In this document: one piece after another, positions 1-64,000 of the stretch | Layout: each line of letters begins with the position of its first letter | Position numbering within the stretch: position 1 is the first letter of the stretch | NCBI GenBank assembly: GCA_026770705.1 | Contig: JANJGN010000004.1 | Location: 158,782,001 to 158,846,000, forward strand | Source: Isurus oxyrinchus | Lineage: Eukaryota | DNA: 64,000 nt | Reading direction: 5' to 3' | Program-made: the position numbers and the translations under genes | Notes under the pieces: generated by a model | The model's database searches: none | Told to the model about the DNA's origin: nothing | Seen by the model: only the letters and a program-made list of their open reading frames with translations

Positions 1-228
1 TGCTGCCCTACCCTCCAGCCTGGCCCGCCCCACTGCCCTACCGTCCAGCCTGGCCTGCCCTGATAGCCTACCCTCCAGCCTGGCCTGCCCCGCTGCCCTG
101 CCCTCCAGCCTGGCCTGCCCTGCTGCCCTAGCCTCCAGCCTGGCCTGCCCCGATAGCCTACCCTCCAGCCTGGCCTGCCCCGCTGCCCTACCCTCCAGCC
201 TGGCCTGCCCAGTTGGCCTACCCTCCGG
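1..228. repeat. 30-bp GC-rich minisatellite, about 7.5 copies, running off the window edge
   Basis: Unit tgctgccctaccctccagcctggcctgccc repeats with a 30-nt period and minor variants. Confidence 0.95.
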
Positions 229-679
229 ACTTGTGTGACGCACAGTGGCCCTCTGGTGTGGTCCTCTCCTGGCCATGGTGAGCAGCCTTGCAAAAGCTGC
301 CAGGACTTCACTTAAACAGGCCACCAGGTCACCATTGGACCCGGTTGTCTGTGCACGCCCGCTGCCGCCTGCCCACTCCTGCTACCCTCGGGAGTTGAGA
401 AATATGCTGGGCAGGCTTTAATTGGCCTGTCCACATAAAATGGCGGTGTGGACCCGATTGTGGGCAGTGATAGGATCTGCGCCTGCCCGCGCCCACTCCC
501 ATTCGGCCTGCCCAACACGGGGAAAATCCTCTCCATAGAGATATTCGGCCTTTAGCTGCTCCCTCTCTCAAATCCTGGCAGGCTGCCTGTGTCTGTGAGT
601 TACAGGGATAGTTAGAAACTCTTCCCTTCTCAAATGTTATAAACTTTATAATTGTGACAATATTCCAAATACTGTGGGG

Positions 680-1940
680 TTGATACTAACATAGTTCTTG
701 GAAACTATATTTATTCCCTCCTTGAGTTTGCCTCTGAACAGCCTGGCGATTTACACGTTTCTCTTTAAAACTAGATTGCATTCATCAGCTGTGACATACT
801 CAGTGAATGTGTCATTTGTTGACGCAATCTATGTGCTGTTGCATTCACTAAAGATTTCTTACTATAGTTTGGGTAATAATCGGTGTTTTGATTCCTTTGT
901 ATGCCACTTGGTTATGATATATTAGATGCTAATATGTATTTTTCCATGCTATTGTTGATCTGTGTAAGTGTTGGCAGATATTTCTCACTTCTCCCAGTGG
1001 AAAACTAGGTATTGTGTGGGTGCACTCTGTGCTGTGTCGTGTGTCCAGTACCAATTGTTGGGACTTTATGGATTGAATTTTACTGGCCTCTGCATGGCAG
1101 GAACAGAGATGGGAAGTCCAGTAAAATTGCAGGGAGTTGTATTGAGACAGTTCCCCAATGAAGTCCAAGCACCGCGGAAGTTTTCCAGTAGCCGGCTGTG
1201 AGCTGGATCAGCTACCCACCCCATAGTTAAAGGCCCTGGCTCTCTGATAGGACTGGCAAAAATAGCAGCCTGCCTGCCATTCTTAATTGGAGGCAGGCAG
1301 TTAAGAGACTGTAATGAACAAAAGAGCAGGAGTAGGCCATTTAGTCCCTTGAGGCTGCTACGCCATTCAACTAGATCATGGCTGATCGTCTACCTCTATG
1401 CTATTTTCACACACTATTCCCATATCCCTTAATGTTGTTATCTAGAAAATTGTGCAGCAACCTTGGTGCTGGAAAGTGTGGACTCAGGACTCCCATTTCA
1501 TCCCAATATCGGGATCTCAAGGCCTGTGGTAAAATCAAACCCTATGTTTTTACCTTGCACACCACCTATGTGATAGACCTCAATATCACTACATGGATGA
1601 TGTGTTACATATTTTCTCTATTTCCCTATACTATATAATCTATTCTTTCAGTTGTTTCTGATTGTGATCCTATTCTACTATTTATCAATTATTAGAAGCC
1701 TTAGGTTATCCAACATGACAAACACATTCAGAAAAAAGCCGTGCAATCCATCTTACTTTTATCATGTTTCTTGTGTTCATTATATCCTTTGCACCAACAA
1801 ATATTCTTTGACTGATACCATTATTTGCGCATTTACCATGCAGAAAATTACTCCCCTATTTTGCTTACATACTGCCAATATGCATGGGGATTTTGAGCTG
1901 TTCCCTTGACACTCATTATTATACCTCTTCCTTATTAAAG
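680..1940 (+). pseudogene. Decayed proteinase-activated receptor (F2R-like) exon-2 paralog
   Basis: Fragments IFIPS, LPLNSLAI, LKISYY-GNN, TTYVIDLNITT, SIIRSL-SNMTN, FAPTNIL and AYILPICMGILSCSLD are collinear with the intact receptor at 12215-13177. Multiple stops and frameshifts; interrupted by a MITE. Confidence 0.88.
1070..1542. mobile_element. Harbinger-type MITE inserted in the PAR pseudogene, itself carrying a CR1 3' fragment (~1315-1450)
   Basis: Imperfect TIRs ggattgaattttac / gtaaaatcaaaccc with 3-bp TSD tat (1067-1069, 1543-1545). Removing it restores collinearity of the pseudogene. Confidence 0.7.
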
Positions 1941-2821
1941 GAAGAGTTTCAAAATCTATACTGCAGGGAAATCTGATTGCCATTGGATAAAATTGAGATT
2001 GAATGAGGTGGGAAACATTACTCCCTTTGCCGCCAATGAGATTTCCTTACCTTTGCAAAATGTGACATTATTGAATCAATTGGTAACATGAAACAGTCAT
2101 TCTATTTACACTGGTTTGGGTGTTTGTACCTAGATGGTACATTTAAGGTCATCACCAAATAAATAAAGGGAAAGTTGGAATTTTTTTTAAAAAATGCAAA
2201 GAGTTGTTAGAACATTCCTACCAGAAACAATAATGGAAGCAGAATCCCTAAAGGGGAAAGTGGATAAGTATTTTTAAGAACACAAGTTTAAACGAATATG
2301 GAGGAAGGACAGGGAAGTGGCACTAAAAGGTTAACTCCTGCTGAAAAACAGTTGCAGCCATATTGTGTTGGAAAGGCCACTACTGTGTTGTACAATTCTA
2401 TGACTTCACTGTAATTTATAATATGGAAACCAAGTTTCTCTTCATCTAATTACTTCTATAATCAACCAATTTTAACTGCATTGTAATGTTTACATATTTT
2501 AACACTTTCAATGCTTACAAAATATCGAAAAGCAAAATACCACAAATGTTGGAAATCTGAAATAAAACAGAAAATGCTGGAGACCTGCTGAGTATTTCCA
2601 GTATTTCTTTCTGTCTTAAAAAATAAATGTTGTTTTCTCATAACATTTCTATGTTTTTGCTTTCAAATACAACTTGTGTTTTGTTAGTGCTACTTGACTA
2701 TGTGATGATCTCATTTTAAGGCAAACTACAGTTACACCAGTCACATAAGCTAAAATTAACAACATTTTGCAACTGTTTTAACTTTGTCTGGTTACTGCTC
2801 TTTTACCAGAATTGTGACCTT

Positions 2822-3726
2822 TGTCATGAAAATATAATAAGTTTCATCATATTATTGTGATTTATTGTAAAGATAGGTTAATAGTGGGGTTTAGATGAGT
2901 TTCTCTTTGTGAGGTTGTGTGTGTGGGGTTTTTAATTGAATTGGAGACAGCTGGTCTGGAGGTTTTGAGTTATCAAAAGGGAAGCTAGGTTTGAAATGCT
3001 AAATATGTAAACATGGCTGATGTTTTAGAATGTGAGGTGTGAGGAACATTTGCATTTTTAGATAAACCAGAGTCATGAATTTCAAAGAGATGGTAAGGTA
3101 TTACACCTAGCCAACAGAGGCTAAGCCAAACAGTATGTTTATTTTTCCCAAAGATAACTGATAATATGAGTACTATGGAAGATTTATATTATGGAAAACA
3201 TAAAGTTGCAAAGACATATTTGTACAATGGAATTTACATTAAAAAGCGAGAAACCTTATAAAGGAGATGAGTTTCTGTGTAAGGAGAGGGATTCTAAGAT
3301 CTGACAAGTGTGAAAAGCCTCCAGCTTCTATGCACCAAGCTGCTGTCTATAGGAGCCAAGAAAACTCATTGAGAATATCCCTGTCCAGGATATTGTGTGC
3401 TTTGGCTGGGTCTGTTGAAATCTATCTTGTTTTACTTTTTCCTTAACAGGGTGTAATTAGGAGTCAGATTAATTAGAGGAGCTAAGAATTATCATAGTCA
3501 TAATTTGTAGACCTATGTATGTGCTTAAAATCTTTTCTTCTATTAATAAATGTTTAATTTAGTTTTGTTAAAAAAAACCTCTAAGACTTGGTGGACTTAT
3601 TATGACTGAATTCAAGGCATGCATCTCAAAATAAAATACAAATTGCAAAAACACTTGTGGCAGCTGTTTCAAGTTTCCCCCCGGGATTTGAGCCCCTCAG
3701 CATTTACCATCCATTGTGCCATAACA
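2822..3726 (+). mobile_element. Solo LTR, probably Gypsy-type
   Basis: Termini TGTCATG...CATAACA (TG..CA with a short inverted repeat), 4-bp TSD CCTT on both sides, TATA-like ttataaa near 3256, AATAAA near 3545 and 3629. Confidence 0.75.
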
Positions 3727-5554
3727 CCTTATTTAAAACAGGATTATGAAAAATGTGAGCATAGCATCAAAAAAAATTAAACTTAACATCTAATTTCTAA
3801 GTTGGTAAATTTGAAAAGCATGACTGTATAGCCTCCTTTGCTCTGTTTCCTGATTTTTCCATGGTTGGGAAACACAGTGTGATTGGAAATTTTACTCTTA
3901 ATGCTGGCAGATTTGCTGACTAAGGCAGGTGAAGACCTATGATGATGAATTATAGGGGAAACCCAGTTATGTTAGGATTTCCTTGGGGGGTGGGTAGCTG
4001 TTGTTCTTACTTGATTGTAGTCTGATGTCATTAACAGAAGTGGAGCTGGTAGGACTCTATCAGCTGCCAGAATTCTCATTAACTCTGCCTCTGGTAATAC
4101 CCATGTACTATACACCAGCAAGTGTCTTCATCAATGAAAGAGGGGCAATGTAGCCAATGTTATAATGCAGAGAACCATGGCAGCTAATTTGTACACAGCA
4201 AAGTTCCACAAATAAGAGTGAAGGAAATGAACAGATACTGTATTTAGTGATGTTGGTTAAGGGATCATTGTTTGCCTGGATGTGCATTAATGGATAATGT
4301 GGTTGCATAGTTGGCAAGATGGCCAAGATCTGCAAAATTAAAGAGTTAGGTGACATTTTTTTTTACATTGGAAAATATGACATGACACGAGGAAGGCAGT
4401 GGTGACTATGGCAGTCCAGGAGATCATTGCAGCCTCCAGAAATCAGGAAGAAGGGATAAGTGCTGTAGTCACTTATGCAGTAGCAACAGTTATTACTTCC
4501 ATAGAAGGAAGTTTCCCAAAAGACTTTTGACTGTTCAGAAACTAGTGGGCATGGTTTCCAATCAAAACTATGTTGCAGAATATTACTTTGGTGTGATCTT
4601 TCACACTCGCAATTGCCTTAATCCCCTGAGTTGCTATACAGGCCAAAGATTTGTCAACTTCACTGTGGTGTTGAATGTTGGGATGATTTTGGTACGGAAT
4701 TGCAATTAACCACCCCATTTTCATTTGATTGCAGTGAGCACACTTCCAGCAAAATGAATTGGATCATGGCGGAGATCACGATGGACAGTACGATAGAGTC
4801 AAATTTCAATTGCCACAGCGTCTCCACACCACTTATGTTTCCATGAGGGAAATCAGGTGTTTGTCTGATAAAGTTGTAATCAAATCAAACAGTCTTCTGC
4901 TCGATCTACATGTTTGTTACTTTGAGTCCTGTTGATTATCAAGTCATGAGGGAGATAGTGACATGTGTAATCTTAGGAAATGCTGGAAATACTTAGCAGG
5001 TCAAGCAGCATCTGTGACATTAACAGAGTTAATGTTTTGGCCTTCATCAGATTTCCTGCAACTGCAGTATTTTGCTTTACCTTATTCAACTCTACCCTCC
5101 TAAAAGGAGAAGCAAGAAAACATATGTGTCTGTGGATGGAGAAACAAAGAGAATATTTCAGCTCAGAAACTTTATTCACTTCGTTTTTTCTCTCTACAGA
5201 TACTGCCAGACCTCAGGGGCACTTGCAGCATTTTCTGTTTTAAGGGAGGCAGGTGTTTTCTGTTACTAGCTGAGCATTCCCATTCGCACGTTATTAACAC
5301 GTCTAGAGTTAACACTTACAGTGATAGTACCTCCACAGGAGTTGTTAGTATTATACATGTTACAACGTGCTGTACATTGGTGACATTGACCTTGTTAACT
5401 GAGAATAACTGCTAGCAATCCCTCAGAATGACGACAACTTGTCCAACTGGCTCTTCTTGGAATTGGGGAATTAATTCTTAGAACTGTGTCAGCTTGGAGG
5501 CTTATTCGTGCATGAATCTTTCCCTAGGAATATTGCCCGCTTCCTCTTAAACAG

Positions 5555-5860
5555 AACAAAAACAGAATTACCTGAAAAAACTCAGCAGGTCTGGCAGCAT
5601 CAGCTGAGAAGATAAGAGTTGACGCTTCGAGTCATCATGACCCTGAGTCAACATGACTCAGGGTCATGAGGACTCGAAACGTCAACTCTTATCTTCTCCG
5701 CCGATGCTGCCAGACCTGCTGAGTTTTTCCAGGTAATTCTGTTTTTGTTTTGGATTTCCAGCATTCGCAGCTTTTTTTATTTTTATCCTCTTAAACAGAG
5801 TTTTTCCAGGTATTTTTGTTTTTGTTTCGGATTTCCAGCATCCGCAGTTTTTTGCTTTTA
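5555..5860. mobile_element. Penelope-like terminal-repeat fragments forming a 195-bp fold-back plus an extra fragment
   Basis: Arms 5555-5650 and 5654-5749 are reverse complements. The sequence is the recurrent ctggaaaaactcagcaggtctggcagcatc repeat seen throughout the window. Confidence 0.75.
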
Positions 5861-6250
5861 TCTAAATGTTTTCCTCATAAACAGATGCTGCTGTAAATTC
5901 CTTGACGGGGCGTTAACTGGTTATCAATGTTTATTCACTTCACACTGCAGTCCCTAGCCCAAATAACAATTACTCATCTGTGGCAGTTGGTGCTGAGTCT
6001 CGGCAGGACATTAAAGCCACAGAACGTGTCATCACTACCCAGTCTGATCCTGTTCCAAATCCAATGCCCCTTTCTGTAACGCAGGAATGTTGAGGTATCA
6101 TTGGTATTAGCACCACTGTCCCAGCCCAGCTCCCCCGCTAACGCCGGGAATACAGGCAGAAGCTGGGAGCTCCCTGGCTTGTCGTGCTTGTGGTGGGTGG
6201 ACAATGTTAGTAACTTCAATAAAGACAAGTCCATAAGGATAAACATGCTT

Positions 6251-6342
6251 ATAAAAACAATAAAACTGCGGATGCTGGAAATCCAAAACAAAAACAGAAG
6301 TACCTGGAAAAACTCAGCAGGTCTGGCAGCATCGGCGGAGAA
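6251..6342 (-). mobile_element. Short Penelope-like repeat fragment with target-site duplication
   Basis: Same repeat family, flanked by gataaacatgctt at 6238-6250 and 6343-6355. Confidence 0.7.
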
Positions 6343-6859
6343 GATAAACATGCTTCCCCTTTCAGTGAGCTTCATAGAATGAATCTGGCCTCCTGGATGG
6401 AGTCGGGGGATCAGCAGCCCAGCACCCTTCCAAAGGTACTCAGATTCCAGGAATTTCCAGCTTCCCCCTCAGGGACTGACGTGGAGTGGCTCCTTTCAGG
6501 GCGGAAATTCCACTGGATCAAGAAGTGCCGCCGCTTCGTTGCAGTGTCTCTTCTTGTTTGGCCCCTTATAAAGTGACGCACATCAGATGTGACCACCGGT
6601 GTGGTTTTACCAGCGGCACCGTATCAAACAGAGGTGGGGGTTGCTGCAGAGACACAAAGAACTTACTTCATAACAGTTTCTGTAATTCATGGAAATACAA
6701 GGGAATTCCTTAAGGATGTAACGCTGTCTATTCCATACGGACCCAACGTCATAAATTTAACCTGACTCCCCCCCCCCCCCCCATCACAAGTTTAATGGCT
6801 GCAGGATTTATTACACTTTAATTTGAGTTGCTAACTGGCGTGGTGTGCCTGACTGGGAA

Positions 6860-7217
6860 AAGTGGCTTTTGTGGGCGGACTGTGAGGGCGGGCTCTGTTG
6901 TTCCTTTAAATCCTCTCCGGAAATAGCGGAGTTATGAAATCAAAGCCTGCTCGGAGTGAGAAGAGGTAGCGCCAGGAACGGTGCCGGAGGCACTCCGCCC
7001 TCACACACGCACGCACACAGCAAAGAAGCTCGCGGCACCGTGCACCCGAGCCGGGAGAAGCTAAAAAAAAAAAATCCCGTGCATTTCACTTCGCCCTCCT
7101 CATATTGCGGGTTTCCCTGGCGTTTCTCCCTCCAAGGGAGCTGGTTATATCTGACTCGGGCTCAATAACGGACCTAACCTGAGCTGGAGCGGGGATTGTG
7201 GAGTGAGTTCACTCGGA
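6860..7217 (+). promoter_or_regulatory. CpG-rich promoter and 5' UTR of the F2R-like gene
   Basis: High CpG density, GC boxes gggcgg near 6873 and 6886, TATA-like ctttaaat near 6904, directly upstream of the signal-peptide exon. Confidence 0.6.
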
Positions 7218-7284
7218 ATGGCTTGGAAAGTTCAGTTTGTGTTGTGGGTCGCGCTGCTCCCCACGACCTCAGCTCTCAGACACG
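7218..7284 (+). CDS. F2R: PAR1-like receptor coding exon 1 (signal peptide MAWKVQFVLWVALLPTTSALRH-G)
   Basis: ATG at 7218, hydrophobic leader, G|gtaaga donor in phase 1 that joins exon 2 in frame. Matches the two-exon layout of PAR genes. Confidence 0.82.
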
Positions 7285-10200
7285 GTAAGAAATCATTTTA
7301 AATGATGAAAATATAGAAAATATGAAATAAAGAAGTTTTTTTAATGCACATATATAAAACAGATACAATAGAACCAATTGGGGTTAATAGTTTATAGATA
7401 CTAAAACTGAGTTAATTTATACATGGAGTTAATTAATGAACTCCCTGAAAGTTCTGTTGTGTCAGTGTAAAAGTAATCGGACCTGGGGTGTTTCTTATTA
7501 CTTTCTAGTCTTGTTCGGTTTCTAGGATTGAAATCTACGCAGCAGCTAGAAGGGGAATTGAACAAGTGCCCGAGGTGAGGGGGTGTGGAGGCTGACTTGC
7601 TGTCAACTGTCTGCGTACTCTCCCCGTTATTCCTTCTACACATCGACCCTTTTAAACATCCAGGAGGGAGGCTGTGGAGAAGGGGGGAGGAATGGGTAGG
7701 TATGTGCGCAGCCCATGGGTCCACTAATGTCCCTTCGCACAGAGCAGAGCCAAGATTAGACAAGTGTCGGGATTCAGGCTTTCTCACGCTTGTTGTTCAT
7801 CGATCCGCACTAACGCAGTGATGTGCTGGCGAGATTGTACGGCGCTACTTCAAATAGATTCAGCACTTTTGAAGGTTATTGGCCCGCAAACTGATTCGTA
7901 AGTAGGCAACTGTTTTTTTTCTATGTGTGAAGACATCATCCCATCGTCTGTGCGTATATTTGGTTCACTACACCCCAGATAAGCTATTCACCGTGGGGCG
8001 CTTTGAGGCTGCTTTATAAACCTGACTAAAATCCGCCTGGATACTACCCTACAACAACCACAAGGACAAGTCCCCGCCACTGTGCTTCTAGATTATGAGA
8101 GCTAATCCGTAAATACCACACACACCCCTGCACTCCCCGCCCCCTTCCTTGGACGAAGGCACGAAGTACCTAAATAATTCGACATAAAAAGAAAACCTTG
8201 CAAATACTCCACGTTTGCCTGAAAGAAACTTCGTCATTGTATGAGAAAGGAACTCAGTTCCAGACTGCTCTGTTATGAAACTTCGAACAATCTCTTCCTT
8301 TACTCTAGAACTTTTTACTTTGAACATAGAAGGAACATAGCATGTCTGTGACTTCTTATTTCCGCGAACCTGTGTTTCTTCGCACACTGTCTACGTCCTG
8401 TTGATAAAAGCTGGCGTCATCAACTGGGTGTGACAAACTATGGATGGAATAATGTGTTGAGGTGTGACTAATGCATTATCGATAAAGAACGATTAGAATA
8501 TTTTCGAAGACTTTACAGATACTCTAAGAGATACTGCATATTGTCCCCAGTGTTCCTGCCTCCTATGTTTCATGATCAGAACACAGATATGACCAGAGGA
8601 TTGCTGCCATGCAGTTCCTGGAATTATACTAAGCAGCGAGATTTCTGGAGAAAACAACACAGGTTGTTTACTTTGTCTCCAAGTCTCATGGCCATTTTGT
8701 TCCGGCTGTTTTATCTTAAGGCCCAGGGTGGAGGAATGGAAACTCAAGGATTAAAGCGAAAAGATTAAAGTTTAGAGGGGGAGGGAGAGAGATTAAGAGA
8801 AGCAAAGAAGGGAAGAAAGGAAAAGAGCAAAGAAACAGAAACACAAAGGAAAACCATCAGTAAAGAAGTGCAATACGCAATGAGAAGCTGGGAGAGAGAT
8901 GAGAAACAGTTGACAGTCAGCAGCGAGTTATGAATGCTGCAGAATAACACATGGAAACCGTGTCTGGTGGACACATGGTAGGGAAAGTTTTCTTGAGGCA
9001 GCTCCACTTACAGGAAAAAAGACACAAGAAAACCGAATGAAAATTAAAGCAAAGTGGCAGACTGCAGAACAGAATTAACTGAAAGATTTTCATTCAGCTC
9101 ATTTCATTAGTGACCGGTGTAAATGTGGCGGGACTTGTTTGATGTAAAAAAAAATCCTTGACTGTTTTTCCGCTTTTGTTTTCATTTTCAAATTATTTTC
9201 CTCCAATATTGCTTTTGGAAGTTGGTTTCCTAAAAAAAAACATCTGTTGGATCAACTGGCTCGAGTTGCTTTTTTTGCATGTTGTGGGAGTGCATACTAG
9301 ACATTCTACATGGCTTGGCAATCAGAATTGGACGTGAAATTCTACAGGCTTATACTTAATCAGTGTTCATTTTCTTTTTAGCTGAACAAGCTAAATTCCT
9401 GCAGTATCTTCCAAGTTTTATGGGAGACTTCTGGCATTTAGGGGTAGATTTTGCGCTTTGGACACAGTTGGACAATTGCGCTCATTCCGCGCTTGAAATT
9501 GCGTTGGTTGGGTAGTTTTTACGAAAACTTAATTGCATGACCTTAAACATCAAAATCATCTATGAATTAGTTTAATCAGGCAGTGCAATAGAAAACAATT
9601 CTTTTTTTTTCTCTTTTCCACTTGGAAAGTATTCCTGATGTATTTAAAAGCGGTAACGGTGCAATTTTATTAATACAGCTGAAAATAGGTTAATCATCAA
9701 AATGAGCGTTTTTAATAAGGGTGTGGAATCCTTCACTGTTAAGATACCCGTTTTAAGAGCACTGAACATGACTTTAAAACTATAGAGCCAGTTAATAGTT
9801 CCATTGATATACAAAGCTCCATTTATTCATAATTTGATTTGAAAATCTTTTTGAAGTGTACCTACTAGTGCCTGTGCGCTCGGAAAATGTACACAATTTA
9901 GAGAGCTTTTCAGAACCAATGGTATCGGCAAAATATCACCATTTTGACCTGATGCATGGCGAGTTTTGTGTGGATTGAATCTTGAACAAGCCTATAAGAT
10001 TCTAGAAAGCACGCGTGTGAATTTTGGAGGTAACTCAGCTACGCTTTAAATTCCACGATCCTTTGTGCTAGTTTAATTAATTCTGCCCTATATTACAGTG
10101 GAAGCTGGCTGCAAAACTAACAGAAACAAGCGGAACACTCCTCTTGAATTTTTAATTTTGCCTCTGTGGTATTTTTGTATCCAATTATTTTACAGCTGTT

Positions 10201-11957
10201 ATATTCATTGTGGGTAAGATTATTTCTTTAATTTCATAATGTGGCTTTGGTATTTTATGAACATATATAAGAACTATAATTCGAGTGGAGAGTGCGTGTT
10301 GATTAATTTCTGGGCAAGGGTAATTGATGTAATGTGTCCCGAACTTGGCTTGAGAAATGCCTCTCTGTAAATCAGAAATGCTATGACGTCCATTGGATAC
10401 TTAGTTGTTTCTTGCAAATGGGTTTAGTTATGTGTGCGCAAGTCTTGCTGTGCATGTTAGTGTGAAAACGCCCACTGGCCAGCACAAATGTAATCAAAAC
10501 AACAGACTTGGCAAGGATGTATTCTGTCGCTGCATTTATCCTCACAGTGGTTTCTCAGGCCACAGAGACAAGCAAAAGTATTGTTCTCGACTGAGAACAG
10601 GTTGGCAAAGCAGACAGGCGATCATCCTAGGTTGCTTCAGCGCATAAATAGATTTGGGAGACAATTCCTCGAAGAGAATGCAATTAGCAATTCTGCTTAT
10701 AATGTTTACACAAAATACATTTTGGTAGACTTACCCAAAGCTTAGGTCTCAAGCATCATAAATATATGTCACAGAAACAGTAAGATCGCTGCTACTGGAA
10801 AAAGTGAATGTTAAATTGCAGTTATCTCTTATGAAACAAATACTTTTGCCAGATTAAAATGATCAATTTTGAAATCAAATGTTAAGTTTAACTTTCAGTT
10901 CAATACAATCAGAATGCAATGTTTTACCAGACATTTGTTCCCCATTAAACTTTATAAATAACGTATTTCAGTCGTCTGTAAGTAGTTGAAACATTTGAAG
11001 GCTGTACAGTATTAAATGCCATTTATGTACTGTTGTGTGATTTGAATCTGGCCTCTGTGACTACCAGACCAACATATTGCTTATTAACTAAATAATGAAG
11101 TTAACCAAGTGTCACAACGAGTGTTTCAGCTAAGAGTAATATTGGATGAAAATTTCTTGGCTGATAAGTATTTTGGGTCTCACCCAACAATGCACTTGGA
11201 ACTCCAAGATGAGGTGAGAACATTACCAAAATTAATTGCTCTTCACTGCAGCCCCTTTAAAATAAGAATCCAAGGATGATCTGCAACAAGATGATTGCTC
11301 CCAAAGAAGAAAATAATCAAAAGCAAGTAATAGTTGGATTTGGTATACGTGGCAAAGGGAGAAGGATGGGATAACTGATCTTGCACTACAGAAATATTAT
11401 AAAGAATTGACAAGCTCAAAAAGTCAAGGGATTTTATTCATTGCAATTATATTGGTGATTGCATATTTAATATTATACTTCAGACATTAGTACAAACCAC
11501 CCTGAAATCATACAATCTTAGATTTTTATAAAACAGAGGAAGACATTAAGCACTATTTATTTTGTTCCAACCCCTGTATCACTGGGGAAAAGAAAACTTC
11601 AAATTGTTCCCTCTTAGAAGTTATTGCAGATTCTCATAACCACCACTGTTATGGGTAGGAGTATTCCATGTCCTAACAATCTTTTATGCGAGGAAATCCC
11701 TCCAACCTTTCCAAACTGATTGGTGATAATCTCCAATGGTAGACTGTAAATAAAGTATAGTGGTCCAATATAATACTGTTTCTGATGTTCTGTGTTGCTT
11801 ATGGCTGCTGCCCTGCTCTAGAAAAGTATGTGTCCAAAACATAATGCTTTCATTGGCTCCCAAAAATGACATTACACAGAATCTAACATAAAAATAATGT
11901 CTTCACTGTTGATTAATTGGAAACATTAATTTCAGCCTTTTGATTGTTATTTTTCAG

Positions 11958-13177
11958 GCCACTCATCACAGAGTAAAATAAATCCCAAAAGCTTTGCAGC
12001 CCTTCCGAACCCTGAACCTTCAGAATTTGTTGATCTTGATGGGAAAATTGAAGGTGAAGGTTCAGGCCAGTACGATGGAAGTGGATTCAGAGATGGATCT
12101 GGATTTGGATCGGATGACAATAAACCCATCGTCCCTGATATAAACTCTGAGGAACGCTATGGGGAAGCTGTAGCCATCTCAAATACAGCAGAACAATACC
12201 TAACCAGTCGATGGATGACTGCATTTATTCCTTCTGTTTATACCATTATATTTGCCGTGGGATTGCTTCTCAACTGTGTCGCAATTTTAATGATTCACTT
12301 CAGAATGAAATTTAAAAAGCCGACTATAATTTACATGATGAATTTGGCAGCAGCAGATTTGTTATTTGTGCTGATGCTGCCTCTGAAAATCGCTTACCAT
12401 TTTTCTGGTAATAACTGGGGATTTGGCTCTTTCCTGTGCCGGTTAGTTACTGGTGGTTTTTATGCTTATATGTACTGTTCAGTGTTGTTGATGATGTGCA
12501 TAAGTATTGACCGATTTCTCGCTGTGGTTTATCCTATACGATCTGCCTCCTGGAGGACCCGGGGCCGTGCCATTGTACTTTGCCTTGTCGTTTGGCTTGC
12601 AGCTATTGGTGGTGCTGCACCACTTCTCCTTACTGAACAAACGGTGTATGTTACTGAGCTGAACATTACAACCTGCCATGATGTGCTACCTCTCTCTACA
12701 CTACAAAACTATTCCAGCTACTATTTTCCCACTTTGTGCTTTTTGCTCTTTGTAATTCCCCTGCTTGTGACCTCTGTCTGCTACATATGTATTATCTCAA
12801 CCCTCCATTCAGCAAATATAACAAACAAGTGCAAGAAAACACGTGCTATCTGTTTGGCTGTGATTGTGCTTTCTGTCTTCATTGTTTGCTTTGCACCAAC
12901 TAACATTATTTTACTCATACATTATCTTCAATTTTATTATGCACCAAGTGACTCTCTCTATTTTGCTTACATGCTTTGTGTGTGCATAGGCAGTGTGAGC
13001 TGTTGCCTTGACCCTTTGATTTATTATCATGCCTCAACCCTGTTCCAAATGAATTTTCAGAATCTTCTGTGTCCTAGGGATGTCACTGAATCTGGGAGTA
13101 GTCAAACAGAGCCTAAGAGCTGTAAAACAGGAAACTCCAGTTTCAATGATAGTTGCTACAAAAAATTGCTAGCCTAA
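11958..13177 (+). CDS. F2R: PAR1-like receptor coding exon 2 (exodomain, 7TM, C-tail); full protein 428 aa
   Basis: ttttcag acceptor; open frame through NPK/SFAALP, EQYLTSRWMTAFIPSVY, NLAAADLLF, SIDRFLAVVYP, LNITTCHDVL, CFAPTN, SCCLDPLIYY, ending YKKLLA (human PAR1 ends YKKLLT). Confidence 0.9.
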
Positions 13178-13669
13178 ATTGATTTCATTTTTTTGTTAGT
13201 TTTTTTTATATTTTATGAAGGCATGATAACCTGCAATTTGGCCTTATTATGTGACAACGTCCTCTAACTTTGTAGCTTCATTGGATTTTATAGTTCAATG
13301 TGAATTTGTTTCACATTTATCTGTGACAGAAAGTATGATTTTAGACCAGATTTAATTAAAATGTTTCTGTTCTGGTTATATTTCACATTGCATGGTTTGT
13401 TCATCAAGTAGATTCAGAACATATTTGTTGCTGAAATAACATTATAGTTCAGTGTACTTGATTCATAATCACCTTAACTACTATGCAGACTTGGCCTTGT
13501 CACAAGTCAATCCTGTCAATAGGATTGAAAGAAATAGTTCCTATTCTTAGTTTGGTGGATTATTATTAAAGGTTTATGTCACTGGGCAGCCTTTATTTTG
13601 TTTTTGTTTCTCATGGGGGAGTAACTAGGTGAAGGGTTTTGGAAGAAGCTCCTCTGATCAGAAAAACAG

Positions 13670-14410
13670 TGGCCCAGATTTTGCTTTGGTAAGGATGGTG
13701 AAACTGTCAGTGTTTGCCGTCATCACTCCACTGAAACTGACAGCAACTTCGAGAGTTTGGACATGTGCAGAATAGTCCAGAAACCTTGAGTTGCTGCCAG
13801 TGAGTTTATATTTCTCCATATAGGGAACGTTATAGGAGTTTCCCCAGAGACTGCTGTCTCCCTTGTAACCATAAATTGATAATAAAACCCACTCTAACCT
13901 TGTTAGTCTTGCCGTAAAACCACAGAAAAAGTTACAGCTGGTTCACTGAGGTATAACTAAGTTTTTAACAGCAGGATGACTTCATAATTACTGTTGAACA
14001 CCCTCATTGGCCCTGAAAAGCTAATTTTATATTTGTGGAAGACCAAATTCTCCACAATGATTAAAAATTCTACATATTTTTACAAACATAAAACATAAAT
14101 ATTTTTAAGCTTGTTTATCTTTATTTTAGCTTCTATCCTAATATGGTCACTCATTTATTTCACTATCTTCAATCTTAAATTAAAAGTGATGCATTTTAAG
14201 TGTGAATACTTCAAAATTGATTGGTTGCCTACATGCTTGCTGACATCATTATTGCTGGATGCCAGGACATTTCCTCATTTGACACCAGATTTAAACTACT
14301 GTGCAGAAGGGAAATTCATGCCACAGAAAATTGTTAGATTTTTGTGGGCAGCTTTCTTCGAGGTCAGCAGTCAGTACCTTTACTTCACTGCTGACCACAA
14401 TACCTAGGCC
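13670..14410. mobile_element. Old MITE-like element in the probable 3' UTR
   Basis: Degenerate termini ggcccagattttgc / cacaatacctaggcc; internal resemblance to the MITE at 36650-37372. Confidence 0.4.
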
Positions 14411-15538
14411 AATATTTTTTTAATCTAATGCCCCAAAGAGCTACAGTGATAGGCGATGGTCTAATTTCTCGCTTAGAAAAGTAAAATTGGAATTCTATCT
14501 TCTATGACTTGGACTCTTATTGAAAACTTTCTTTTAAATTGTATTACATGTGCTAACTTTTCAAGATTAGAATAAATTAAATACAATGCATTTAACGTTT
14601 TGTTATTTTAATTTAGTGGAAGAAGTAACATGCTCTAGGTGAAACCTTGCCTCAAGATGAAATAGTGGAATATAATTCTGTAATTGCTCTAAGATGTACC
14701 CATTTATATTGCTGCAGCTATCAAAGCCAGTGTATAATTGTGAATGCAGTCAACTATGCATTATGTCTCTCATTTGCTTCAAATATGTATGATCAAATAG
14801 AGGCTCACAGTGACCACATGTCAGAAAGTATTTAATTAGCTGCAAAGCGTTTTGAAACATCCTGAGGTTGCAACAGGCACTATATAAATGCAGATGTTCT
14901 TCCCTTTGTAATTGGTCTGCTTCTGTTACAAGATCTTCAGTTCCTTTTGTTATTACAAGGGCTGGCCCTAACAGTTATGTGAAAATATGAATTGTAATTT
15001 TCAACTCTTTATGAGGAACATATTTACATAATCATATTCAATAGTGATTTAAAAGGCCATAATGCCATGAATATTCATTAGGTTTTAGAGCTGTTACTAG
15101 CAGAGGCTCCTACAACCAAATACGAGTATAGTATTAGTAGTGATTAGAAATGAAACAATGCCATTAGAATTATTTCAATTATCTGTTACCTCTACATTCC
15201 AGATCAGGCTGCCACTCTTTTAATTTGTTACAAAAATGGGTTCAAGTCAAGTGCATCGATGTGAAATAACTTTCCGGTTGAAAAGATTATGTTAGTGAAT
15301 GCTACAAGTGATATGAGAACAAGAATGTTATTTTATATTCCTGTGTATGTTTGTATATAATGCTATAAGATTGTGCTCCATTTTTCTTATATTGCTGTGG
15401 AAAGATAAAGTTTCATTTCATGGGTATTTTATGTTGGTTGCTTTACAGTTAGCTTATAAAGTATGTAATCGTACTATGTTTAAACATGTTTTGTCTAAAA
15501 TTGCATGAAAATGGATAAAACTAATACTTATGTTTTAA

Positions 15539-15544
15539 AATAAA
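15539..15544 (+). terminator. Candidate polyadenylation signal of the F2R-like gene
   Basis: AATAAA at the end of an AT-rich, UTR-like tract. An alternative AATAAA lies near 14571. Confidence 0.35.
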
Positions 15545-16232
15545 AATTTATAAACTCAGTCAGATATAATTGGAAACTATCTTATTGACACATACTCTTA
15601 CAATTTGCCAGTATTTCCAGCCTTTGTTCCATAAGAAGGCACTGAGGCAAATTTGGACCTGGAAGCAACCTTTTCGTTTGGGTATTATGAGGCATCTTAA
15701 ACATCCGGAATTCAGCTGAAGTGCGTGCACACACTTCCAGTGAAGAGTGCACTTGACACCTTATTGTTAAAGGGGTAAGTGCGTGCACATCTGCCATCCA
15801 GCAGCATGCACAGCAGGCAGATCATGATGTCAACCTGCATGCAGTGCTGCTATTTTGCCAGCCTGTGCCCTCTCTTAACCCCACACAACAGGACACAACA
15901 TTAATCAGCATGAAGGATCCCTCCCGCACCACCATCAACACTATTTAAAGAATCATAAATTACTTCCTGGTTAGAAACTAGTTTATTTATTTTGGCTGTT
16001 GCTGCAATATTACAGGTTTTGAGTGCTCATATAATTGGTTAGTTTTGATATTGTACAGGTAGCTGAATAGCAAGTACTGAAGTACATTTTTGGTGGTGGA
16101 AAGACTTGTGTGCAAAGCAGTTGCTTCCAGACTTGCGTGGCATAGTAGTGTTTCTTCTTGGTATTGAGCAGGGCTAAAAGATTGAGCAGATGACACACAG
16201 AGTAAGACAAGAAGCAGAGATGGAAAGGGCTC

Positions 16233-17090
16233 TCAGAAGTGGGGATATTCGCTGATGATTGCACAATGCTCAACATCTTTCACGACTCCTCATATACTGA
16301 AGCAACCTCTGTCCATATGCAGCCAGACCTGGGCAACATTCAGGCTTGGGCTGATAACTGGCAAGTAACATTTACACCACGCAAGTGTCAGGCAATGACC
16401 ATTGCCAGCCATCTCCCCTTGACACTCAATGGCATTACCATCACTGAATCCCCCACTATCAATATACTGGGGTTTACCACTGACAAGAAACTAGACCAGC
16501 CATATATTGTGGCTACAAAAGCAGGTCAGAGACAGGGAATTCTGCAGAGAATAACTCACCTCTTGACTCCCAAAACCTGTCAACCATCTACAAGGTATGA
16601 GTCAGGAGTGTGATGGAATACTCTCCTCTTGTCTGGATGAGTACAGCTCCAATAACACTCAAGAAGCTCAACACCATCCGGGACAAAAGCAGCCTGCTTG
16701 ATTGGAACCTCATCCACCACTTTCAACATTTAGTCCCTGCACGACCCACACACACTGGCAGCAGTTTGTAACATCTGCAAGATGCACTAAAGCAACTCAC
16801 CAAGGCTCCTTCGAATACATCTTCGAAACCCACAATTTTTACCACCTAGAAGAGCAAGGGCAGCAGGCACATGGGAACACCACCACCTGCAGGTTCCCCT
16901 CCAAGCCACTCACCATCCTGACTTGGAACAATATCGCTGTTCCTTCACTGTCGCTGGGTCAAAATCTTGGAACTTCCTTCCTAACAGCACTGTGGGTGTA
17001 CCTAAGCCACATGGACTGCAACAGTTCAAGAAGGCAGCAATTAGGGATGGGCAATAAAATGCTCACATTCCATGAAAGAATAAAGCAAAT
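16233..17090 (+). mobile_element. HER1-like (CR1-group) LINE 3' fragment
   Basis: FADD RT motif, DLGNIQAWADNWQVTF, and 3' tail caattagggatgggcaataaa shared with the HE1-like SINE. Confidence 0.85.
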
Positions 17091-17344
17091 ATTCAAATCA
17101 TAACAAACAGTGAGATGTTAGGCTGCTGCCTATTATAGAGCTTGATGTTGAAGCAAGCTCATTTGAAAATTGAACAGAATCTTTTCAACCATCAGAGGAA
17201 ATGACATAATTAACCATTTCTAACATCAAAGTAGAAAAGTTATGAGAAGTAATCTGATGTTTATTTGCTTTTGATACCTGGCCGTATCAGAAATCATTTT
17301 CAGTGTCCGATGGATTCCATTTGTCTCTTTAATTTTTAAAAATT

Positions 17345-17770
17345 CATTCATTCATGGGATGTGGGCATTGCTGGCAAGGCCAGCATCTATTGCCCATCCC
17401 TAAAATGTGCTGTTGAAGGAGGCTGGGTGAGTTTCTACAGTGCATCTTGTAGATAGTACACACTGCTGCCTTTGTGCATCAATGGTGGAGGGAGTGAATG
17501 TTTAAGGTAGTAGATGGGTTCCAATCAAGTGGGCTGCTTTGTCCCAGATGGTGTCAAGCTTCTTGAGTGTTGTTGGAGATGCACTCAACCAGGCAAGTGT
17601 TCCATCACACTCCTGACTCGTGTCTTGTAGATGGTGGACAGGCTTTGGGGAGTCAGGAGATGAGTTACTCGCCACAGAATTCCTAGCCTCTGACCTGCTT
17701 TTGTAGCCACAGTATTTATATGGCTAATCCAGTCCAGTTTCTGGTCAATGGTGACCCCCCAGGATGTTTT
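17345..17770 (-). mobile_element. HER1-like LINE 3' fragment, internally deleted
   Basis: Reverse complement of the same tail and ORF2 end. Confidence 0.75.
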
Positions 17771-17819
17771 TAAACTTGCTTTGGTAATTCTTGCATTTGT
17801 CTTATCAATTTTTTAATAT

Positions 17820-18205
17820 ATTATTTCATGGCATGTGGACATTGCTGGCAAGGCCAGCATTTATTACCCATCCCTAATTGCCCTTGAACTGAATGGCTTC
17901 CTAGGCCATTTCAGAGGGCAGTTGAGTGTCAACCACATTGTTGTGGGTCTGGAGTCACATGTAGGTTAAACTGCATAAGGACAGCAGACTCCCTTCCCTA
18001 AAGGGCATTAGTGAACCAGATGGATTTTTACAGCAATCGACCATGATTTCATGGTCACCATTACTGAGGCTAGCTTTATATATTCCAGGTTTATTAATTG
18101 AATTTAAATTCCCACCAGCTGTCATGGTGGGATTTGAACCCATGTCTCCAGAACATTAGCCTGGGTTTCTGGATTACTCATCCAGTGACATTACCAATTC
18201 ACCAT
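17820..18205 (-). mobile_element. HE1-like tRNA-derived SINE
   Basis: B-box-like gggttcaaatccc on the minus strand and a 3' tail matching the HER1-like LINE tail. Confidence 0.8.
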
Positions 18206-18653
18206 TCTCACTCCCCTATATAGGCAGCTCGAGAGAATGTTCTGTCAAGATAAGTGAACTTACCTAGTGCTGACAGGTTCTGGTCATGGACTGAAACTTT
18301 GGCTTCGAGGTAGGGCTTTCCTGGAGCAGGCAGGCACATTACTTCAGTTTTCTTTGTGCTGATCATAAGGCTGAGTACGTCACATGCGTTCGAGAACAAG
18401 TCCATGCTACATTGCATATCCAGCTTTGAACCAACAGCTAGTGCACAGTCATCAGCAAACAGGAAATTGTGAATTAAGCCCTTGGAGATTTTGGTCTTTG
18501 CCCGAAGTCATCTCCAATTGAGCTTCTTCCTGTCCATGTGATATCTGATTTCGATGCCAGGTTCACTGTCATTGAAGGCATTGGAGAACATGGAGAAAAA
18601 CCTGCTGAAGAGCGTTGGTGCTAGCACACAGCCCTGTTTAGTTCCACTGGTAG

Positions 18654-18872
18654 CCCCCCCCCCCCTCCAACAACCACCACCCCCCACCTCCCCCCCCCAC
18701 CCCGCCCCCCCCCCCGCCCCCACCCCCCCCCGCCAAACCAGCTTATATTTCACCTCTTTTCTATTTTTACTTAGTTTTGTTGAAGAGTCATATGGACTCG
18801 AAACGTTAACTGTGTTCCTCTCCACAGATGCTGCCGGACCTGCTGAGTTTTTCCAGGTATTTTTATTTTTGA
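18654..18872 (+). mobile_element. Penelope-like terminal repeat with poly-C run and hammerhead motif, inserted in the RTE
   Basis: Same repeat family; hammerhead-like motif at 18773-18811. Confidence 0.75.
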
Positions 18873-19561
18873 TCTGGTTGACATGTTGAACTAAGCAAGT
18901 CAGGAGGTCAAAGAATTTACTGGCAATAGAGGGGAGTGAGATTGCCCTTTCATTATTGCAAGATTGGCGAGTTCCTTTCTGTTTGCACAGGTGGAAAATG
19001 GAGGCATTTTTACATTCTTGTCAGATGGCTCCTTGCTCCCAGATAGCCAGAAAGAGCTCAGTGACTCTCTTGACCAGGCATTGGCCTCCAGCCTTGTGGA
19101 CCTCAGCTGGGATTGCATCAGCTCCTGGAGCTTTGCTGCTAGACAGGAGTTTGTTTGCATTTGGTCATTTCTAACAATGTGGGAAGGTCATCAACAGAGC
19201 AGTTGATGCCAAATGTCTGTTGATTGCTTCTTCATTGATGGGTGAAGACCAATTGAGGAAGTTCTTAAAGGGGTCTGCCCATCTTTCCAGAATCTGGGCT
19301 TTTACTGTGAGCAGTGTTGACCCATCAGCACAGAGGATTGGTGATGGACCCGTAGACTGGAGACCATAAACAGTTTTCAGAGCATCATAGAATCTCTTCC
19401 AATCTTTGTTTTTGCGTATGATTGAAGTCCATCTGCTTTTTGGTTCTGCCAAGTGTCTTGCATCCCTGTGAACTTGCATTGGACAGTCCACTGAATGCTT
19501 CAGTAGGCATTGTGCTAGGATAATGATGGTTTGTAATTCAGGAAAAAACTGTAGAGATGGT

Positions 19562-20362
19562 GGGCTGAATTTTACGTACCCCTGGCAGGGGTAAGTGGGT
19601 ATGTATAATGTGGTAGGTGCCCATCCCACCACCCTCCCACCCACCTGGGAGCTCAACCCCGTAATACGGGGGGGGGAGGGTTGTTGGCGGGCAGGCACCG
19701 AAATTGGCAGCCTGCCTGCCATATTAAAATGAGCAACTGAGGATCAATTTGGCTTGTTATCAAGCCTACTGACCCTAATAATACGTTGTCCACACGAGAA
19801 TACATTTCGCATGGGCAGAAGAGAGGGAGCAGGAAGCCTGATCTTTAACCTGGTTATAGAGCGGGAAGGAAGTCGGTGGGGGGGCGAGGAGGGGGAGTCG
19901 CTGCCATCTGCTGTTCATGGGGTGACCCCCCCCTTAGACTAAACCATCCCTTCTTTCCTACGTGCTCCCTCTCTTAACCTCACCTCCTCCCCACTGCTGT
20001 CCCTCTCCCTAATGATCCCAACCCCTCTTGGCCCAAGATCCCGGATTTACCTGCTTCAGGGATCCTAGGCCTTGGGCTCCACTACAAATCTGCAGTCCCA
20101 GCAGCTGCTACTGACATCTTTGTGGTGTAGCTGGGACTGATGGAGCTGCTGGCCAATAGGATTGGCTGACAGCTCCAGAGGGTAGGTCTCCTGCCCCACT
20201 GAAGGGCATAAGTCCCACTCAGCCCCCTTTAACAAGCCCTGCAGCACTTTATTGCTGCTGGGTTAATCGATGTGGTGCGTGTTGGCTCCATGCTGAAGTG
20301 GTTTCTCGGGGTTGGCGTGCCGACCACCCATTCTCCACCCCACACAATCCAAAATTCAGTCC
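19562..20362. mobile_element. Harbinger-type MITE nested in the RTE
   Basis: TIRs gggctgaatttt / aaaattcagtcc enclosing GC-rich non-coding sequence. Confidence 0.65.
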
Positions 20363-21004
20363 AATGTTTCTCCTCCAGTAATTTCTATATTACCTCACTG
20401 TTTTCATTGAACCAATCTTGATGCTTACAAAAGGTAGGGCCAAGGGCCTTTAAAACTATATCCTTGAAGGTCGCCCAATCATCCTCAAAGAGTGTCCATC
20501 TTTACTATACACAGGCAACTTGAGATTTTTTTCAAACTGCTTGTTTGAGATTTGAGACATAAAGGTGCTTCTGGACCTTTATACTCTGGTGGGACCTAGG
20601 GGATTGATCTTGATCTTTAGCTTTAAGGTGATAAGACAGTGGTCAGTCCAGCAGTCAGCAGTGCACGTAGCTTTCGTAACAAGCACATCCTGGAGATGAC
20701 ATAGTCGACTAGAAGGCAATGCATAGAATGGGGGTGCATCCAAGACACCTGGTTGCAATTAGGGGGGGCAGAAAACTGTGTTAATGATGAAGAGCTCATG
20801 CTCAGCACACATCTTCAGAAAGAGGAGATCATTGGTGTTACAACTGCCAACCCCGTTTATTCTGATGATCCCTTCCCAATCCTGGTGATCTGCACCAACG
20901 CTTGCATTGAAGTTATCTTGTCTAACTTTGGCATAATAGCAATCAAGGAGTGGAGGTCATCATAGAATTTATCCTTGACTTCATCAGGATTGGTCATGGT
21001 AGGG

Positions 21005-23980
21005 AATCACAGAATCACAGAATCTTAACAGAACAGAAGGAGGCCATTCAGCCCATCATGTCTGCACTAGCTCTCCAAATGAGCATTATGAAATGGTGCC
21101 AATGCCTTGCCTTTTTCCTGTACTGTTACACATTGTTTCTATTCAAATAATCATCTAATGTCCTCTTGAATGCCTCGATAGAGCCTGCCTCCACCACACT
21201 TCCAGGCAGTGCATTCCAAGCCCGAACCACCTGTTGTGTGAAAAGGTTTTGTCGCGCGTCACATTTGCTTCTTTTGCAAATCACTTTAAATCTGTGCCCT
21301 CTTGTTCTTGATCCTTTGATGAGTGGGAACAGCTTCTCCCTATCTACTCTGTCCAGCCCCCTCATGATTTTGAACATCTCTATCAAATCTCCTCTCAGCC
21401 TTCTTCTCTCCAAGGAGAACAGTTCCAACCTTTCCAATCTATCCTCATAGCTGAAGTTTCTCATCCCTGAAACCATTCTTGTAAAACACTTCTGCACACT
21501 CCACAATGTATTCACACACCCTTCCTATAATATGGTGCTGAGAGCTGTACAGCTGAGGTCTAAAAAATGTCTTAGATAAATTCAGCATAACTTGCTTGCT
21601 CTTAATCTCTGTGTCCCTCTTAATAAAGCCCAAGATGCTATATGCTTTATTAACTGCCCTCTCTACTCGTCCTGCCACCTTCTATGATCTATGCACATAT
21701 ACACCAAAGTCTTTCTGCTCCTGCACCCCTTTCAAAATTTCACCCCTTATTTTATACCGTCTGTCCATGTTCTTCCTACCAAAATACATCACCTCACACC
21801 TCTCTGCATTGAACATCATCTGCCACCTATCTGTTCACTCCACCAACTTGTCTATGTCTTCTTAAAGTTCCACACCATCCTCCTCGCAGTTTACAACACT
21901 CCCAAGCTTCATATCATCCACAAACTTGAAATTGTCCCCTACACACCAGAACCTAGATCATTAATATATATCAGGAAAAGCAAAGGTCCCAATACCGACC
22001 CCTGGAGAACTCCACTACAAACCTTCCTCCAGCCCAAAAAATATCCATTGACCATTACTCTCTGCTTCCTATTTTTCAGTCAATTTTCTCAAAAGTCGGT
22101 TATGTGATGCCGTGTAAAATGCCTTTTCAAAGTCCACGTACACCACATCAACAGCATTACCCTCATTGACCTTTTCTGTTACCCCTTCAAAAAACTCCAG
22201 CAAATTAGTTAAACATGATTTCCCCTTTACAGCCAGGTTTCCATTATTGCCACATGGCAATCTGTGTCTGTAACTCCCCAATCTTATTTACTATAGTCTG
22301 TGCATTCACATACATGCATAGTAACCCTGATTTAGATTTTGCTACTTTCTTCCTTTCCGTGACTTCACCTATTAATTTACAATTCTCCATACTAGTGCTA
22401 TCTGTCTCTCCCAGTATTTTGTGCATCCTGGTAGTCCTCTCTAATATCTTCCCTAGGTTCCCACACCTCTGCCGAGTTAATTTAAAGCCCTCCCAATAGC
22501 ACTAGCAAAACGCTCTGCAAGGAACTTAGTCCTGTCTCTGTTCAGGTGCAACCCGTCTGGCTTGTATAGGTGTCACCTCCCCCAGAGCCAGTCCCAGTGT
22601 CCCAGGAATCTAAAGCCCTCCCTCCTGCACAATCTTTCCAGCCATGCATTCATCTGTTTTATCCTCCTACTTCTGTACTCACTGGCACATGGCACCAGGA
22701 GTAATCTGGAGATTACTACATTAGAGGTCCTGCATGCTAATTTTCTACCTAGCTCCCTAAATTCTGATTTCAGGACCACATCACCCTTCCTACCTAAGTC
22801 ATTGCTATCAACGTGAACCATGACCTCTGGCTGATCACACTCCCCCAGAAGAATGTCATGCAGCCACTCTGTGATATCCTTGATCCTGACACCAGAGAGG
22901 CAACATACCATCCTGAAGTCATGTCCATGATCACAGAAACCCCTAACCAATGAATCCCCACTAAAGCTCTCCCTTTCTTCTTCCTCCCCTCCCATACAGC
23001 TGAGCGTTTCGTGGTGCCACAAACTTAGTTCTGACCGCACTCTGAGGAACCAACGCCCTCACCAACTTCTAAAACAGAAAACTGATTTGTGAGTGGGACT
23101 CCAGGGGATACCTGCCTACTTCTCTTGGACTACTTGATGGTCACTCATTCCCTCTCTGTCTCCAGGCCCTTAAGCTGCGGTGTTGATGACCTCTCTGAAT
23201 GTGCTATCCACATAGCTCTCAGCCTTGCGGATGCACCACAGTGACTCCAGCCACTGCTTGATCTCTGAAACCCAGAGTTCAAGTTTCTGCAGCTGGCAGC
23301 ACATCTTGTACATGTGGCCTGCTAGGACACCGATGGCGTCCATGACTTCGCACATATTACAGGACGCGCATTCCAATCGACTGAGCTGCCCTGCCGTGTC
23401 TTAACTCTACTTCCCTTATGTTAACTTTATTCTACTTTTGGGTTATTTATTTTACTTTATTATATTGGCTCTTAAATTTCCCTTATTCCTGTTAAATCCA
23501 AGTATAGAAACTTTAAAAATATTACACTCGTCTAATTTACTCACCAGTTCCTACTTACCAAGGCCACTGCTCTTGTTTCTGAGCAAAGGTGGAAAAAGAA
23601 AGGAGCATCTTCTCCCTTCTCAATGAACCCCCTCAGTCACCAAACTCCAAATGAAGCTCTCTACCGCAGGCAAGCACAGCGCTCCAGCACAGACAAAGTC
23701 AGCACTATACGATAGTCTAACTTTATACTCTCTAAACCTAGCCTTTGAAAACCTAATTAAACCAGTTATCTAATTAACCAGATGCAGTTGCAAGTTGAGC
23801 CTGTATGACCCTTGTTTTAAGACTGGACTAAAACTCACCTTCTTCCAACCCTAACAGCAACTTTTAGTTATTTGCTAAATTAAAGAAAGGCTAGACCTTA
23901 GATAAACTCCCTCAGTCACCAAACTCCAACTGAAGACCTCTACTGTAGCCAAACACAGCACTCCAGTGCAGACAAAGACT
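21005..23980 (-). mobile_element. CR1 LINE with both ends retained and ORF2 internally deleted, nested in the RTE endonuclease
   Basis: 3' tail (gattctgt)n, ORF2 end RLRGDLIEMFKIMRG, SCLTNLLEFFE, ORF1 esterase GDSLVRG...VHV, and an N-terminal CxxC. Confidence 0.88.
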
Positions 23981-24255
23981 ACTGGTGAGAGTTGCTTGAT
24001 TGTTGCCATGCAGGGGGAGTTTAAGCACCATCAGACCATTATTAACACCCTTGGGAAGGCAAGTCAACTCACTGATAGCAAAGCTTACACCAGCTTTGCA
24101 CCATTCTTCGTTTCCATGGCCTCTGCAAAAGAATGTTTAGCTGATCCACTTCAGGTAGATGAGTCTTTTTGAGGGAGGTGATCTAGACATTGCACTTAGC
24201 CAGCTCTCTATCAACCAGAGCTATTTTTTCTCAGGTCTGTCAGCTGTGGTGTTGT

Positions 24256-24355
24256 CCATGAAGGTACGCACATTCCGTGAAGGTACGCACCTTCCATGAA
24301 GGTATGCACATTCCATGAAGATACGCACATTCCATGAAGGTACGCACATTCCATG
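24256..24355. repeat. 19-bp tandem repeat x5 (ccatgaaggtacgcacatt)
   Basis: Five adjacent copies with single substitutions and no spacers. Confidence 0.95.
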
Positions 24356-25446
24356 CGCCAGTAGTGACCAGTGTCACCTTCACTTTCTTTTTGGAGATTG
24401 ACTTTTGACCACGTTAATGGGATTCCTGATAGCTGCAGCCTGCTGACCTAGAAGGTGAAGCAGACAATGTTTAGGGCACCAATCCTGAAAAAGGCTGCTC
24501 AATTGCACAGGGGGCTGCTAACTTTCACTTCTTTCCAGTGAAAACAACCCCATTCCCTGAGCTATCTGTGTGCAGGTTCATGGCTACAGCTCCCTGTGAC
24601 TCCACACCTGCTGATTTGCTGCTCACCAATTGCCAGAGGACTTGTGATAGATAGATAATGGAAGACAGATGATAAAAAGGTGACGAACTTATATATGTGA
24701 ACTGGATTATAGTGAGGAGAGTTGTATATCATTAGCCTCACTCTGTCATCCTGACCTATTTTGGTCCAGTGGCAGGACGAGTCCAGACAGCTGGTGATAG
24801 ATCCACATGTAGTAGGTAACCAGGACGTGTTTTGTTTCTTGTTGAGTTCTACACGTTAGACAACACTGCGCTGATTCGCCTTCCAGATCATTGGACTTTG
24901 GATTGGATTGGACCCTGGTATGGCCGCTCTCCCATGCTAACAACTACTTGGAGGCACAAGTGAGAGTTTGTGTGAAGGTGAGGGCCAATACAGAATGAGC
25001 CATTCCAAAGAGTGTGGTGAGCCTGCCTTTGAAAGGTGCAACCTTTCCTTTACACTTCGCCTTTTAAATAATCTGCATATTAAACACAATGACCCAGATT
25101 TTGACTGTAGTGACATGAGAACGGTGCTAACTGTCCACCTCACGAGAACTCTCAAACTTTTCATGGGCTTGTCAACAAATCCACAAATTCCACAAAACAT
25201 TGAATCTTTTACAGTACAACACCCTCTGCAGGGGATCTGTGGCAACTCTGCACATTTTTCAAAGTAATTCTCTCAATCTGATTGACTAAAAAGCCTCGCT
25301 GTTGCTTGCAATTAGGGAGAACGTGGGTGCCTTGTTAATAAGGAATGCCTGTTTGAAAGTCTAAAATTTAGCACACAATTGTTTGGTGCTCATTGATGAT
25401 TGTTTCAATGTGCCTGGGGGTGCTGAACCTGACAACTGCAATAATA

Positions 25447-25790
25447 TAAAAGCAAAATACTGCGGATGCTGGAAATCTAGAATAAGAACAAAAATACCTG
25501 GAAAAACTCAGCAGGTCTGACAGCATTTGCGGAAAGGAATACAGTTGTCGTTTCGAGTCTGTATGACCCTTCATTAGAACTAAAGAAATGGAGAAATCGG
25601 GTGAAATATAAGCTGATATGGGGGGGTGGGGGGGGGTGGGGTGGGGGGGGGGGGGGGGGGGGGTGGGGGGTGGGGGGGGTGGCAGTGGGAGGAGTGGGAC
25701 AAGTAGAGCTTGATAGGGGGCCAGTGATAGGTGAAGGCAAAGAAGAGATTGCCAAAGATGTCATAGACAAAAGGACAAAGGAGTGTTGTT
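25447..25790 (-). mobile_element. Penelope-like terminal repeat with long G-run
   Basis: Same repeat family; hammerhead-like motif near 25542-25581 on the minus strand. Confidence 0.75.
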
Positions 25791-25889
25791 GGGCACTCGA
25801 ACACTGATTAGAAATGAAGCCTGGAGCTTCATATGTAGCCTGTGCTCACCCATTTCCACTGAAGGTGTGGAGTGCACTGATGGGGAGTG

Positions 25890-27850
25890 AAGCCAATATG
25901 GAAGTGTGTCTGAACAAGCTAGAGACAGGACATCTGGGTTCTCCAATGCGACACTGGTGGAAAGGCAGAGGGGAGGAGGAGGGACGCCCTTTACCCCCAG
26001 TAGGGTAGGAGTCCACACTGAGTCAACTGATATGGTGCATGTTGGAGGAGATCAGCCAGGAGGTCGCAGCCAGTAGCCCTATCCTCAATTCCAGGGCATG
26101 GCTCCAGTGACACAATAATTTTAGTGACTTGACAAGTGTGGTCAAGGTAGGATCCCATTTCATGAATACACTTCTCAGTAACTGCATCAACAAGGCCAGC
26201 ATCACAACCTAAACACATAACATCCATCATCTAACTATACATTGACATTCACATGTCCAACACTATTGCATCCTCCGCAGACACTACTGGCACCTCAGAT
26301 ACATCTCAGCACTTCAACCCTGTGAGACATCACCCACAAATACACATATCAATAATAAAAACAGAAAGTGCTGGAAAAACTCAGCAGGTCTGGCAGCATC
26401 TGTGAAGAAAGAAACAGAGTTAACATTTCAAGTCCAATGTAACAGAGTTAATGTTTCAAGACCAATATGATTTTTCTTTGGAACATATATCAATACATTC
26501 ATTCACAATTACCACCATTTCTCTTCCAGGAAAGAAAGTGACAGCAGGACCTGGCCTGATGGTGAATGTGAACCATGTCTGCATGAGATCACCCCCCTTG
26601 AGGAGTGGCCATGATTGGGAAGTGAGTGGGGAATGCCATGGTCAGAGCCAGAGCAGGGGGTTTTGAGGTATGTGACTACTCCAGCTTCCTTATAAACACA
26701 CGCACATGACTATTCCTGATCACCCAAACCTATCCTCACACCCAGACTCATTGCAGGCTTCCTGGTGCAAGATCTACTAGTGTTGCTCTGCTGCCCAGGG
26801 TTCCTCAGTTGAAATGCAGAATATCTCTGATGGCCGGATCTTCCCTCCAGCAGATAAGTGGGCTGGCTGAATATATGCCCTGAGGTAGTGGTTTGGAGTA
26901 GGAATCTACCAGCATCTCTCCAGATACTAGCATTGCTACTCCCTAGCCTGGCCACTGCACCATGACCTTTGTGGCTCCCTGTCAGGTAAGCGGCCCAGTC
27001 TGCTGAAGCCTATGCTGAGATGGTGCCATCATGACCCACAGAATCTCAAGGGTGTCAGATTCTTAGCAGCCATACACCTCACCTGCTGCTCTCACTAGCG
27101 GTGCACTTTGTAAAGCTCCATATTATGCAAGAGCACTTATAGATAGCCATTATGGGTAAGCACCGCAGTAACTCCTTTAATATTTACAAATGCTGTTGGC
27201 TGTGTCCTGCTTACATTGTTTCTTTTTAATGTATATAAACAATGATTATGGTAATAGGATAGTGATGAACTGGTCATCTTTTTTATTGTGATCTTCATGA
27301 GGAAGCGATTGAAAAGATTGAGTGAGGATGATGGACTGCCTGTTGGATCCTCAGTTGTGGAAGATACATCATGTGGCAAAGTGCTCTGAAGTCTGCTGGT
27401 GGAGGACCTCTCTCAAAAACGCTCTTCACTTAGATGGTGATGATTAGATCGTGACTCCCAGGTGCAGGCTGTCCAAGTAGAAGCCTCTGGTGTTCTCCCT
27501 TGTCTGCCTTCCTCCTGCTCCACTTGCGCATCCTGAGTTTGGCCCTCTGGCACAGCACCTCATTCATCAGACACTGTATGATGTTGGTGGTAATGGCTGG
27601 TCTTTCTTGATTGCCAAATTGAGGAACATGCAGCAAATCACCATGAATCTGGACATTTTCTCAGTTGAGTGTTGTAGGACACCTCCTGCATCTAAACCTC
27701 TTCTTGAGCACCCTGATAATCAGGTAGTCAAGTGGCTTCTGTTGCATGAGTGCTCAGCTGTTGTCTGGTTAGATGAGCCATGACATCCCCTGTCACCTAG
27801 GGTGGTATTAATGGAGGCAACAGGGGTCTCGTCCACCAGTTGGAAATCTG
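25890..27850. mobile_element. Old Harbinger remnant: Myb/SANT exon (+, ~25900-26147) and transposase C-terminus (-, ~27500-27840)
   Basis: Plus strand reads ..EEISQEV..RAWLQ*HNNFSDLTSVVK|gtag. Minus strand reads VLKKRFRC and VICCMFLNLAIKKDQPLPP. Confidence 0.65.
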
Positions 27851-29529
27851 GCGGAAGCTCTTTATTGCCTCTTTCAAGGAAGGCCCACTCAGGCTCTTAA
27901 CTGTTTAGTGAAAGGCTTTCCCCAGGATCAAGGACCTCAGGGGGTGGAAGTTCCACCTGCCAAGAGCTGCTGGTCAATCAAAGGTGGGCAGCTCTATTGG
28001 ACAGCAGCGCCATCGTGAAGGCAGAGGCTGCTACGGGTACAACAGCCACGCGAGGCGTAGTATCATTGCTGGATCTCAGGCCACAGGTGAATTATGGTGG
28101 GACAATGGGGGGGTGGGGGGAGAGGGGTTGGGGGGGGCGTTGTTGTGGGGGAGGGGGGTCGGTAACGAGAGCAGGGGGCTGGCTCTCAGTGGGGCCCTCC
28201 CACCTTCCCGATGCCAGGTCCCTTGATCAGTCACTGAATGTCTTTGAATGAGAGACACCCCATGGGAACCCAGAAACAATCCCATATGGGTTGCTTCCTG
28301 CATGGCCAGCCCCCATCCTCCACTGGCTTAATACCAGCGGAAGTGTGATGAGGCCCTTAAGTGGGCATTAACTGGTTAACTGCCCTAGAACTCAGTGTGG
28401 CTTTAAGTCACACTTAAAATGCTCAGCAAGGATTAGTTACTCCTGTTCAAATGGTTTTTGTTTGGAGATGTCATTAATTGTAGCACTAGTCATCAATATG
28501 GCATGCAATCTCTTTAATGAGTGCTAGCAGGCAGTTTAATTATCAACTATCCCCTTAGCAGTTCTCTGGATGGCCATATCCATCACAATAATAGCATAAT
28601 TAGCACAACTCCAAGATGATACCCTCTGCTTAGCATAGGATAAACTGGCATTGCAGTTTAAGGCCCTATCTTGGCCACCACAGAGGCGACGCGGAGTTCA
28701 AACTAGGGAGTTTAAAGCAGGAAATATAAATTAAAGCTAAATTATATGGATAAATAAAGGGATTAAGGGAGAGAGATATAAAAAAGAAACATGTAAAGTA
28801 AAAGGAAGATATGTCAATTAAAGATGTGAATCATTAATTTTCTTCAGAGGGAATGAGATCACACTTCTAAAATTATTTTTATAGAGATTGTTCAACGGTA
28901 ATTATCACTTCTCATGCCATTAAAGCACGCTTTCTCCTAAATGTGCCAGCCCTAACTTTGCAGACAGCTTTTGACTGGAACTAATGGGTAATTACCACAT
29001 GTACATGTCATCATAGTGTTTTCAGTGCTGAGTTTATCAGTGAGGGCTGCAACAGTGCACCCTATGGGGGAGAAGAGTATCTCTGACTAACTTCTGGATT
29101 TCTGTGTTTAACTGTGCATGTGCGGATGGTAGAAGCTGCTGTCAGATTTAGCCTGTAATAATGGTAGTCTCACCTTTATTATTAGAGCAAATTCCAGACC
29201 AATGTGCTTATTTCTTGTAAACAGCGCATCTTTATGGGTATTCTCAGGACAATTTTAAGACTTTGCTACTCCTCCAATCCAAAGAATGTAGCTGCCTAAC
29301 ATCAATTATTAACAACACATTCAATTTATCCATTCATCAAAAACTAATATACACAAATCTCTATTGGCCACATGATGAAACTCTGCTTTGATCATATATA
29401 TGACCATTTAACTAGTCCTTCAGTTAGTTAAATTCAGAGTTAGTTGAAATACTATCTTGTAAAACACTTTACCAAGTTTGCGAATATCATATGCATATAA
29501 CAGCCGAAAATTTAATGATGTTCAATAAG

Positions 29530-31470
29530 GAGTGTAATACAACATGCCAGGAGCAGCACTAAGCATACCTAAAAATGAGATGCAAAGCTGGTGAAGTTAC
29601 AACACAGGACTACATGTATGCTAAACAACAGAAGCAGCATTGTATAGACAGAGCTAAGCTTACCCCACAACCAATGGATCAGATCAAAGCTCTGTCATCC
29701 TGCCACATCCATTTATGCATTATCACAGACACTTAAACAACTAATCAGAACCACATATATCCCCAACCTCAATGATGGGGGAGTTCAGCACATTAGTGCA
29801 AAAGACAAGGCTGAAGCATTTGCAACCATTTTCAACCAGAAGTGCCAGTTAGATGATCCATCTTGGTCTCCTCCTGAGGTTCCCTGCATTAGAAATGACT
29901 ATAGTCAGCCAATTCGATTCAGCCCATGCGATATTAAGAAACGGCTGAAGGCAATGGATGCTGCAAAGGCTACGCGCCCTGACAACATCCTGGCAATAGT
30001 TCTGAAGATTTGTGCTCCACAACTAGCCAAGCTGCTCCAGCATATCTAAAATATTGGCACCTCCCCAACAGTGGAAAATTGTCCAAGTATGTCTGACCCA
30101 CAAAAAGGAGAACAAATCCAACCTAGCCAAATACCCCCCTAAGCAACCTACTGTTGATCATCAGCAAAGTGTAGGTGGCATTGACAATGCTATCAAGTGC
30201 CACATACACAGCAATAACCTGCTCAATTATGCTCAGTTCAGGTTTCACCAGAACGACTTGGTTCCTGACCTCATTTCAGCCTTGGTCCAAACATGGACAA
30301 AAGAACTGAGCTCAAGAGCTGAGGTGAGAGTGTCTGCCCTTGACATCAAGGCAGCTTTTGGCCGAGTATGGCAATAAAGAGCCCTCGTAAAGCTGAAGTC
30401 AATGGAGATTGGAAGAAAACTAACACATGGTTAGAGTCATACCTAGCACAAAGGAAGATGATTGTGGTTGTTGGAGATCAATCATCTCAGTCTCAGGACA
30501 TCGCTGCAGGAATTCCACAGGATGGTGTCCTAGGCCTAATCATCTTCAGTTGCTTCATCAATGATCTTCCTTCCATCATAAGGTCAGAACGGGGCTGTTC
30601 ACTGTTGATTGCACAGTGCTCAGTACTATTCACAACTCCTCATATAATGAAGCAGTCTATATCCATATGCAGCAAGACCTAGAAAACATCAAGCTTGGGC
30701 TGATGTAGCTAGTAACATTTGTGCCAACAAGTGCCAGGCAATAAGCATCTCCAACAAGAGAGAATCTAACCATCACTTGATATTCAATGGCATTACCATC
30801 ATTGAATACCCCATAATTAATATCCTGGGGGTTACCATTGACCAGAAACTGGCCTGAACCAGCCAGATAAACGCTGCAGGTGTAAGAGCAGATCAGAGAC
30901 TGGCAATTCTGTGGCGAGTAACTCATCTCCTGACTTCCTGTCCACAATCTACATGGCACAAGTCAGGAGTGTGATGGAATATTATCCGCTTGCCTGGATG
31001 AGCGCAGCTCCAACAACACTCAAGAAGCTCAACAACATCCAAGACAAATCAGCCCGCTTGACTGTCACCCCATCCACCACATTAAACATTTACTCCTTCC
31101 ACCACCCACCCCCTTGTACCAGTGTGTATCATATAGAAAATGCACTGCAGTAACCTGCCAGGTCTCCCTTGACAGCACCTTCCAAACACACGACCTTTAG
31201 CACCTAGAAGAACAAGGACAGCAGGTGCATGGCGACACTACCATTTCCAAGTTCCCCTCCAAGTCACACACCATCCTGACTTGGAAATATATCTCTGTTC
31301 CTTCACTGTTGCTGTGTCAAAATTCTAGAACTCCCTCCCTAACAGCACTGTGGGTGTCCTTAGGCTGCAGCGGCTCAAGAAGGCGGCTCATTACCATCTT
31401 CTCAAGGGCAATTAGGGATTGACAACAAATACTGGCCTTAACACTAACACTCATATCTTATGAAAAATTG
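29530..31470 (+). mobile_element. HER1-like LINE, 5'-truncated
   Basis: RT motifs ALDIKAAF, GIPQDGVLG, FINDLP and the family 3' tail. Confidence 0.88.
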
Positions 31471-32499
31471 AAAGAAAATCCAAATTCCACAAGTTGAATC
31501 ATATGAAGATTGCTCAAGTAATGTGTTGATAGTTTCAGCAGAAAAAGACAGCAATAGGCACAGGAGACGGTGGGGAAGGGTGTACAATTGCATGGGATGG
31601 CATTGGACTAGAAATTTTATGGGTGACGGATGACAAGCCATGTGGGGGGGCACCGCCAGCATTTTCAAAATGAGCAAGTGAAAAGCACTTAAATTTGTTA
31701 TGTGGCAATAGAACACATATGTCCCCCCATCCCCCGTCACTCCCCAGGATTTAACGGTGAGCACACAGGACAAAAGGTTAGGGGCCTTGGCAGGATTTAT
31801 AGGGCAGCAATGGAAAGGCCACCTGTTGTTATTGCTACACTCAAAAGCCATGGAGTAAGTCTTTTTTCTTTATTTCCTTGAAAAGAGTTGGTCAGCCATT
31901 GATTTTATTTGGATTCAAGGTCCTCTGGATGTGATTGTATTCCTGTCAAGGGCTCATCAGAGAGGGGCCTTATAAGGTTAAGACTGTGCAGCTACTAGAT
32001 GGTTATCCCAGTCAGATTGGCAGTGCCCAAGTGGCAAGGGCATAGTGCATTCTGGAGGATTCTGGAGCATATCAATGGTTCCTGGAAGCTGGAGGTGTGT
32101 GGGAGTGGGTTGCTGAAATCTTGCTGGCCCTAGTCTTCTCAAAATGGTTGCAGGGAGGATCACTAAAGCAGAGACTATTTGCATCAGGATGCATGTGATG
32201 GTGGCTCTTTAAACATGGTGCCAGCGCTTCCTTCTGTGCCAGGTGACTACCACAAAGCCCGCTTCCAGCCAGCGCAGTAAGATTGCTCATCCCTAATTGC
32301 TCTTGAGAAGGTGGTGGTGTGCTGCTTTCTCAAACAGCTGTAGTCCATGTGGTGCTGGTATGCCCACAGTACTGTTAGGGAGGGAGTTCCAGGGTTTGGT
32401 GTAAAAAAAATGAATTACAATGAAGTGTAAAGAGCGGGGACTCTTCAAGTGTAAAGAACCAGGGATACTAGAGTAATTAATTAATAAATTAAATTAAAT

Positions 32500-34762
32500 A
32501 GGATGGTGATGGCAGGACAGGTGATGTGTCGCTGCTGCAGCATGTGTGAGCTGCTGGACGCCAAGGTGATCGAGAGTGAACACATCTGTAGTAAGTATTT
32601 GCAGCTTGAGGAACATCAGATCTGAGTTGAGATGCCGGTGTCTGAGCTGCAGACATTGTGCCACATCAGGGAGGGGGAAAGTTACCTGGACACTTTGTTC
32701 CAGGAGGCGGTCACACTGCTCAGATTAGGTAATACAAATTTGGTCTATGATCAGGGACCGGAGGGTGTGACTGCAGGTGAGGGGGTTACGGGAAGCCAGG
32801 AGCTTGCATCGAGGAGCCTCAGCCCCTGCAGTTGTCCAACAGTTATGAGGTTTTTGCAAGCTGTATGGACAACAGCAGGGACTGCAGGGAGGATGAGCAA
32901 ACTGACCACAGCATTGTGGTACAGGGAGCCATTCAAGTGAGGGTGAGGAAATAAGAATGTAGTAGTGGTAGGGGACAGTATAATTAGGGGGAATAGATAC
33001 TGTTCTCTGTAGCCATGAGCATGAGTCCTGAAGGCTGTGTTGCTTGCCCAGTGCCAGGGTTAAGGATATCTCCTCAGGGCTGGAGAGGAACTTGGAGTGG
33101 GAGGGGAGGGATTCAGTTGTTGTCACCTATGTTGATACCAACGACATTGATAGGACTAGAATGGAGGTTCAGCTGATGGATTTTAACAGTTAGGAGCTAA
33201 ATTAAAAAACAGAACCTCCAAGGTTCTCAGGATTGTTACCTGAGCCACAGGCAAACTGGCATAGGGTAAATAAAGTCAAGGAGGTAAATGTGTGGCTGAA
33301 AGATTGGTGTGAGAGGAATGGGTCTCAGTTCATGGGGCACTGGCAACAGTACTGGAGCTGTTCCGGTGGGACGGGCATCACTTAAACCATGTTGGGACCA
33401 GAGTCCTGGTGAATTGAATAGCTAAAGCTGTTGAGAGGGCTTTAAACTAAATAGAAGGGGGAATGGTTCTGGAGAGGGGATATGTATGCTTACAAAGCAA
33501 AACAATGTGGCAGCATTGCAGGGCAGCTATTTAGGTAATGATACCCAGAGCGTGACAGGAAGGGACAGATGTACAAACATAAAAAACAGCAGCAAGTAGG
33601 GTCAAAGGGGAAAAAATGGTAAAAAGGCAAAATTAATGGCCCTCTACTTAAATGCGCCTAGTATTTGGAACAAAATTAATGCATAAATGGCACAAATAGA
33701 GGTTAATGAATATGACCTTATAGCCATTACAGAGACATGGTTACAAGGAGACCAAAGCTGGGAACTAAATGTTCAGGGGTATGAGACTTCAAAAGGACAG
33801 GCAGGAAGGAAAGGGTGGTGGGATAGCTTCGTTAGTATGAGATGGAATAAGTACGATAGCAAGAAATGATCTTGGGTTGGAAGATGTAGAATCTGTATGG
33901 GTGGAGGCAAGGAATAACAAGGGGAAGAAGATACTGGCAGGAGTAGTCTATAGGCCCCCTAACAGTAGCAATGCTGTAGAGAATAAATCAGGCAATAATG
34001 AGAGCATGTAAAAAGGCAGAATATTAATCATAGGTGATTTTAATCTTCATGGAGATTGGGAAAATCAAATTGGCAGAGGTAGCCATGAGCAAGAATTTAT
34101 AGAGTGTATTCGGGACAGTTTCCTAGAACAATGGGCCGTAAATTCCAACTAGCGTCAGAAAGTGCTGGCTTGCAGAAATGAGAAGAAATAAATGCCACAC
34201 TTACCTGGTCTTGAAAACTTCTGTTTGCTGGAGCTGCTTGGAGCCTGCATCAAAAGAATCCTCGCAGGCCCCAGCGAAGTCTAGCTCCAGCATATTCAAA
34301 GAAGTCACGCCCCCTTTTTTACAGCACTTGCTACCGTAAAGCAGGTAAGTTTAAAGGCCAGGGAAATTGACAGGCCAGGGAAAGGTCAGTGTCTAAGTTA
34401 AGTGGATAGGATGATAGACTTGACAGGGTAGATGCTGAGAGGTTGTTTCCTCTTGTGGGAGAGTCTAAGACATAATCTCAGAGTAAGGGGGCATCTATTT
34501 AAAACAGAGATGAGGAGGAATTTCTTCTCTCAGAGGCTAGTGAATCTGTGGAATTCTTTACCACAGAGGACTGTAGAGGCTGGGTCGTTAAGTGTACTCA
34601 AGGCTGAGATAGGCAGATTTTTAATCAGTAAGGGAATCAAGGTTATGGTGAAAAGGCAAGAAAGTGGAGTTGAGGATTATCAGATCAGGCATGATCTCAT
34701 TGAATGGCAGAGCAGACTCGACGGGCGGAATGGCCTACTTCTGCCCCTACATCTTATCTTAT
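32500..34762 (+). mobile_element. CR1 LINE (ORF1, endonuclease start, 3' end) with the middle lost and an unrelated MITE-like segment at ~34132-34410
   Basis: CxxC plus esterase ORF1, YDLIAITETWLQ, YRPPNS, and MRRNFFSQRLVNLWNSLP. Confidence 0.82.
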
Positions 34763-35066
34763 TTTGACCCAGCGACAGTTAAGGATCGGTGATATATTTC
34801 CAAGTCAGGACAGTGAGTGGCTTGGAGGGGAATTTCCAGGTGGTGGTGTTCCCATGTGTCTGCTGCACTTGGCCTTCTAGATGGTGGAGGCTGTGGGCTT
34901 GGAAGGTGCTGTCTAAGGAGGCTTGGTGAGTTCCTGCAGGGCATCTTGTAGATGGTGCACACTGCTGCCAATGTGCATCGGTGGTGGAGGGAGTGAATGT
35001 TTGTGGTGGGCTGCCAATCAAGCAGGCTGCTTTGTCCTGGATGGTGTCAAGTTTCTTGAGTGTCAT
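34763..35066 (-). mobile_element. HER1-like LINE fragment
   Basis: TLKKLDTIQDKAACLIG on the minus strand. Confidence 0.8.
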
Positions 35067-35159
35067 ACAGAGGTATTTCTATGCTTATCATATTTGACTT
35101 TGAATTAACTTAATATTTTGCTGTACTGGCAGATCTCCAGTGACATTGCTGCTGATGAG

Positions 35160-38100
35160 TCATAGAATTATAAAATTAGACGCAGATCACACCTATGCCC
35201 AGAGCTAAATCTTCAACTGAAATTATCCACTGTAATCCTACTTTGCTATGCTTTCCACATATTTTTCATAGCTTTTTCTGTTTTGATCCTTATCTAATTA
35301 TCTTTTAAATTGTAACAGTGTTCCTGTGTCAATAGCCATTTATGGTAAAGCAGTCCATATTCCAGTAATCATCTGCGTGAAAGCACTTCTTTTAACATTC
35401 CCCTTTATTCTTCTAGTGATAATACTGAGACTATTGTCAGCTAATTGACAAATTAGCCTAGTCAACAGGAGATTTTAAGTCTCGTGGGGACCCTTTTAAA
35501 CAACTGTAGAGAATACTTCAGCAATCTGCTCCAGAGGCTGAAATCTCTCTGTTTAAAGAAACACTTCCTAAGATCTAATCTAATTCTTTGCCTGGTGATT
35601 TTATATAAAAACGCAAAGACTTATCATCCTTATCAATTTCAAAAAGTTCACCCAACTGGACAGAGTCTGATTCCTACATTATTAAACTCCTTAAACATAT
35701 TCCCCTCAGCCTGCATTTCTCTGAAAAAAATAATTCTACTTCCTGAACCTTACCATGATAACCTATTTTGATGGTCTTTCTTTGTACTCAGGGTCTCAGC
35801 CCCAGGTGCAGGACACTAAGTTCCAAGTGCAACTGACCAGCAATTTCTGGAAATTTGCAATTCGTTTTGTTGCTGAACTTGCTGGTCGATTTGTCCCTTA
35901 ATAATGGCTTGTGCAGTTAACCAGTTATTAATTCTCCAGCATGATCTGGCCTAAGGTCTGATTGAAGCATATAAGATCCTGAAGGGTCTTGACAGGGTAT
36001 ATGTGGAATCCTTGTACAGCCCATGTATTGTATCCGTAGTTGTATATTGCATTACTTGAGCAATATACCCAAAACCTCTATGAGCTTTCCTAATGGTTTT
36101 ATCACACTATTTGTGATAATGATTTATGATTTATCAACTATGACCTCCATTTCCCCCTCTTGATCCTTCAGTGAGCATCGCAACATGCCATACACATGCC
36201 TATGGTTTTCCAAACCTGATATATAACATCTATCCACATTGAAAGGCATCTGTCTTGCAGGGGCATAGCTCCTTAATTTACCTAAATCATTCTGGAATAT
36301 ATTACATATGAACATACAAATTAGGAGCAGGGGTAGGCCACTTATCCCCTCGAACTTGGCATTCAATAAGATCGTGGTTAATCTGATTGTACCCTCAACT
36401 CCACATTTCCATCTACCCCCGATAACCTGTTAATCAAGAATCTATCTGCTTTAAAAACAATCAAAGTTTCTGCTTCCACCGCCTTTTGAGAAAGAGTTCC
36501 AAAGGCTCACTACCCTCTGAGAGAAAAAAAATTCTCATCTCTGTCTTAATTGGTGACCCCTAGTTTTAGATTTTCCCACAAGAAGAAACATCCTTTTCAT
36601 GTCCATCCTGTCAAGACCCTTCAGGATCTTACACGTTTCAAACAGATCTTGGGCCAAATCTTGCTGGAGAATTAATAACATGTTAACTGCGCAAGCCATT
36701 ATTAAGGGACAAATCGGCTAGCAAGTTCAGCGACAAAGGATAGAGCACGAGTTGCAAATTTCCAGAAATTGCTGATCAGTTTATGCCACTGTGCTGTTGG
36801 CTTTAGCCCTTAGCCTCCCCATTGTTTTTAAGGGCTTGCAGGATTTTCACATTAATTGCTATTAAGCACACCACAGAAAATTAAGGCTAAAAATTCAATC
36901 TAAATGCCTCTGTAATGACATGATAATTATTAATACAATGCCAATCAATTTTTCCAGCCCAGAAAAGAAATTATTTAAACTGTTGAATCTCATCCGGGTC
37001 TACAGTAATTTCCTCTTCGGTATTTTAAAAATCTCAATTTAAAATGTTTACCTTTTTCTCTGACTTTTCCTTTGTCTCTTTTTCTCGTTTTTTAATTTTC
37101 CCTCTTATTTCGCTTTCTGTACAGAATTTGACTTCAATTCATCCACCTTTTCTGTCATTCTTCTGTTTCATTCCCAATCCTCAAAATCTTATTGATTGAG
37201 GAGATGGCCCATTGGTCCCCACCCATTCACTGAGGTCCCAGATGCCCTTGCCACACTGTTGTCAGCTAACACTTCTGGAAAGTTCTGACACAAACAGTTT
37301 CTAAACTGAAGGGCGAAGAAAAGAGTTTAACAATATATGCCAAGAGATGCTCTGCTCCAGCAAGATTCAGCCCATTAACTTGGTCTAAATTGTCTAGCAC
37401 TGCATATTTGCTTGTGTCATCTGCAAACTTTTAATGTTCCATTAATGCCCTCATCCAAATAATTTATGAAGATAATGAACAGCAATGATTTAAAAACAGA
37501 GACAAAAGGGGTGTCACATAGATCTACTTGAATTGATGTCAACAAGATTGCAAGGAGTAACTTGTCCGGCGATATGATCTGCCTACTAATCCCATTTAAT
37601 GTAATCTTTTCAAAACAGCTGTCTGTACAGCACACAACTGGTTACTTTTTGGAAATAAAGATATATATCACATAATGGATTGCTATCATCTATATTTCAT
37701 CGTTTTGTCAAAGATCACAGCCAGATTCTTTGTTTTTCTAACGCCATACTGAAACTCCAAGAACTGCCAAACTCTCCTGTAAAAATAACTTTCTACAACT
37801 GTCAGGCCTACCATTCTCCAAGTCTGATTTCCTTGCCACTTAAGTTTGACCAGTGGAATCTCAAATACTTTAGAAGTAGGTGAGTTAATGGCTTGCACAA
37901 TATTTTTCCTTTAGCACTCTGGATTAAATGGTATCAGGTTCAGCCTCACAGTTGATCTTGAGTACCTTAATTCTGACTAAGACCATTATTTACAAATACC
38001 TAATTTTTTTATGATCATTCTCTCTCTATTTAGTCACTTTGTTGGGCTTATATAGGATATTGCCATATATCTTTATTGCGTTGTGGAAGTAATATATTAC

Positions 38101-39700
38101 CATACATTAGCAGATTGGTGAACATGCATAGCCACTGTGGCCTTATCTTTAACCATATATAGTTATACCGTCTAAGGTTATATTATCCTTTTCCAAGTTA
38201 TCTCAATGAACTTTGCATCTTTGCTTTCCCAGAACAATGACTTGGGAATGTTATTATAATCAAAGGTAGGATTTGCTCATACACAGCTAAAGCCATTTTG
38301 ATCTACGCATGTTGTTAACCATAATCTTACCTTAACTTCATGTCTTCATTGTGCATTAAACACAATGTAAAACATATCTATATTCTTAAGCACTTAGACT
38401 TCACTTTACTTTGAACCCTCCTGTTTATCTGAAAAAAGAATGTATCCAGGAGCATTGATTAAATTAAACCTGGGGCTAGATTTCCTGTTCGAGGCAGGAA
38501 TTGGAAGGTGGGACTGATCTCGGCTCACATTCCCACCTCCATCGCCAGCATATCAGGAGGTGGGATTTCATGGGTTGCGGTCTTACCGACTTTAGAGGTG
38601 GATCTGTGGTCCAATTAGTAGCCAGAAATGGAGGCAGGACACCGGAGAAGGGGCCACATCTGGGCTGAAATGGCAACTATTGCAGTGGCTGCCATCTGTG
38701 TGTGGTGTTAGAAAATTGAGAGGACCTTCATTTTCAGAATGGCCAAGGTAAATGGAGAACTGGGACCCTGGATAAGGGTTGGTTTGCTATTAAAGCTTCA
38801 TTGTTGCTCAGTTGTTATTTTGTTCAAAATTTCACTTTTTTCCATCAAATTGTTTCAGCACTGGCACCCCTGGTCCCGCTGGTCAGCTTCAGGGAGCGCC
38901 TAACAACTGCCGGCCCTCATGAAAGTAAAGTAATCCGTTAACCAACTCCTACGTGACTCAAGATGCCCAATTAATGAGGCGGGCGACATTCCCGCCTGCA
39001 CCCCAATCACCATGCCCACCCCTCGGGAAAGCCATTAGGGTGGGGAATGAAGGCAGCAGACTGGCACGCGAGCCATTGGCACTATTTATATTTTTGCCAT
39101 ATGCCTCTGTCCCATCCCGATTCAGGATAGGAAATCCCCACCCCACCCCCAATGTCACTTCTGTATCACAATTATTTCTATTTGGCCGTGTGCTCCATTG
39201 TACTTTCTTTAAATCTTCCTTTGTATATGAAAATTGAACTCTTCTGAATGAACTGCAGTGATAATTTGCCAAATTAGCTGCAATTTGTTGATACTTTGAT
39301 AACTACACTCTGAAAGCTCACTACATAGAAATCAGATGTGCTCTCAAGATCACTGCTAAGGACTAAAACCAATAGTTTATTCCCTCTAATATTCAACTTA
39401 ATAATCATTGACAGTATCAACATACATCTCTGTCTTCCCACCCTCTAAACATAATTGTTTTTATCAATCCACTTAACAGATAAATAAATGAAATCTCCAA
39501 TTACAGCAACACTGCCCGGTTGTCATTTAATTTGCTCACAGAGATTCCCATCCTCCTGAAGCTATTGCCATGGAGGCACATAGCAGGTGCAAAGGAACAA
39601 CACTGGACCAAATCCTTTGTTTCACTCCATTGAAATATTTTCAACCCCTATCTGTTGGCCAATATCTTCTCTCTCTATTGCAACTATGGCCTCCTTTATA
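35160..39700 (-). mobile_element. Very old CR1-type LINE debris with younger inserts, including a CR1 3' end at ~36300-36648
   Basis: Degenerate RT segment LLFIIFINYLDEGI..FADD near 37420-37490 and QMPFNVDRC near 36230. Confidence 0.5.
36650..37372. mobile_element. MITE with 19-bp TIRs
   Basis: gggccaaatcttgctggag / ctccagcaagattcagccc. Confidence 0.7.
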
Positions 39701-40374
39701 AATGGAGCTGTGCCCGTTGACATGACCTAGCCTTTCAGAATTCTCAATACTCTTTAAACAGAACTTCAGGGCCATCACTAAGAAGCAAATAAGCTTCAGA
39801 GATGCTCCACCATTGACATATGCACTGTAACAATAGCATGGAATTTGTTATAGTGTCTCGTGGTGAACAGAATTATGACTTATCAGATCAGTGAATAAGT
39901 CATTGGTTTAAATGATAAATGTGTGTTAGAAGTGACATGCTGATAAAGAAATACCATTATATGCTCAATGGCATGTGATGGTAGAAACAACACCAAAAGG
40001 TGCTGCCATTTGTGTTTTAAGAAACAGAAAATAGTGTGTAGAGGAGATTGATGAAATGAATTATGTAGCAAGTAATATGTTATCTTCCTGAAAGATGCAA
40101 TATATTATTCATTCATTTTATCGTACAAGTTTATCTTTGTACACACAACTAGCAAAAACACAATAATCAATTCTCACTCATCAGGACTGAGTTTCATTTT
40201 GATTTATAAATGTAACCTACCTTAATGCACATTGCTCTTAAAATTTAAACAGAGTCCCTTTTACAGATTGGCTTTACAATCTGTTTTACTGTTTGTGATT
40301 TTAAATTTCACTCCTGGGGTTGAATGTTACATATGAACATGCAAATTCAAAAATGGACAAAAGAGCTGAATTTC

Positions 40375-41492
40375 GGAGGTTAGGTGAGAGTGACTGGCCT
40401 TGACATCAAGGCAACATTTGACCAAGTGTGACATCAAAGAACCCTAGCAAAACTGGAGTCAATGGGGAAAACTCTCTGCTGGTTGGAATCATACCTAACA
40501 TAAAGGAAAATGGTTGTGGTTGTTGGAGATCAATCATCTCAGTTCCAGGGCATCACTGTAGGAGTTCCTCAGGTTAGTGTCCTAGGCCCAACCACCCTGC
40601 AACTGCTTGATTAATGACCTTCCTTCCATCATAAGATCAGAAGTAGGGATGTTCGCTGATGATGGCACAATGTTCAGCACCATTTGAGACTCCTCAGATA
40701 CTGAAGTAGTCCATGTCCAAATGCAGCAAGACCTGGATGTTGTCCAGGCTTGGGCTGACAAGTGGCAAGTAACATTTGCGCCACACAAGTGCCAGATAAT
40801 GACCATCTCCAATAAGAGAGAATCTAAATATCGCTCTTGACTTTCACTGGCATTACCATTGCTGAAACCCCCACCATCAACATCCTGGGCGTTACCATTG
40901 ACTGGGAAACTGAACTGGACTAGTCATATAAATACTGTGGTTACAAGAGCAGGCCAAAGGCTAGGAATAGAAAGGCTAGGAGTAACTCACCTCCTGACCC
41001 CCAAAGCCTGTTCTCCGTCTACAAAGCACAAGTCAGGAGTGTGATGGAATACTCTCCACTTGCCTGGACGAGTGCAGCTCCAACCAACACTCAAGAAGCT
41101 TGACACCATCCAGGACAAAGCAGCCCACTTGATTGGCACCACATCCACAAACATTTACTTTCTCCACCACCGGCGCACAGTGGCAGCAGTATACGTCATC
41201 TACAAGATGTACTTCAGGAACTTACTAAGCCTCTTTATACAGCACATTCCAAACCCACACCACTACTATCTAGAAGGACAAGGACAGCGGACACATGGGA
41301 GCACCACCACATGCAAACTACCCTCCAAGCCACTCAGCTACCCTCCAAGCCACTCACCATCCTGCTTGGAAATATATTGCCGTTCCTTCACTGTAGCTGC
41401 ATCAAAATCCAGGAACTCCCTCCCTAACAGCGCTGTGGGTGTACATACACCACATGAACTGCAGCAGTTCGAGAAGGCAGCTCACCACCATC
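40375..41492 (+). mobile_element. HER1-like LINE fragment, truncated at both ends
   Basis: LDIKATFD, FADD, and TLKKLDTIQDKAAHLIG. Confidence 0.88.
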
Positions 41493-41699
41493 AAAAATGG
41501 TGGATTTTCATGCCGTATAGTCCTGAACCCACCTCATTATTTATTCACTCCTGCAAAACACGCTGTTTCCATGACAGGCAGGCTCTCATTCGTCCACCCG
41601 CCATCACCCTGCTGTTGCATCATGCCGGCCGCCATCTTTAAAAGGCAGCTGCCAGCAAAATGCTCATTGCCACCAGCTCACCACCACTACCCGGGAGGC

Positions 41700-41942
41700 A
41701 TAGCTAGCAAAGGAAAAAAGACTGAAGCTGCCCCACTTCAACGACGGGTCCCTTGAGTGACTGCTGGATGCCATGCAGCCCCTCTGGGATGCACTCTACC
41801 CCGGCTCTGGCCGCAGGATAGGCAGCAAAGTCACCAACTCGGCTTGGGAGGTGGTGGCAGCGGTGGTAACCTCCAATGCCCTTCAGAAGAGTACAGCCAC
41901 CTAGTCAAACAAAGGATGAATGATCTTCTCTGTTCTGCCAGG
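41700..41942 (+). pseudogene. Harbinger Myb/SANT-like DNA-binding exon, disrupted
   Basis: Reads SKGKK..FNDGSLE*LLDAM..LYPGSGRR..AWEVVAAVVTSNALQKSTAT..KQRMNDLLCSAR followed by a gtaagt donor. Confidence 0.75.
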
Positions 41943-42696
41943 GTAAGTCACTCTTTTCATCACTCCCGACTCACACACTCACAAACCCATCACACATCCA
42001 CAGGGCCCTCACTCACTGCCAGTGAAGGGACATCACCATTCACTCTTTCACACTCACCACTCAAACAGGCCAGGCATACTTATCATCTGGCCCGGCTGGC
42101 ATCCTGATACACTCTCCCCATCTCTATCCATGCAGTACAAACTGGCACACAACAGGAGGGAAAGGTTGGTGGAAAGATAGGTGGAGGGATGCTGGAGATT
42201 AAAGTTCTGACAGAATTCGAAAACAGATCCATCCAGGTGGCCGGCGATGACTGGGACTGTTCCTGTGCTGACGGTGAGGTTGGCGGTGCTCTACCAAGTG
42301 AGGATCCAGCAGTGCAACATTCATCAGACAACCATGCTGTGAGTGATGTGTACTCTTGCACAGGCCACTACCATGCACTAAGTATGTCCTCTTGCTTTTA
42401 CTGGCACATCTGCTAAACAGCTGATAGAGTCCATTACCCAGGGTCTCCAATCAAGCCCTGAGGAAACCCAATGGCCTGAGGATGAATTTGGAGGCACCCT
42501 CCTTGAAGTCCCGTCACAGCACTCACTGCCACACAGCAGGACCCCAAAAGAAGGTCGGGGCCCTCCAGGTCTCGGACCCCCAAAGGACACCAGTCACAGT
42601 CATCACTGACAGGGCGTCACTGTCAGCAGTCTGCCTCCACCTCTGCTGTGGATGTTCGGGGAGCACCAAGGCGCAGCAGCAGGGCTAGGACAGTGA

Positions 42697-44328
42697 GGTA
42701 AAAGTAACTCTTTCTGAGTAAAACAATTAAACTAAATTAGCAAAATAAGGGATAAAATAAACACAGCCCCTAAATCAGGTCAGCTGTAAAACCAAGGACA
42801 AAGTTTAAAGGAAAGTTACAAACATCAAACCAAAATGTGATTAAAGAGATCGATTAAACACCCCAGTCCCCGTGGTGCCCACCGAGCATGGAAAGCCTCG
42901 AGTGTGCCGGCAGACACCGCGTGCTCCCTCTCCAGGGACACCCGGCCGTGAATGTAGCTGTGGAAGAGGGACAAAGAATCAGGCGGGACACCCCCCCTCG
43001 ATCGCCCGCTGCCTGGACCTGTTAATGGCCAACTTGGCCAGGCCCAGGAGCAGGTTCACAAGGAGGTCCTCCTCCTTCCCGAACCCCTTCCGCATCGGGT
43101 GTCCATAGATCAGGAGTGTGGGACTGAAGTGCAAACAAAACATTAATAAAAGGTTTTTTAAAAAACTGAAAAGGGAGTGCAGCCTACCACACCCTATATA
43201 AGCATGGTCCACGGACTCCACAAGACCACAAAAAGGGCAGGTGTCCTGGGCGTCCGTGAACCTATGCATTCTCCTATTATAGGGGACTGCTGCATGCAAC
43301 ACCCTCCAACCCAGGTCCCCGATAGAAAGGGGGAGGACACCTCCGTAGAGGGCCTCCCATCGGGGGCCTCCACCGCCAGATGGCAACAAGGCACACCAGG
43401 GCGTGTCCAAGCGGCGGACAAGGGCGACAAAATGAAAGGTGTGCAGCAGCAGTCCGTACAAAAAGCTCCTTCGTGACGTGCCAAATGGCACAGAGGGCAT
43501 GTCCCCGAGGCGGCTCATATTGCGGAGCACCAGCACCTGAGGGAGGGTTCGGGGCTTGGGGCCAATGTGTAATTCCGTCCAAACAGGGGAACGCTCAGCA
43601 GGAAGACCACCGCACACCTGGGCCACCTCGAGATCTAAAATTACTTCAGGTCCGAGCACGACCGCCCTCAGGTCTTGGATGGCATCGGCTGCAAGCTGGA
43701 CACTCACAGACGCATAACGTGCCAACTCCTGCGGGAGCATCCAGCCCAGTCCTCCGCCACCCAGCATGTCCCCGATCCTGGTCACCCTGGCAGCCACAGC
43801 CCTCCTCTCCGCCAACCACTGAAAAGGACGGAGGGGTGGATTCCTGAGCAGCGGCTCTCTAATGATAGTCGCTACTCCTGACGGGGGAGAGTTGCGTCGC
43901 GAGGCAACCTTGTTCCAAACTTTGATCAGGTCCTGGTAAAAGATGGGCAATGCCTGCAAGGACCCACTGAGGCCCCTCTGCTCTATAAACAGGAGCTGCA
44001 CCTCATAATTCAGGCTGTGCACCTGACGGAAGAAATACGTCGCCAGGGCACACCATCTCGGAGGAGGCTCAACGTAAAGGTATCGCTGCAGGGTCTGAAG
44101 GCGGAAAGTCGCCACCTGTGTGCGTAGGCACACTAACGCCTGACCACCCTCCCTAAGCGGGAGACTCAGAACCTCAGCAGTGACCCAGTGCAATCTTTTG
44201 TCCCAGAAGTCGTCGACTAACATTCTCTGGATTTTTGTGACAAAGTCCGGGGGAGGGATCAAAGTGACCAGCCTGTACCACAACATGGAGGCGATCAGCT
44301 GGTTTATGACTAGAACTCGACCCCGGTA
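42697..44328 (-). mobile_element. Tx1/L1-clade 3' fragment, array unit 1 (type A)
   Basis: YRGRVLVINQL...LSLPLREGG...CPFCGLVESVDHAYIGC (CCHC finger), followed by a 3' UTR. Confidence 0.9.
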
Positions 44329-45932
44329 GGTAAATGTAAATCTTTTAGAATTAAAATAATTAACAAAATGAGGGATAAATTAAGCACAGCTTTAAAACCA
44401 AGGACAAAGTTTAAAGGAAACTAATAAACATTAAACCAAAATGTGATCAAAGGGGTCAATAAAACTCCCCAGTCCCTACGGTGCCCACCGAGCATGGAAG
44501 GCCTCGAGAGTGCCGGCAGACACCACGTGCTCCCTCTCCAGGGACACCCGGCCGCGATCGTAGCCGCGGAAGAAGGACAAACAATCGGGCGGGACTCCCC
44601 CATCGATCGTCCACTGCCTGGACCTGTTAATGGCCAACTTGGCCAGGCCCAGGAGCAGGTTCATGAGGAGGTCCTCCTCCTTCCCAACCCCCTTCTGCAC
44701 CGGGTGTCCATAAATTAGGAGCGTGGGACTGAAGTGCAAACAAAACAGTAACAAAAGGTTTTGAAATAACTGAAAAGGGAGTGCAGCCTACCACACCCTA
44801 TATAAGCACGGTCCATGAACTCCACAAGACCACAAAAAGGGCAGGTGTCCTGGGAGTCCGTGAACCTACACATTCTACGATTATAGGGGACTGCTGCATG
44901 CAACACCCTCCAACCCAGGTCCCCGATTGAAAGGGGGAGGACACCTCCGTAGAGGGCCTCCCATCGGGGGCCTCCACCGCCAGACGGCAACAAGGCATGC
45001 CAGGGCGTGTCCGGGCGGTGGACAAGGGCGACAAAATGAAAGGTGTGCAGCAGCAGTCCGTATAGAAAGCTCCTCCACGCCGTGCCAAATGGCACGGAGG
45101 GCATGTCCCCGCGGCAGCTCATATTGCGGGGCACCGGCACCCGAGGGAGGGTTCGGGGCTTGGGGCCAATGTGGAATTCCGTCCGAACAGGGGAACGTTC
45201 GGCAGGAAGACCACAGCGCACCTGGGCCACATTGAGAACTAAAATTACTTCGGGTCCGAGCACGACCGTCCTTACGTCTTGGATGGTATCGGCGGCGAGC
45301 TGCACACCCACAGACACACGACGCGCCAACCCCTGCGGGAGCATCCAGCCCAGTCCTCCACCACCCAGCACGTCCCCGATCCTGGTCACCCTGGCAGCCA
45401 CAGCCCTCCTCTCCGCCAACCACTGAAAAGGACGGAGGGGCGGATTCCTGAGCAGTGGCTCTCTGATGATAGTCGCTACTCTTGACGGGGGAGAGCTGCA
45501 TTGCGAGGCGACTATGTTCCAGTCTTTGATCAGGTCCTGGTAAAAGACGGGCAATGCCTGTAAGGAGCCACCGAGGCCCCTCTGCTCTATAAACAGGAGC
45601 TGCACGTCATAATTCAGGCCGTGCATCTGATGGAAGAAATACATCATCAGGGCACACCATCTAGGAGGAGGCTCAATGTAAAGGTATCGCTGCAGGGTCT
45701 GAAGGCGGAAAGCCGCCACCTGGGTGTGAAGGCACACCAGCGCCTGACCACCCTCCCTAAGCGGGAGACTCAGAACCTCAGCAGTGACCCAGTGCAATCT
45801 TTTGTCCAAGAAGAAGTCGACTAACATTCTCTGGATTTTTGTGACAAAGTCTGGGGGAGTGATCAAAGTGACCAGCCTGTACCACAACATGGAGGCAATC
45901 AGATGGTTTATGACCAGAACTTGACCCCGGTA
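44329..45932 (-). mobile_element. Tx1/L1-clade 3' fragment, array unit 2 (type B)
   Basis: Same content and same truncation point as unit 1. Confidence 0.9.
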
Positions 45933-47563
45933 AGTAAAAGTAACTCTTTTAGAGTTAACATAATTAAACTAAATTAACAAAATAAGGGATAAATCAAGCA
46001 CAGCTCCTAAGTCAGGTCAGCTGTAAAACCAAGGACAAAGTTTAAAGGAAACTTATAAACGTTAAACCAAAATGTGATCAAAGGGGTCAATAAAACACCC
46101 CAATCCCCGCGGTGCCCACCGAGCACGGAAGGCCTTGAGAGTGCTGGCAGACACCGCGTGCTCCCTCTACAAGGGCACCTGGCTGCGAATGTAGCCGCGG
46201 AAGACAGACAAACAATTGGGCAGGACTCTCCACTCGATTGCCTGCTGTCTGGATCTGTTAATGGCCAACTTGGCCAGGCCCAGGAGCAGGTTCACGAGGA
46301 GGTTCTCCTCCTTCCCGACCCCCTTCCGCACCGGGTGCCCATAGATCAGGAGCATGGGGCTGAAGTGCAAACAAAACATTAATAAAGGGTTTTATAAATA
46401 ACTAAAAAGGGAGTGCAGCCTACTACACCCTATATAAGCATGCTTCACAGACTCCACAAGACCACAAAAAGGGCAGGTGTCCTGGGAGCCCGCGAACTTA
46501 CACATTCTCCTATTATAGGGGCCTGCTGCATGCAACACCCTCCAACCCAGGTCCCTGATAGAAAGGGGGAGGACACCTCCGTAGAGGGCCTCCCATCGGG
46601 GGCCTCCGCCGCTGGACGGCAACAAGGCACGCCAGGGCGCGTCCGGGCGGCGGACAAGGGCGAGAACATGGAAGGTGTGCAGCAGCAGTCCGTACAGAAA
46701 GCTCCTCTGCACCGTGCCAAATGGCATGAAGGGCATGTGCCGGAGGCTGCTCATATTGCGGGGCACCAGCATCCGAGGGAGGGTTCGGGGCTTGGGGCCA
46801 ATGTGGAATTCTGTCCGAACAGGGGAACGCTCAGACGGAAGACCACTGTGCACCTGGGCCACCTCGAGACCTAAAATTACTTCGGGTCTGAGCACGACCG
46901 CCCTTAGGTCTTGGATGGCATCGGCTGCAAGCTGGACACTCACAGACGCATGACGCGCCAACTCCTGCAGGAGTATCCAGCCCAGTTCTCCACCATCCAG
47001 CCCGTCCCCGATCATGGTCACCCCTGCAGCCACAGCCCTCCTCTCCGCCAACCACTGAAAAGGATGGAGGGGCGGATTCCTGAGCAGCGGCTCTCTGACG
47101 ATAGCCGCTACTCCTGACGGGGGAGAGCTGCTTCGCGAGGCGACCATGTTCCAGACTTTGATCAGGTCCTGGTAAAAGATGGGCAACGTCGGCAAGGAGC
47201 CACCGAGGCCCCTCTGCTCTATAAACAGGAGCTGCACGTCATAATTCAGGCCGTGCACCTGACGGAAGAAATACGTTGCCAGGGCACACCATCTCGGAGG
47301 AGGCTCGACGTAAAGGTATTGCTGCAGGGTCTGAGGGCGGAAAGTCGCCACCTGTGTGCGTAGGCACACTAGCGCCTGACTGCCCGCCCTAAGCGGGAGA
47401 CTCAGAACCTCAGCAGCGACCCAGTGCAATCTTTTGTCCCGGAAGAAGTCGACTAACATTCCCTGGATTTTTGTGACAAAGTCCGGGGGAGGGATCAAAG
47501 TGACCAGCCGGTACCACAACATGGGGGCGATCAGCTGGTTTTGACCAGAACGTGACCTTGGTA
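45933..47563 (-). mobile_element. Tx1/L1-clade 3' fragment, array unit 3 (type A)
   Basis: Same content and same truncation point as unit 1. Confidence 0.9.
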
Positions 47564-49183
47564 GGTAAAAGTAAATCTTTCAGAATTAAAATAATTAACA
47601 AAATGAGGGATAAATTAAGCACAGCCCCTAAGTCAGGTCAGCTGTAAAACCAAGGACAAAGTTTAAAGGAAACTTATAAACATTAAACGAAAATGTGATC
47701 AAAGGGGTCAATAAAACACCCCAGTCTCCAAGGTGCCCACCGAGCATGGAAGGCCTCGAGAGTGCTGGCAGACACCGCGTGCTTCCTCTCCAGGGACACC
47801 CGGCCGCGAACGTAGCCGCGGAAGAGGGACAAACAATCGTGCAGGATTCCCCCCTCGATCGTCCGCTGCCTGGACCTGTTAATGGCCAACTTGGCCAGGC
47901 CCAGGAGCAGGTTCATGAGGAGGTCCTCCTCCTTCCCGAACCCCTTCTGCACCGGGTGTCCATAGATCAGGACCGTGGGACTGAAGTGCAAACAAAACAT
48001 TAATAACAGGTTTTTGAAAAAACTGAAAAGGGAGTGCAGCCTACCACACCCTATATAAGCATGGTCCACGGACTCGACAAGACCACAAAAAGGGCAGGTG
48101 TCCTGGGAGTCCGTGAACCTGTGCATTCTACGATTATAGGGGACTGCTGCATGCAACACCCTCCAACGCAGGTCCCCGATAAAAAGGGGGAGGACACCTC
48201 TGTAGAGGGCCTCCCATCAGGGGCCTCCGCCGCCAGATGGCAACAAGGCACACCAGGGCGTGTCCGGGCGGCGGACAAGAGCGAGAAAATGGAAGGTGTG
48301 CAGCAGCAGTCCATACAAAAACCTCCTCCGCGCCATGCCAAATGGCACTGAGGGCATGTCCCCAAGGCGGCTCATATTGCGGGGCACCAGCACCCGAGGG
48401 AGGGTTCGGGGCTTGGGGCCAATGTGGAATTCTGTCCGAACAGGGGAACGCTCAGACGGAAGACCACCGCGCACCTGGGCCACTCAAGACCTAAAATAAC
48501 ATCGGGTCCGAGCACGACCATTCTCAGGTCTTGGATGGCATCGGCTGCGACCTGGACACTTTCAGACGCACGACGCGCCAACTCCTGTGGGAGCATCCAG
48601 CCCAGTCCTCCGCCACCCAGCACGTCCCCGATCCTGGTCACCCCGGCAGCCACAGCCCTCCTCTCTGCCAACTACTGAAAAGGACGGAGGGGCAGATTCC
48701 TGAGCAGCGGCTCTCTAATGATAGCCGCTACGCCTGACGGGGGAGAGCTGCGTCGCGAGGCGACCATGTTCCAGACTTTGATCAGGTCCTGGTAAAAGAC
48801 GGGCAACGCCTGCAAGGAGCCACCGAGGCCCCTCTGCTCCATAAACGGGAGCTGCATGTCATAATTCAGGCCGTGCACCTGACGGAAGAAATACGTCATC
48901 AGGGCACACCATCTCGGAGGAGGCTCGACATAAAGGTATCGCTGCAGGGTCTGAAGGCGGAAAGTCGCCACCTGTGTGCGTAGGCACACTAGCGCCTGAC
49001 CGCCCTCCCTAAGCGGGAGACTCAGAACCTCAGCAGCGACCCAGTGCAATCTTCTGTCCCAGAAGAAGTCGACTAACATTCTCTGGATTTTTGTGACAAA
49101 GTCCGGGGGAGGGGTCAAAGTGACCAGCCGATACCACAACATGGCGGCGATCAGCTGGTTTATGACAGAACTCGACCCCGGTT
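47564..49183 (-). mobile_element. Tx1/L1-clade 3' fragment, array unit 4 (type B)
   Basis: Same content and truncation point; carries an internal stop and a frameshift. Confidence 0.9.
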
Positions 49184-49330
49184 GGTAAACGTAACTCTTA
49201 TGAGTTAAAACCAATCAAACTAAATTAACAAAATTAGGATGAATCAGGCACAGCCCCTAATTTAGGTCAGCTGTAAAACCAAGAACAAAGTTTAAAGGAA
49301 ACTTACAACTTTAAACCAAAATGTGATAAA
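49184..49330 (-). mobile_element. Tx1 3' UTR stub, array unit 5 (type A-like)
   Basis: Only the 3' UTR and the last few ORF2 codons; Harbinger sequence resumes at cgtagttacacagcctgggc. Confidence 0.88.
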
Positions 49331-50029
49331 CGTAGTTACACAGCCTGGGCATAGATGTTAATCACTTGTACATACTGTTCACTATTGTCAATAAACTCCC
49401 AAGAATGTCACCCTGCCTGTGGCTCCTTGTTCTGATGAGCAGTGCTCTTGTCACTCAGATGTGAAAGCTTTCTGCACAAGATAAAAGGCAGGTGTTTCAG
49501 TCCAGGGCCCTTCCCTGTGCCCTGTGCAGCCTTCAGACCACAGTGATGGTCCAGCCTCACACTCCATGGAAACATTACTGATGCCTGCACCTTGGCGATG
49601 CTGCTCATTGTTGCCAGAATGTAGTGAGCAGGTGCCACAGAGTTCTCCCATTCTCTCGTACTGCTCTCAGCACCTTTAAGGTGGGGCTGGCCCCCACCAC
49701 ACCAGCATCTTGAAGGACTGAGGTGCTGAAGGCGAACACCGCATCAGAAGCATCTAAAGTTTCATGGCTCTGCCTCTGAGATGGCCTTGATCACAAGCGT
49801 AAGCGAGCTGCCCTCGGCCAGACAGGAGCCAGACATTCTCAGAGGCCACGTGAAGATCAATGGAATGTCCTCACTGCATGACGTCATCATCCTCCTGCAA
49901 CCAAGCGACTATTAGGGCCTCCACTGCATTTCCAGGACAGGAGCATTCTCACAGAGAGTATTTGCACTGCCATAAGCAAGACTGGAGTCAAACATTCACT
50001 ACTGCGATGTGAGGATCTATGGGGACACC

Positions 50030-51251
50030 TCACTGCATGTCATCATCATCCTCCACAAAGCTGGCAGCTATGAGGGCCTCCTAAGCACACCTGCCTCGTC
50101 TAGCCAGTAAGAGAGCCTCATCCCATCATTGTCACCACTGAGGACCCCCTCAACATCATCTTCGTTGGTGTTCTCCTCGTCGGAGGAGGTGTGCAGCTTC
50201 TCCATCTTCTCCTCAGCCAGCTTCTCTCCCCGTTGCAGCGCCAGGTTGTAAAGGCCACAGCAGACGATGACAATGCGTAACAGCCTCTGCAGACTGTCTT
50301 GCAGGGCTCCACCAGACCGGTCCAGGCACCGGAATTGCATCTTCAGCATCCCGATGGTCTGCTCCACCAAGTTGGAATCTGCTGTATGAACCTCATTATA
50401 CCGTAATTCTGCTGCAGTCTGAGGCCTCTGTGGGTAGCCCTTGTACCCGAGGAGCCAACCCTGCAGCTTCTGTGGGCCATGGAGGACTGCAGGGATCTGC
50501 AAGTGGCTCAGAATGTAGGCGCATGTACATTCCCTGGAAACCATGTGCGCATCTGCAGGATGCGTTTGTGGTGGTCACATACCAGCTGCACGTTCAGTGA
50601 GTGGAAGTCTTTGTGGTTGATGAAGTCCACTGAGTGTAGCGATGGAGACCTGGGCGCCATATGAGTGCACTCAATCTCACCCTGCAGCTGTGGGAATCCC
50701 GAGATCAGGGCAAATCCAATGTCCTTTGTATCCTGGCTGTCCCAGTCCTGGATGAAATGCATAAAGTTGTGTGCCATGGAGAAGACGGCATCCTTGACCT
50801 CATGGCTGCATTTGTGGGTGGCAGATTGTGAAATCCCACAGAGGTCACCTGTGGAGCCCTGAAAGCTGCTGCTGGTGTGGAAATTGAGCATCGCAGTCAC
50901 TTTCACAGCCACTGGCAGTGGATGCCCTCCATGTGCCCTTGGCACCAAATCCTGCAGTAAGTGGCAAATGTGAGCCACCAGGTCCCTGGACATCAGCAGT
51001 TGTCACTGACATTGGTTCTCAGTCATCTGCAGGAATGGCAGGCGGTGTGTATAGACCCTGGGTGTTGCTAGGCGCTGACCAGTTACGGCTCACTGTCGCT
51101 CCTGGGCAGCTTGTGCAGGAGCCCCTGCTGCCCCTTCTTCATAAGGTTGCTGCTCCTGCCTTTGTACAGCCAGAAGCCTCAGTCGTTCTCTCCTCTGTCT
51201 TCCACGGTCTCTGTGGGCCATCAGGCATACAGCCAAGTCGCCAGGATCCAT
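50030..51251 (-). pseudogene. Harbinger DDE transposase (HARBI1-like family), disrupted
   Basis: LNFHTSSSFQ, GFPQLQGEIECTH, HSLNVQLVCD, WLLGYKGYP, EQTIGMLKMQFRCLD; broken by stops and frameshifts. Confidence 0.88.
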
Positions 51252-51609
51252 GATCCTGACATGGTTCTCATGCCGCATGAAAGAGAGAGAGATGTGGTTA
51301 TCACGGCTGTACTTAGCACCTTTCCTGGCCCTGTGTGACTGCCCCTTAACACTTCCCAGAGAGTGGTGGTCACCCCTCGGATGGCCAGAGATGAGCGCGC
51401 TGCGCGACTGCCCTGTCAGTCTGCGACATGGGGGACACTGGTCCAAACCAGGATGCTGAGATTGCAAGGGGCTGTGAGCACCTCCAGCAGTGACTGCTAC
51501 ATGGCCAGCATTGGCGAGGAGATTGTACAACGTGTGCAGTCCAACTGCTCTGCGGTCCAATAAATAGGTGGTGGACTCAAAGTCTGTGCCAGGGGTGGTT
51601 GTGTGGCAG

Positions 51610-51637
51610 GGGGGAGGTGGGTGGGGTGGGGGGGGGG

Positions 51638-51668
<31 letters not shown>
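51610..51668. repeat. Poly-G tract
   Basis: Nearly pure G runs inside the Harbinger subterminal region. Confidence 0.9.
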
Positions 51669-52399
51669 TGCACTAAGGTATGGAGCACTTAGTGGCCCTT
51701 TCGTGACTCCACATTGCTTGCAAGGATGGCAGGCTAGGAGCCAGACCCCAATCATATCACTGTGGCTCTGCCTGATCCCTCTCAGTTGCAGAGGCATGGT
51801 CACTTTATACAGGTGTCCCTAGTGTGTGGCCACTTTCCTCACTCACCCTGCCCCCCATCTTGATTGCCTGTGCTAAGGATGCAGTGCTAGGGCAACACTT
51901 GACCCAACCCACGCCTCCCCACCGACAATGGTCACCTCTGAGGCCGGCCAACACCTGACCCCGGACATCCCCCCATCTCAGCAGTTGCCTCTGGGGCCAT
52001 ACACCAGTTGCCCCCACCCCCTGGTGCCCCTGAGGCCTGTAAACAACGGGCGAGCTGTGGAGAATGCTGCTGCTCATTCACCTAAGTTCCCCCAAAGTGA
52101 AGGCTGCCAAGTGCACATTGCCTGCGTGCTGTTGTGAAACACGTCGACGTGCTTTCTGTCGACATGGATGGACAATATGGAGGGGTTCCAAGAGCCTGGT
52201 GGGATGGCCTTTTAATTATATGCTGATGTATTACAATTAGCTCCCCACCAACCAATGGCAGGAAATGTGGCCCACCATCGGTGGGCTGAGCAGAAAATCA
52301 CAACCTGCCTTCACGCCATCGTGAAGCAGGTCACACCATATTTTCTGCGCCCATCACCTATCACTCTGCCAGCAGGATCGGAAAATTCCGCTCCTTATT

Positions 52400-53900
52400 T
52401 GACCCCAGTTCTAGATCCTCCCACAAGAGGAAATATCCTTTCCACATCGACTCTGTCAAGACCTCTCAGAATCTCGTATGCTTCAATCAGGTTCTGTTTA
52501 CTCTTCTAAATGCCAATGGATACAAGGCTTTCCTCTTAAGACATGGCTGCACATTCCAGGTATTAATCTAATAAACCTTCTCTGAACTGCTAATCAAATT
52601 TCGCCTTTCCTGAACTTAGGTTATCCTTCTCTGATGTGCTAATACCATCATTAATTAACAGAGTCATCTTTTCCTACCTCCCTGTCCTTCCTAAATGTCA
52701 CATACACTTCAATATTTAGCTTACAATTTATGCCATCCTCGAGCCATGTCTCTGTAATGGCTATTAGGTCGTACTTATTTATTCTGCGCTATCAGTTCAT
52801 CTATTTTGCTTCGAATGCTATGTGCAATGAAATACATAGCCTTTTGTTACGCCCTTTTATTATTTTTGTAACATCTAGCCTTGACTGCTGATTTACTCTT
52901 TACTTCCTGTTACATTCTGTTTATCATTTCCCATATTAATACCTTTCTCTCTTGCCTTGTCGCTGCTCTTTAATCTACCACATCTTTCAAATTTTGATCT
53001 CTTACACCCACTATTTAGTTCAAAATCCTCTCTACTTCCCTAGTTATGCAGTCAACCACTTTCCCCAGTCCTGGTGCCAGCACCCACAAACTGGAACTCA
53101 CTTCTCCCATACCACTATTTGAGCCATGGATTCATTTCACTCATCTTATTTTCCTAATGCTAATTTGCATGTGGCTTGGGTAATAAACCAGAGATTATTA
53201 CCTTTGAGGTTCTGCTACTTAATTTGGTGCCTAGCTCTTCATACTGACTCTGCAGAATCTCTTTCTGCAGAATCTCCTTCCTTGTACTGCCTGTGTCATT
53301 GGTACCTACATGGACCATGACCACTGGATCCTTCCCCTCCCACTGCAATTTCCTCTCCAGCCCTGATTAGGTGTCCTGAACCTTGGCACTGGCCTGGCAG
53401 CACAGAAATCTGGAATCTCAGTCTCGGCTGCAAAGAAATGTGTCAATCCCCTTCACTATACTGCCTTCTACCATCACTATATTCTTTTTTGCTCCACCAC
53501 TTGAATGGTTTCCTTTACGTCTGTTAGCTCATTCATCCAGTAGTCCCCACTCTCATCCAAACAAGCTGAGAGAACCTCCAAGCTGTTAATTGCAGAGAGT
53601 GAGGCTCCTGCGCTCCTGGCCTCTGGGTCTCCTTACCTGCTTCACTTGCAGTCACATCCTCCTGTCCCTGACCGTCTCCCAGATCAGAAGCCCCTATCCT
53701 AAGTGGTGTGACCATCTCCTCGTGCAAAGTGCCCAGGTAACTTTGCCCCTCCCTGATGTGTCGCAGTGTCTGCAGCCCAGCCTCCAGACTTCGAACTGAA
53801 GCTCCTCAAGCAGCAAACGTTTACTGCAGATGTGTTTGCCCAATGGAATCCATGAGTTGCCACATGTGGCAGCCTTGACACATCACCTGCCATCATTAAC
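52400..53900 (-). mobile_element. CR1 LINE (ORF1, ORF2 start, 3' fragment) with a large internal deletion
   Basis: DPVVMVHVGTND..KVIISGLLP esterase, endonuclease start DLIAITETW, and a CR1 3' segment. Confidence 0.8.
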
Positions 53901-54674
53901 ATGTTTAATTATCTACTTATCTTCTTCAATTATTTATTTTCCTTCTTCAAATATTTTATTAACCTTACCTCCAATTCCTGTACTATTTTAAACTTTAGGA
54001 ATAGAATAGACCTGAACCACTTACCAGATATTCATCAGACAGTTAGCTTCTTCTCCAACCAGTCAAATTACTTCTTTGTTGTGATGTCACTATTTTTGTT
54101 CACTCTTCATTTGAATGGGCTGGTTCCCAGCATCTGACTGGTATGCCTCTCTGAGTCCCAGGTAAATGTAGGCCTCGAGCCTTGGTCCCAATTTATATTC
54201 TCCTGCTCCAGGTTGCTTCCTCATGGGTCCGCCACTACTTCTCTGACCCCCAGTTAGGTATACATCTCAAGCCTTTACCATGGGCTTCAGCAACCCTATG
54301 TCAAGCCAAGAAGTGGGTCCCAAGCCCACCCCTGGGGCAGTGAGAAAGACTCGGTGATTTTACTGCAGGCAGACTGCTAATTGGCTGCCAACGGGCCCAC
54401 GTCCAATTAGGATGGCGGACAAGCTCCTGATGCTGCTGGCCCAATCAGAAGGCCAGCAGTTCTGAAGTCTCAGCAGTGCTACTGTGAAAGGTGAGCACTG
54501 CTGGGACACATTGAAAACCTCGGGGATGCCTCAAAATGCATTAAATCCAGCCTAATATAAATCTGAATGTGACACTATGTCAAATTTTGTTTTATAATGC
54601 TCCTGTGAAGAGCCTTGGGATGTTTCATTACATTAAAGGCACTATATGAATACAAGTTGTTTTTCACTTCAAAT

Positions 54675-57600
54675 TGTCAGTTGATAAGCCCCTAGACTTG
54701 GTCATGTCACAGTCGCTGGAGCTGCAAAGGCAAGCTCGGGAATATCAGGAAGGGATGTCCGCTGCACTCCTCAGATTGCAAGGCACAATGGAGGAGTCTG
54801 TCGGCCTTCAGCCTGAGTTGATAGCGCTACATGCTAATGCACCAAGGTCAACGCTGATAGGATGGCAGCAGCCATGGAGACCCTGGTCCAGGATATTGCT
54901 CCTGCACTGTTACACGGGCCGAATTCCATCGCTGACGCCATAGTTGGCTCCAACAGTGTTGGCGCAAGAGGGGTGCGGGCAGCTCAATCTCACTCCAGCT
55001 ACCCCTTCTCCTCAAGGAGTCAGCCAGAGGCCCTTGGGCACCCATAGGGTTGAGGATCAGCAGTTGCACTGACTGGGGCCATCCACCCAGGTGACACCGG
55101 AAGTGTCCGGCCCATCCGAATCCCCTATTCCTGTGGCCTCAGCAGCTCCAGCTCCACAGGCCGAGGAGGGTGCCACTGCCACACAGCAGACCATGGCCCT
55201 TCAAGTCTTGGCCCTCTCATGGACGCCCGACAAGGTCATCACAGACAGGGCATTGCTGTCAGCAGGCTGCCTACGCCTCCACTGTGGATGTGCTAGGAGC
55301 ACCACGACTTATTGGCAGGGTTAGGAAAGTAAAGAAGATGTAGTTGAACAGCCTGGGCATGAGTGTTACTTACTTGTACATAATGTTCATTAATGTCAAT
55401 AAACTCCCAAGAATGTGTCCCTGCCTACGGCTCCTTGTTCTGATGAGCAGTGTTCGTGTCACTCAGGCGTGAAACCTTTCTGCACAAGATAAAGTCAGGT
55501 GTCTCAGTCCAGGGCCTCTTCCCTGTGCATTGCGCAGCCTTCAGACCAAAGTGGTGGTCTACCTCTCACTGCTTGGTCATATTGGTGATGCCTGCACCTC
55601 GACGGTGCTTGTCAATGCTGCGAGAATGTTGTGGGCTGACATCACAGAGTTCTCTCATTCTCTCTGTGTGCTCTCAGCACCTTTAAGATGGGGGCTTGCG
55701 TCCATCTCTTCAGCATCTGTGACTGATGACTGTGCTTTTAAAATTTAATGGCTGGTCTCTATGATATGACCCTGATCAGAGAGCACAGGCAAGCTGCCCT
55801 CGGCCAGACAGGAGTCAAATGTTCTCAAAGGCTATGTGAAGATCTAGGGAGTGTCCTCACTGCATGTCGTCATCATCCTCCTGGAATCGAGCGATTATTA
55901 GGGCCTTCACTGAGTATCCATGACAGGAACTTTATCATAGAGTGTATGTGCGCCACTATAAGCCAGACAGGAGTCAAACATTCATAAATGCAATGTGAGG
56001 ATCTATGGTGACTCTTCACTGCTTGCCGTGATCATCCATCACGAATCTAACAGTTATAAGGGTCTTTTGAGTGCACCTGCCTTGCCTGACCAGTGTGAGG
56101 GCCTCATCCCCCTCATGGTTGCCTTCGAGGACCTCCTCACCTCATCCCCATCGGTGTCCTCTTCATTGGAGGAGACCTCCAGCTCCTGAATCTCCTCCTC
56201 AGCCAGCTCCTCTCCCCATTGCAGCACCAGACTGTAAAGGGTGCAGCAGACTATGACAATGTGTGACACCTTCTGTGGACTAAATTGCAGGGCTCTACCA
56301 GACCGGTCCAGGGACCGGAACCTCATTTTCAGCATCTCAATGGTCTGTTCCACCAAGTTGCGAGTTGCAGCATGAGCCCCGTTATACCTTCACTCTGCTG
56401 CAGTCTGAGACCACCACATGGGCAAATCCAATCGCTCTTGCATCCTGGCTGTCCTGGTCCCAGGCAAAATGTACAAAGTTGTGTGCCCTTGCAAAGATGA
56501 CGTCCATGACCTCACAGATGTATTTGTGGGTGGAGGCTTGTGATATCCCACAGAGGTCACCTGTGGAGCCCTGAAAGGAGCCACTGGCGTAGAAATTGAG
56601 CACCGTGGTCACTTTCACGACCATTGGCAGTTGATGCCGTCCATGTCCCTGTGGCACCAAATCCTGCAGTGGGTGGCAGATGTGACCGACCAGTTCCCTA
56701 GACATGCACAATTTTCAATGACACCGGTTCTCGGTCATCTTCAGGAATGAAAGATGGCGTCTACAGATCCTAGGTGTTGCTAGGTGATGACCAATGATGG
56801 CTCACTGTGGTTCTTTGGCGGTGTGTGCAGGAGCCCCAGCCGCCCCATCTTCCCGGGGGTGTTGTTCCTTTCGCTGTGCAGGCAGATGCCTCAGTTGCTC
56901 TCTTCTCCATTGTCTTCACTCTCTGTAAGCCATGAGGCATACAGCTAGTTCACCAGGCTCCATGATCCTGATATACTCCTCCTGCAGGATGAAAGAGAGA
57001 AACATGGTGTACTAAGAACCTGTCTTAGGTTAAGTGTGAAGGCTTCTTAGCGCATTGTGGAGAGTGTTGGCCATCACTCGGATGGCCAGGGATTCATGCG
57101 CTGCTTGGCTGCCTGAAACCCCATCTTCCTCCACCCCACCCCACCTGACCGGTTGATGACAGCTTTGCCCATCGGACTGCATGCTGTGTTCTCAGCTCAG
57201 TTGCAAGCATTCTCCTAGTCCATACTGCAAGGCTGCACTATTAGTTTGAGCCAGGGGGAGACTGGTCCAAACTGGGATGATGACCTTGCAAGGGGCTGTG
57301 AGCGCCTCCACCAGTGACTGCTCCATGGCCAGCTTTCACAAGGAGATTGTACAACGTGTCTAGTCATCCAGCTGTTCTGCAGTCCACTAAAATGCTCATT
57401 AGTTTGCAGTCTGTGCGCGAGGGATGTAAAGCTCTGGAGCACTTGGTGGCACTTTGATGCCTCTGTGTTGCTTGAGTGGGCAGAAATGCTAGAGGTCCGA
57501 CTCCAACATGTCAATATGGCTGCACCTAAACTGTCTCAGCTGCAGAGGAATGGTCACTTTATACAAAGTTTCCCTAATGCGTGGCCGCTTCCCTCACCCA

Positions 57601-58160
57601 CATCCCCACATCCCGCACGTGCTTGTGCGTTACCTTCAACCGTAGTGCAGCCCTTGCCCCACCCCCCCATGTCCCTCAACCACAGGGCAGTCCTTGCTCC
57701 CCCACCCCATGTCATATCGATCGCAGGGCAGCCCTTGCCCCAAGCAACCCCCGTACCCAACATGCCTCAACCTTGAAACCCAACAGGAGACCCGGGCAAG
57801 TGCTGTGCAATGTTTCTGTGTACTCATCTCTGAGTTTCCCTCAAAGTGCAGCCCGCCAAGTACGCGCCTTTTATATGCTGTTGTTAAGCATGTCAGCGCG
57901 CAATCCTGCTGACGTGGGCGGACGATCCAGCTGGTGAGAGACGATTCCAGCAGGCTGGGCTTATAATGATGATAATTTGTATTAAAATGAGGCTCCTGAC
58001 ATCCGATGGCAGGAAACGTGGCCTACCAATGGTGGGTGAAGCGGACAATCACAAACTGGCTTCACGACATCATGAAACCAAATTTTGGCCTTCTAACCAT
58101 ATCGTCTGCTCATGCCACCAAACATGCCTGATGTCAGCGGGCATGGAAAATCCCAGCATA
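54675..58160. mobile_element. PIF/Harbinger DNA transposon (copy H2), left part missing, without the Tx1 insertion
   Basis: Collinear with H1 across the Myb 3' end, the intergenic region and the transposase; right end ggcatggaaaatcccagc. Confidence 0.82.
56010..56963 (-). pseudogene. Harbinger transposase with the central catalytic region deleted
   Basis: LNFYASGSFQGSTGDLCGISQ and EQTIEMLKMRFRSLD are present; the segment matching H1 ~50430-50710 is absent. Confidence 0.85.
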
Positions 58161-58599
58161 AATAACAAAAGGGATGATGGACAAGAAACAAAAGATGAGT
58201 CTAAAGGAGGTGTAAGTGGGACTAACAAAATCATTACCAATAGCAGGTGTCCAAAAAATGGGAGCTGTGGTCATCATCAGAAATTGTTGAACCCAGTGTT
58301 GCGGCTGAAAGGCTGTAAAGTGTCAAATCAGAAAGTGAAGTGCTGTTCCCTGAGCCTTCTCGTTTCTTTGACTCTGCACCTGCTTAAACTCTGTTACATC
58401 TCCAGAAGAATCAGGTATACTGCTTTGCGTTTCACAGGAATACTGAGGGGCAGTGTCATCTCAGGCACCTTCTCCACGATCAGCTCTCCTGGACCTACCT
58501 GCCTGCCTGCTGACTCAACATTGGCTGCCTGATATTGTGCCAGAGCCAAACAGCTGCAGTTGAAGGCATGTTGCAGGCTGATGACATGGCGTCAGCCAT

Positions 58600-59050
58600 G
58601 CATCAGCAGGTAGCATTCTCACCTCTGGGGCAGAACGTTCATTGTCCCTCTCCAGAAACTTGAGCACAAAAATCAGCTGAGGCTTACAGTGCAGCACTGA
58701 GGGAATGCAACACTGGCAGAGTTGCCCTCTTTTGGATGAGACATTAAAACTGTGGCTTATTTGCCCTCTCAGGTGGCAATAAAAGATCCATGGCACTATT
58801 TCAAAGAAGAGCAGGGAAGTTATCCCCAGTGTCCTGGCCTATATTTATCCTTTAATGAACATCACTAAAACACAGATTATCCAGCCATTTTCACATTACT
58901 ATTTATTGAACATTGCTGGGTGTGAGTATGCTACTGCATTTCCTACACATTGTCACCACATTTCAAAACATGTATTTCATTGGCTATGTTCTCTGGGATG
59001 TTCTGACCTCATGAAAGGAACTGTATAAATGCAAATTTTTCATTTCATTT
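58600..59050 (+). mobile_element. DeuSINE-superfamily SINE (SacSINE1-like)
   Basis: Deu-domain-like ttttggatgagacattaaaac...gatccatggcactattt...gtgtcctggcc with an L2-like tail (tataaatgcaa). Confidence 0.65.
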
Positions 59051-59599
59051 GCTGTATGGTGATGAGATCCAACCCTTTAAATAGCTTTAGCCACTTGCCA
59101 GCGGGAATAGGCGAGCTTTTCACCCATTGCTAGTCTGTTTGATGCGTGAAGTTAAAATGAAGCCTCAATTTTCCTGTGAGCCAAAGCCAAAACCAAAACC
59201 AATGCTGTTATATATCTTGGCTGGAATCTTCCTGCTGCTATGGAGGCAGGTTTGAAGGTGGGATGGGGGACAAACTTGGAGATTAGTGTGCTGGTTGGTG
59301 CGGCAGTGCATTACCGCTTCTGGGTGATTTTGCCTCAGTCGGATGAACAATGGTAGCGGCTCTCTGCCCGGCAGTGGCGCGTAGCCATAATGACCAATTA
59401 AGGGCCTAAGGATGGGGATGTGGAGAACTCTTCTGGAATCCCCCAGGTGTCAGTCCGGCTCCTTGCTGAGTGCTAAACCCAGCAGCTCTAAAGAGGATAA
59501 AAGCAAAAAACTGCGGATGCTGGAAATCCAAAACAAAAACAAAAATAAAAATACCTGGAAAAACTCAGCAGGTCTGGCAGCATCTGCGAAGAGGAACAC

Positions 59600-59638
59600 A
59601 GTTAATGTTTCGAGTCCGTATGACTCTTCAACAGAACT
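59600..59638 (-). ncRNA. Minimal type I hammerhead ribozyme-like motif (variant core)
   Basis: Minus strand reads AGTT-CTGTTGA-A-GAGTC-atacg-GACTC-GAAAC-ATT-AACT. Confidence 0.55.
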
Positions 59639-59847
59639 AAGGAAAAATAGAAGAGAGGTGAAATATAAGCTGGTTTAAGGGGGTGGGGGGATTGGGACAA
59701 GTGGAGCTGAATAGAGGGCCAATGATAGGTGGAGATAGCCAAAAGATGTCATAGATGCCTTTTGTCTACCTACTCTGCTTGTCCCACCCCACCCCCTCCC
59801 CCACCCCTTAAACCAACTTATATTTCACCTCTCTTCTATTTTTCCTT

Positions 59848-59886
59848 AGTTCTGTTGAAGAACGATACGGACTCGAAACGTTAACT
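59848..59886 (+). ncRNA. Minimal type I hammerhead ribozyme-like motif (stem II damaged)
   Basis: AGTT-CTGTTGA-agaacgatacggactc-GAAAC-GTT-AACT. Confidence 0.5.
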
Positions 59887-60861
59887 GTGTTCCTGTCCAC
59901 AGATGCTGCCAGACCTGCTGAGTTTTTCCAGGTATTTTTATTTTTAGCTCTAAAGAGGAGGTGGCCTCCCAGTGGCAAGACAGCCATCAGTGCTGGAGGC
60001 TCCATATCCCAATGATTGCCACAGGCAGGAAAGGCTGCATGCTGCCCAAATGACTCTTCCAGAGGGCTTTCTCTCTAATCCGATGGGAAAACCGGCCTCA
60101 TCCCTCTGCATCTTAGGAATCTGATGTATGTTTCTGAGGGCCTCTCCATATTGAGGCACCCACACACCCTCCTTTCTGCCTGAGTAGTGCCACCTCTTTC
60201 AATTGGTCTGGCAACCTTCCAAAGCTGCGGGCTCTTTGACTGAGCCTCCAGCCTCAGGAATCTGGCTCCTATCCTTAATTGAAGGTGACCGATTAGAGGA
60301 TGCTCTGAAGTGTGCACTGCAGGCCTTTGTGTGGTCAAGATCCAGGAAATTTTGCTGCCATATCTGAGATAGCCCAGAAGTGACAATACATTTTATTGTT
60401 ATTTTTGACCACTGTCATAAACTTTGCTCCATATCACTGACTCCAACCATGTACCAGCCATTTATTCAGCCTGAACCAGACGGTAGAAGGCCTTGACCTC
60501 TCTTAGATCTAGAGCTGTGCTCCAATCACCACCTCCCCCATCACCACAGCTTCTTGTTTCCCTTTGCAGCACTACCTCTTTCTACTTCAACCCTTGCACT
60601 GCTGAAATTATTTATCCATACTTTGGTTGGTGACCAAATATTTTTCCACTGCCCTCCTGCTAGCCTCAGACACTCCAGCTTCCATAATTTCTGACTTGTG
60701 CAACATTTAACCATTTTTATACTTCACTGCATTCGGTCCTGTTCACCCATTATCCCCAAATTCACAAACTAACTTTAGCTGCCTGCTCACCAACATGTTT
60801 GACATTTAGAATTTTTGTCTGTATCTTCAAATCCCTTTGCAACCTCAATCCACCCAATTTT

Positions 60862-61225
60862 TTTTATTCATTCATGGGAAATGGGCTTCATTGGCTGGGC
60901 CAGCATTTATTGCCCATCCCTGGTTGCCCTTGAGAAGGTGGTGAACTGAGTGGTTTGCTAGACCATTTCAGAGGGCATTTAAGAGTCAACCACATTGCTG
61001 TGGGTCTGGAGTCATGTGTAGGCCAGACCACGTAAGGATGACAGACTTCCTTCCCTGAAGGACAATAGTGAACCTGATGGGTTTTGCAACAATTGACAAT
61101 AGTTTCATCATCATCAATAGACTTTTAATTCTAGATTTTTATTGAATTCAAATTCCAACATTTGCCGTGGCAGGATTTGAACCTACGTCCCTAGATCACT
61201 AATCCAGCGACAATGCAGCCACCAT
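60862..61225 (-). mobile_element. HE1-like SINE, within L2-like debris
   Basis: Homologous to 17820-18205. Confidence 0.8.
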
Positions 61226-62144
61226 CAAGTTTTATTTATTCCCTTGTTTCTCTTAGCCTGTTGATTGCATGATTGTCTGCATTTCCCAATCTTTTTGTCT
61301 CACCGTTGCTGGGAGAACATTTAGCTGCCTCATTCCTTCCTCTGAAACTACCTCTTTAAACTGTTATGATTCCTGTGGGAAAATTGTAAGCCAGTATAAA
61401 CAAATTTACTGGATGACCTCCAAAGAAGAAATTACCAACAAAATTTCATTTTTTTCCAACTTTTACTTTAACACAAATCAAACTAAAGTAAATTAAATGT
61501 GAATTAACAGGCAAATGATACTTCAAAAAAGGTAAATTTCACTTTAAATAGTTGATACAATAAAGATATGTCTTATGCAGCCACAAGCACCCGCATCACT
61601 CCCTGCAGACATGTGGCACTACAAAGCTACACAGTTCCACAATATATTGTTCTTTAGTCATGCAGGGTAGGTTAGGAGTCTTATCCCTCAACAACTTTCA
61701 TCTTTGAATTTCACAGGTATGATTATCATCAACATGGCACATTTCTATGAACCCTTTCTCCCTAAGGTTTAACAGCGGTGTAACTTTTCAGAATTCCTTT
61801 TCAGCCAACAATCCAATAATACCCAGGCTCTTGGTTTGGCCACTACTGGGAAAACACTCCGATTTAAAGAGTCTCTGAGCTTTCACACAGCTATCCAGGT
61901 TTTAAACCTTTTTAGCCAGCTTGCATGTGCCTCCCAAGAGCTCCTGACTCCTTTTCTGCCACATGGTAAAACAGCCTCTTCCTGAGGGTGATTTGCTCCT
62001 TCTCCTCAAAAGAATTCTCTGTGTTCCTCTTTCTGTCTCTGTCTGCTTTCTCTTTGTGTGTGTACCTGTTTGCTGATCACCTTCGCCCTTCAGCTCCACT
62101 GCTTTTTGGATGGCCAGGTCACAACTCACAAAGGCTCCTTTGAT

Positions 62145-62405
62145 AGCACCTACAAAACTTGTGACCTCTACACCTAGAAGGACAAGGGAGCAGATGCATG
62201 GGAACACCACCACCTGCAAACTCCCCTCCAAGTCACATATCATCCTGGCTTGGAACTCCCTTCCTAACAGCACTGTGGGTGTTTCTACATCACATGAACT
62301 GCAGTGGTTCACGAAGGCAGCTCACCTTATCAAGGGAAATTAGGGATGGGCAATAAATGCTGGCCTAGCTAGCAACACCCATGTCCATGAACAAATATAT
62401 AAAAA
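62145..62405 (+). mobile_element. HER1-like LINE 3' end
   Basis: Family tail tagggatgggcaataaatgctggcc followed by an A-run. Confidence 0.8.
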
Positions 62406-62629
62406 AAACCTGAATCTTATTATCAAAGAAAATTACAATTGATTCCTTTACAATTGATGCAAACTCTTAAAAGTCCTTTTCAAACATTCTTAAAAACAAA
62501 TTCCTTCTTCCAGGTCAAAGGTCAGGTCACTACCTTTAAGAACCTGCTCATCACAGATAAGTATGAAGTATTAAATTTTGGTTAAAAAAATTAACCAGAT
62601 CTCACATTACTTGGAAAATAAGAATCCTT

Positions 62630-63865
62630 ATGGGACTGCCTCCCAGGTGCCAGGGTAAAGGATATCATGGGACAGCTGGAGGGCACTCTGAAGGGAGAGG
62701 GTGTTGGGACCAATGGCAAAGGAAGAAAGGGAAATGAGGTCCTGCAAGCAGACTTTATGGAGTTAGGTAGGAAATTGAAAAACAGGACTTCAAAGGTAGC
62801 AATCTCCGGAATACTCCTGGTGCCATGCAATAGTGAGTATAGGAACAGAGGGATAGAGCAGATGAAGGCCTGGCTGGAGAGATGGTGCAGGAGGGAGGGC
62901 TTTAGATTCCTGGGGCATTGGGACTGCTTCTGGGGGAGGTGGGACCTGTACAGGTTGGACGGATTACATCTGAACAGGAACGGGACCAACATCTTTGCGG
63001 GAAGGTTTGCTAATGTTGTTAGGGTGGATTTAAACTAAATTGGCGGGGGGATGGGATCCTGAAAAGTAGTTCAGAGGGGAGAGAAGCTGAGGTGAAATTA
63101 GAAGTTGAAATGCCAGTAAATGAATCTGGAAGGCAGAGGAAACATAGGCTGGATAACAAAACAGTAAGTTTAGCAAGACTGAAGGAATATATTTTAATGC
63201 AAGGATCTTGAGGAATAAAACAGACAAGCTGAAGGCACAGATAGGCACGTGGGAGCATGATATAATACTATGACTGACACTTGGCTAAAAGAAGGGCAGG
63301 ATTGGCAGCTCAACATTTCTCGTTATAGGGTGTTCAGATGAGATAAAGAGGGGGTTAAAGGAGTGGGGGAGGCAGTCGCAATATTGATTAAGGAATCAAT
63401 TATAGCAGTGAGGAGGCATGATATCCTGGAAGGATCATCAAATGAGGCCTTATGAGTAGAAGTAAAAAAACACAAAAGGGGCAAACACACTGTTGTGTGC
63501 GTACTATAGGCCCCCAAACAGTCAGGGAGAGACAGAGGAACAAATATGTAATCAAATTTCAGAGAAGTGTAAGAATAATAAGGCAGTAATAGTAGAGGAT
63601 TTTAGGTACCCAAATATTAACTGGGATAGTTTCAGTGTACGAGGTAGGGAGGGAGCAAAATTTTTAAGTTGCATCCAGGAGAACGTTTTTAGCCAGTACG
63701 TAGAAAGCCTGATAAGGGTGGGGGACAGTTCTGGACCTAATATTGGAAATGAACCCAGGCAGGTGGAAGGCGTATCAGTAGGGGAGGATTTTGGAGATAG
63801 TGACCGCAACTCAGTTGGATTTAGGATAGTTATGGAAAAGGATAAGGTTGGGCCGGGAATAAAAG
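62630..63865 (+). mobile_element. CR1 LINE fragment (ORF1 esterase and endonuclease)
   Basis: WLERWCRREGFRFLGHW..DGLHLN and YYRPPNSQG..YPNINWD. Confidence 0.85.
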
Positions 63866-64000
63866 GAGGCCATTTGGCCCATCGTGTCCATGCCGGCCAA
63901 CAAAGCTCTGGCTACATTAATCCCATTTTCCCATTATGAATATTTAAATACTTCTTAAATGTTATAAGAGTTTTTGACTCAACCACCCTTTCAGGCAGTG

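Follow-up and report, generated by a model that had tools for sequence, protein, structure and literature searches.

Stacking of insertions at the target-site duplication (TSD) bordering the 5' end of a resident element is already known from R1 and SINEU-3. The R1 arrays of Drosophila 28S rDNA are built by a site-specific, APE-type LINE, carry a TSD between copies and grow by the entry of new copies into the TSD at the old copy's 5' end (PMC2718515, in its available part). Among crocodilian Tx1 LINEs, Tx1-Mar/SINEU-3 and Tx1-9_AMi prefer a DNA transposon, with Tx1-9_AMi choosing Harbingers, and tandem Tx1-Mar/SINEU-3 insertions sandwich the TSD (available part of PMC4494074). TE satellites derived from double insertion and unequal exchange also contain a TSD in the tandem junction (PMC5932611, from the portion available). 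In addition, nascent L1 cDNA can quit its RNA and copy and duplicate nearby genomic DNA in an SDSA-like manner, from templates <250 bp long and within 15 bp of the site (Gilbert et al. 2005, as cited in the accessible part of bioRxiv 10.1101/2024.08.27.596794). The TSD between copies, the preference of a site-specific, APE-type LINE of the Tx1 type for a DNA transposon and, as we propose, the entry of new copies at the old 5' end recur in the array described here, which lies in a 64,000-nucleotide window of the Isurus oxyrinchus genome; later exchange, as in the TE satellites, recurs elsewhere in this genome (L174/L175).

The array consists of four head-to-tail units with periods of 1632, 1604, 1631 and 1620 bp and a short 3'-UTR piece (the stub), all on the minus strand (Table 1). 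The long units stop at one ORF2 position, where unit 1 reads Y-R-G-R and unlinked longer copies read V-L-S-Y-R-G-R. The initial annotation had already proposed the four units with these lengths, the fifth, 3'-UTR-only piece, the common ORF2 end and the absence of poly(A), and all of these were confirmed. Its statement that no clear TSD is visible proved wrong, as every array junction repeats the local target over ~10 bp and both flanks keep a copy of it, TAAACG being common to the stub side and the right flank. Since the element's 3' end begins at 42705 with TAACTC/TAAATC, matching other genomic copies, the element portion of the stub comes to about 136 bp. The four long units are 90-92% identical to one another and 82-85% identical to the stub (MAFFT), a divergence that the initial annotation does not mention. 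One contig of 96 bp, built from short reads of a public DNA run that may come from the assembled sample, crosses the unit 1/2 junction with zero differences, whole-array coverage and stub-less alleles being out of reach of such contigs; in public RNA runs just 0.08-0.09 of the words were present.

Table 1. Positions of the array, its target-site copies and its host element in the window
Feature	Position	Strand	Description
Host Harbinger-type DNA transposon, left part	41500..42704	+	Aligns with the right flank to the uninterrupted paralogue 55200-55440
Left flank target copy GAGGTAAAAG	42695-42704	+	End of the left host Harbinger-type part
Unit 1	42705..44326	-	3' UTR and C-terminal 449 codons of ORF2, open; 5'-truncated at YRGR
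Unit 1/2 spacer TAGGTAAATG	44327-44336	+	Target-site copy
Unit 2	44337..45930	-	Breakpoint as unit 1; four minor alleles in common with unit 1, 39-70 bp from the breakpoint
Unit 2/3 spacer TAAGTAAAAG	45931-45940	+	Target-site copy
Unit 3	45941..47561	-	Breakpoint as unit 1
Unit 3/4 spacer TAGGTAAAAG	47562-47571	+	Target-site copy
Unit 4	47572..49181	-	Breakpoint as unit 1; highest "young" score of the four (0.53)
Unit 4/stub spacer TTGGTAAACG	49182-49191	+	Target-site copy; AAACG variant in common with the right flank
Stub	49192..49327	-	3' UTR only; younger subfamily; final insertion, ordinary short truncation
Right flank target copy TAAACG	49327-49332		
Host Harbinger-type element, right part	49327..51002	-	Decayed DDE_Tnp_4 transposase at 50068-51002; similar to 55340-58076
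Empty target-site paralogue, second Harbinger-type copy	55200..55440	+	

The array occupies a preferred site of an L1-group (Tx1-type) LINE inside a Harbinger-type DNA transposon. The transposase of the host matched Pfam PF13359 (E=1.4e-10 and 2.7e-5), the DDE_Tnp_4 type that, along with a Myb/MADF gene, TIRs and a 3-bp TSD, marks Harbinger/PIF elements, and the insertion point lies past the 3' end of this gene; one ORF upstream gave zero Pfam matches. The Harbinger site was matched by 27/69 first-unit 3' flanks at a cut-off of 60, the maximum shuffled score being 28, and the remaining 42 flanks had a G (39) and a T (32) at the two positions preceding the cut. Target preference in Tx1 elements has been defined as >20% of flanks being of one kind (PMC4494074, available part), a proportion that is exceeded here.

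Several features place the LINE in the L1 group. Unit 1 matched zf-RVT with E=9e-4, under the curated Pfam cut-off, and its ORF2 is 43% identical to a 1306-aa APE+RT protein. RVT_1 is present in longer genomic copies and the ~1300-aa relatives carry PF03372 and PF00078, the best of them having human L1 ORF2p as its top PDB match (E=8e-76). The ORF2 thus combines RT and a C-terminal zinc-binding region with an APE domain known from the relatives, the single genomic ORF tried giving no APE match. The 3' end is fixed, the TSD is short and the 5' truncation is variable, with the breakpoints of 70 first units spanning 142 to 2956, as is characteristic of this group. We take the LINE to be of the Tx1 type from motif likeness together with the measured target preference; Atlas matches were unnamed zf-RVT clusters only. 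A TSD was called in 25 of the 54 fully visible insertions or arrays and measured 10-14 bp in 17 of these. Routinely long TSDs are a weak candidate cause of the arrays, as 1/54 called duplications exceeded 20 bp and lay within SINE-like sequence. By eye, a 108-bp duplication was seen at L188.

We have then compared the units with unlinked copies. Among non-CpG variant alleles of units 1-4, 27/125 reached a frequency of >=10% in unlinked copies, where 4.7% would be expected to do so (p=2e-11), and these common alleles were more often silent (12 silent/9 replacement) than private ones (8/39, p=0.0014). Alleles that distinguish the units are thus also polymorphic in unlinked copies, which shows that the units come from different templates, and these alleles run along the whole length of the four units. 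Moreover, units 1-4 form no clade among 42 copies, and pairs of them have 2-5 rare alleles in common (background 0-4) against 22-43 private ones per unit. For unit 3, 20/132 unlinked copies are nearer than its best sibling, and for unit 4, 40/132, although unit 4 is the nearest sequence to both unit 1 (0.923 vs 0.920 for the best unlinked copy) and unit 2 (0.920 vs 0.915). The absence of a clade, the few common rare alleles and the differing template alleles led us to reject a LINE-derived satellite or ordinary tandem duplication; an alternating A-B-A-B dimer duplication finds no support in the unit identities. The "young" scores of units 1-4 are 0.46, 0.36, 0.43 and 0.53, values that do not separate units 1-3 by age. 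The stub is the youngest piece: it matches unlinked copies, most of them scoring 0.7-0.8, at 95-97% identity vs 87-90% for units 1-4. Hence, of the first option of the initial annotation, repeated insertion at one site is supported, but the crossover expansion through the 147-bp UTR is not, given the full-length template differences and the younger stub.

Shared breakpoints are frequent in the genome. Counting locus records not found via the junction query, 47/86 adjacent pairs (46 within 3 nt), in 21/32 records, had a locus-specific 5' breakpoint in common, whereas random pairing of the 70 first-unit breakpoints gives a chance of 1.1-2.7%. Arrays grow on the 5' side: the 5'-most unit was younger in 19/26 arrays, older in 0 and tied in 7 (p=2e-6). 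In the short arrays L054, L057 and L071, 3'-UTR types that are 77-89% alike follow one another while each array keeps a single breakpoint. In the genome arrays, the spacers, extra bases included, are locus-specific and repeated within the array.

A tract derived from the neighbour adjoins the breakpoint in old/young pairs. We scored the left-neighbour allele at informative sites in 25 pairs against matched unlinked controls, leaving aside the inner L174/L175 pairs, L179, L183, L037 and arrays with units <500 bp. This allele was enriched within 50 bp of the breakpoint (22/34 vs 29/131 controls, p=5e-6), at 50-100 bp (24/48 vs 56/207, p=0.003), at 100-250 bp (37/88 vs 91/404, p=3e-4) and beyond 250 bp (147/971 vs 427/4108, or 15% vs 10%, p=5e-5). 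A clear switch was present in 12 pairs and fell within the breakpoint-nearest 35% of the unit in 11 of them (p=8e-5 vs uniform); the other 13/25 pairs had no clear switch. The common tract measured 35 to ~480 bp, with the cleanest cases at L182, L031, L172, L189 and L033 and a long one of ~810 bp at L186. Within the unit 1-4 array itself a copied tract is weakly shown. At 39, 53, 54 and 70 bp from the breakpoint, units 1 and 2 carry the same minor alleles, whose frequencies in unlinked copies are 3%, 24%, 0% and 10%, the changepoint LLR for the three pairs was 2.4, 0.6 and 0.1, and unit 4 has zero neighbour alleles past ~50 bp. The ten rare alleles common among units are scattered which, with the excess sharing far from breakpoints, suggests some within-array exchange or same-era templates.

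Our preferred reading, to which we give a probability of about 0.68, is that separate insertions piled up at one target to form the array and that the common breakpoint arose from pairing of the cDNA with the older neighbour. We infer the following steps. The first copy would have lost its 5' part at YRGR, a point at which GGTAAG of the native ORF2 is similar to GGTAGG of the target. The endonuclease may then have re-cut the TSD that borders the resident copy on its 5' side, where the native downstream flank remains, and the re-cut TSD would prime the new cDNA. Near the old breakpoint, the cDNA or the second-strand primer might swap strands with the adjacent old copy in an SDSA-like manner and copy the final ~35-480 bp of that copy together with its junction and TSD, longer cDNA being trimmed. 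A new cDNA finished on its older neighbour would inherit that neighbour's 5' junction, and the single 5' breakpoint of the four long units is likely explained in this way. The cycle of re-insertion and copying would have occurred three times, after which the stub cDNA, being too short, may have been attached to the TSD by end joining. Some arrays could then have grown further through unequal exchange or gene conversion among their units.

An alternative is that each new copy inserted with its own longer 5' end and that a later unequal crossover with the older copy, between alleles or sister chromatids, transferred the old breakpoint, arrays of at least three units also growing by unequal exchange. 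A fixed genome fits exchange during insertion as well as exchange afterwards, and the available part of PMC5932611 gives double insertion with subsequent unequal exchange as the standard pathway. Unequal crossover does add units in some arrays: at L174/L175 the 5' part is shared with one neighbour and the 3' part with the other, a reciprocal pattern typical of this process, and L177/L178 contain higher-order block repeats. As the source of the common breakpoint it is nevertheless unlikely. The switch points cluster by the breakpoint instead of spreading over the unit, and hybrids occur between copies 81-87% alike (L172, L034, L189, L185, L181), among which crossover should be rare owing to mismatch-repair anti-recombination. 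Furthermore, the donor copy is absent in two-unit arrays (L031, L032, L033, L185, L179), and crossover would be needed in more than half of neighbour pairs.

The same hybrid structure would result if a unit were first tandem-duplicated, its internal TSD then cut and most of the duplicate overwritten by cDNA from the 3' end (retrotransposon-mediated gene conversion), and L050 indeed holds a near-identical recent duplicate. We regard this as improbable, because an independent duplication is required before every event and because it gives no reason to expect the 5'-most unit to be youngest, as it is in 19/19 informative arrays. Independent truncation at an intrinsic hot spot, with microhomology between ORF2-YRGR and target recreating the junction and nothing copied from the neighbour, would suit the likeness of GGTAAG to GGTAGG, the lack of a copied tract in unit 4 and the breakpoints that recur between loci (6/70 first units at 387-393; 2/70 at 1605-1606). 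It is very improbable in view of the enrichment of neighbour alleles close to the breakpoint and of the breakpoints of most arrays, which are unique within the sample (1502, 1446, 1348, 1329, 2002, 2240, 464) and come with repeated extra spacer bases. A concatemer made in a single reverse-transcription event, or a tandem or satellite family that is itself mobile, both also raised by the initial annotation, is scarcely credible: the 3'-end/YRGR junction does occur at 5 unlinked loci and one further array, as its proposed search would find, but each has a different spacer copied from its own target, breakpoints vary by locus, and units are subfamilies of different age in old-to-young order with the stub younger still. 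The presence of the junction at unlinked loci alone would thus mislead toward a mobile concatemer. Self-targeting of the ORF2 YRGR site by nested insertion was rejected as there are no 5' remnants beyond the array and breakpoints are locus-specific, and antisense back-splicing at CCG|GTAAG was dropped once the spacers were recognized as target copies.

Beyond this locus, we lean slightly towards homology-guided 5' joining to an older neighbour being a routine integration pathway of this LINE, one that would operate in roughly every second re-insertion, even where the copies diverge by 15-20%, and leave polarised arrays that record subfamily order, every unit in them joining a young body to an old 5' junction. 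The 5' joining of LINE cDNA is a still-open part of target-primed reverse transcription, and the arrays offer dozens of natural joining events in which tract length can be measured and the divergence of the partners is known, as well as an ordered series for dating subfamilies. Identical truncation of tandem LINE copies need not mean duplication, which undercuts a common rule of thumb; if the pathway is general for site-specific Tx1 elements, such truncation is no proof of duplication and recombinant LINEs would naturally arise from the stacks. The arrays are also relevant to the use of retroelement proteins for inserting transgenes repeatedly at a specific site, since the next junction could be steered by a copy already resident there. 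In the literature searched, mostly outside subscription papers, Repbase Reports and supplements, we found no description of inherited truncation in tandem LINE insertions.

The differences from the known systems lie mainly at the 5' junction. In R1, 5' junctions are variable and identical ones are read as amplification of one event; unlike here, the available part of PMC2718515 describes no inheritance of a truncation by new templates. Likewise, the corresponding part of PMC4494074 describes no shared truncation in crocodilian Tx1 tandems, and it places the Tx1-9_AMi site ~300 bp from the Harbinger 5' end, whereas the site used here lies beyond the transposase gene. Distinct 5' truncations are taken as the mark of independent insertion in PMC5932611 (portion available), but here independent templates have one truncation. 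The SDSA-like events of L1 are rare and come from cultured or tumour cells (bioRxiv 10.1101/2024.08.27.596794, accessible part), whereas here they would account for about half of neighbour insertions, repeatedly and in the germ line. Finally, the "anneal" 5' junctions of R2 are also joined precisely, with the cDNA 3' region base-paired to homologous DNA at the site; as far as the available parts of PMC11331408 and PMC13580325 go, the homologous stretch there is upstream target sequence that the RNA brings along, and no duplication results, whereas in our array the homology would be provided by the older element on the primer side, whose 5' end is duplicated.

Comparison of the window with itself revealed a 1.6-kb period at ~89-90% identity, which bore out the head-to-tail array of the initial annotation, with periods of 1632, 1604, 1631 and 1620 bp and a short last piece (the stub, 3' UTR only). 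On the minus strand, unit 1 holds a 449-codon open frame beginning YRGRVLVINQ, and units 2-4 contain frameshifts and stops. In longer copies at other loci the sequence reads on upstream as VLSYRGR, and the 5' breakpoint shared by the units (YRGR) is therefore internal to ORF2. The unit protein gave a weak zf-RVT match and had 43% identity with an APE+RT protein of 1306 aa, the best solved relative of which is human L1 ORF2p. We take this LINE to be Tx1, a provisional name backed by its target preference and not by a phylogeny.

Features in the window and at other loci of the LINE (locus numbers prefixed L)
Feature	Location	Remark
Array	42696-49330	1.6-kb period
Old dispersed repeats	16233-17038; 30288-31398; 40348-41492	74-78% identity
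Harbinger-type element and paralogue	49332-52325; 55340-58076	same 74-78% identity group
Uninterrupted paralogue of array flanks	55200-55440	
Longer 3' end, youngest subfamily	L032:4490-4750; L050; L165; L182:5140-5254	~100-270 bp
Seven-unit array L174/L175	G000:C7:113.43-113.45 Mb	cut 2 nt from window breakpoint
Long higher-order arrays L177, L178	G000:C5:162.66-162.74 Mb	breakpoints 228, 744, 1541 mixed
81-bp tandem repeat	L047:6431-7003	~seven extra copies, grown within ORF2 of one copy
108-bp flank segment	L188:2505-2615; 5414-5520; 8673-8780	once before array, then after two units sharing breakpoint 2956
212-bp junction insert	L189:4125-4330; 7094-7300	contains foreign sequence; after units 1 and 3; unit between cut differently

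The uninterrupted paralogue aligned with both array flanks, across the array, and a DDE_Tnp_4 transposase gene, now decayed, lies in the right flank; hence, the host is a Harbinger-type transposon. The preference for this target was also seen at loci found without the junction query, where the Harbinger site formed 27 of 69 first-unit 3' flanks, with TG before the cut in most of the other 42. A TSD was called in 25 of the 54 insertions or arrays having both ends visible, mostly of 10-14 bp. No clear TSD had initially been recognized in the window; with the element 3' end set at TAACTC, a ~10-bp target copy is present as a spacer at every junction. The variant TAAACG is common to the last junction (unit 4/stub) and the right flank and is missing from the other junctions, indicating that the stub inserted last, into the 5'-side TSD. 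The repeated L188 segment is an unusually long target duplication, itself inherited, and the L189 insert pair was either copied from a non-adjacent unit or arose by block duplication.

We have then searched the genome for the junction. The joint of the 3' end to YRGR recurred at five unlinked loci, as the initial annotation had envisaged for a mobile concatemer or satellite family; each locus has its own spacer, matching or resembling the local flank, which does not support such a family. Further loci came from searches with the element 3' end and with internal pieces, three of 801 bp each, taking the best 30 loci per query, which biases the sample to similar subfamilies, plus 40 10-kb regions. 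In many arrays the breakpoint was constant within a locus and different between loci. It was common to 47 of 86 adjacent pairs (46 within 3 nt; loci found without the junction query), the second unit being longer in 17 and shorter in 22, and at least one shared-breakpoint pair occurred in 21/32 locus records, the independent count being slightly lower because L174 and L175 represent a single array entered twice, and because L177/L178, 70 kb apart, are related. Random pairs of 70 first-unit breakpoints agreed within 3 nt in 1.1% and within 15 nt in 2.7%. The pattern is real and family-wide. Some first-unit breakpoints recurred at unlinked loci (reference positions 387-393, 6/70; 228-233, 3/70; 1259, 3/70), at or near GC-rich CCGG/CCCC motifs, and are possibly truncation hot spots.

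The units derive from different templates. Units 1-4 formed no clade in a 42-copy tree but spread along its backbone, with modest support. Each had 22-43 private changes, and unit pairs had 2-5 rare alleles in common, vs 0-4 in unlinked pairs and 73 in a true duplicate. Among 125 variant alleles of units 1-4 (1275 non-CpG sites), 27 were common in unlinked copies (frequencies from 264 de-duplicated pieces; chance expectation 4.7%, p=2e-11), and these were enriched in silent changes (silent/replacement 12S/9N vs 8S/39N, p=0.0014), which places their origin in active source elements, not after local duplication. The stub shared 95-97% identity with younger unlinked copies, as against 87-90% with units 1-4. 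Against separate templates, 10 rare alleles were common to units in a scattered pattern, and unit 4 was marginally the nearest sequence to units 1 and 2.

Arrays grow 5'-ward. Age was scored at 48 sites that tell apart non-array copies of the two extremes (15 youngest, 18 oldest). Of 26 arrays, 19 had a 5'-most unit younger than the 3'-most one, 7 were tied and none had an older one. Short arrays carry three or four 3'-UTR types successively, yet a single breakpoint and a single spacer. The extended 3' end of the youngest subfamily matches the 3' portion of a short element, which is also present by itself at the same sites, following arrays (L176, L182, L183). This element looks like a SINE sharing the terminal AAGAGTTAC, with a putative tRNA likeness.

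New units also carry short neighbour-derived tracts at the breakpoint. In 25 same-breakpoint pairs (L174/L175 inner pairs, L179, L183, L037 and arrays with units <500 bp omitted), we examined sites at which the older neighbour and the closest unlinked relatives of the new unit carry different alleles. The neighbour allele was found at 65% of sites <50 bp from the breakpoint, 50% at 50-100, 42% at 100-250 and ~15% beyond (controls 22%, 27%, 23% and 10%). Neighbour alleles extended to 168 bp in L182 (absent from 386 on), 256 in L031 (absent from 477 on), 134 in L172, 228 in L189 and 50 in L033. Twelve pairs had a clear switch, preceded by at least 60% neighbour alleles, and in 11 of these it fell within the 35% of the unit nearest to the breakpoint; its absence in 13 pairs fits either a lack of copying or tracts too short for detection. 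In the window, units 1 and 2 have four minor alleles in common at 39-70 bp, of which unit 3 has two and unit 4 none; the local evidence is therefore modest, and the proposed mechanism depends more on the sister arrays.

The standard account is double insertion then unequal exchange, with distinct truncations a sign of independent insertions (PMC5932611). The chief alternative here, unequal crossover after every insertion, would give the same product, and crossover is clearly at work in some long arrays, such as L174/L175, whose inner neighbours show reciprocal sharing. As a general explanation it is disfavoured by the clustered switch points and by partners just 81-87% alike. PMC3510499 concerns LINE circles and is not applicable here.

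We favour instead pairing of the new cDNA with the older adjoining copy. The endonuclease would nick the TSD that borders the old copy on its 5' side, and reverse transcription would begin there. The new cDNA would then have a homologous partner, the old copy, on the primer side. The join would be set in register by strand exchange, or by a second-strand primer extended along the old copy and then annealed to the cDNA, and the old copy's 5' end would be copied along with the spacer and the TSD. A cDNA too short for the breakpoint region would be end-joined, as the stub may have been, and some longer ones would escape (17/86 pairs). Microhomology to the target may have helped the initial YRGR breakpoint, whose recurrence among first units is mild.

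Tx1 preference for DNA transposons, including Harbingers, and tandems separated by TSD are already published (PMC4494074). Stacking itself is thus known, and the inherited breakpoint is an added feature, of which no description was found in the literature searched (incomplete coverage, supplements excluded). The polarity is as in R1, where newcomers enter the TSD at the older copy's 5' end (PMC2718515). Pairing of cDNA with nearby DNA has a precedent in L1 (second-hand, via bioRxiv 10.1101/2024.08.27.596794), and annealed 5' junctions have one in R2 (PMC11331408; also PMC13580325).
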